A stretch of DNA of 63,546 nucleotides, filler included, from Octopus bimaculoides (lineage: Eukaryota), in assembly GCF_001194135.2 (NCBI RefSeq). It is 4 parts of 4 records of this genome, joined end to end, with 100 filler letters (N's around TTAATTAATTAA, not from the genome) between each part and the next. Parts side by side here need not be neighbours in the genome. Positions count along the whole stretch, not along the records: positions 1 to 29,162 come from NC_069004.1; 3 more parts are not named here. One strand, written 5' to 3'. The notes beneath the pieces were generated by a model, which saw only the letters and a list, made by a program, of their open reading frames with translations, searched no databases and was not told where the DNA came from. Positions 1 through 63,546 of the stretch are shown in pieces. The number at the start of each line of letters is the position of its first letter. The stretch's first letter is position 1. The position numbers were made by a program, and so were the translations under genes.

Positions 1-806
1 TTAAAATGAAAAAAGCAAATAAAACGAAGGTATGGAGATTAAATACGCTTTACATCGCTTAATGAGCCAAAGGAGTAAATGTAAACAACTGAATACTTGT
101 CAGTGATTGGTTGAAATTATCGAAATAAGACAATTTTTTACATGAAATAAATTCGAATACAAAAATATTTTTCTGTTCTATAACACAAAATAGATAAGTA
201 TACGAAGTTTGAAAGTCTTTCGGTACCAAAAACACTACGTAAAACATTAATGAAAAATGTGGCCCCCGTTTTAAAAAAGATCCCATTTTTACAAATAAAT
301 ATTTGGGCTGAGAGCAGTGAAGTTATTATATGTCGGATATTTGAAGCTGGGTGAGAACAGTGAAGTTGTTGTTTCGTGAAAAATATTTATATTAATTATA
401 AAGGCAGAAAATAAAACATGCAAATGGTAAGAGAAAACGGGATGTTATAAAGCTCATGTTTCATAACATAAGTGAAATGAAAATAAAATCGGTGTTATCT
501 GATAATCGAAATCGAATCGATGACGCTGTTATTAAGCAGGAATTTGACTTTGATTCTTACTTAACAGCGTTTGGCACTAGATAACACTGATCGCTTACAT
601 TGTAGAGAAAGGGATACATTTGATTGAATCTATCAGTAGTAAATGCCTAGTGATTATTTTATCGAATTGGGAGATAATAAAGTCAAATACGACTCGAGAG
701 GGATTCAAACTCCGAAAGTAAAAGGAGGTAATTAGGAGTTATTAGAATGAAGAGAGTATCTATCCTTTAAGTCATTAAGAAAGGAATAATTATTGTATTA
801 TTGGTG

Positions 807-1000
807 AAGGCAGCGAGGTGGCAGAAACGTTAGCACGCCAGGCGAAATGCTTGGCCGTATTTCGTCTGTCTTTACGTTCTGAGTTCCATCCTATCAGGGT
901 CGATAAATTAAGTACCTGTTGCGTACTAGGGTCGATGTAATCGACTGGCCCCCATCCCCCAAAATTTCGCGCCTTGTGCGTAGAATAGAAAAGAATTATT
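807..1000 (+). mobile_element. SINE family A (tRNA-like head + conserved core), internally deleted copy
   Basis: ggcagcgaggtggcagaaacgttagcacgcc head, ggtcgataaattaagtacc core, tail-B end (gccttgtgcgtagaatagaaaagaattatt). Homologous to many other copies in the window. Confidence 0.85.
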
Positions 1001-1044
1001 ATTGTTGTTTTTAGATAGAATTAAGGGAGATTAAGCAGTCTTAC

Positions 1045-1332
1045 CGACTTAACAAGTGTTGCAGACGAATGACCATCATCAAATGTGTTGCAATCAACAC
1101 CGTTGGAGTTATTATAGTCGCTGAGCTGTGCACTGGGCTCTCTGTGTTTTTCTTTGGCTTCTGCCTCACTAACGCCGTATCTTTCGCCACTGTCGAACAC
1201 CGTACCTTTGTTTTCATAGACGAACATGGTCTCCGGCGTGTAGGGCGGCGCCGACAACCAGTTGCGTCTATATCCCATTTCTTCTGGATCTTCCGGGATA
1301 CAAAATTTCTGCCTGATGTGTCGCCTTGACCA
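1045..1332 (-). CDS. Transmembrane mucin, cytoplasmic-tail exon (WSRRHIRQKF...YENKG...DYNNS...TLVKS)
   Basis: Acceptor cttcaatgttccag|TGG at 1332 and donor TCG|GTAAGA at 1045. The exon is 288 nt, phase 0/0 and open. It starts with basic stop-transfer-like residues that follow the IIFMVCVL end of the 3625 exon in frame. Confidence 0.75.
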
Positions 1333-1569
1333 CTGGAACATTGAAGCAGGAACTCATTGGAAATTTATTGTTCTTTGTTTGTTTGCTTGTTTTTGTTTGT
1401 TGGATGATGGTTGGATGGTTGGAGAGAATTAGGTTATGGCAGACATGTTGAAAATGTCTGTGAGAGAAGGCAAGGCGTTGGAAAATATGAAGAGCAAGAA
1501 ACATGGCAAAACTGTAAATAGTGAGAGTTGACACGTGAGGGAGAGATAGAATGAGAGAAAGAGAGAGTG

Positions 1570-1601
<32 letters not shown>

Positions 1602-2303
1602 AAAGAGCGGTGGGATGAGCTAGAGATAGAAAAAGAGAATAGGAGAGATAAGTTACACCTTTATTAGTTACGTTGATAGACATATTGAAATATCTTAGAG
1701 AAGAGATGAAATCAATAAGACGATGTAAAGCAGGAGAGAGAGAACAAAAGGAAGAGAGAAGGATAGCGAGATAAGATGTGTGTATATGTATGAAAGAGGC
1801 AAGAGGGTTAATCCTTCGGGAGAAATAAAATGGCAAAGATGCGATATTCATTGGCTGCCATTTCCCGGTAAGCCTTTCGTTGAAAAACATAAACCAGAAA
1901 AATGATCGACTAATATATACAAGGTCACGTTTTAAATGAATATTGAGGAAATAAGAGAGATGGGGAACATGAGTAGAAGGCAGAAGTGGACTGAAAGGTG
2001 ATAAAGGGTAATGAGTTGGGTGAAATAATTGTCAAGAAAGGGTCAAAGAGGAAGTAAGGGAGCGAAGTAAATATTTTAAACAGTCACTGATTTTTCCGTT
2101 CTTATAACGAACCATAAAATTCATAATGTCTTGAAATTGCAAATTTTGAAACGTTAGAATGTTGAGGTGGTATGAAGTGCTACATAAGTAGGTTCTAACA
2201 CCCTATTATTATTCATAAGATTTGGAAATTGCCGAACTGCTGGTAGCACAGCTAATTCCCTTCGAATACTCATCCTAAAAAGGATTGTTAATACAACACT
2301 GGG

Positions 2304-2672
2304 CATGAAAAGAAAATGAAGAAAAATAACATGATTTTATTTAACAGATGCCGGCACAAACTAATACAATTCGAAAGTAAATATTTATCAATCCACTTAA
2401 TAGAAGAAAGGGACCCTATTGTTGGTACATCCAGAAATCCGGAATTTTCAGAAATTCGGGAATACTGTGCAATGTCGTACAATATACAGTATTTTGTACC
2501 GAGTAAAGAGACTCTGTTTTTGATGTTGGTTAATTTGTATACGGTATGTTAAAATTGGTTTTAATGTTTCTTCTACTAAGTGGATTGATAAATATTTACT
2601 TTAGAACTGTATTAGTTTGTGCAGGCATCTGTTAAATAAAATCATGTTATTTTTCTTCATTTTCTTTTCATG
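2304..2672. repeat. ~106-bp inverted repeat (arms 2304-2409 and 2567-2672)
   Basis: The left arm catgaaaagaaaatgaagaaaaataacatg...ccacttaatagaagaaa is the near-exact reverse complement of tttcttctactaagtgg...cattttcttttcatg. Confidence 0.9.
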
Positions 2673-2839
2673 TTATAAACATTATGCTGTTTGCATGGTA
2701 CATTATGATATATTTTAAGAATTATAAAAGGATTAATGAATGTCAAACAGATCCTGCTTCAGAAGTGTATTCATTTGAATCAGATTGATACAATTTTGTT
2801 CTTTACTTTTCATAGTTTATTTTATATCCTAAGTATATA

Positions 2840-2920
2840 TTTCGGTTCCAGAAAATCGGAAAGTCCAAAAATCCGGGCCATTTCCGGCCCTAAGGTTGTC
2901 AGATAGCTGGTCCGGTACTG
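2840..2920. mobile_element. Possible Tc1/pogo-type MITE end
   Basis: Ends ...ggtccggtactg|ta (CAGT terminus next to TA). The ccagaaaatcggaaa motif is also echoed at 2431-2460. The partner TIR was not clearly found. Confidence 0.3.
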
Positions 2921-3624
2921 TACTATATTTTAAAAATATGCTATAGGGTTTCACGAAATAAGTTGTAAAACTCCGATCAAAAGAGATTTCTTTTGGCTCT
3001 ATTTATTTATTTTTGTCAGAACTAAATCTGTAAGTGATGGTTGAGAGAGCGTAACGAACATAGAACACCTTCCGTGCCAGGTACGTGAGACAAGCACAAG
3101 TCTTCAGTTTTTCTAAGCTACGGTCAGAAGTGACGGTGAGTGACGTGTGAGAAACAACATCAACAAAATAAAAAATGATAATAGAAAAAGGACCCTTTTA
3201 ATTCCGGATGAAGGGATGGTTTAAAAGTACAAGAGACAGAACGATTTAAAAGTACGAAAGAGAGAGGAGGAGAGAGAGGGAGAGGGGGAGGGTTAAAAGG
3301 GGTTCTTTGTTGAGGTTTGTTAAGTGATCCTAATGTTGATAAGTCGCAAAATTTGTTGAATGAGTGATGAAATTAAACGAGGTGATTGGGTGAAAAACCA
3401 AGCAAGAGGAATGCAGGTGGGGCTGAACATTAATAAATATGTGGAACAAAAATGTGTTGGTAGTTGTGATGATAGTTGTGTAGTGGTGGTAGTGGTGGTG
3501 GTGGTGATAACAGCAGTTGTTGTAGAAGTGACGGTTGTGATGGTGGGTGGTAGTGAATGAACAAAGAGGATTATGGCAATTATAGTTATGATAGTTATTA
3601 TTGCTGATAATAATTTTTTCTTAC

Positions 3625-3649
3625 CAAAACGCAAACCATGAAGATTATG
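3625..3649 (-). CDS. Transmembrane mucin, 3' end of TM exon (...IIFMVCVL); the remainder lies in N-gap 3650-3935
   Basis: The 25 visible nt read C ATA ATC TTC ATG GTT TGC GTT TTG|GTAAGA. This hydrophobic stretch has a consensus phase-0 donor matching the 1332 acceptor. The far side of the gap reads as a T-rich tract (tagtcttatttt) on the minus strand. Confidence 0.6.
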
Positions 3650-4199
3650 NNNNNNNNNNNNNNNNNNNNNNNNNNNNNNNNNNNNNNNNNNNNNNNNNNN
3701 NNNNNNNNNNNNNNNNNNNNNNNNNNNNNNNNNNNNNNNNNNNNNNNNNNNNNNNNNNNNNNNNNNNNNNNNNNNNNNNNNNNNNNNNNNNNNNNNNNNN
3801 NNNNNNNNNNNNNNNNNNNNNNNNNNNNNNNNNNNNNNNNNNNNNNNNNNNNNNNNNNNNNNNNNNNNNNNNNNNNNNNNNNNNNNNNNNNNNNNNNNNN
3901 NNNNNNNNNNNNNNNNNNNNNNNNNNNNNNNNNNNAAAATAAGACTACTAAATAATCATAATAATAATTAATTCGTTTTATTGGCCACAAGGGCTAATAT
4001 CAATTAAAAACATATAAGGACAAAGACAGGACGAAGGTTACAAAAGGAAAGTTCGTCTAAACAGAGGAAGAAAACGGAGAAAGATATAATAAATAAATAG
4101 ATAAATAAATAGATAAATAAATAAGTAGAACTCCCAAAGGGGGAGGCGCTTCGAAAAAGGAAAGGTTACACGTGGAAAAACCCATAAAACCACGGGAGC

Positions 4200-4420
4200 C
4201 TGGTCTCTGATGCAGGCACTGGGTCTCATGGCTTCTGATTTTAACTGTTTGGAAGTGTTATCATGTATATGTTTTGTCTTGGTATAAAAGATGAGCTACA
4301 GGAAATATTCTGCTCAATACCACAGATTTACTTGTCAATTACTTGACCCTAACCAGTTGAGCATGTCCATTAGTGGCTGACGATATGTGCATCTCTGATC
4401 ACGAGCAGAAGTAGTGAGGG
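4200..4420. repeat. Dispersed repeat family E (reverse-complement copy at 26425-26705)
   Basis: ctcatggcttctgat...ataccacagattt...ccagttgagcatgtcc..tagtggctgacgatatgtgcatctctgatca matches the reverse complement of 26500-26690. Confidence 0.75.
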
Positions 4421-4794
4421 AACACACACACACACACATACACACACACATTTATATATGACAGAATATTCCGTCGAACATGGCGTATGAGTGTTCAGTT
4501 TCTTTACTGAATGACCTGTAGAAATGATTTGTTTATAGTGATCTAATGTATGTGCCATACATTACCTCACTCCCTCCGTCAAACTGACATTGCCTGTATG
4601 GGTGCACAAGTGTGCCACGCGTCAGATGTCGAAATGATCGCAGAGCGACCCGAAGTGGAGAGGGCTGTACAGAAATACATTCAAATAATACATCACAAGC
4701 ATTTAAATCGGTAGGGGGGGGGTTCTAAGGATGTGGGAAGTACTTAGTACAATCTTTTGGATTTCTTTGAGACATGGTTCTCTTGGGATGTTGT

Positions 4795-4887
4795 CTAGAT
4801 GTTTTGCTCAAGAACACAATGCGCCGCCGTCCAGGAATCGAACCAACGATCTAGCAACCGTGAGAGCAGCACCTTAACCACTAGGCC
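4795..4887 (-). mobile_element. tRNA-derived SINE family D, head fragment
   Basis: The reverse complement shows A-box-like ggcctagtggttaag and B-box ggttcgattcc followed by tgtgttcttgagcaaaac. Confidence 0.65.
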
Positions 4888-4896
4888 TTATATATA

Positions 4897-4927
<31 letters not shown>

Positions 4928-5554
4928 CTATTCTCTCTCTCTATATATATAGAGAGAGAGAGAGATAAATAGACAGACGGACAGACAGATAGAAAGATAT
5001 ATNNNNNNNNNNNNNNNNNNNNNNNNNNNNNNNNNNNNNNNNNNNNNNNNNNNNNNNNNNNNNNNNNNNNNNNNNNNNNNNNNNNNNNNNNNNNNNNNNN
5101 NNNNNNNNNNNNNNNNNNNNNNNNNNNNNNNNNNNNNNNNNNNNNNNNNNNNNNNNNNNNNNNNNNNNNNNNNNNNNNNNNNNNNNNNNNNNNNNNNNNN
5201 NNNNNNNNNNNNNNNNNNNNNNNNNNNNNNNNNNNNNNNNNNNNNNNNNNNNNNNNNNNNNNNNNNNNNNNNNNNNNNNNNNNNNNNNNNNNNNNNNNNN
5301 NNNNNNNNNNNNNNNNNNNNNNNNNNNNNNNNNNNNNNNNNNNNNNNNNNNNNNNNNNNNNNNNNNNNNNNNNNNNNNNNNNNNNNNNNNNNNNNNNNNN
5401 NNNNNNNNNNNNNNNNNNNNNNNNNNNNNNNNNNNNNNNNNNNNNNNNNNNNNNNNNNNNNNNNNNNNNNNNNNNNNNNNNNNNNNNNNNNNNNNNNNNN
5501 NNNNNNNNNNNNNNNNNNNNNNNNNNNNNNNNNNNNNNNNNNNNNNNNNNNNNA

Positions 5555-5587
<33 letters not shown>

Positions 5588-5666
5588 CGTTACTTATCCA
5601 AACATATAGTAGTACAGGAGAAATAAATGAAGTAGAAAATACACAGAGAATATATGCTTCACTTAC

Positions 5667-5827
5667 TTGAATGAAAGATGGAAGTTTTATTTATTTCAAA
5701 AAGACCCAAGTAAAAATTGTTCGGCTCCAACTGACTGTAAAAGAACTGGTTGATCATCGTGGAATTTATCTCGCTTCCCTTTGTAAGCACGAAAGAAGCT
5801 TCATAGTAGACCACCACGCTTCCTTGG
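5667..5827 (-). CDS. Transmembrane mucin, SEA domain C-terminal exon (SQGSVVVYYEASFVLTKGSEINSTM...NKTSIFHS)
   Basis: Acceptor ttctcattgtctattccag|C (phase 2) and donor TCA A|GTAAGT (phase 1); 161 nt. Contains the SEA hallmark GSVVV. Confidence 0.9.
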
Positions 5828-6063
5828 CTGGAATAGACAATGAGAACACTGTAATGTCTTGCGATTGGAAGGACTATATGTATATACATAGACAGGAACA
5901 CACGCATGCGCATGTGTGTGCGCGTGTGTGTGTGTGCGTGCGTGTATGTAACTATGCTAGGACACTGCCTTGGAGTGTTAATTTAAACAAATCGACCTCA
6001 ATACCTTCTTGGTAAAGCCTGGTACATACATACATGCATGCATGCATGCATACATACATATAT

Positions 6064-6403
6064 GGTAAAGACCCCTTTCGGTCATGAAAGACTATGGGAT
6101 TGCATCTAGAAAGCTACCCTCTGAGGCACAAGTCTGGGCAAGTTGGTGTATGGAAGACCAGCAGTTGCCCATGCATACCAACCTCCCCTCTCCATGCCAC
6201 CGATGTTATCCAAGGGAAAAGCAAAGGCCGATACAGCTTGGCACCAGTGACGTCGCAACTCATTTCTAGAGGCTGAGTGGACTGGAGCAACGTGAAATAA
6301 AATGTTTCGCTCAAGAACACAACACACGGCCCCGTCTGAGATCCAAACTCACTACTCATGATTGTGAGCCCGACGCTCTAACCACTGAGCCGTGCGCCTT
6401 CAC
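6064..6403 (-). mobile_element. tRNA-derived SINE family D, near full length
   Basis: The minus strand reads gtggttagagcgtcggg head, tgtgttcttgagcgaaacattttatttcacgttgctccagtccactcagc body, and ends catgaccgaaaggggtctttacc. A related copy is at 20880-21110. Confidence 0.7.
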
Positions 6404-6845
6404 CACATACATATATAATGCATATACATAAATACATGCATACACACACACACACACACACGACGTATTTCCACATAGTTTATGTCTAACAAATTCCCTC
6501 GCAAAACTTCGATCGTCCTGGTTCTCACCTAAGATACTGCGCAGTGGGACTGAACCCAACATACACACATGTATAGTTTCAATCAATTTTTATAAGCCAT
6601 TAAAGAAAATCAAGCACTCGCAGTGGAAGTGAACTCGAAAGCAATTTTATATATGTTTATTCTTGAAAAAAATGTTGCGTTCATGATCTTCGCAGGTATT
6701 CCGATATCGTGGCGATCAACGCAGCTAATATTTCTCTTGAACAGTCGTGAGTTGACGGTCGCCAGAAGGCATGCAACTCTCAAACGGTAAATCCCAAACT
6801 TCCAGTCAGAGATATTGAAGTCAATAGCTTTGATCATTTAAGTAT

Positions 6846-7190
6846 TATTAGATGCCTTCGTCAGGTCCTTGGTGTCTCGCTTCGCGAGCGAATCTCAAGA
6901 AACAACATCCGAGAACTATGCCAGCAGCAGCTGACCATTGAAGACCAAGTCCTGCAGAGCAAACTACAATGGTTTGGTCACGTCTGCAAGATGAGCACTG
7001 GAAGACTACCACACCAACGTTTGTGGTGGAAGCGACCCGCACACTAGAGAATCCAGCAGAGCGCACGAAAGAAGACATGGGCGAAACAAATTCAGGAAGA
7101 CCTGAAGTAGCAGCGCCTCGACTTAAAGCATGCTAAGGCCAGTGCCATGGATCGGAAAGAGTGGAATAACATCATCACCAGTATCCGTCA
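6846..7190 (+). mobile_element. RTE-clade LINE, decayed C-terminal fragment
   Basis: Reads RCLRQVLGVSLRERISRNNIRELCQQQLTIEDQVLQSKLQWFGHVCKMSTGRLPHQRLW...KKTWAKQIQEDLK* with in-frame stops. The L-x-W-F-G-H-V-x-x-M motif is typical of RTE ORF ends. Confidence 0.8.
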
Positions 7191-7415
7191 TCCAGCGGCA
7201 CATACAGCAAGGTATTTGGTTGAGAGGACAGCCTCCTCCTCTGGTGGCCAGCGATCGTTCACTTGGCTTCTACGTTAGAGCAAACTTTTAGAGCTATGAA
7301 TTTATGGATACAATTGGAAGAAAGGTGAGTTCAACCAAACTGATTTTCTCAATATACAATATTTGTGGAGAAGAGCTGTTAATGATGTCCAATAATACAA
7401 TGAGTTATGAGTTTC

Positions 7416-7458
<43 letters not shown>

Positions 7459-7515
7459 TAACAAACTCGTGCAGAATCACATTTTATTTTAAAAAAAACA
7501 CGTATGTTTCTTTAC

Positions 7516-7580
7516 CTGAATCTCATACCTCCTATACGTACAAACACTGCGAAGGGGTTCTTCTTCCAAAGATCCGAAAG
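7516..7580 (-). CDS. Transmembrane mucin, SEA domain middle exon (LSDLWKKNPFAVFVRIGGMRF-S)
   Basis: Acceptor gtatttcttgtttgtatgttgaatttctag|CTT (phase 0) and donor TTC AG|GTAAAG (phase 2); 65 nt. It joins both neighbouring exons in frame. It is too short to appear in the ORF track. Confidence 0.85.
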
Positions 7581-8247
7581 CTAGAAATTCAACATACAAA
7601 CAAGAAATACTTAAAAGGTTGTACTTTAAAACAGAATATTAGGGAATCCACCACCGCCCGTCCCGTGACCAAAATTTTGGCGACTATTCAGCTATAAACC
7701 CACCTGTTGACAATTATATTTTTTTGTAAAATTCCACGGGAAGTCTTCAGCTGGGAAAGATTAAGCAAAGCGCAAGAAAGCTTAAAGACCGAAAAAGTAA
7801 TTTAAAGTAAGTTGCCTTTCAATAATATGCTGTAGGGGTATTCAAATCATTACGAAGCACCTGGTTAATTAATGCATTGTAACATTTCCATCAATGTTGT
7901 AGTTTAGTGTGATTGCGTGCATAACCATGAATTTGTGGAATTAATGGATTCGTTAGTTTCTCTCAACAGAAGTGTATTCTGCCAAACCACCCCACCCCCT
8001 CATAGATTGGATTCTTATACATTTGCAGTTCGACCCCCTGCTACTAATATTCCCCATCGCTTGCTTTTGAGAAGACATTCTCATGCTTTGTTTATATACA
8101 GACATTTTACTCTGTGAACAGTTGTTAATGTATAGCTGAGCGCCGGTTGGCATATTTAGAGTAGCGAGCGAAAGAAAAAAGAAAATAGAAGTTTTAATGA
8201 AATGAAATGAAATTACATGTCATAAGAAGAAAAGTTACGAGCCTTAA

Positions 8248-8468
8248 CCCTTTTGTTAACATATTTCTTTTGAAATACACTAATTTTGTTTCAATTAATT
8301 TTAAAAGTGAAGAAGTTAGTGAAATATTTTTGTCATTATTAAGCTGGAGTTTGTGACAAAAAAGTAATATGAAATTTTGAAGAAAGGCTTTAAATTTAAG
8401 TCACTTTATAACGGGAAGTTTGTATCATAGGACCAGCGGCGGTCTGAGGCGGGTAGGTATCAAAAGGG
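8248..8468. mobile_element. piggyBac-type MITE
   Basis: TTAA at 8244-8247 and 8469-8472; terminal inverted repeats cccttttg...caaaaggg. Confidence 0.75.
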
Positions 8469-8518
8469 TTAATGACTATTCTCGGTAAGAGGGTAAGGAA
8501 AAGAAGCCTTAAATTTAA

Positions 8519-8890
8519 CCCTTTAGCGCTTAAACCGGTTATATATAGCCCAAATGTTCTACCTGTTTTCTGTTTAATAAGTACTAGTTGAGCACTGGGG
8601 TCGAGGTAGTCGGCTTAACCCCTGTCCCGATATTAGTGGCCCTGTACCAAAATTTGAAACCAATATTATGCCTATCAAAGGCCGCGAGCTGGCCGAATCG
8701 TTAACACGCCAGCAAAATCCGGCCTTTCGCGTTCACCCTGCAGTGTCTTTCAAAAAAATTGAGAACCTCATTATCGAAATCTCGAAGCTACGTGATAATG
8801 CATGAGTAATTCCAAACAATGTGAATAAATAAGTGTTACATTTGAATAAGCAAGCATTACATTTGGCAGAATAATCTAAGTGATGAAGGG
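8519..8890. mobile_element. Second piggyBac-type MITE with nested SINE-A sequence (~8580-8715)
   Basis: TTAA|ccctttagc...gaaggg|TTAA (8515-8518, 8891-8894). The interior is interrupted by a SINE-A 3' half followed by a SINE-A head. Confidence 0.65.
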
Positions 8891-9299
8891 TTAAATTGAA
8901 TAAAACTAAATTGGAGTGTGAGACTGATCTTTGCTAATGATCAATAGGTTTATGGTGACAACTTCGGATGTGTTTTGGTGTCATCAGACTGCACTTGACT
9001 GGTTCAATATGGCAGCCAACTCTCTTTCAAGATCGTCTTTAAAATGAGTTAACATGAACGAACGAAGGGATGGAATACTATGTCAATTTCCGAACTGCTT
9101 AACGTACCAATCAAATTTCTCAAGATAAACATCCTGCCATTTTGGAAAATAAGTAAGTTTTGGTTCTTTATATTTGAGTTAATATACTCCACAATGAAAA
9201 CAGGTTGACTAGACCCGAAGGTCATTTGTTCATTAACTACTTTCCTTTTACACAAGTAAAACTGAGACTGTTGCTATTTAATTCTTTCAACGATAGACA

Positions 9300-9480
9300 A
9301 AAGGCCTAAATTTTTTAGGGGAGGAGCTAATCAAATACATCGATCACCGTACTCAATCGGTACTTATTTTATCGACTCCGAAACGATGGAAGGCAAAGTC
9401 GACCTCAGCGACATTTGAACTCAGAGCGTAAAGCCGGAATGAAGCATTTTGTTCAGGGTGCAAACGACTCTGCCAGCCCA
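9300..9480 (-). mobile_element. SINE family A
   Basis: ggtacttattttatcgactccgaaacgatggaaggcaaagtcgacctc...atttgaactcagagcgtaa is the reverse of the family A core and head. Confidence 0.8.
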
Positions 9481-9654
9481 GGACCTCACCGCTGCAACTT
9501 AATGACAGCAATAATGGTGACAGCGGTGACAGCGGTGACAGCGGCAAAAGTTTAAAGTTCAGAATGTTGAGAATCTGTAATAACGTGAAAATGGATGATC
9601 TCGGTGGACTAAGATTATTTTAATAATTCATTCAATGTGATGGCATAATTTTGG

Positions 9655-9945
9655 TTTCAAATTTTGGCATAAGGCCAAACATTTGGGGGCAGCTGGTAAG
9701 TCAATGACACCGAACCTAGTGCTCAACTAGTACTTATTTCATCGACTCTGAAAGGATGAAAGGCAAAGATGACCTCGGCGGTATTTGAACTAAGAACGTA
9801 AAGACGGACAAAATGCCGGTGCTCAACTGGTACTTATTTTTTCGACCCCGAAAGAATAAAAGATAGGGTTGATCTTGGCATAAAGACGGACGAAATGCCG
9901 CTAAACATTTTGCCCGACGTACTAAAGATTCTGCGCGCTCGCCGT
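9655..9945 (-). mobile_element. SINE family A, two overlapping copies
   Basis: The core (tacttattt..cgac..gaaag.atgaaaggcaaag) occurs twice, at 9730 and 9830. Confidence 0.75.
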
Positions 9946-10282
9946 CTTGAGGGATATAATATTAATGAGACAAACAAGCAATATGACAAACATGGAGGCA
10001 GATAGAGAAATAGAGAGAGAAACAGACTGAATGGCAGGCAAAAAATTGAAAAAAAAAAATGGAAAAAAAAATAATAAAAGACTGGTAGATTAGAAACTGA
10101 TAGAGACGAAATTAATGGCAAGAGAAATTGATCTGTTGTCTGGTTGGCGGACAGAGACAAGACAGACAGACAGGCAAAGAGACAGTTAGGTAGATGGAGA
10201 TACAGACCAAGACAAAGAAACAGCAATGGCAGACTGGTAGGGAGACAGAGAAAGCTTAGGCGGATAAACAAAGATTACCAAC

Positions 10283-13200
10283 CAATTTATCTAGTTCTTT
10301 CTGCAACTCGAAATATTTTGTAGAGTTTGTTTCTGCAAGTTCTTTCGACCAAACGGCACCTTTTATTATAGTAAATCTTCCACTAATCCTCAGTGGTCTT
10401 CCTTGTATTTCTGCTTCAGGAGTGCTTTTCCATGGAATTTCTGTAGAGAAACTGTTATTTGTAGTAGTAGTAGTATCCTTATCTGTAGTTGTAGTAGAAG
10501 TAGTAGTTGTAGTAGCAACCGTTTCAACAATAATAGCTGTTGTAGTTGCTGCTGTTGTTGATGTAGTTGCTGCTGTTGTTGGTATTGTTGTTGTTGTCGC
10601 TGCAGAAGTACTTGCTTCACTAGTGTCTATTGTACTACGTGCAGTGGAACCCAGTGTGGATGAGGGAGCTATCGATGTGCTTTCTGTTTCTGTTTCATTT
10701 AAGTTCTTGGGTTTTGACTTGGTTGACAAAGTAGGTACAGTGCTGCTTGTGGCGGTTGTCAAATCTTCAGAACTTGTCTCGCTCACTGTTTCATTATCTG
10801 TCGTAGATGATGTGGGAAGCTGGGACCACGATGTTGTAGGTTCGGTCGTAGAGGGAGTGTTTGTAGATCCAGCCGTGGGCGAGGTTGTTGGAAGTTCGGT
10901 TGCAGGAAAGATTATTGGAAGTTCGGTGGTGGGCGAGGTCGTCGGAGGTTCGGTTGTGGGCGGGGTCGTCGGAGGTTCGGTTGTAGGCAAGGTCGTTAGA
11001 GGTTCGGTTGCTGAAGGTTCGGTTGTTANNNNNNNNNNNNNNNNNNNNNNNNNNNNNNNNNNNNNNNNNNNNNNNNNNNNNNNNNNNNNNNNNNNNNNNN
11101 NNNNNNNNNNNNNNNNNNNNNNNNNNNNNNNNNNNNNNNNNNNNNNNNNNNNNNNNNNNNNNNNNNNNNNNNNNNNNNNNNNNNNNNNNNNNNNNNNNNN
11201 NNNNNNNNNNNNNNNNNNNNNNNNNNNNNNNNNNNNNNNNNNNNNNNNNNNNNNNNNNNNNNNNNNNGGAGTTGTAGGTTCAGTTGTGGGAAGGGTTGTT
11301 GTAGCTTCGGATATGGGCGGGGTTATTGAAGGCTCGGTTATGGCTGGGGTTGTAGATTCGGTTGTAGATGGGATTGTTGGAAATTCGATTATAGGCGGGG
11401 TTGTTGGAGGTTCGGTTGTGGGTGGGGTTGCTGGAGGTTCGGTTGTGGGTGGGGTTGTTGGAGGTTCGGTTGTGAGCAGAGTGGTTGCGGTCTGAGTTAT
11501 TAGTGAATCTGTTGAGGGTACGGTTGTGTTCGAAGTCGCTGAAGATTCACTTGTACCCGGGGTGGTTGAAGACTCAAATATTATAGGGATGACTGAAGTT
11601 TCTGTTGTTGCTTCATTCGTGGACGAAGACCCGGATGTAATTGTAGCGGGTAGAGATTGGTGGCTGATCGGGGTGATTGTAGATGGTTCAGATGTGGTTG
11701 AAATGTATGAAGGCTCGTATGTGGTTGGGTTAGTGGGAAATTCCGGTGTGATCGAGGCGGATGCAGACTCGGATGTAGTTGAGCTGGCTACATCAGTTTG
11801 TGAGCTCACAGGTACCTGAACAGTTGAAGAAAAATTTGAAAGTAATGTGTCTGATGTAGTTTGAGATAACGTCGATGATTCATTTACTGTTAGGCCGACT
11901 GATTCATCTGTTGATGCCACAATGGTACTCTGAGTCGTTATAGATGACTCACCAGTGTCCCGAGTGGCTGTTGAAAGATTTGTTATGTCCAGGTTGAGGG
12001 TTGAGGTTTCAGTAATGCTCTGTGTAGCTGCTGAGGCGTCAACAGTGCTCTGGTTGACTGTCAAGAAATCAAATGTGCTTTGGGGAAGAGTTGAGGATTC
12101 TGGTGAGCTTTCGGTGACTTTCGAGAACTCAGTTGTACCCTTTGTTTCTGTTGCAGTCTCAGTTGTATCTTGAAGTGTTTTTGAAGACTCAGATGTGAAG
12201 TCAGTTGCTTGTGTAGTAGGCGTTTCATCTAAGAACTGGGTCGTTGTAGCCTGGGAAGTTGAAAAGGATGTAGTTTCTAAGTCGGATGAAAATAACCCAT
12301 CAGTTAACTGGACGAATGTATGTGCTGCAGGAGTAGAGGGTTCATCTGTACTAGGAATGACTGTAGACGACTCAGACACAGCCTGTATTGGTGTAGTAAT
12401 TTCATTTGTGAATGATTCAGTTATATACTGAGACGACGGTGATGATGAAGATGTTGATGTTGATGATGACGATGACAATTCACCATTGAAAAGAGTGGAC
12501 ACAGGTGCACTTGAAGTAGATGTAAGGTCTTCATTTGTAGACTTTGTGTTCGTAAACTGCTCGACTGTTGACTGGATGGAGTGAACTGATAATGTAACAT
12601 TATTTGATTCAGTAGTTGACTGAAGGTCACTAGTTGGCCCCACTGACTGAACGTCTGTAGGCTGCTCAGTACTAGACTGTGCAGCTGTAGTTGTCCCAAC
12701 CGTAGTCAACTCAACAGTAGCTGTTCCAGCTGTAGTCGAGTGAACTGAAGTTGGTTCGACTGTAGTCGGCTCATTTGTTGACTCAACTGTCATCATCTCA
12801 ACTGTAGTCAGATCAACTGTACTCGGTTCAACTGTACTCGGTTCAACTGTACTCGGTTCAACTGCACTCGGCTCAACTGTACTCGGTTCAAATGTAGTCA
12901 GCTCAATTGTAGTCGGCTCAACTGTGGTCGGCTCAACTGTTGTCCCAACTATAGTTGCCTCAACTGTGCCTATCCGAGGAGTAGTCAGCTCAACTGTAGT
13001 TTTCCCCACTGTAGATGTCGGAGTTGTAGTTGCTTCAGCTGTGCTTCTCTGAGCTGAAGTCGTCTCAACGGTAGCCGGTTCAACTGTAGTCGGCTCAACT
13101 GTAGTTAGCTCAGCTGTTGTCGGTTCAACTGTAGTCGGTTCAACTGTAGTTAGGTCAACTGTAGTCTGTTCAAGTGAAGTCGGCTCAACTGTAGTTGATT

Positions 13201-15681
13201 CAACTTTTATCAGGTCAATTGTTGTTGTCTCAGGTGTAGTCGTCTCAACTGTACTCGGTTCAGTTGTTTCAGTTGTAGTTTTTTCGACTGTATTTATCCG
13301 AGGTGTAGTCGGTTTAACTGTAGTCGAATCAACTGTAGTCGACTCAACTGTAGTCGACTCAACTGTAGTCGACTCAACTGTAGTTAGCTCAACTGTAGTC
13401 GGCTCAACTGTAGTCGATTCAACTGTAGTCGGCTCAACTGTAGTCGGCTCGACTGTAGTTGTCCTAGCTGTCGGCTCACGTGTAGTTAGCTCAACTATAG
13501 GCGGTTCAGTTGTAGTTGTCCTAGCTGTAGTCGGCTCCACTGTCGTCGACTCAACTGTAGTTAGCTCAACTGTAGTCGGCTCAACTGTAGTTAGCTCAAC
13601 TATAGTCGGCTCAACTGTAGTTAGCTCAATTACAGTCGGCTCAACTGTAGTTAGCTCAACTGTAGTCGGCTCGGCTGTAGTTATCTTAGCTGTAGTCGAC
13701 TCAACTGTAGTCGGTTTATTTGTTGTTATCCTAGTTGTCGTGGGCTCGCCTGTTATCCCAACTGTAGTAGCTTCAATTGTATTTATCCGTGCTGTAGTGG
13801 GCTCAACGGTTGTCCCAGCTGTGGCTGCCTCAACTGTGCTTGTTTGAGCTGTAGTTGGCTCATCCGTAATCGAACCAACTGTAGTTGTCCCAGTTGTAGT
13901 TGACTGAACTGTAGTCGGCTCAATTGTTGTGGCCTCAAGTGTAGACGTCTCAACTGTAGTTGTTCTCGCCGTAGTTGTTTCATCTATAGTTGCTTCGGTA
14001 GTACTCCTCTGAGTCATAGCCGGCTCAACTGTTGTGGTCTCTGCTGTAGTCAGCTTGGCTGTAGTTGTCCCCGATGTAGTCGGCTCAAGTGTAGTCGCTT
14101 CAGATGTGGTTGTGTCAGCTACAGCTGTTTCAGCTCCAGGCAGTTTGTTTGTGGTCAATGTAGCTGTAGCTGAGCTAGCTGTAGGTAGTTCAAACGTATC
14201 TCTCTCTGTTGTTGTCGGTTTAACTGTAGTTGTCTCAGCTGTAAACTGAGTAGGAGTTGTCAGTTCAGTTGGTGACTGGGAAGCTGTATGCTGATTAGTT
14301 GCAGCTGGAATTGCAGAAGTCGCATTGCTCTCAGAGTGAGGGACTATAATATCAGATGTTATATGCTGATTGGGTGTGTATTGCTTATCTGCAGACGAAA
14401 TAGTTGCAAATGATTCGGAGACAGACTGAGTAGCTGTAGACTGAGTGTGTGTAGGCTGAGTAGTTACAGATGAACTCATTCTAGACTGAGTCCCTATAGA
14501 AGCGATTTCTTTTGCTAGAGACTCAGCAGAAGAGGGAGTGACTTTTGACTTAGAGTTAGTACTCTGATTAATCGTAGATTGTGTAGTTGTAGACTCTGGC
14601 ACTGGAGTTTGAGAGTCTGTAGATTGATCTGTCACGGATTTGGCAGGCGAAGACTGCTTGGTCGTTGACTGAGTTGTCGCAGTTTGGGTGGCTGCAGCGG
14701 CATTAATTGTGGATTGAGTAACTATCGACTGAGCTACCATGGTCGTAAGAACTACAGATAAACTAGGTTTAGTGCTAACATCTGAGGAAACATCATTTGG
14801 ATGATTCGTTGACAATTTTGTATTTGTTGTTGGATGAGTCCCTGAGAATATTGTTGGTAATGATGGTGGTATGGTTTTACCGACAAGATTTGCGTTATTG
14901 AGAATGGCGCCCTCTTCTGTTGCAACCCTTTTGGAAGTTGTCGGAATCACCCGTGAAATCGTTGTTTTTGATGCTATCGTTTGCGGCACTGAAGTTATCT
15001 GCTGCTTGATCGCTGTCGTCTGGTATTCAACATAGCCTCCTAACGAGTAATTAGAATCACTCTGTTTTAGATTCAATTTCACTGTTTCTGGAGAGACACC
15101 AAACGAATTATCATTGTCTTCTGAATAAGTTTTCAATGAAAATTCTTGCCGTGAATCATCATTCGTTTGGTTATTTTGCTTTTCTTCTTCATGCAACGAT
15201 TCACTGCGAACTGTGGGGTTCATTGTAGCTACAAAATGTTCCGCTCCCTTCATAATAACTGGGGTATTTTCTTCCAAATGTGATTTGTCTGAAGTAACAT
15301 TTTTCAGATTTGTCACTTCGTGATCGGTGGATGTGATGATTCTCGAATCGTTGTTAATTGGAGCCGTTGTTTTCAATGCTTCCCGTGCTTGATCTACAGC
15401 ATTCGCTGAAGTAATTTCTAACAGAGGATGTGCAACGGTTGCTAGTGACAACGAACTTGGCGTCGTTACAAACCGATGTACATCGTTAGGTTTTAAAGTC
15501 GTTTGACTAAGAGAAGTTGCTGTATGAAAGATATTTGAGACGAAACTTAAATGCTTCTTTTCATCTAAACCTGGTTCAGTCGAACTAAAAGAATCCGGAA
15601 ATTTTGAAAACGACAACTCTTCGCCTTGAGAGAACTGATTGGTTGGTGAAGTATAGTTTCCAGTAAAATCTGCTCGGGACT
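10283..15681 (-). CDS. Transmembrane mucin, giant Pro/Thr/Ser exon plus start of SEA domain (...PLRISGRFTIIKGAVWSKELAETNSTKYFELQKELDKL)
   Basis: About 1800 codons open on the minus strand, interrupted by an N-gap at 11029-11267. Extremely T/S/E/P/V-rich. Acceptor ttttttccttctattacag|AG (phase 1) and donor TTG|GTTGGT (phase 0). The ORF-track extension to 15865 is SINE-derived. Confidence 0.92.
10905..11470 (-). repeat. Coding ~27-bp tandem repeat (TEPPTTPPT-type nonapeptide), partly in a gap
   Basis: Repeated ggaggttcggttgtgggtggggttgtt on the plus strand; TEPPTTPPT / TEPPATPPT / TELPTTSPT in translation. Confidence 0.85.
12775..14110 (-). repeat. Coding 15-bp tandem repeat (V-E-[P/S/L]-T-T pentapeptide)
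   Basis: Dozens of ctcaactgtagtcgg-like units on the plus strand; VEPTT/VESTT/VELTT in translation. Confidence 0.9.
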
Positions 15682-15724
15682 CTGTAATAGAAGGAAAAAA
15701 AGCTTTAGTATTATAATGGTTTCC

Positions 15725-15910
15725 AATTTTGGGGAACAGGGCCAGCAATTTTAGGGGGCGAGGGTTGTCGGAGTAATTTATTTTATCGACCCCGAAAGGA
15801 TGAAAGGCAAAGTCGACTTCGGTGGAATCTGAACTCAAAACATAAAACCGGAAGAAAAGACGCAAAGTATTTTGTCCGACATGCTAATGATTCAGCCAGC
15901 TCACCGCCTT
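15725..15910 (-). mobile_element. SINE family A immediately upstream of the giant-exon acceptor
   Basis: atcgaccccgaaaggatgaaaggcaaagtcgac...gccagctcaccgcctt; followed by (AAT)n at 15911-15999. Confidence 0.85.
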
Positions 15911-15926
15911 AATAATAATAATAATG

Positions 15927-15999
<73 letters not shown>

Positions 16000-16000
<1 letters not shown>

Positions 16001-16207
16001 TCTTTCTACTTAAGGCACAAGGCATGAAATTTGGCGGGAGGAGGTAAGTCGATTACATCGACCCCAGTGTTTCACTGGTACTTAATTTATTGACCCCGAA
16101 AGAAAGACAGAAAAAGTCGACCTCGGTGGTATTTGAACTCAAAACGTGAACACGGACGAAATACTGCTAAGCATTTCGTCCGGCGTGTTAACGATTCTGT
16201 CAGCTCG
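16000..16207 (-). mobile_element. SINE family A (tail B)
   Basis: ggcacaaggc...taagtcgattacatcgaccccagtg...gtcgacctcggtggtatttgaactc...gccagctcgc. Confidence 0.85.
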
Positions 16208-16844
16208 CAAATTGACAAAATGAAAATTGACAAAATGATCTGTCGGTGAAGACGGCCCACAAATCCATCGTAAATAAAAACGAACTAGACATTACATCCT
16301 TGAATGCAGCAGCTAGCTAGACAGAAAGACAGAGATAAAGAAGCGAAAATGATCGACCAAGCAGTGGTACTTTATTTATCGACCCTCGGAAGGAAGAAAG
16401 GCAAAGTTGACCTGGACGGGAATTTGAACGCATAACATCAAGAGTCCGAACTGATCATGGTTACAAAACAACAAGACACGTATACAAGATGTGGGGGTGG
16501 TTTGTGTGTATGGATATGTTTAATGATGTGTACGATGTTTGTGTGTGTGTGTGTGTAAATAAAGGGCGTGAAGATGGGGAAGAGCACCACACCTAAAACG
16601 TAAATATATTAAGATATTTTATTCAAGAAAGAATTCCATTGATTTCCTCGTTTAGAATATATTAAGGAATGTGTAGGTGTGTGTTGTGAGTGCTATGTGC
16701 ACATGTCACTTCTCTATTTCTGTAATGGTCGTTCATATTTCAGTCAATTAGTCAATCTCTCTTACTTTTTCCTTTCCTCTGATTCAATATTTCTTTCTCC
16801 CTTTCTTTCGTTTAATCTACTACTTCTCTTTCTCCTACATTTTA

Positions 16845-16876
<32 letters not shown>

Positions 16877-17538
16877 AAGGCGGCGAGCTGGCAGAAACAT
16901 TAGCACGCCGGGCGAAATGCTTAGCAGTATTTCGTCTGCCGTTACGTTCTTTTTTCCATCTAATTATTTCTTCTATATCTCTACGCCTACCGTAGAAAAA
17001 ATCCTACATAATGTAATAAGAAAATCACTTTGGAACACCTCGTCACCTTGTCCCCGAATTCATGTCTATTTATAACCTCTAACTCGTCAGCAGTCTCACA
17101 CTTTCGTACCTCAACTTTTAAGACCGGTGTTGCCTGCCTGCCTGCCTGCCTGCCTGCTTGGAAAACCACATTTAAGAAAATAAATTACTATCTCCACCAC
17201 CCGTCCACGATTAAAACAACGACAAATACATTGCTGTGATTGGTTATTACACGTGTCCAAGGTTTTCTTAACCTGAAAACGAAAATCCGGTGAATATATA
17301 CATATAAAGCACGACTAGTTCGTTAAAAGCATTGTATTATAGTGTACTATATTATAGTACACCAGTTAAGTAGAATTCCATTAAGAGGCGACTCTTCATA
17401 TGTCGTTGATAAGACTGCAGATGGGAATTATTATTATTATTATTATTATTAATAAATATTTTAAGATGACTGCGATTAAGTCAGCCAGATATGAAATCGC
17501 GTGCGTGCATGCATGCACACATATGTATATGTATATAT

Positions 17539-17769
17539 ATTTCTTTATTGCCCACAGGGGGCTAACCATAGAGGGGACAAACAAGGACAGACAATGAGAT
17601 TAAGTCGATTACATCGACCCCAGTGCGTAACTGGTACTTATTTAATCGACCCCGAAAGGATGAAAGGCAAAGTCGACCTCGGCGGAATTTGAACTCAGAA
17701 CGTAGCGGCAGACGAAATACTGCTAAGCATTTCGCCCGGCGTGCTAATGTTTCTGCCAGTTCGCCGCCT
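17539..17769 (-). mobile_element. SINE family A, full length (tail A)
   Basis: Complete head, core and tail (tatttctttattgcccacaggggg...); near-identical to the 19002 and 27048 copies. Confidence 0.9.
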
Positions 17770-17907
17770 GTATCGACCGTGTGATGTACTAAGGAGCCAT
17801 TCTCGTCACCTCGCTTCGCACGGACGTTAATCCATATATAAGCATACATGTATATGTTTGTATGTATGTATGTATGTATGTATGTATGTATGCATACATG
17901 CATGTAT

Positions 17908-17951
<44 letters not shown>

Positions 17952-19001
17952 NNNNNNNNNNNNNNNNNNNNNNNNNNNNNNNNNNNNNNNNNNNNNNNNN
18001 NNNNNNNNNNNNNNNNNNNNNNNNNNNNNNNNNNNNNNNNNNNNNNNNNNNNNNNNNNNNNNNNNNNNNNNNNNNNNNNNNNNNNNNNNNNNNNNNNNNN
18101 NNNNNNNNNNNNNNNNNNNNNNNNNNNNNNNNNNNNNNNNNNNNNNNNNNNNNNNNNNNNNNNNNNNNNNNNNNNNNNNNNNNNNNNNNNNNNNNNNNNN
18201 NNNNNNNNNNNNNNNNNNNNNNNNNNNNNNNNNNNNNNNNNNNNNNNNNNNNNNNNNNNNNNNNNNNNNNNNNNNNNNNNNNNNNNNNNNNNNNNNNNNN
18301 NNNNNNNNNNNNNNNNNNNNNNNNNNNNNNNNNNNNNNNNNNNNNNNNNNNNNNNNNNNNNNNNNNNNNNNNNNNNNNNNNNNNNNNNNNNNNNNNNNNN
18401 NNNNNNNNNNNNNNNNNNNNNNNNNNNNNNNNNNNNNNNNNNNNNNNNNNNNNNNNNNNNNNNNNNNNNNNNNNNNNNNNNNNNNNNNNNNNNNNNNNNN
18501 NNNNNNNNNNNNNNNNNNNNNNNNNNNNNNNNNNNNNNNNNNNNNNNNNNNNNNNNNNNNNNNNNNNNNNNNNNNNNNNNNNNNNNNNNNNNNNNNNNNN
18601 NNNNNNNNNNNNNNNNNNNNNNNNNNNNNNNNNNNNNNNNNNNNNNNNNNNNNNNNNNNNNNNNNNNNNNNNNNNNNNNNNNNNNNNNNNNNNNNNNNNN
18701 NNNNNNNNNNNNNNNNNNNNNNNNNNNNNNNNNNNNNNNNNNNNNNNNNNNNNNNNNNNNNNNNNNNNNNNNNNNNNNNNNNNNNNNNNNNNNNNNNNNN
18801 NNNNNNNNNNNNNNNNNNNNNNNNNNNNNNNNNNNNNNNNNNNNNNNNNNNNNNNNNNNNNNNNNNNNNNNNNNNNNNNNNNNNNNNNNNNNNNNNNNNN
18901 NNNNNNNNNNNNNNNNNNNNNNNNNNNNNATTGTTTAAAATTCGTCTATTGTAAAACGTCTTTAAACTTCCCCACGTTTTATTTCTAATATTAAGGTAGC
19001 G

Positions 19002-19237
19002 AAGGCAGCGAGCTGGCAGAAACGTTAGCACGCCGGGCGAAATGCTTAGCGGTATCTTGTCTGTCTTTACGTTCTGAGTTCAAATTCCACCGAGGTCGAC
19101 TTTGCCTTTCATCCTTTCGAGGTCGGTAAATTAAGTACCAGTTACGCACTGGGGTCGATGTAATCGACTTAATCTCATTGTCTGTCCTTGTTTGTCCCCT
19201 CTATGTTTAGCCCCTTGTGGGCAATAAAGAAATAAAT
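19002..19237 (+). mobile_element. SINE family A, full length (tail A)
   Basis: aaggcagcgagctggcagaaacgttagc...gagttcaaattcc (B-box-like)...gccccttgtgggcaataaagaaata. Confidence 0.9.
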
Positions 19238-19901
19238 AAAATAAGTATGAAATAAGTATGGAATACGTATACGACTACGCCTTCTTCCCCTACCATCCAC
19301 TATCAACACTACTTATTCCTACCACAACAGTTCTACCACTACCGCCTTTACCGCTACCAACATGACCACCACTACTATTGTTACCCCCAACCAGGAGCAA
19401 TGCTACAGCCACTATGATATCTCTTTTCTCTGCAACATCCATCATACCTTCATCATCATCATCATCATCAGAAACACTACTAAAGCCGCCGTCACGACCA
19501 CCACCACCACCACCATCACTATCATTAGCTTCATCATCATCATCATCGTCATCATCATGACAACCACATTGACATCATCATTGTCGTCGTCGTCATCATC
19601 ATCATCGTCGTCGTCATCATCGTCGTCGTCACCGTCATCATAGTCATCACCATCGTTGACCTCATCATCATCATCATCATCGTAATGTCCAATGTCAACT
19701 GCTGCACGTGAGTCTTGTTGCCTCTGTCCAACCGCTTTCGAAGCCGTTGCCGCTGCTCCTACTATTAATAATAGGTTTTAAGTCGACAAACCTGCTGAAC
19801 TTGCAAGAGATTGAATATGGCTGGGTGGGAAAATGGACTGTCGTCTGGTTAGGAATGATACCTGTATACACGTCTATAACATATACATACATACATACAT
19901 G

Positions 19902-19937
<36 letters not shown>

Positions 19938-20077
19938 CAGATTTATGTGTGAATGTGTGTGTGTGTGTGTGTATATATATACATGCATACTTACATATAA
20001 ATGTATATACCTATGTATATATGCATGTATATAATATAGATTTATGTATTATGTATGCGTGTGTATATGTGTATGTG

Positions 20078-20111
<34 letters not shown>

Positions 20112-20267
20112 GAAAAATAAGGTCATCTCCTCCCCTATTTCCCCATTATCACCCTCACCCTCTTGCTACCGATTGCTTTTTTTTTAGCTAAACGCCTCAC
20201 GCTGATTCAAGCCTTGTCGGTAGTGTGAGGATATCTATCTTTCTCCCACCAGTCTCGGAAACCTTAC

Positions 20268-20350
20268 GAAGGTCATGAGTGCTGTCTTTTGTTCTCGAAG
20301 CAATAAAAATAGCACAAATTAAAAGGCATAAAAGAGCGGATGCTGTTAGA
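20268..20350 (-). CDS. Candidate signal-peptide exon of the mucin (LTASALLCLLICAIFIASRTKDSTHDL)
   Basis: Acceptor ttttgctgacgcag|T (phase 2) and donor CTT C|GTAAGG (phase 1, matching 15681); 83 nt with an 18-residue hydrophobic stretch. It could be a chance reading of T-rich DNA. Confidence 0.35.
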
Positions 20351-20654
20351 CTGCGTCAGCAAAAATCATTTCATAATAACAACAATAATAATGATAATAA
20401 TAATCCTACTATAGGCGCAAGACATGTAATAATAAAAGACATTTGCTACTTCCGAAAAACTCGACTTGTGAGAACACTTGCACGAAATGTCGGGATTCAC
20501 GTTTGCCCATGGCACACTACGTTAATCCAAATTTGTGAATTTTACTGCTGCAGCTTTTGCGCTTTTATATGTCATAACGACTGCGTTGCTTATTATTTAT
20601 AAGATGACATCTTTCACTCGGTATCATTTATTTTTTTAATATTATTTGTTTTGT

Positions 20655-20857
20655 TTTATTTCAGTCATTAGACTGCGACCATGCTGGGGCACCGCCTTGA
20701 GGGATTTTTTTTTTAGTCGAACTAATCGGCCATTGTACTTATTTTCTTTTTAAGCTCGGTACTTATTCTATCGATCTCTCTGTTGTCGAGCCGCTAAGTT
20801 ACGGAGATTTAAACACACCAACACCGGTTGTCAAGTGGTGGTGGGGGGACAAAGACT
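20655..20857 (-). mobile_element. 3' module of CORE-type SINE family C
   Basis: tttcagtcattagactgcgaccatgctggggcaccgcc...aaacacaccaacaccggttgtcaag. The same module occurs at 24030-24272, 29680-29880, 31125-31335, 41385-41456 and 46085-46170. Confidence 0.75.
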
Positions 20858-22027
20858 CAATGACACAAGCAGGTAAAGCTCGTTCTCGAGTCATATAGAC
20901 TCATAAGGACCTGTTTCCCTGCTTCCATGGCGTATAAATTCACCACAAGTACGGGACGCCGGTCCGTCGCAGGATTACTCATTTTTACCGCCTGAGTAGA
21001 CTGGAGCGATGTGAAAAAAAGTGTTCTCTTAAATGACTCAACGCATTGCCCGGTCCAGGAATCGAAACCACAATCTTGCAATCACGAGTTCAATAACCTC
21101 AACCACGTATCTGCATACACGGTATGGAAGTTTGACAAAATGTGCCTCATTCTTGGTTTATAGTTTGAGTAATAAGAGGCAAACACACACACAGATACTC
21201 GCATGTATGTATGTATGCATGCATGTGCATGGTGGGCCAAAAGTCACGCACCCAAATGTTTTTACATTTTGTTTATATTATCATCATCATTATTATTAAT
21301 ATTATTATCATTACACATTTCGTTCATCATGTACAAGTACGTGTGTATTCATCATTATTTTATTTGTTTTATTCAATTTTAGAAAAGTCGAAGCATGTCT
21401 TTGACAATTCCAGAGCGAATTGAACTTATTTTATGCGTGACTTTTGGCCTACCTTTATATATATATATATATATATNNNNNNNNNNATTCCGAAACGGAG
21501 CAGCGCATTGTCTCTCACACACATTACAAGCATATCTATACATATAAGTGATCTATTTGGGGACATCGGGAATGTTCTGAATATTTTTCAGCTGCAGAAT
21601 TCAAAACAAATTTATTCGCTTTATAATAATCTTTATCCATTAAAGTATGTGTGTGTGTGTGTACAAAAATACTCACGGACACACACATACATATAAATAT
21701 ATAGATAACTTTACATACATATATGCATGTGTATGTGTATATGTGATACAATCATATTTAACACGTTCATGTACGATCTAACGTAGGAAGACCTTTCGCT
21801 ACGAAATAGTCTCGGGAGAAAATTCTCCTCATAGACAATGTGTGAAAACACATCATCTTGCGATGAATTATGTCATTGGATGGAAGGACTCGTGCGCTTC
21901 TGCATCGTTACGCTTTAAGCCACGAATACCGAATTAGTCATCCGCGACCTTGTAAGAATAGTTGGTTTTATAATATAAGAATAGCAACTAGTATATTTGC
22001 TAAATGCGCAAAACCTAGTTAAGCTGA

Positions 22028-22311
<284 letters not shown>

Positions 22312-22669
22312 ACTATTTCCTAATATTACTTTACATATGTAACCAGTATTGCCCTCCTGTCTCTAGATAACTAAAGTTAACAACAGCGACACACTCTTTA
22401 ACTGATTTTAACATTAATTTTAATGACTTCGCAGGCACCATTTAAATCTCATTAAACTTCGAAGTGTGTCTGTGTGATTTCTTATTTGAATACAACAGGG
22501 CGAACCATATGTAATTCTATATGATTTATCACTACAGGAGGGATAGAAGAAAAAAGCAGGAACAGACAGAGAATCAAGGATGAATAGATGAAATGCAAAT
22601 CTTTGCAAATGTTTGCACGATAATGTCTGTAATCTTATGCTTAGTTGTTTATTTTAATTTTAGATACAT

Positions 22670-22826
22670 GGACGCAGGCGTGACTGCGTGGTAAGAAGTT
22701 TGCTTCCCAACCATACGGTTCCTGGTTCTGTCCCAATGCGTGGCATCTTGGGCAATTGCCTTCTAGTATGGCCCCGGCCCGACCAAGGCCTTCTGAGCGG
22801 ATTTGGTAGGAAGATACTGAAAGAAG
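22670..22826 (+). mobile_element. CORE-type tRNA-derived SINE family C, head and core
   Basis: gcaggcgtgactgcgtggtaagaag (A-box-like), ggttctgtccc (B-box-like), then ggcatcttgggcaattgccttc, which resembles the CORE motif (ccttgggcaag). Confidence 0.8.
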
Positions 22827-22827
22827 C

Positions 22828-22945
22828 CCATCGGGCTCGAAACGTCAAAGACTTTCTCTATTCCCGAGCGTTAAACTAATACATCCATTTGTTGTTTACA
22901 CCACCTGTCTTCGTCTGTTGTTGCTTTTTTCGTAAATTCTCCCAT
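22828..22945 (+). mobile_element. Penelope-type terminal-repeat-like segment (reverse copy at 34905-35025)
   Basis: gctcgaaacgtcaaagactttc..tattcccgagcgt...tttacaccacctgtc.tcgtctgttgtt...attctcccata is shared with the reverse complement of 34905-35025. The Penelope assignment is inferred from the TGAAGA..CGAAAC motif. Confidence 0.5.
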
Positions 22946-23149
22946 ATATAATATATATATATATATATANNNNNNNNNNNNNNNNNNNNNNNNNNNNNNN
23001 NNNNNNNNNNNNNNNNNNNNNNNNNNNNNNNNNNNNNNNNNNNNNNNNNNNNNNNNNNNNNNNNNNNNNNNNNNNNNNNNNNNNNNNNNNNNNNNNNNNN
23101 NNNNNNNNNNNNNCTCGTCCTATGAATTCAACAAGGCACTCGAGCGCAC

Positions 23150-23350
23150 GGGGGTCCTAAGCTGAGGAATCATCTGACGCTCCTTATCCTCAAGATCTGG
23201 GAAAGCCAGACCCTCCCGAACGACTTCCGCGGTGCAGCTATCATAACCATCTACAAGAAGGGGGGGGGGAGAAGATTGCAACAACTATCGGGACATCTCA
23301 CTCCTGAGTATTGCAAGCAAGAACTTCACCCGTATCCTATTCAAGTGCCT
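23150..23350 (+). mobile_element. RTE-clade LINE reverse-transcriptase fragment
   Basis: Reads LILKIWESQTLPNDFRGAAIITIYKKG...DCNNYRDISLLSIASKNFTRILFKCL, matching the non-LTR RT motif KKG-D-x-x-x-C-x-NYR-x-ISLL. Confidence 0.85.
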
Positions 23351-25119
23351 CCTCATTGGTGGTGGTGGTCATTGTCTCCTGATTTAGGAAAAGGTGGCGG
23401 AGGATAGCAATCACAGATTCACTGGTGCGAACAATCAAGGTCGGACAAAAAAGCTAGTTTGTATATGTATGCATGTATGTATGTATGTATGCATGTATGT
23501 ATGTATGTATGTATGTATGTGTGGGAGGTGGAGCTGGTGGAGTTTGGGTTTGTGTGTGTGAGTGTGTCATTTTTCTTCTCCCATACTCCCCTCCCTCCTC
23601 CTCTCTGTGTCGAGAGGCGCGAAACAAAAATGTCGGCCAAATTAGTTTTAAATGAAAATAGGAACATTTTGTCAATATAGACATCCGCTTTGAGAAGGGG
23701 CCAGTCAGCAAGAAATAAAGGAGAAAAAAAAAAGATACTTTAAAAGATAAGTGGACGGTGAGGAGTTGTTGAAATGTAAGGAACAGACATTGGGCGATAA
23801 GCACAAAGAGAAGATACACAGAAAGGAAAGACAATTCAAGTTAATTATTACGACGTTCGTAAGGAACGTCTGCTTTCTGCTTTCCATTAAAGAAACCTGT
23901 ACAGACGACTTTTTATGAAAGCTATTATTACTGCAGTTGTTGTACGTTGAAGGGAACGGAAGTTTCTATGAACGCTCCACGAACAAAGTAATTTTATGAC
24001 TGGATTGCGTTATCTGTTTGTTTTTTTATCTTTTACTTGTTTCAATCATTAGACTGCTGCGGCTACGCTGGAGCACCGCCTTGGAGAATTTCAGTGGAGC
24101 TAATCGACCCTAGTACTTAATTTTTTTTTTTTTTTTTNNNNNNNNNNTTTTTTTTTTTGTTAAGCTTAGTACTTATTCTGTTGGTTTCTTTTTTACCGGA
24201 CCGCTAAGTTACGGGGATGTAAACACACCAGTCTCGGTTGCAAGCGGTGGCGAGGGACAAACAAAAAGACATGCACACGTAGATATAAACATATGCAAGC
24301 TCACGCATACACACATACATGTATGCATGTATGCATGTATGTATGTATGTATGTATGTAGGTAGGTAGGTAGGTAGGTAGGTAGGTGGGTAGGTAGGTAG
24401 GTAGGTGGGTAGGTAGGTACGCCATTATTCGGTTTTAGTTCAAGATTTCCTGTCGAATTTCACATTGGTGTCTGTTTCCATACTAACAAACAAGGCTATA
24501 GTCTGCAACCACCACCACCACCACCACCACAAGTTTTAATGAGAATCACTTTATGAAAGACAGCTATCACGCAGAAAATGCCAGCTTCCGATTCCTGAAC
24601 TGATTAAAAATGATCAAACATTATTGAGTTTCAGTTCAAGATTTCCTGTCACGCACACATATAAAAGATTGAACAGACAGAACACAACAAGGAGAAAAAG
24701 TTGGACGAAAGTAGAGCAAACAGGAAACAAGACGAAAACTTAAAACAGACGGGGAATATCGACAAGGACATGATACACGGAATATTCAGCTGCTACATCC
24801 ATGAAGTGCAACGCACACCTGTTTGTTTATGTTTGTGGTTAGTGGCTAGCCCTTAAAAGGTCTGAAACCAAAGACCTATAATGAGGAAAAAGCTGAGTTT
24901 TTACAGGGAGCAGTAGGCTCGAAAAGGGTTCGAAAAAGGTTGTTCACGTGGCGCTATCTAAAGTTTCTGACTGGCTGTCCGCAGTCAGTTGGCTCAAGAG
25001 AGTGGGATATAAATTGTGCCAATACCAACCAATCGGAGTAGTGGACACCACGGGCACAAACAGCGGCCAAAGGCTAGAAGTTACCTGCTACGTTTGAATG
25101 TACGTATATAGAGTCTACA

Positions 25120-25180
<61 letters not shown>

Positions 25181-25182
25181 AA

Positions 25183-25330
25183 CACGGCGGGTTTCTTTCT
25201 GTTTCCATCTCACAAGGTTTTAGTCGGCCCGAGGCTGTAGTAGAAGACACTTGCCCAAGGTATCACGCAGTGGGACTGAACCTGGAACCATGAGGTTGGG
25301 AAGCAAGCTTTTTATCACACGCCTGCGCCT
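25183..25330 (-). mobile_element. CORE-type SINE family C, head and core
   Basis: agaagacacttgcccaaggtatcacgcagtgggactgaacc...ttgggaagcaagct is the reverse of family C; follows a (CA)n(TA)n run. Confidence 0.8.
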
Positions 25331-25405
25331 ACACACTTTCACCTACAAAAACTGATTCCACGACTAATTTAAAGAAATAGTGTTGAAGCACAACAAACGT
25401 CTTAC

Positions 25406-25440
25406 AGAAGACATTGGGTGTCAAGAGGTCTCTCACTCAT
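25406..25440 (-). CDS. Candidate first coding segment of the mucin (MSERPLDTQCL-L)
   Basis: ATG at 25440 with A at -3; donor CT|GTAAGA (phase 2, matching the 20350 acceptor). An upstream acceptor ataatttttgccag| lies at 25466. Supported only by phase consistency and signal-peptide-like continuity. Confidence 0.3.
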
Positions 25441-26736
25441 AATCCTATCAAGCAGTTGACAAATATCTGGCAAAAATTATTCGACAACCTCCTGTCGTTT
25501 AATCATCGCAAAAATAATTTGGAAAACCCCCGTCGCTCAGATAACAACGTACGCAAACAGTTCTACCCGAGTTTCTCCTTATCAACCAAAACATTTCTCA
25601 TCGTGAAACCTCTGTTAACGATTTAAACCATTTCTTTTTTCTGTTCTTTCCTGTCAGCGGCTTCCTAACATGTAACACCCGAATTCAAACATTGCTTATC
25701 TGAAAGTTCTACCGACTAGCCATCAGCAGTTTACACGAATGTACATACTTTTTGTTTGTTCTTTCACAATACAATATTGAAATGTCCGCTGTTTCCATTT
25801 ACTTAAAGCGTCTCGTCAACTTTACTGCTAGAGATGACAAAAAATATTTAGTAGAGTTGACAAAGATAGTTTATGTGTTTATATGAGCAAAGAGAATGAG
25901 AGTGGAAGAAAGAGGGAAGTGAGAGAGAGAGGGGGAAATATGGAGGGCAGGAGAGAGAAGGGGACGGAGGAAGGGGAGAGGGGGAAGGAGGAGGGAGGGA
26001 GAGAATAAGATGCGAATAACAAACATGTTATACAAATGCTAAAGCCCAGATTGATGTTGTTTGCTGGCGACTCGAACTCCTAAAGAATTTGTCCAAGTTG
26101 TCTCAGGAGAGATGAATGCTGTTTGTTGCTGGTTGACGATAGAAAAAGTACGAAAAGCTGTCGCGTCTATTATATTTCTAACTTAAAACGGGAGAACAGA
26201 CAGAAGACTACAGAAGCAGACATATATACAAAGAGACAGAAGAATAAACACACATACAAACAGGCGAGGGGTCATACAGACAGTGAGATGGACAGATAGA
26301 CCGACAGACAGATAGATGGACAGAAAGAAATATAGATAAACAGAAGAATAAATAGACAGACAACAGACAGACTGATAGATAGATAGATAGATAGATAGAT
26401 AGAATGTTGAACGAAATACCCATGTTTCCAAAGATGAATCATCCAAACTTGAAAGAATTCCAACACATGGCTATGATGCTCCCCCACTATTTTTGCTCAT
26501 GATCAGAGGTGCACATATCGTCAGCCACTAAGAGACATGCTCAACTGGTTAAAGTAAAAAATCTGACAAGCAAATCTGTGGTATTAAGCAGAATATTTAC
26601 TGTAGCCCGTCTTTTACACCGAGACAAAACAATGTACATGATAACACTTCTAATCAGTTCAGATCAGAAGCCATGAGAACCACTGTCTGGTACTGCATCA
26701 GGGCATTATTATTATTATTATTGTTGTTGTTGTTGA

Positions 26737-26941
26737 AGCTGGCAGAATCGTTAGCACGCCGGGCGAAATGCTTAGCGGTATTTCGTCTGTAGCTACGTTC
26801 TGAGTTCAAATTCCGCCGGGGTCGACTTTGCCTTTCATCCTTTCGGGGTCGATTAAATGAGTACCAGTTACGCACTGGGGTCGATGTAATCGACTTAATC
26901 CCTTCTCCAAAATATGAGGCCTTGTGCTTCCAGTAGAAAGG

Positions 26942-26985
<44 letters not shown>

Positions 26986-27420
26986 ATTTAAGCAGTGAGC
27001 TAGCAGAATCGTTGGCATGCCGAGTAAAATACTTAATGGTATTTGTGGCAAGCTGGCAGAAACGTTAGCACACCGGGCGAAATGCTTAGCGGTATTTCGT
27101 CTGCCACTGCGTTCTGAGTTCAAATTCCGCCGAGGTCGACTTTGACTTTCATCCTTTCGGGGTCGATAAATTAAGTACCAGTTACGCACTGGGATCGATA
27201 TAATCGACTTAATCCGTTTGTCTGTCCTTGTTTGTCCCCTCTGTGTGTAGCCCCTTGTGGGCAGTAAAGAAATAGGTATTTGTTGCGGCTTTATGTTCTG
27301 AGTTCAAATTCCGCCGAGGTCGATTTTGCCTTTCAAGTATCATCTGAGCACTGGAGTCGATATAATAGACTAGCCACCTAGCCCAAAATTTCAGACTTTA
27401 TGTCTATAGTAGAAAGAATT
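26737..27420 (+). mobile_element. Cluster of three to four head-to-tail SINE family A copies
   Basis: Copies at about 26737-26945 (tail B + (ATT)n), a head fragment at 26990-27045, 27048-27275 (tail A) and 27280-27420 (tail B). Confidence 0.85.
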
Positions 27421-28191
27421 GTTATTGTTGAATTCTTACATTCACTCCCAGAATATTTTAGTTACACGTCTGTAACCTTTTCATATGAGTATTTAACTAA
27501 AAGCGTCTTTTGCAAGAGTTTGTTGTTGCCTGTCGTTTTCGTGTAAGTATCTAGTTGTTGTGGTGAACGTTCTTATGTATGTGCGCGTGTGTATGTATGT
27601 ATGTCAGACTTTGTTTGCTGTGTGTCTTTAATTGGCAAATAAACAGTTAGAAAAATAAATAGATAGATATATAACTTCCTCCAGCTTTTCGGGTTAGATC
27701 AAACAAGCACAGAAAATTTTTTTATGCAGAATGTATACGTACGTATGTATGTATGTATGTATGTATGTATGTGCCCTTGAAATGACTTCAAACTGAAGCC
27801 GGTAGTGGGTGTCCTTGTTTCGGGAGTTCCAGGATTTTGAGGGGAGTGGAATCACCTCTTAGTCACTATTGATTCCAGGTCTACTCTGGCCCGGAGTAGT
27901 AGCTCCTGTCAGGGTTCCAGCTATGGATTAATTAGCATATTAGAGCTTGCCTACCAATGCATGGGAAGACTAAATCCGACGGACTCTGCGCGAGACACTT
28001 CCATGGTTTAATGGAGAAAAAGGCGGCGGCAGCAATGCATTGTAGAGTGCAGAGAGCAAGAAGTAAGACATCTTGGTCATCCACTGCATCCGTCTTCATC
28101 CCGCAGTCATCTTGACCTGGTTAGCCACTGAGTTGAAGATGGTGACTGACGAACGAGTGAGGTTGACAATATGCAACTCTTCACTTTAAAC

Positions 28192-28476
28192 TAGTGGTTC
28201 CAAACCGTGTTCTACATGGCCCGTGAGGGTCCGTATAAGATTTTTGACGGTCCACAACAACAAAATAGTGAATTGGGAATCCACACTTTAAGGACCCCTG
28301 AAAAAATACTGCTTTTGATGTATGTATTGCAAGAAACAGCAAGTGAAAAACAAAATAGGAATTTCGAAAGAAGTTTGTATAAAACTAGTTTTTAAACATC
28401 GAATGGCTATGAGGGTCCACTAGAATAAAATAGTAATCAAAGGGGTTCATAGGTAAACAATGGCTGAGAACCCCTA
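28192..28476. mobile_element. hAT-type MITE, 285 bp
   Basis: 8-bp TSD ctttaaac at 28184-28191 and 28477-28484; imperfect TIRs tagtggttccaaacc / ggctgagaaccccta. Confidence 0.85.
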
Positions 28477-29162
28477 CTTTAAACAAAGGGGGTGGCTATA
28501 TAGCCTTCGTCGCTCCGACAGATGAACAAGTATGTATGCCTGTTTATATGTATGTATTTATATATGCATATATGTATGTATATATGCATGTATGTATGTA
28601 TATATGCAAATATGTATGTATGTTTATATGCATGTATGTATATATGCAAATATGTATGCATATATGCATGTATGTATATATGCAAATATGTATGTATGTT
28701 TATATGTATGTATATATGCATATATGTATGCATATATGCATGTATGTATTTATGCATGTATGAGCGTACGTGCATATGCATGAATATATTTACGGATGCG
28801 TATGGCTATGTGTGTGCATGACTGAATGTGTATGATGAGTATAAGTGTGTATATTTATATGTATGTTCGAAGGTGGCGAGCTGGCAGAATCGTTAGCACG
28901 GCGGACAAAATGCTTAGTGACATTTCGTCCGCCATTAATCTACTTACCACACAGCCACTTTTCTGCACCTATATGTGTATGTGCGTGTATATACTTGCAG
29001 ATGTATATAAGTGTCTACAGGCGTATGTATACATGTACGTATGTTTGCGGGGGAAGTGCATATTTCTACCGGAAAATCCTGTTATTTCTTTAGAATTAAA
29101 CATTATTATTTGCTTGTTTTGTTCTGCAGTTAAAAACTTTTACACACACACACACACACACA

Positions 29163-29262
29163 NNNNNNNNNNNNNNNNNNNNNNNNNNNNNNNNNNNNNN
29201 NNNNNNTTAATTAATTAANNNNNNNNNNNNNNNNNNNNNNNNNNNNNNNNNNNNNNNNNNNN
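29163..29262. other. Artificial scaffold-join spacer N44-TTAATTAATTAA-N44 (also 38752-38851 and 60658-60757)
   Basis: Three identical 100-bp constructs. TTAATTAATTAA has stop codons in all six frames. Confidence 0.9.
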
Positions 29263-29270
29263 CTTCAGAA

Positions 29271-29555
29271 CAGGGGTTTTCAAACTGTGGTCCGCGGACC
29301 ACAGGGGGTCCGCAAGGACAAGACAGGGGGTCCGTGAACAGCAAATACTCTTTATGGGCAATTTGATTTTATATATGGTTTTTAATCGAAATCTTTTAAT
29401 TGACAATAAACCTCTTTGTTAAATATTGTTAAATAAATAAATGTAAAATATATGTTATTTTAAGCAAATATTTATGTATAAATTTCATAAGCGTTTATAA
29501 GGGTAAAGCCTGAAATATAAAGGGGTCCGCAAGTCAAAAAGTTTGAAAACCCCTG
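29271..29555. mobile_element. hAT-type MITE, 285 bp
   Basis: 8-bp TSD cttcagaa at 29263-29270 and 29556-29563; perfect 16-bp TIR caggggttttcaaact. Confidence 0.9.
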
Positions 29556-29679
29556 CTTCAGAATATACAATGTTTCCGTTTTAATGACTGTAGCATAATT
29601 AGAGATTATAGAGTTTCTGATTTTTGGATACGCTACATAACATTGACCATCAGCAACAACTATTCTTTTATTGTTCTAA

Positions 29680-30075
29680 TTTCAGTCATTTTGACTGCGG
29701 CCACGCTGGAGCACTGCCTTCAGGGGTTTTTAGTCGAAGCAATCAACACTACGATTTTGTAAGCCTCGTACTTATTCTATCGGTCTCTTTTGCCGAACCA
29801 CTAGGTAACGGGGACGTAAACACACCAGCATTGGTTGTCAGGTGATGGTGATGGAGCGACAAACACAGACACGAAGACACACACACACACATAAATATAT
29901 ATACATACATATACATATATACGACGTGCTTCTCTCAGTTTCTGTCTACCAAATCTATTCACATGGCTTTGGTCAGCCCGAGGCAATAGTAGAAGACACT
30001 TGCCCATGGTCTCACTCAGTGGGACTGAACCCGGAACCATGTGGTTGGGAAATGAGCTTCTTACCGCAGAGCCTA
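29680..30075 (-). mobile_element. CORE-type SINE family C, full length with internal microsatellite
   Basis: On the minus strand: head and core (30075-29925), a (TA/TG)n spacer (~29880-29922), then the 3' module ending gactgaaattagaacaataaaag. Confidence 0.75.
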
Positions 30076-30189
30076 TCAATAAAACTGAGATTTATTGATT
30101 GTCATGGAAAAGTAGGGATTTCTGGAAACTAAAGATATCTAAACGAAAGTATCATCTTTTGGTTTGAATGGCATTTGGGTATAATTAGT

Positions 30190-30750
30190 TTCAAGTTTTA
30201 GCACAAGGCCAGTAATTTCCTGGGTTGGAGTAATAAGTCAACTATATTGACCCTGAAGTATTTGTATGCTGTCAACTTAATGTGACAGTCCCCTGAAGGG
30301 AATAATACTACTGTTGGTTAGACCTAGGAAGCTGCACCGCTTCCTGTCGGCCTTGACACATTTCCTGTGTCCTTACGTTTACAAGGGGGAGACAAGCACC
30401 TCCACCCTTGAAAACATAAGGACACAGGAAATATGTCAAGGCCGACAGGAAGCGATGCAGCTTCCTAGGTCTAACCAACAGTAGTATTATTCCCTTCAGG
30501 GGACTGTCACATTAAGTTGACAGCATTCAACTACTTCATCGTATCACTACTGCATAAATCTCTCTGAGAGATTTAGAAATGTGATATTTCTAAATTGCCC
30601 CTGTGTTCAACTGGTACTTAATTTTTCGACCCCCGAAAGGATGAAAAGCAAAGTCAACTTCGGCACAATTTGAACTCAGAACATAAAGATGGACGAAATG
30701 CCGCTAAGCAATTAACCCTGAGCAATAACAATAGTGCCAATTCACCACCG
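30190..30750 (-). mobile_element. SINE family A split by a ~340-bp insertion
   Basis: The tail and gcacaaggcc..taagtcaactatattgaccc end at 30253. The element resumes cccctgtgttcaactggtactt at ~30598. Confidence 0.7.
30254..30538. repeat. 285-bp near-perfect palindrome (foldback element)
   Basis: The ~134-bp arm tgaagtatttgtatgctgtcaac...tacaaggg pairs with cccttgaaaac...gttgacagcattcaactacttca, with only a handful of mismatches and a ~17-nt loop. Confidence 0.92.
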
Positions 30751-31343
30751 GATATAATTGCATCTTCTCTTTTGATGAGATTAATAGCTTCGGTGATATG
30801 GGGTGTACGCTTCGTAACCACTTGTTTTGTGCCATTGCAGATCCACAGCTGGACAAAATTATGCATCAGCATCACTGGAAAGAGGATCTTCGTTTTAGAT
30901 AAAGTCTGTGTAGCGGTAGATCTGAAGAATTTTTAAAACTCCAGAGAATTATTAAATATTTCTTATTGAGCCATGGCATTCGGTTCAGTTCAACTGTGCA
31001 GCACCTTGTAATTAAACTTAGTAGACAGAAACTGTATGGAAGAAAGCATGTCGTACATATGTGTGTGTATGCGCGCGCACGTGTATGTGTGCGTATGTAT
31101 GTAGACAGACAGACAGATATGTATGTCTTTATGTTTATGTTTGTCCCCACAGAAGCTTGATAACCAGTGTTGGTTTGTTAACATCTCCGTAACTTACCGG
31201 TTCAGCAAAAAAAAAATAGCCAGTACAATAAGTATCAGTTATTGAAACAAAATAAGTACTGGTGTCCATTTGTTCAACTAAACCCTTAAACGCGGTGTCC
31301 CAACAAGGCTGCAGTCCAATGGGTGAAACATGTAGAGGGTAGA

Positions 31344-31990
31344 AGGCGGTGAGCTGGCAGAAACGTTAGCACACCGGGCGAAATGCTTAGCGGTATTTCG
31401 TCTGCCGTTACGTTCTGAGTTCAAATTCCACCGAGGTCGACTTTGACTTTCATCCTTTTGGGGTCGATAAATTAAGTACCAGTTACACACTGGGGTCGAT
31501 GTAATCGATTTAATCCCTTTGTCTGTCCTTTGTTTGTTCCCTCTTTTTTTGGCCCCTTGTGGGCAATAAAGAAATAAGAAACATGTAGAAGGTAAAAGAT
31601 TAAAAGTGTGGTAATAATCAGTGTTATTACTACTAACAATTCCATCGGGGTCGACTTTGCCTTTCATCCTTTCGGAGTCGATTAAATAAGTACCAGTTAC
31701 GCACTGGGGTCGATGTAATCGATTTAATCCCTTTGTCTGTCCTTTGTTTGTTCCCTCTATGTTTGGCCCCTTGTGGGCAATAAAGAAATAAGAAACATGT
31801 AGAAGGTAAAAAATTAAAAGTGTGGTAATAATCAGTGTTATTACTACTAACAATTCCATCGGGGTCGACTTTGCCTTTCATCCTTTCGAAGTCGATTAAA
31901 TAAGTACCAGTTATGCTCTGGGGTCGATGTAATCGACTTAATCCCTTCCCCTAAATTTGAGGCCTTATGCTTCCAATAGAAAGGATTATT
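31344..31990 (+). repeat. SINE-A copy followed by a 214-bp tandem triplication
   Basis: The g[a/g]ggtcgactttg core starts at 31433, 31647 and 31861 (period 214). The unique spacer aacatgtagaaggtaaaa...ctaacaattccatc is duplicated. Confidence 0.85.
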
Positions 31991-33315
31991 ACTACTAACA
32001 GTTATTTCTATCATCTCACCAACCCGTCGAAAACGTGGCTTTGGAATGGTATTTAAACGTGGCTGATCGCCAAGGTTCACGACTAAAACAACAGATACCA
32101 CAGCCTCGTTCTTAGAAGAGTAAAGCCTATTTACGGCCACTCGTTTCTAGTCTTCAACAATCTCTCCAGTTCGACAATCAGAATTACTACAAAAAGATAA
32201 AATAATCTCCATCGATTTGTATCCATGACTATTTCTTGGCAGTACCTGGAATAGCTGCCAGTTGATGTTATTACTCCAACTTCTTTTTTTTTACATCCAC
32301 TTTTGTCTTAGTGGAGCTGCAGATTGAGGAACATGGTCGATATCAATTTTCTTTTTTAATTAAAACGGGTCTGACATTATAGAAATTGGGTCCATTGTAC
32401 CGTTACTGTCAGAAGAATCTTCGTTTGCCATTTTATAACCATTTGGAAGTTGGTGAGAGGAGGTCAAATACCAAACAGCTAGTCTGCAAAAAGACTAACA
32501 ATCATGTTTGTGGGCAGTTCGAGGAGAGATTTTGCTGCTATTTCTACTAAGTCGAGCGAACACAGAGATTTTCTCATTGACTAGGGGTGTAGAAATTTTA
32601 TAAGCCTAGCAACTTAGGACATTAAAAGATAGGTTCAAGGTAACACTTTAAAAGCGTATCGGATACTGATTGGTCAGTATTGACAATGATATGTATGAAA
32701 AGACAGTAAAGACTGAGCATTGTGTTCAGTGATGTTAGATATAAAGTAGTGAGTATTGATTCTGCATCACGTTGAAGGCACCGATTCCCATCCGATCAAT
32801 AAAGTTAAGCGACATGGAGCATAATTAATATTTATATAAGTAACCACTTCGAAAATCTAGGTGCAACTCTATATTTGGCCATATAAGAAATTGAACACAA
32901 CACTGCAAGCTGAAGAAGCATTCCTGAAGTTTACATTGTTCCTGAAAAAAGCGGGGTGGTTGCGTATTTAATTACAAATCGCTTTAATCGGAAGTTAAAC
33001 AACAGAGTTAAACAGCAACAACCGATTTACAGCTCGATGAGAGCTGGGTTCTAACACAACGCACTTCCAAAGGCTAAAGATATATTACCAACCCCTTACC
33101 TGGTCTCCCGATTTCTTATCGACTCATCTATCTACATTTCACTGAAATCTTATACCAGGAATGGGGAAAGCTCTGCTACGCAAGCTTTTAGTTTTTTCTT
33201 ATGACATTGTTAAAAGATTTAGACTATAAAGGACTGAACATTTCATAAAGAAAATTCGAATTATATAGACTGGAGATAGGTTTATCCATATTTCCTTTGC
33301 CTAAGCAACAAAAAG

Positions 33316-33460
33316 CCTATGTGCGGTCGCTCAATCTGCTAGAAATGACAGCCGAATCTCCTTCAAATCATATGATCCCTAAGAACTTTTTTTAAAAAGC
33401 GGGCAACATTAGCTAACAAGGATGGTCACAGTTAGAATGCCTTTGACCACATTTCTACTT
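33316..33460 (+). repeat. Dispersed repeat family F (diverged copies ~32515-32640 reverse, ~37445-37570, ~38935-39080)
   Basis: Shared cctatgtgc..cgctc.a..tgctagaaat..cagcc.aatctcc.tcaaatca.a skeleton; old, degenerate copies. Confidence 0.5.
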
Positions 33461-33808
33461 GGTCAAGGCTGGTCAAGGCTGGTCAAGAGCACTCCTACAA
33501 CTACTACTATGACTACTACCATCTGTCTTTCGTCACGGTGTGACACATAAGATCAGTTTCTTAATTATACAAATAGAGAATAAGACAGACTTACACATTT
33601 GGAAAATGTCCAATAATCAAGCAACTAAGAAAAGAGCTTCAAAAGCTATTAAGAGCACGGCGATAGGACATGTCACTACACAGCATTGTCGATGTTTCAG
33701 CGTGACAGTTTTATAGTAGTACTGTCAATAAACCTTAGAAAACTTTGACTGCTAAAAATTTCTCATAAGTCACACGCGTGCGCACGCGTATACATATATA
33801 TGTATACA

Positions 33809-33849
<41 letters not shown>

Positions 33850-33872
33850 TATGTATGTCTATATACACACGA

Positions 33873-34015
33873 GTGGAGGCGCAATGGCCCAGTGGTTAGG
33901 GCAGCGGACGCGCGGTCATAGGATCGCGGTTTCGATTCCCAGACCGGGCGTTGTGAGTGTTTATTGAGCGAAAACGCCTAAAGCTCCACAAGGCTCCTGC
34001 AGGGGATGCTGATGA
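33873..34015 (+). mobile_element. tRNA-derived SINE family B, 5' part (runs into a gap)
   Basis: A-box tggcccagtgg and B-box ggtttcgattcc; near-identical to the reverse of 35770-35906. Confidence 0.85.
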
Positions 34016-35020
34016 NNNNNNNNNNNNNNNNNNNNNNNNNNNNNNNNNNNNNNNNNNNNNNNNNNNNNNNNNNNNNNNNNNNNNNNNNNNNNNNNNNNNN
34101 NNNNNNNNNNNNNNNNNNNNNNNNNNNNNNNNNNNNNNNNNNNNNNNNNNNNNNNNNNNNNNNNNNNNNNNNNNNNNNNNNNNNNNNNNNNNNNNNNNNN
34201 NNNNNNNNNNNNNNNNNNNNNNNNNNNNNNNNNNNNNNNNNNNNNNNNNNNNNNNNNNNNNNNNNNNNNNNNNNNNNNNNNNNNNNNNNNNNNNNNNNNN
34301 NNNNNNNNNNNNNNNNNNNNNNNNNNNNNNNNNNNNNNNNNNNNNNNNNNNNNNNNNNNNNNNNNNNNNNNNNNNNNNNNNNNNNNNNNNNNNNNNNNNN
34401 NNNNNNNNNNNNNNNNNNNNNNNNNNNNNNNNNNNNNNNNNNNNNNNNNNNNNNNNNNNNNNNNNNNNNNNNNNNNNNNNNNNNNNNNNNNNNNNNNNNN
34501 NNNNNNNNNNNNNNNNNNNNNNNNNNNNNNNNNNNNNNNNNNNNNNNNNNNNNNNNNNNNNNNNNNNNNNNNNNNNNNNNNNNNNNNNNNNNNNNNNNNN
34601 NNNNNNNNNNNNNNNNNNNNNNNNNNNNNNNNNNNNNNNNNNNNNNNNNNNNNNNNNNNNNNNNNNNNNNNNNNNNNNNNNNNNNNNNNNNNNNNNNNNN
34701 NNNNNNNNNNNNNNNNNNNNNNNNNNNNNNNNNNNNNNNNNNNNNNNNNNNNNNNNNNNNNNNNNNNNNNNNNNNNNNNNNNNNNNNNNNNNNNNNNNNN
34801 NNNNNNNNNNNNNNNNNNNNNNNNNNNNNNNNNNNNNNNNNNNNNNNNNNNNNNNNNNNNNNNNNNNNNNNNNNNNNNNNNNNNNNNNNTATATATATAT
34901 ATATATGGGAGAATATACAAATAATAACAACAGACGAGGACAGGTGGTGTAAATAACAAAAGTATATATTAGTATGACGCTCGGGAATACGGAAAGTCTT
35001 TGACGTTTCGAGCTACGCTC

Positions 35021-35065
<45 letters not shown>

Positions 35066-35282
35066 GTACATAAACACGAATACAGGTATATCAAATATCA
35101 CAGAAGAAATTCTTGATTTTATAAAGGTTATCTCTACCTCGAGACAATGTATCATAATTACCAAATGGTAATAGAGACCAGCAGCGTACGAGGATGGGGT
35201 AATAATCTCATGAATCAAGGATTTTCCAAAATTGGTATGCAATTAAGGAAAGGGACAGGCGTGTCGTCAGGAGATAAAAGGA

Positions 35283-35330
35283 CTGTTCTGGATATGTTTC
35301 TGCTTTAATAGGCATCATCAGTACGAAAAC
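35283..35330 (-). ncRNA. Degenerate minimal hammerhead-ribozyme-like motif (Penelope type)
   Basis: The minus strand reads CTGATGA-tgc-ctattaaa-gca-GAAAC-atatc. The helix III G and helix I pairing are mutated. The flank is homologous to 62530-62590. Confidence 0.4.
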
Positions 35331-35534
35331 TGCCCTAACCTGTCAACAACAGCGGAGGGATACAGACATACGAAAACACTAGAACATTTTATGGCTAAGA
35401 TAATTTGCATAAATTAAACTCAAATGAGCTAAGAGGAAATAACTTAATGTGGCCAGTGGCATATATATGAACAACATTGACAAATACAAGTATACCAAAT
35501 ACCATATTTCCCCTTTTTTATTCGTTGAGTTATA

Positions 35535-35906
35535 TGTTGGCATTCTATCGCTTACGACATCGAGGGTTCCAGTTGATCCGATCAACGGAACAGCCTGCTC
35601 GTGAAATTAACGTGCAAGTGGCTGAGCACTCCACAGACACGTGTACCCTTAACGTAGTTCTCGGGGATATTCAGCGTGACACAGTGTGACAAGGCTGGCC
35701 CTTTGAATTACAAGCACAACAGAAACAAAGAGAGAAAGTTGTGGTGAAAGAGTACAGCAGGGTTCGCCAACATCCCCTGCCGAAGCCTCGTGGAGTTTTA
35801 GGTGTTTTCGCTCAATAAACACTCACAACGCCCGGTCTGGGAATCGAAACCGCGATCCTATGACCGCGAGTCCGCTGCCCTAACCACTGGACCATTGCGC
35901 CTCCAC
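35535..35906 (-). mobile_element. tRNA-derived SINE family B, full length
   Basis: The minus strand runs gtggaggcgcaatggtccagtggttaggg...gatcggatcaactggaaccctcgatgtcgtaagcgatagaatgccaaca. Confidence 0.85.
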
Positions 35907-37718
35907 CGTTGAGTTATAACCATGTAAATATTTAGGCTTTGTCTCTCACTATTTAAATTACACATTTCGTTGGTTAAATATATGTTTAGTAGTTGGGGTG
36001 TGGATGAGTTGCTGCAGGCTTCTAAAAGCTGACCATATAACCAGCCGAATATAGATGATCCAATTCGTGGTAGCGAACCGTATCATCGAATGCTTAAAAT
36101 ATCCTACAGAAACTATTATGTTCCTGATTTATTTGTATAAAGAATAAAATGTCCAATGTCCAGAGTCCTCTGAAGTGAGTGAACTTTATCATTAAATGCT
36201 GAAAATATTCGATGGGAACCATTCTTATATTCCTGATTTCTTTGGTTAACGAATTACATGATTAGAGTTCACCGGCGATAATTTGGTTGTTACATGGGCG
36301 ATTTATATGATATTTGACACCTAACTGTATCTTCGAGATGATTGTCGAGCAAGAGTGATTATTTCTCTGTGGTCGATCGAAATACTAGATATTGACGTGA
36401 AATTTCCCTCAAGCCTCACCCCATCATCTTAAAAATTTATATAATACTATTCGTGTGAAATTATTGCATAATGCTTTTATAATATGTTTGTAAAGTTGGT
36501 TTTAAGACATCTAACAGTCGAATATATCCTACAAATCACTTTCTTTGTCTTTTTTATGATGGTAGTTGTATGGGTGAGTAAATTATTGCTATTGATTTTG
36601 CCTTTCGAAAGAAAAGATAACATATTTCTAGTTTAACTTTTTTATTTTGTAATATGAGCTGTGAAATGTTTTTTGTTGTAAAGACTGTTTGTACGTAGTA
36701 CATTTCTAATGGCGAGTTAATATAGATTTTTACAAGAGGCTTGTTTGACTAAATGTTTTATTTTGAGGTCAATTCTTTTTGTTCGTGCTGTTACTGTTCT
36801 TCTTTGGATCTCAGTGATTCCTAGGTCACTTATGATCAAAAGAAACTCCAGTCGTGACCACACATTCTTTATTTTCAGGTATAGTGTTTTCATTGTCAGT
36901 TTCTCTTTAAGACAATGGATGCGGTTTGAGGGAGATTCAGAGAGTCAGACTTGATATGTAAAATAAGAAAATGAGTTTAAAAATGCATGAGTCAAACATC
37001 ATGGAAAATTTAAATATATTTCTCTCTCTTTTCGTCCATTCTAACCTGATTCGTGTATTGTATTAATCAGAGAAAGTGCATAACAAATTTTGTCAGAAAC
37101 TCCTTTCAAAATTATGAAAAGGGCTTTAAAACTATGGCGTTGTCGAAGAGTTAACAAGTGCAATAGTCCTAGGAACGCAGAGACATTACGAGCAAGTGAT
37201 TTCAGACGGCTCAGCCATAGTAAAAGCTAACTGAAACTGTCTTACTAATAAAGCTCTCCGGCAAGTTATGCTTACTTTTCAGAGCAGGAACATAAAAATT
37301 TTGATACACTATGAAAAATAAGTTTCAGAAGTATTTCATAGGTTTAGAAGGTTTTACATTCAGTGTTGGCCAGCAACCTTTTAGCTACCTTTCATGCTCA
37401 AATAAGTTAGATAGGTTTACCCATTATTACAATCAAATGAAAGAAGGAGCCCTATGTGCATCCGCTCGAACATATCTCTCCCAAATCATATCCCATCGTC
37501 TTAAAAGTATCAATCAGCTCATGTCCTATCATCTTTAGAAATGTAGAAATACATTAGATAACATTGTCGTGGATGCCTCTAAAGATATGGAATTGTTGTG
37601 GCAAGTATAAGTTTCAGTATGTCTGTTCGATGAGGCTGCGGCTAGATTTGAATAATGCTACAAACCATGCTCTTCTATCTAAAAATAAAAGGACACATTA
37701 GCTAACGTTGTCCAGAAT

Positions 37719-38118
37719 GTTGTTGTTGGCACTCCGTCGCTTACGACGTCGAGGGTTCCAGTTGATCCGATCAACGGAACAGCCTGCTCGTGAAATTAAC
37801 GTGCAAGTGGCTGAGCACTCCACAGACACGTGTACCCTTAACGTAGTTCTCGGGGATATTCAGCGTGACACAGTGTGACNNNNNNNNNNCGTGTACCCTT
37901 AACGTAGTTCTCGGGGATATTCAGCGTGACACAGTGTGACAAGGCTGACCCTTTGAATTACAGGCACAACAGAAACAGGAAGTAAGAGTGAGAGAAAGTT
38001 GTGGTGAAAGAGTACAGCAGGGTTCGACACCATCTCCTGCCGGAGCCTCGTGGAGTTTTAGGCACTTTCGCTCAATATACACTCACAACGCCAGGTCTGG
38101 GAATCGAAACCGTGATCC
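37719..38118 (-). mobile_element. tRNA-derived SINE family B (gap-broken, with local sequence duplicated across a 10-N gap)
   Basis: gttgttggcactccgtcgcttacgacg...ggaatcgaaaccgtgatcc; 37827-37879 is repeated after the N10. Confidence 0.85.
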
Positions 38119-38645
38119 NNNNNNNNNNCCTTATGGGTGTTTAATTACAGCCTCTTACGATCTAAGTTCAATTCCAGTCTGAAACTGATTTTTCCTATCC
38201 TTTATTTGAAATGTCTGTGAAATATGTATCCGTCAAATATTTGGATCGATTTAATCGAATATACCCACCTTCATATTTGAGTTCTTGTGTCAAACCTAAT
38301 TTATCGATATTGATAGACATTTCAAAACGGCACTGGTGCTGTTGATTGTGTAGCAACATTAGGCTTTGTAGTCAAAAGAAATCTCTAAAGAATATTTAAA
38401 AGATATTTCATTTTAATCACAATATCTACTGAAACATCGTTTTCAATCCATTATCCTATAACTGCGTCATAGAACATTTGTTGAGATGTAATTTTAGCAT
38501 GGTAATAGTTTTCAATATTTCACATTTACAATTGCTAGATGGAAGTATAGAAATTAGAAGTCTAACTAAACTTACACACATACAGCACCTTTCTCCCTTA
38601 ACTCAGTAAAAAAAGGAATTCTGTCCTTTAACTAATAGAAAAACC

Positions 38646-38695
<50 letters not shown>

Positions 38696-40427
38696 TAAGA
38701 AGAAAATGGAGGGAATTCGGAGGTAGTATTCATCAGCTGTTAGACATTATANNNNNNNNNNNNNNNNNNNNNNNNNNNNNNNNNNNNNNNNNNNNTTAAT
38801 TAATTAANNNNNNNNNNNNNNNNNNNNNNNNNNNNNNNNNNNNNNNNNNNNTATATATATATATATATATATATTCTAGGTAAAGCTATATCGAAAGTAT
38901 TAAAATCAGGCGGTGAAAATATATACCGAGGATGAGTCTGGACGCATCGACCTGCGAGAAACTGCAAATTAATCACTTTCAAATCACACCATACAATTTA
39001 GAAAATTAAAAGAACATATAATCTAGCGTAGTCTTAGCTACAGTCTGAAGAACAAATGGAATCGTCACACTTTGGAATGACTTTAGCCATATAGGAGTTC
39101 TTACAAGGCTAAAATTGTTAATCAGTAACAATAACGAGTGCGAATATTGAGTCATAATAACGAATATGCATATAGAATGAAATAGTAACATTCTAAAGCG
39201 GGAGAACTACAAATTTAATTACGTCCGAAGTTTGTTGAAATATGAGGAAATAATCGAATACTAGATGATAATATCATAAACAGAGTGCTTATCAGTATCC
39301 ATAGACAAATCGATAACAAATTATATTTTAAGTGCTGGAAAATGGCGATCTGCTACTTAATGGTATAATAACATAAATAGAAGAAAGAAAACTGAACAGT
39401 TAATTGTCGAAGATTTTAGCAGTCTATACAATAAAGATTTTTCACTTGAGAGGCGTGATAAAACATGATACATCAAAGTGTGTCAGCATATTGAGGTAAA
39501 AAGTGTAAAGCAACATACTCGTTATCAACGAAATTTTCTAATAAAAAACCATAAAGTGTCTGCTTACGAACTAACAGTCTGGACCCAGAGATAACGTCGT
39601 TTATAACTTAATATGTCTTCCAAACATTTCTTGGCTAACTGACGTCGCTTTCAGCTGAATTCAAACACGACAATAAATATACAAGCGATATGAGAATCAA
39701 TTATGTTACTCGTTAGATGCTTCTTTTTCAAGAGGCAGCAACTGAATGGAGTTACACAGTGCCGAACCAAGAATCCTTGTCTCCATTAACCTTGGCTGCT
39801 CATGAATTTTCATCTTGTCTCTGACAATATCATCCAATATCTTTGAGTGATCTTTGTCCTTTATCACAGTGCGAAAATCTCCAAAATGTAACATCTGATA
39901 TGATTTGTAGCTCTACACGATAGCAGCGTCAGCACTTAACAGTATATTAAATTACTATTTTCATTGTAATTCTTAAACTGCATTATTAATGGGGGTTTTT
40001 TTTAAGGACTTCATCAGGGAACGGTTTAAGTCGGTAGCGTCTGAGTGGTGGTTCCAAAAGACAGAGGCCATTATAGCAGCTGTAGAAAATACAGAGAAAG
40101 GAGATAGCGCTCTTGTGGCTAAGAGTCTGTAGAGTGTCTGTGAGTAACCTGGCTACTTCAAGAGGGTTTCTCTATTCAAATGTTTAATCTTTTAGAACTT
40201 ACAGCTAATACGTTTCATGAAACAATCTGTAAAGTTTTATAGATTATTTCATAAAGTAAAACAAATAAAAGATGAAAGAAACCTCGAAAGAAATCGTCCT
40301 TTGAGGATTGATAAAAAGACAAAGTTGTCACTCGCGGGACCTGAACTTGTAACTACTAAGTAATTCTTTGTAGTTTATGTCTACAGGAAAGAGTATCTGG
40401 CTGTTTTACTTTCACAATATTGGTTTC

Positions 40428-40630
40428 AAATTTTGGCATAGTGCCAGAAATTTCGGGGGAGGGATGTAAGTCGATCAAATCGACTTTTGTGCTCAACTGG
40501 TACTTATTTTATCAATCACGATAGGATGAAAGGTAAAGTCGACCTCTGTGGTATTTGAACTCAGAACGTAAAGGCGGACGAAATGCTGCCAAGCATTTTG
40601 TCCGGCGTGCTAACGATTCTGCCAGTTCGG
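40428..40630 (-). mobile_element. SINE family A (tail B)
   Basis: tggtttcaaattttggcata...aactggtacttatttt...gtcgacctctgtggtatttgaactcagaacg. Confidence 0.8.
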
Positions 40631-41455
40631 TACCTTTTTGGTTTCAGAACATGGCCCATCATCACAGTCTGCTATAAATTTGCTAAATCCTCGGTGAACA
40701 ACTCTTGCACAGATGGAATGGAAATAACTGTTCTTGAGGGGAGGAATATATTGCAGGTTCCCTTCATGTCCTTCTCACAATGCAACACAACCAATTCTGA
40801 CAGGGAAAGAGAGCGAAAGAGAACGAAAGAGAACGAAAAAGGGTGATGAATTGACACCAGTATTTACGATCGTCTGTAAGCCTTAAACAGCTTTGCTAAT
40901 TGCTAGTGTTATAGCAATTAATATTCTATAGCGTTTAATTATGAAACAGTTCCTTCAGGCAACAGGTGACATTTTAGAGTTTCCACAGATTTTATTTGAA
41001 TCGATCACAAATAATACTACTCTGTCAATAGTCTGGTTACATAACTCCAAGCTGAAGCTGTCTGGCTGCTTTAGCTCTCCTCGCTCTCGGTCACAGATAA
41101 AGCGCAGCAAGTTGTCGTTAATCTTTCCAGCTAGTGCCGTTACAGCAATACACGTAACAGAACTGGTTGGTCGTTTTTCCACTCACACACTCGCATTTGA
41201 AGTTATCTTAAATAACAGGACAAGTAAAACTGGATGAAAGAAATCCATTCTCTGTATTCACTGTTCCGTTAGATTCAACTGTAAATGATAACGTTCTTCA
41301 TTCTATTTTCTTCGGCAATATTTTTCCGTTCATTCTACGTATGGATACCAAGTAGAACATTAATTCATAAACATATTCTTTTACTTGTTTCAGTCATTTG
41401 ACTCCGGCCATGCTGGAACACCGCCTTAAAGGGTTTTATAGTCGAAGAAATCGAC

Positions 41456-41486
<31 letters not shown>

Positions 41487-41699
41487 ACACACACACACTC
41501 TCACACACACACACACACACACATNNNNNNNNNNNNNNNNNNNNNNNNNNNNNNNNNNNNNNNNNNNNNNNNNNNNNNNNNNNNNNNNNNNNNNNNNNNN
41601 NNNNNNNNNNNNNNNNNNNNNNNNNNNNNNNNNNNNNNNNNNNNNNNNNNNNNNNNNNNNNNNNNNNNNNNNNNNNNNNNNATACACATATATATATAA

Positions 41700-41900
41700 A
41701 CGTTAGCACGCCAGGCGAAATACCTAGCGGTATTTCATCTGTCTTTACGTTCTGAGTTCAAATTCCGCCGAGGTTGATTTTTGTCTTTCATCCTTTCGGG
41801 GTCGATAAATTAAGTACCAGTTACGTACTTGGGTAGATCTAATCGACTGACCCTCTCCCACAAAATTTCGGGCCTTGTGCCTAGAGTAGAAAAGAATATT
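41700..41900 (+). mobile_element. SINE family A (tail B)
   Basis: cgttagcacgccaggcgaaa...gttctgagttcaaattccgccgagg...gccttgtgcctagagtagaaaagaat. Confidence 0.85.
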
Positions 41901-44099
41901 GAGTACTGTTTCCTTCTTCCACTTACAAGCATGTATGTGTGTGTGTATGTGAGTATGTTGTTTTCCTTACATCGCCGGTACCTGTCGTAAAGTTCTAAAG
42001 TTCTAAATAAAACATGATCGTTGTCAATCGACATATTCAATGTTCATTCAGAGTATCTTTACAAGAATAGAAAGCACTTCATTGATTATATGAATTCATT
42101 TGTATTTCATGCAGCATGAAAAGGAAATTATCAGTGCTGCTCCTACAAATCCATTAGTTTCTTTTATTTACCATTCATTAATACATATATCCCGAGGGAT
42201 TGACAATTTTTGAAAATCGTTTATTCAACAATTAAGGTGAATTACTTCAAAGAATTTACCTCCCTTTACTACATATAGAATATTTCAAATTTTGATGAAT
42301 GTCTATTTAGAAACTGATGCCATTTTATTCCTAAAAGAACAGATTGATATTTTCCCAATGTTTGACCCTGCTGTAATATTCTGTTGACAAATGGCCCTCA
42401 CGAGAAATGTAAAGATAATGAGATTTTAGCAAAGACATATAAGAAATGTGTTTATCAATGTTAGAATTATAAGACCATTTATTTAAGTTTGAAAAAATGT
42501 CACATATCATACGAAACTACTTACATCACATTTAAAAACAAAATTTAATTTACGATGAATTCGGCAAATGTTTAATCAATATTGTACAGGAATAAAAAAT
42601 GGCAACTCGATAAATAGAGTTTTGTCTTTATTTATTTTTGGTAATAAATACGTAATACTTATTTCCTCAATCAAAATGATTATTTTGGAAGATAAACAGT
42701 AATTTAAGAGAATATGTGATATTAAGTGTAAAACCGCACAACCTGTTCGTATTAAATGTTAACAAACGATAAATTTCTTACCTTGAAGACAAAAAAAATA
42801 ATTCAAAACAAAATATATAATTATAATTTCTTTCAAATTAGTTTCTTTTATAACGATACTAAAAATATTTTTATGCTAATACCGTTTTATAACCGAGATT
42901 TATGTTGGCAAAGNNNNNNNNNNNNNNNNNNNNNNNNNNNNNNNNNNNNNNNNNNNNNNNNNNNNNNNNNNNNNNNNNNNNNNNNNNNNNNNNNNNNNNN
43001 NNNNNNNNNNNNNNNNNNNNNNNNNNNNNNNNNNNNNNNNNNNNNNNNNNNNNNNNNNNNNNNNNNNNNNNNNNNNNNNNNNNNNNNNNNNNNNNNNNNN
43101 NNNNNNNNNNNNNNNNNNNNNNNNNNNNNNNNNNNNNNNNNNNNNNNNNNNNNNNNNNNNNNNNNNNNNNNNNNNNNNNNNNNNNNNNNNNNNNNNNNNN
43201 NNNNNNNNNNNNNNNNNNNNNNNNNNNNNNNNNNNNNNNNNNNNNNNNNNNNNNNNNNNNNNNNNNNNNNNNNNNNNNNNNNNNNNNNNNNNNNNNNNNN
43301 NNNNNNNNNNNNNNNNNNNNNNNNNNNNNNNNNNNNNNNNNNNNNNNNNNNNNNNNNNNNNNNNNNNNNNNNNNNNNNNNNNNNNNNNNNNNNNNNNNNN
43401 NNNNNNNNNNNNNNNNNNNNNNNNNNNNNNNNNNNNNNNNNNNNNNNNNNNNNNNNNNNNNNNNNNNNNNNNNNNNNNNNNNNNNNNNNNNNNNNNNNNN
43501 NNNNNNNNNNNNNNNNNNNNNNNNNNNNNNNNNNNNNNNNNNNNNNNNNNNNNNNNNNNNNNNNNNNNNNNNNNNNNNNNNNNNNNNNNNNNNNNNNNNN
43601 NNNNNNNNNNNNNNNNNNNNNNTATATATATATATATATATATATATACAAATTTTCCATGTATGTAGTTGATATTATATATATATATATATATATATAT
43701 TATATCAACTACATACATGGAAAATTTGTATGTGTTTGTTTGTGGCGGTGTTAGCTAACTCCTCCTCCATATTGGTTTTGATGAAACTTTACACGCATGC
43801 ATATGTACAAGCATTTATATTATACTAACTGGCAGAATCGTGAGAGCATCAGATATTCAGTATTTGTTTTGTTTCTCTATGCTTTGGGTTCAAATCTTGC
43901 CAGGAAATAACGTTGCCTTTCATTTCTCTAGGATTGGTAAATATATACCAGCATTCAGATCAAATAATAATTAACCAAATGTACGAAATATAAACCCTGG
44001 AAACTAGATTTTAGACTAGTTCTAGCTTTTCATTTGTAGCTGGTCCGTTTTGTGAAACATACAGATTCATTAACTATTTTTGATGTACTTTTTAAACTT

Positions 44100-45150
44100 A
44101 TTCTGAAACTTATACCGATTTTCTTAACAAATGACTCAGACTTGTTAAACCGTTTCCAGAAAAAAGAAACAACTACAAAGATGCTCAATGCTTCAGTTTA
44201 TGTAGTAATTCAGAAATAAAAGATCATAGAAATCTAGATGGAAAATAATTTATCACAAAGTGCCAGAAGAAATAGAGAAAACAATCCTCATTAAAGGAAT
44301 AAATTTCAACATACAAAACAATTATCTTGATTTCCATGGTATTATTGATGGAAAAATATCTAGGCCCACTATGGTAACAAAAGTTACCCTGAATTATGCC
44401 AATTTAGTCATGTCATAAGTCTATGTACAAGGACAATCCAGATTAAGATCTGGTGACAACTTTCAGAAATATGTATTGAGCGACTGGAAATGATACCTAG
44501 TCACTTTATTTTGGGAATACATTGTCTCAATCAAATTGGTAAGCTGAAAATATTAATTAATTAATATATAGTAGAAATAATAGTATTCAATTCACAACGA
44601 CTACCTCCTGACATCGACACCGATACTTACTTCAAGCCATCAAACACAAAGCAATATTTGTTATTTACATCTCACTGTTATAAACACACAAGAAGAAATA
44701 TGCAATTTTATTTGATAAGAGTCTGCACAAATGCGTCCACTTTAGAAACTCTGGTTAAACGATTTCAAGAAGTACAGAAACTATTGCTCTAAAGATAGCT
44801 TACAGCAACATTAATTGATAACGATATATAGCCTGCTAAAGCAATAGATATTCAGCAATTGCGATAGACAAAAAGTACTTCAGATATTCTCAATGCATTG
44901 CCTTGTGTGTTAACATTCAACTCAAAATATTACAGTAGCGTACAACATTCGGTCACCGGTATATTAGGAAATCCTTGAGAATGAAAATGACACTCGAAAC
45001 ACAAAAGTCGTAGAAACTAATGGACAACCAAATTTCTTTTTTAAATATTACTAACCAACACCTAATTATCAACTGAAAATACAATTTCATCAGTTAAAAC
45101 TTGTGGTCGTGCTATCTGCGGTTTTTATATCCATTATATTTGAAACACAA
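44100..45150 (+). mobile_element. Penelope-like retroelement remnant (RT C-half, thumb, Cys linker)
   Basis: Decayed frames read VPEEIEKTILIKGINF..NNY, PTMVTKVTLNYANLVM (cf. GTAMGT..AP.YANL.M), DTYFKPSNTKQYLLFTSHCYKHTRRN, AKAIDIQQLR, LPCVLTFN and KTCGRAICG; many stops. Confidence 0.8.
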
Positions 45151-45739
45151 CTTATAAAGTTAGACAATCACCGTCGCTTATGCATCTCAGAACTTAACTT
45201 TTGCCATTCAATGTCATGGATCTATTAAAGAATACTTCGGACAAACAGGTGTAGGGATATATACGGCTTGCCTGGTGTTGGTTGTAGCATGATTAACTAA
45301 GCTACGACTGATTGGTTTAGACTTGCAATCAGTCTTAAGACAAACTGCAAGTCAAAACTTATTACATGTGGCTGAAAAGTAGTCTGTCATACATACATAC
45401 ATACATACATACGCAGGCAGGCATGGATGCATACATACATACATACATACATACATACACCACAGGAACAGTAAAAATCTGGAAACGTTCCAGAAATTTA
45501 CTATTTAAGTATATATACGCGAATCTAGATATTCAACAATATGCATGAGAATACACGCATACAACAAAACAAATCTGCACATGCACTGGCTCCAAATACT
45601 GCACATATACACACATGCATGCAATAATACACTGTTGATGTTAAAGATCCAATGAAACAGACTTGGGTCTAGGTTAGAAACGGACTCTTTTTCTATTGGC
45701 AAAATTGGATATTGACATACATACATACATACATACATG

Positions 45740-46065
45740 TCATCACAGTATTATCTACTGAGGAGACATGACGTTGCAGCTAGGACACTATAATGAAATC
45801 CGTCGCAAGGATAATCCCGAGGACAAAGGAATAAGAACCCAAAATATGGTAGAAGCCATAGCTACTCATAATAAAACGGAATACTAGTGGAATGTACAGG
45901 TGAAGACCTCAATAAAATATAAGCACAACAGAACTGATACAATGATTTGGGATAGAGAAGAGAAACTGTGTACAGTTGTGGAAATTAGCTGCCCAACGGG
46001 TGTTAACGTAAAGCAGAAGATCAGTGAAAAAGAGAACACCTATGCTGAACTATTGTAAGACTAAG
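45740..46065 (+). mobile_element. Non-LTR retrotransposon with restriction-like endonuclease (R2/R4/NeSL-type), C-terminal fragment
   Basis: Reads YYLLRRHDVAART..NEIRRK...WNVQVKTSIKYKHNRTDTMIWDREEKLCTVVEISCP..VNVKQKISEKENTYAELL, matching RHD and HNR[P]D...E..K..KY RLE motifs. Confidence 0.8.
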
Positions 46066-46756
46066 TACTAGTCTTACAAAGAATAAGTCATGGGGTCGAT
46101 TTCCTCGACAGAAGGCAGTGCTCCAGCATGGCCGCATTCAAATGACTAAAACAAGTAAAGGAGTAAAAGAGTGTATATATATATAAATACACACTCACAC
46201 ATATATATATATACATATGAATTTATATACATATATATATATATATGTATATATGTGTATATATATGTATGTATGCATATTCTCATTCATGTTACGTTTC
46301 CCACCATGTTTTTTCTCATTGTTATATTCTTGTAATGAAGTACAACCATACGAAGCGTAAAGACTTTTCCCCTTCTTTTTAAGCGTTTAGCTGATATAGC
46401 ATTTGTTAAAACTTTCCCTCCTGGGTTATCTTGTTTTTCTGCCCTTTGCCTAATGTGTACGTGTGTGTGTGTGAGTGTGAGCGTGTGTGTGTATACGCCT
46501 TTCCTCCTCATCTTCTTATCATTATCACCAATCTCATCATCATTATACATCCATTCTCTTTTACCTTTTCATTTTTCCTCTTCACCGCAAATAAATCCAC
46601 CCTCATATATACTTTAAAAATTTCTTTTGCACATACAGACATACATATACATACGCATGCACAGGCTCATTCAAAGGCACTGTTTCTATTTTCACTTCTT
46701 TTATATGTAGACATATATATATATATATACACATATATATATATACATATATATAC

Positions 46757-46787
<31 letters not shown>

Positions 46788-47215
46788 CATNNNNNNNNNN
46801 NNNNNNNNNNNNNNNNNNNNNNNNNNNNNNNNNNNNNNNNNNNNNNNNNNNNNNNNNNNNNNNNNNNNNNNNNNNNNNNNNNNNNNNNNNNNNNNNNNNN
46901 NNNNNNNNNNNNNNNNNNNNNNNNNNNNNNNNNNNNNNNNNNNNNNNNNNNNNNNNNNNNNNNNNNNNNNNNNNNNNNNNNNNNNNNNNNNNNNNNNNNN
47001 NNNNNNNNNNNNNNNNNNNNNNNNNNNNNNNNNNNNNNNNNNNNNNNNNNNNNNNNNNNNNNNNNNNNNNNNNNNNNNNNNNNNNNNNNNNNNNNNNNNN
47101 NNNNNNNNNNNNNNNNNNNNNNNNNNNNNNNNNNNNNNNNNNNNNNNNNNNNNNNNNNNNNNNNNNNNNNNNNNNNNNNNNNNNNNNNNNNNNNNNNNNN
47201 NNNNNNNNNNNNNNN

Positions 47216-47282
<67 letters not shown>

Positions 47283-62295: not shown

Positions 62296-62547
62296 ATATA
62301 TCTAAAGACCGGGCATAGCTATCTATCTATATATTTATCTATTTATCTATCTATATATATATATATATACAGAGATAGAAAGAGAGAGAGAGAGAGAGAG
62401 AGAAACACAGTTATATGACATACCTTACAACATAAATGGCAATTAAGACTAGCTATAAAGACAGAGAGATAATCTCAGGAATGTACAACTCTCTAAAGTT
62501 GATTACAGTTAAGAAAAAAGGATAGGCTTATTTTCTGGATATAAGGA

Positions 62548-62600
62548 CAGTTGTGGACGCGTGTTTCTGCCTCAAGAGGCATCATCAACACACCAACTAC
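62548..62600 (-). ncRNA. Minimal type-I hammerhead-ribozyme-like motif (Penelope type)
   Basis: The minus strand reads gtagttggtgtg-TTGATGA-tgcctc-tt-gaggca-GAAA-c-acgc-g-TC-cacaact. It has helix II, palindromic ACGCGT in helix III, a GUC site and helix I tgtg/caca. Confidence 0.55.
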
Positions 62601-63546
62601 ACTTTATCTCCATAAGCTAAGGGTCTCAGGTTTATAGAAAAGAGTAGAACACATTTACAGCCTAAGTATTTTGCATAATTTCAGGAAAAATGAGCTAAAA
62701 CTTAACCCACACTAACCTGTGAAATATAAATTCAAACATACACATGCACACGTACACTTTCATCCCACGAGGCGTCAAAGAATCATCTTTCAAGCAGTCT
62801 TGGTGGGAGTTACCAATTACTCGGCTTTATGTTCCCAACAATTTATATTCAGCTATATGCTCCCAGCAATTTATACTCGGCTATATGTTCCCAAGCGATC
62901 AAGAGTGATTTGATACATTGATACGTATGAATGTCTGTGTTTATGTTTACAGCTTAAAAATCTGTGCAGCTTATGTAAATACCTGTTTGTGTCCGTAACA
63001 TAGAGGTTCGATCGATGGAGAGCATTGAAAGAAATACTAAATTCAATTGAGTACAGAGTCAATATAACCATCGAAACCTTTTTGAGGCAGTGTTCCAACA
63101 TGGCCGCAGTTGAATAACTGAAACTGAAAAAATAAAAGTGTCTCTGTTTACATAGCCTATGTTAACGCAATATAGTGGGATACATATTTTAATGCCTACG
63201 CATTAATATACCTAAAACAGATTCACAATGTATTAATACGCCTCAGATTGACAATGTTATCATGTGTTCTTTAAGTACCTCAAGCAAGCTGTTATGGTTT
63301 TATAGTGCCAAAGATCCTTGTCTCAGAGTGAGAAGAAAAAAACAAAAACAGAATCTATATTGATATATTTTATTTTCGCGTTTTCCATCCGTTTTAATCT
63401 TCACTTACGTATAGGTAGTAGCCTGATAGTTCATAGAAAACAATAGATTATACATAGAGAAAACACAGAGACGAACATCTTAGCATTTAGACTCGATTAA
63501 CAGAAACAGATTTGCTTTTCACACACACGCACGCACGCGTGTATAT

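What the first reader, a model, noticed from the sequence alone, without database searches (positions are those of the whole stretch)
1045..15681. MUC1-like cell-surface mucin architecture in an apparent cephalopod: PTS - cleavable SEA - TM - Tyr-signalling tail
Seen in sequence: five exons with matching splice phases assemble a ~1750-aa Thr/Ser/Pro ectodomain, a full SEA domain, a hydrophobic segment ending IIFMVCVL and a 96+-aa basic-start cytoplasmic region. Established: this PTS-SEA-TM-tail plan defines vertebrate membrane mucins (MUC1, MUC3, MUC12, MUC13, MUC17). Inference: this is an invertebrate counterpart, ancient or convergent, that may build the glycocalyx of skin, sucker, gill or gut and signal on shedding. 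ORF callers see only the big exon, so the locus is likely annotated as an uncharacterised or 'mucin-like' fragment.
Basis: partly seen in the sequence, partly recalled or inferred. Interest (0 to 1): 0.72.

Follow-up and report, generated by a model that had tools for sequence, protein, structure and literature searches.

The report
Octopus-type membrane mucin gene, MUC1-like
The minus strand carries most of a real gene for a membrane-anchored mucin: a very long sugar-bearing stalk, a self-cleaving-type SEA domain, a membrane anchor and a conserved cytoplasmic tail. It belongs to a family found across molluscs and spiders that shares its SEA-to-membrane cassette with vertebrate MUC1.

Summary
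On the minus strand, exons 15681-10283, 7580-7516 and 5827-5667 join without stops. Only the full join gives a Pfam SEA hit above threshold (29.1 bits, cut-off 26.4). A confident AlphaFold model (pLDDT 90) has solved SEA domains as its seven best PDB matches. A GSVVV motif sits in the beta2-beta3 hairpin.

Exon 1 encodes at least 1,719 known residues (41% Ser+Thr, no Cys) with TTVEP and TTEPPTTPP tandem arrays.

Two transcript-like contigs from another cephalopod carry one ORF, PTS-SEA-TM-tail-stop. It is collinear with all five exons and breaks at the proposed borders. A deposited 433-aa partial model uses the same joins.

Caveats:
- Gap 3650-3935 hides the exon-4 acceptor and about 30 residues, most of the TM helix.
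- No signal-peptide exon was found.
- The last exon (PQRTTTL*) lies outside the piece.
- Cleavage, glycosylation and Tyr signalling are inferred.

Relatives occur in gastropods, bivalves, spiders and vertebrate MUC1. They share a P-x-W-[GA]-I-A start to the membrane segment.

Verdict: a new member of a known kind, with a moderately interesting evolutionary implication.

The parts
10283..15681 (-). Exon 1 (5399 nt). It encodes a 1799-codon Ser/Thr/Pro-rich ectodomain, of which 1719 residues are known: S+T 41%, P 8%, no Cys. It also encodes the first ~35 residues of the SEA domain. Acceptor in phase 1, donor GTTGGT in phase 0.
   Evidence: The ORF extension upstream of 15681 (to 15865) is a SINE copy, so the acceptor at 15681 is the likely exon start.
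12685..13992 (-). Tandem array with a 15-nt unit (also periods 30 and 45) encoding about 60-80 copies of the pentapeptide TTVEP/TTVES. This is the core mucin repeat.
   Evidence: Tandem Repeats Finder; translation.
10875..11474 (-). Tandem array with a 27-nt unit encoding TTEPPTTPP, interrupted by assembly gap 11029-11267. Same repeat and same single open frame on both sides.
10283..10386 (-). SEA domain, part 1 (beta1-alpha1: ...RISGRFTIIKGAVWSKELAETNSTKYFELQKELDKL).
   Evidence: Pfam PF01390 match starts at this residue. AlphaFold E6-17, H23-26, H31-49.
7516..7580 (-). Exon 2 (65 nt): SEA part 2 (LSDLWKKNPFAVFVRIGGMRF + 2 nt).
   Evidence: the SEA hit is lost if this exon is skipped. tblastn of the orthologue hits 7580-7516.
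5667..5827 (-). Exon 3 (161 nt): SEA part 3 (S-QGSVVVYYEASFVL...KTSIFHS + 1 nt). Ends in phase 1.
5809..5823 (-). GSVVV motif. Gly 5823-5821 | Ser 5820-5818 is the predicted autoproteolysis site, located in the beta2-beta3 hairpin of the model.
   Evidence: Sequence. G and S are invariant in alignments A1/A3. The hairpin lies between E54-65 and E70-79.
3625..3649 (-). Visible 3' end of exon 4: the last 8 residues of the transmembrane helix (IIFMVCVL), donor gtaaga, phase 0.
   Evidence: The orthologue reads IAVIVCGSILLLFIVFMVCVL|WSGRH.
3650..3935 (.). Assembly gap that hides the exon-4 acceptor and about 30 residues: the linker, the P-x-W-G-I-A motif and the first two thirds of the TM helix.
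   Evidence: The orthologue has 38 residues (about 113 nt) between the E3 end and the E4 end.
1045..1332 (-). Exon 5 (288 nt, 96 aa): cytoplasmic tail WSRRHIRQKFCIPEDPEEMGYRRNWLSAPPYTPETMFVYENKG... Donor gtaaga, so at least one more exon follows outside the piece.
   Evidence: Against a sister-species genomic contig the exon is 94.8% identical with no indels and 9 synonymous / 5 non-synonymous codon changes. The flanking introns are 88% identical with many indels.
1258..1293 (-). Conserved juxtamembrane block EDPEEMGYRRNW (family consensus EDP[DE]D-x-GYRRSW).
   Evidence: Alignments A1, A5.
1210..1218 (-). Conserved Tyr motif Y-E-N (family [AS]-Y-[DE]-N). It has the form of a pY-x-N SH2 (Grb2-type) site; that reading is inference.
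   Evidence: The Tyr is invariant in A1 and the Asn nearly invariant in A5.
5003..5553 (.). Assembly gap inside the intron between exons 3 and 4, bordered by (TA)n.

Best explanation
This is most of a gene, on the minus strand, for a type I membrane-tethered mucin.

Shown:
- One 5.4-kb exon encodes a cysteine-free Ser/Thr/Pro-rich stalk of more than 1,700 residues, containing two tandem-repeat arrays. The same exon runs straight into the start of a SEA domain.
- Two small exons complete the SEA domain.
- A further exon ends a hydrophobic membrane segment.
- The next exon starts with a basic stop-transfer sequence and encodes a conserved cytoplasmic tail.

Inferred from what is established for MUC1 and MUC3/12/13/17:
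- The stalk is densely O-glycosylated and forms an extended glycocalyx brush.
- The SEA domain cleaves itself at G|SVVV during folding. The stalk subunit then stays non-covalently attached to the membrane subunit and can be shed under force.
- The tail couples to scaffolds and signalling. It carries conserved EDPxxxGYRRxW and Y-[DE]-N motifs. In the deposited model and in orthologues it ends in T-x-L, the form of a class I PDZ ligand.

The SEA-TM-juxtamembrane cassette is homologous to that of a family spread over gastropods, bivalves, cephalopods and spiders, and to vertebrate MUC1. It is not a convergent look-alike. The repeat stalk itself evolves too fast to say the same.
For: - Exon structure and frames.
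- Mucin composition and tandem arrays.
- SEA by sequence: Pfam 29.1 bits against a 26.4 cut-off, and only for the full join. A mollusc profile hits the SEA domains of ADGRF1, MUC16, TMPRSS11D and MUC1 in PDB.
- SEA by structure: AlphaFold pLDDT 90.3, pTM 0.82, with a beta-alpha-beta-beta-alpha-beta order. Foldseek's top 7 are all SEA domains: MUC16 1ivz (TM 0.79), TMPRSS6 (0.83), 2e7v.
- Cross-species transcript-like contigs L001 and L002 carry one ORF, PTS-SEA-TM-tail-stop, at 41% identity. They are collinear with all five exons, and the HSP ends fall on the proposed borders.
- The deposited model UPI00071D3D72 is identical over 426 aa and uses the same joins.
- Purifying selection on exon 5.
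- Family: 62 relatives at E<=1e-3. They include Aplysia 'mucin-3A, partial', proteins from Mya, Mytilus, Bulinus, Lymnaea, spiders and a centipede, and newt and catfish mucin-1.
- Shared TM-start motif in 30 of 61 relatives.
- hhalign of protostome against vertebrate TM+tail profiles: 97.5% probability, E 7e-12.
Against: - No signal-peptide exon was found in 15682-29162. The 5' end is therefore unknown and type I topology is inferred.
- Only 8 TM residues are visible. The rest, with the exon-4 acceptor, lies in a gap.
- The exon-1 donor is weak (GTTGGT).
- The Pfam SEA score is only 2.7 bits above the cut-off.
- No same-species RNA evidence was accessible. L001 and L002 are taken to be transcripts because they lack all the introns.
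- The last coding exon is outside the piece.
- The hhalign score over a TM segment may be inflated by hydrophobic composition.
- Autoproteolysis, O-glycosylation, phosphorylation and PDZ binding are all untested.
- The classical MUC1 tail motifs are absent.
Confidence: 0.85

Rival explanations
1. Same gene, but the SEA domain is only a structural spacer and does not autoproteolyse, as in most MUC16 SEA repeats. The mucin would then be a single chain, shed only by proteases.
For: By structure the closest solved matches are MUC16 and TMPRSS6 SEA domains. Cleavage depends on hairpin strain that sequence alone cannot prove. Many family members vary the motif: GSIIA, GSVKV, GSVIA.
Against: The exact MUC1-type G-S-V-V-V is present. 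Gly and Ser are invariant across the family alignments. The motif sits in the predicted beta2-beta3 hairpin.
Confidence: 0.2
2. The resemblance to vertebrate membrane mucins is convergent. An ancient, widespread SEA domain was independently placed next to a PTS stalk and a TM anchor in protostomes and in vertebrates.
For: PTS repeats arise easily de novo. Pairwise similarity to MUC1 is low (23-30% identity, E 1e-5 to 2e-6). The classical MUC1 tail motifs are absent. A published view holds that MUC1 arose in mammals and shares only the SEA domain with other genes (PMC9564314).
Against: Similarity continues beyond SEA into the membrane segment. P-x-W-[GA]-I-A-[VL]-[IL]-V opens the TM in molluscs, spiders and vertebrate MUC1, followed by a C-x-R-R-type stop-transfer and a conserved Tyr. 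hhalign over TM+tail alone gives 97.5%.
Confidence: 0.3
3. The protein is not a barrier or glycocalyx mucin. It would be a specialised surface protein, for example a gamete or adhesion protein like the sea-urchin sperm protein that gave SEA its name, or a force sensor, that happens to carry a mucin stalk.
For: No expression data were available. The first ~300 residues of exon 1 are less S/T-rich (23-28%) and non-repetitive, and could be a binding region. No homologue of that part was found.
Against: No recognisable binding domain anywhere (Pfam), no Cys, and more than 1,400 residues at 40-52% S+T with tandem repeats. This is the definition of a mucin domain.
Confidence: 0.15
4. The model is an assembly or annotation chimera, or a pseudogene. 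The big exon and the SEA-TM-tail exons would not be one functional transcript.
For: Three assembly gaps fall in the locus. The weak GTTGGT donor ends exon 1. The deposited model covers only the 3' third.
Against: The SEA domain starts inside the same exon and ORF as the PTS. A 5.4-kb ORF stays open. An orthologous ORF joins PTS to tail. Exon 5 is under purifying selection.
Confidence: 0.04

Closest known systems
Vertebrate MUC1 (mucin-1)
   Same: Both have a single membrane-proximal SEA domain with G|SVVV and no EGF or Cys-rich domains. The TM segment opens with P-x-W-G-I-A (MUC1-like proteins read VPGWGIALLV; this family reads IPNWGIAVIV). A basic stop-transfer follows, then a 70-110-aa Tyr-containing tail.
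   Different: The tail motifs differ. There is no CQC and no YHPM / YTNP-type MUC1 block; instead the tail has EDPxxxGYRRxW and Y-[DE]-N and ends in T-x-L. The repeats are 5- and 9-residue units rather than 20. Identity is only 17-25%. This is not a demonstrable one-to-one orthologue.
Mollusc family auto-annotated under mixed names: Aplysia XP_035825750.1 'mucin-3A, partial'; Mya arenaria WAR29917.1 'SEA domain-containing protein'; Mytilus XP_052084114.1 'serine-rich adhesin for platelets-like'; Bulinus KAH9493034.1; Lymnaea CAL1529958.1
   Same: Same cassette throughout: SEA with GS[VI][VI]V, a linker, P-x-W-[GA]-IAVIVCG TM, C-x-RR, KY, EDP[DE]D, GYRRSW, YDN, and a C-terminus T-x-L. This is the family the window's gene belongs to.
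   Different: The number of SEA domains varies: 1 here, 4-5 in Aplysia and Bulinus, and an extra N-terminal one in Mytilus. Cephalopods have W instead of C before the RR. Gastropods have longer tails ending WETRL.
MUC3 / MUC12 / MUC13 / MUC17
   Same: PTS-SEA-TM-tail plan. A C-terminal class I PDZ-type ending, as known for MUC3/12/17 (my own knowledge, not tested here).
   Different: Those mucins have EGF-like domains flanking the SEA domain. Here the whole ectodomain has no Cys at all and Pfam finds no EGF.
MUC16
   Same: Its SEA domains are the best structural matches to the model (1ivz TM 0.79, 7sa9). It also has a huge PTS stalk.
   Different: MUC16 has many tandem SEA repeats, mostly without the cleavage motif. 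Here there is one SEA domain, with GSVVV (one search found no further SEA exon in the piece).
Spider, centipede and whitefly SEA-TM mucin-like proteins (e.g. Uloborus XP_054706651.1 'mucin-2-like', Parasteatoda XP_042900120.1, Strigamia T1J7D7, Bemisia XP_018903121)
   Same: SEA followed by a PQWAIAVIV TM start and an A-Y-E-N tail motif in spiders.
   Different: More distant (E 1e-4 to 1e-9). The juxtamembrane block is different and there is no T-x-L end.
Yeast signalling mucin Msb2
   Same: A transmembrane mucin with a SEA domain that feeds MAPK pathways (abstract of bioRxiv 10.64898/2026.05.06.723240). It is a functional analogy for 'mucin as sensor'.
   Different: No sequence relation was tested or claimed here.

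Membership tests
SEA-type transmembrane mucins (MUC1/3/12/13/16/17 class) | Long PTS (mucin) domain rich in Ser/Thr/Pro, usually with tandem repeats | tested here: met
   1719 known residues, S+T 41%, P 8%, up to 70% STP in 100-aa blocks. 15-nt and 27-nt tandem arrays.
SEA-type transmembrane mucins (MUC1/3/12/13/16/17 class) | SEA domain between the stalk and the membrane | tested here: met
   Pfam PF01390 at 29.1 bits against a 26.4 cut-off, covering profile positions 4-97 of 106. Join-dependent. AlphaFold plus Foldseek: the top 7 matches are all SEA domains.
SEA-type transmembrane mucins (MUC1/3/12/13/16/17 class) | G|S[VI]VV autoproteolysis motif, and actual cleavage | tested here: inconclusive
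   The motif GSVVV is present at 5809-5823 in the predicted hairpin. Cleavage itself cannot be tested with these tools.
SEA-type transmembrane mucins (MUC1/3/12/13/16/17 class) | Single transmembrane helix after the SEA domain | tested here: inconclusive
   Only IIFMVCVL is visible before gap 3650-3935. The orthologue shows a full helix, IAVIVCGSILLLFIVFMVCVL. A search for the sister-species exon found nothing.
SEA-type transmembrane mucins (MUC1/3/12/13/16/17 class) | N-terminal signal peptide (type I topology) | tested here: inconclusive
   Exon 1 starts in phase 1, so upstream exon(s) must exist. No convincing candidate lies in 15682-29162, which itself contains gaps. The Mytilus relative does have a signal peptide.
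SEA-type transmembrane mucins (MUC1/3/12/13/16/17 class) | Dense O-glycosylation | not testable with these tools
   Composition only.
MUC1 orthologue (strict) | MUC1 cytoplasmic-domain motifs (CQC, YHPM-type, YTNP-type, SAGNGGSSLS block) | tested here: not met
   The tail aligns to MUC1-like tails only at the stop-transfer and one Tyr. The vertebrate hits carry SYHPMxEYPxYxTHxRY; the window does not.
MUC1 orthologue (strict) | P-G-W-G-I-A-L-L-V start of the TM segment | tested here: inconclusive
   The residue stretch is hidden in the gap in the window. The cephalopod orthologue has PNWGIAVIV, and 30 of 61 relatives carry the motif.
MUC3/12/13/17 subgroup | EGF-like domains flanking the SEA domain | tested here: not met
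   No Cys in the ectodomain. No EGF hit.
MUC16 subgroup | Many tandem SEA repeats | tested here: not met
   One SEA domain. tblastn with 61 relatives finds no other SEA-coding exon in the piece.
Mollusc SEA-TM mucin-like family (Aplysia XP_035825750.1 and others) | Tail blocks [CW]-x-RR ... K[YF] ... EDP[DE][DE]-x-GYRR[SN]W ... Y[DE]N | tested here: met
   The window tail reads WSRRHIRQKFCIPEDPEEMGYRRNW...VYENKG. tblastn from seven family members hits 1332-1078.
Mollusc SEA-TM mucin-like family (Aplysia XP_035825750.1 and others) | C-terminus ...KTT-x-L (T-x-L-COOH) | tested here: inconclusive
   Not in the window. Present as PQRTTTL in the deposited model, which is identical to the window over 426 aa.

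The most novel reading that the evidence does not exclude
The membrane-proximal cassette of the MUC1-C subunit is an ancient bilaterian module. It comprises a SEA domain with G|SVVV, a linker, a TM segment opening with P-x-W-[GA]-I-A, a Cys/basic stop-transfer and a tail with a conserved Tyr. It survives in molluscs (including this octopus-type gene), chelicerates and vertebrates. If so, SEA-type membrane mucins were not a vertebrate or mammalian invention, and cephalopods offer an invertebrate system to study mucin shedding and signalling.
Probability: 0.55. Interest if true: 0.6.

Novelty: new member of a known kind. Interest (0 to 1): 0.45.

Why it matters
Membrane mucins of the MUC1 type are usually treated as vertebrate proteins. 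Recent reviews go further: they say MUC1 arose in mammals and shares only the SEA domain with other genes (PMC9564314; PMC12958477).

This locus and its relatives show the whole plan in protostomes: stalk, self-cleaving-type SEA, a specific TM start and a conserved tail. These proteins sit in databases under misleading automatic names ('mucin-3A', 'mucin-5AC', 'serine-rich adhesin for platelets-like'). I found no paper in the held library that describes them.

For cephalopod biology, the gene is a candidate for the epithelial glycocalyx of skin, suckers, gills or gut.

For annotation, the case shows how assembly gaps in repeats split a ~2,000-aa mucin. What remains is a 433-aa fragment whose SEA score (25.2 bits) falls just under Pfam's cut-off.

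Tried and rejected
- Single-sequence phmmer of the joined SEA against PDB sequences gave only chance hits. A family profile was needed.
- A scan for a signal-peptide exon (ATG, hydrophobic core, phase-1 GT donor) across 15682-29162 gave only two unconvincing loci, at 19445/19442-19352 (two start codons) and 28099-27955.
- A search for the last exon (PQRTTTL*) in all six frames of the piece found nothing. An acceptor scan of 1-1044 found nothing plausible.
- A homology search with the first 320 residues of exon 1 gave no hit. The tool also failed to list the near-identical P0012/P0082 cluster, so absence there is weak evidence.
- A search for a sister-species ORF covering the hidden part of exon 4 found no candidate.
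- An exact look-up of the deposited model P0082 on contigs found nothing on record. I could therefore not name the species from a record. 'Octopus' rests on the repeat family, on mollusc relatives and on my own knowledge.
- Rfam found no RNA family in the piece.
- Lang et al. 2007 (PMC2042186) and Pei & Grishin 2017 (PMC5326570) are not held. What I recall of them is not used as evidence.
- I considered that the +1 ORF after the stop in L001/L002 matches the long gastropod tails. BLASTP shows no significant similarity.
- I considered MUC3/13/17-type and MUC16-type membership and rejected both: no EGF or Cys, and a single SEA domain.
Full report
**What is in the sequence**

The longest ORF in the piece lies on the minus strand, 15865-10256, and is 1869 codons long. 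Its first 60 codons are a copy of a short interspersed repeat that occurs at least six times in the piece. The likely exon start is therefore the strong acceptor at 15681 (tttttttccttctattacag|A, phase 1).

From 15681 to 10283 the exon encodes 1799 codons, 1719 of them known. The composition is Ser+Thr 41%, Pro 8% and no cysteine. There are two true tandem arrays:
- A 15-nt unit (TTVEP) over 12685-13992.
- A 27-nt unit (TTEPPTTPP) over 10875-11474.

The last ~35 codons of this exon are no longer mucin-like (…RISGRFTIIKGAVWSKELAETNSTKYFELQKELDKL). They end at a GT donor (TTG|gttggt).

**The gaps, tested first**

- Gap 11029-11267 sits inside the 27-nt array. On each side exactly one frame is open (0 stops against 5-8). 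It is the same coordinate frame and encodes the same repeat. An in-frame continuation is well supported. Only the copy number is unknown.
- Gap 5003-5553 is intronic, next to (TA)n.
- Gap 3650-3935 matters most. It removes the acceptor and most of the fourth exon. Only 25 nt remain (…IIFMVCVL, donor gtaaga).

**Exon joins**

- E1|E2 (10283/7580) is phase 0.
- E2 is 65 nt. Its last two bases plus the first base of E3 (5827) make a Ser codon.
- E3 ends at 5667 in phase 1 with a consensus donor (CAA|gtaagt).
- E4 ends in phase 0 and E5 (1332-1045) continues WSRRHIRQKF… for 96 codons, up to another donor (TCG|gtaaga).

E1+E2+E3 contain no stop. Three of the four junction phases are verified. The E3/E4 junction cannot be tested.

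**Is the joined segment a SEA domain?**

Yes, by three routes.
- Pfam PF01390 scores 29.1 bits (E 1.1e-6; cut-off 26.4) over profile positions 4-97 of 106.
- The score depends on the exact join. E1 alone gives 15.3 bits, E1+E2 17.2, E3 alone nothing, and E1+E3 without E2 nothing.
- An AlphaFold model built on a nine-sequence alignment has pLDDT 90.3 and pTM 0.82, with the order beta-alpha-beta-beta-alpha-beta. Its seven best Foldseek matches in PDB are all SEA domains: MUC16 1ivz (TM 0.79), MUC16 SEA5, TMPRSS6 (TM 0.83) and 2e7v.

A mollusc family profile also hits the SEA domains of ADGRF1, MUC16, TMPRSS11D and MUC1 by sequence.

The motif G-S-V-V-V (5823-5809) lies just 3' of the E2/E3 junction and falls in the beta2-beta3 hairpin of the model. 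That is where MUC1 cleaves itself. The MUC1 mechanism is established knowledge, summarised in PMC9564314.

**Independent support for the gene model**

A protein search returned one cluster, P0001. It comes from assemblies of two public sequencing runs (L001, 2308 nt; L002, 1817 nt).

In both contigs a single uninterrupted frame reads T/S-rich stalk – SEA (…FAKGSVVVQYK…) – linker – IPNWGIAVIVCGSILLLFIVFMVCVL – WSGRHIRQKFRIPEDPEDVGYRRNW… – PQKTTTL-stop.

tblastn places it on the window collinearly, with breaks exactly at the proposed borders:
- 10813-10286
- 7580-7516
- ~5827-5668
- 3648-3625
- 1332-1078

About 800 nt there correspond to 9.2 kb here, so I read these contigs as spliced transcripts of an orthologue from another cephalopod. 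They also show what the gap hides: about 30 residues of linker and helix.

A deposited protein, UniParc UPI00071D3D72 (P0082, 433 aa), is identical to my join over 426 residues. It starts right after gap 11029-11267 and uses the same E1/E2/E3 and E4/E5 joins. It joins E3 directly to base 3647, a gap-edge artefact that drops the hidden residues. It then adds PQRTTTL from an exon that is not in this piece.

A genomic contig from a closely related species (L003) shows exon 5 at 94.8% identity, with no indels and 9 synonymous against 5 non-synonymous codon changes. The flanking introns are 88% identical with many indels.

**Relatives**

An exhaustive phmmer search with P0001 found 62 proteins at E<=1e-3. 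Those I could name include:
- Aplysia 'mucin-3A, partial'
- Bulinus, Lymnaea and Plakobranchus hypothetical proteins
- Mya 'SEA domain-containing protein'
- Mytilus 'serine-rich adhesin for platelets-like', which has a signal peptide
- Spider 'mucin-2-like' and 'mucin-5AC'
- A centipede protein and a whitefly protein
- Newt and catfish mucin-1

The alignments show a cassette conserved well beyond the SEA domain:
- F-S-x-G-S-V-I-V
- A linker, then P-x-W-[GA]-I-A-V-I-V-C-G opening the membrane segment
- C-x-R-R, then K-Y, then E-D-P-[DE]-D-x-G-Y-R-R-S-W, then [AS]-Y-[DE]-N
- In molluscs, a C-terminus ending in T-x-L

The TM-start motif is present in 30 of 61 relatives. That count includes eight vertebrate MUC1-like proteins with PGWGIALLV. 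Because the query contained the motif, the count is partly circular.

A profile-profile comparison restricted to TM+tail, protostome against vertebrate, gives 97.5% probability and E 7e-12 over 52 columns. Hydrophobic bias may flatter this figure. Pairwise BLASTP to MUC1-like proteins is weak but runs from the SEA domain to the P-x-W-G-I-A motif.

**Mechanism**

Shown: a stalk, a SEA domain, a membrane-segment end and a conserved tail are encoded by one locus.

Inferred:
- Type I topology.
- Dense O-glycosylation, making an extended brush.
- Folding-coupled cleavage at G|S, giving a non-covalent two-subunit mucin that can shed its stalk under force.
- A tail that engages adaptors. Y-E-N has the form of a pY-x-N SH2 site, and T-x-L the form of a class I PDZ ligand.

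None of these steps can be tested with these tools.

**Membership**

The gene meets the sequence-level definition of a SEA-type membrane mucin.
- It is MUC1-like rather than MUC3/13/17-like: no EGF and no Cys.
- It is MUC1-like rather than MUC16-like: a single SEA domain.
- It does not carry the MUC1 tail motifs, so I do not call it a MUC1 orthologue.
- It clearly belongs to the mollusc family above.

**Novelty**

The locus is already partly modelled in a database, and relatives are auto-named as mucins. I found no paper in the held library that describes SEA-type membrane mucins in molluscs. Recent reviews state that MUC1 arose in mammals and shares only the SEA domain with other genes.

I rate this a new member of a known kind. 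The more interesting reading is that the MUC1-C-type cassette is ancient in Bilateria.

**Limits**

- No 5' end or signal peptide was found.
- The 3' exon is outside the piece.
- Most of the TM helix is in a gap (one search failed to recover it from a sister species).
- No same-species RNA evidence was available.
- The species could not be read from a record.

Noticed in passing
window 9371-9406, 15785-15820, 17645-17680 (minus); 19092-19127, 26818-26853, 27132-27167 (plus): At least six copies of a short interspersed repeat (core GAGGTCGACTTTGCCTTTCATCCTTTCGGGGTCGAT; 0 expected by chance). The copy at 15785-15820 supplies the apparent 5' extension of the big ORF, so the ORF start at 15865 is not coding. 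From my own knowledge this repeat looks like the abundant SINE of octopus genomes.
   Followed up: partly
window about 6830-7270, plus strand (inside intron 2, antisense to the gene): Decayed 3' end of a non-LTR retrotransposon ORF (…LQWFGHVCKMSTGRLPHQRLWWKRPAH*…KKTWAKQIQEDLK*…DRKEWNNIITS) with in-frame stops.
   Followed up: partly
L001 1224-1418 and L002 1251-1445 (orthologue contigs): A 64-codon ORF in the +1 frame overlaps the stop codon of the mucin ORF (MRSRRRKQPRYDDLL…DDFVEVSLDDFDDEDKK…DIFDTWM*). It is intact in both contigs and has only 4 differences in 195 nt, against 24 in 798 for the main CDS. It could be an alternative long-tail isoform. BLASTP to the long gastropod tails is not significant. 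The corresponding exon is outside the window.
   Followed up: partly
window 3647 / 5667 (deposited model P0082 = UPI00071D3D72): The deposited 433-aa model joins exon 3 directly to base 3647, two bases inside the gap edge and with no AG acceptor. It therefore lacks about 30 residues, including most of the TM helix. Its Pfam SEA score (25.2) falls just below the cut-off (26.4), so automatic annotation would miss the domain.
   Followed up: yes
P0006 (newt XP_078526568.1 'mucin-1 isoform X2'), P0041 (catfish 'Mucin-1'): Non-mammalian vertebrate proteins named mucin-1 carry the classical MUC1 TM and tail (PGWGIALLV…SYHPMNEYPSYQTH…). The newt protein has eight SEA repeats. This is at odds with review statements that MUC1 first appeared in mammals.
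   Followed up: partly
P0021 (MAG Saprospiraceae MCW5920774.1, 2646 aa): A bacterial protein appears among the hits with 26 short matched stretches to the tail region of the query (residues 191-224). It is probably a repeat or low-complexity match. I did not examine it.
   Followed up: no
window 15905-16010; 7425-7470; 17952-18929 and flanks; 28480-28820: Long microsatellites: (AAT)n upstream of exon 1, (GT)n in intron 2, and (CA/TG)n and TATG-type repeats beside the other gaps. They likely caused the assembly breaks.
   Followed up: no
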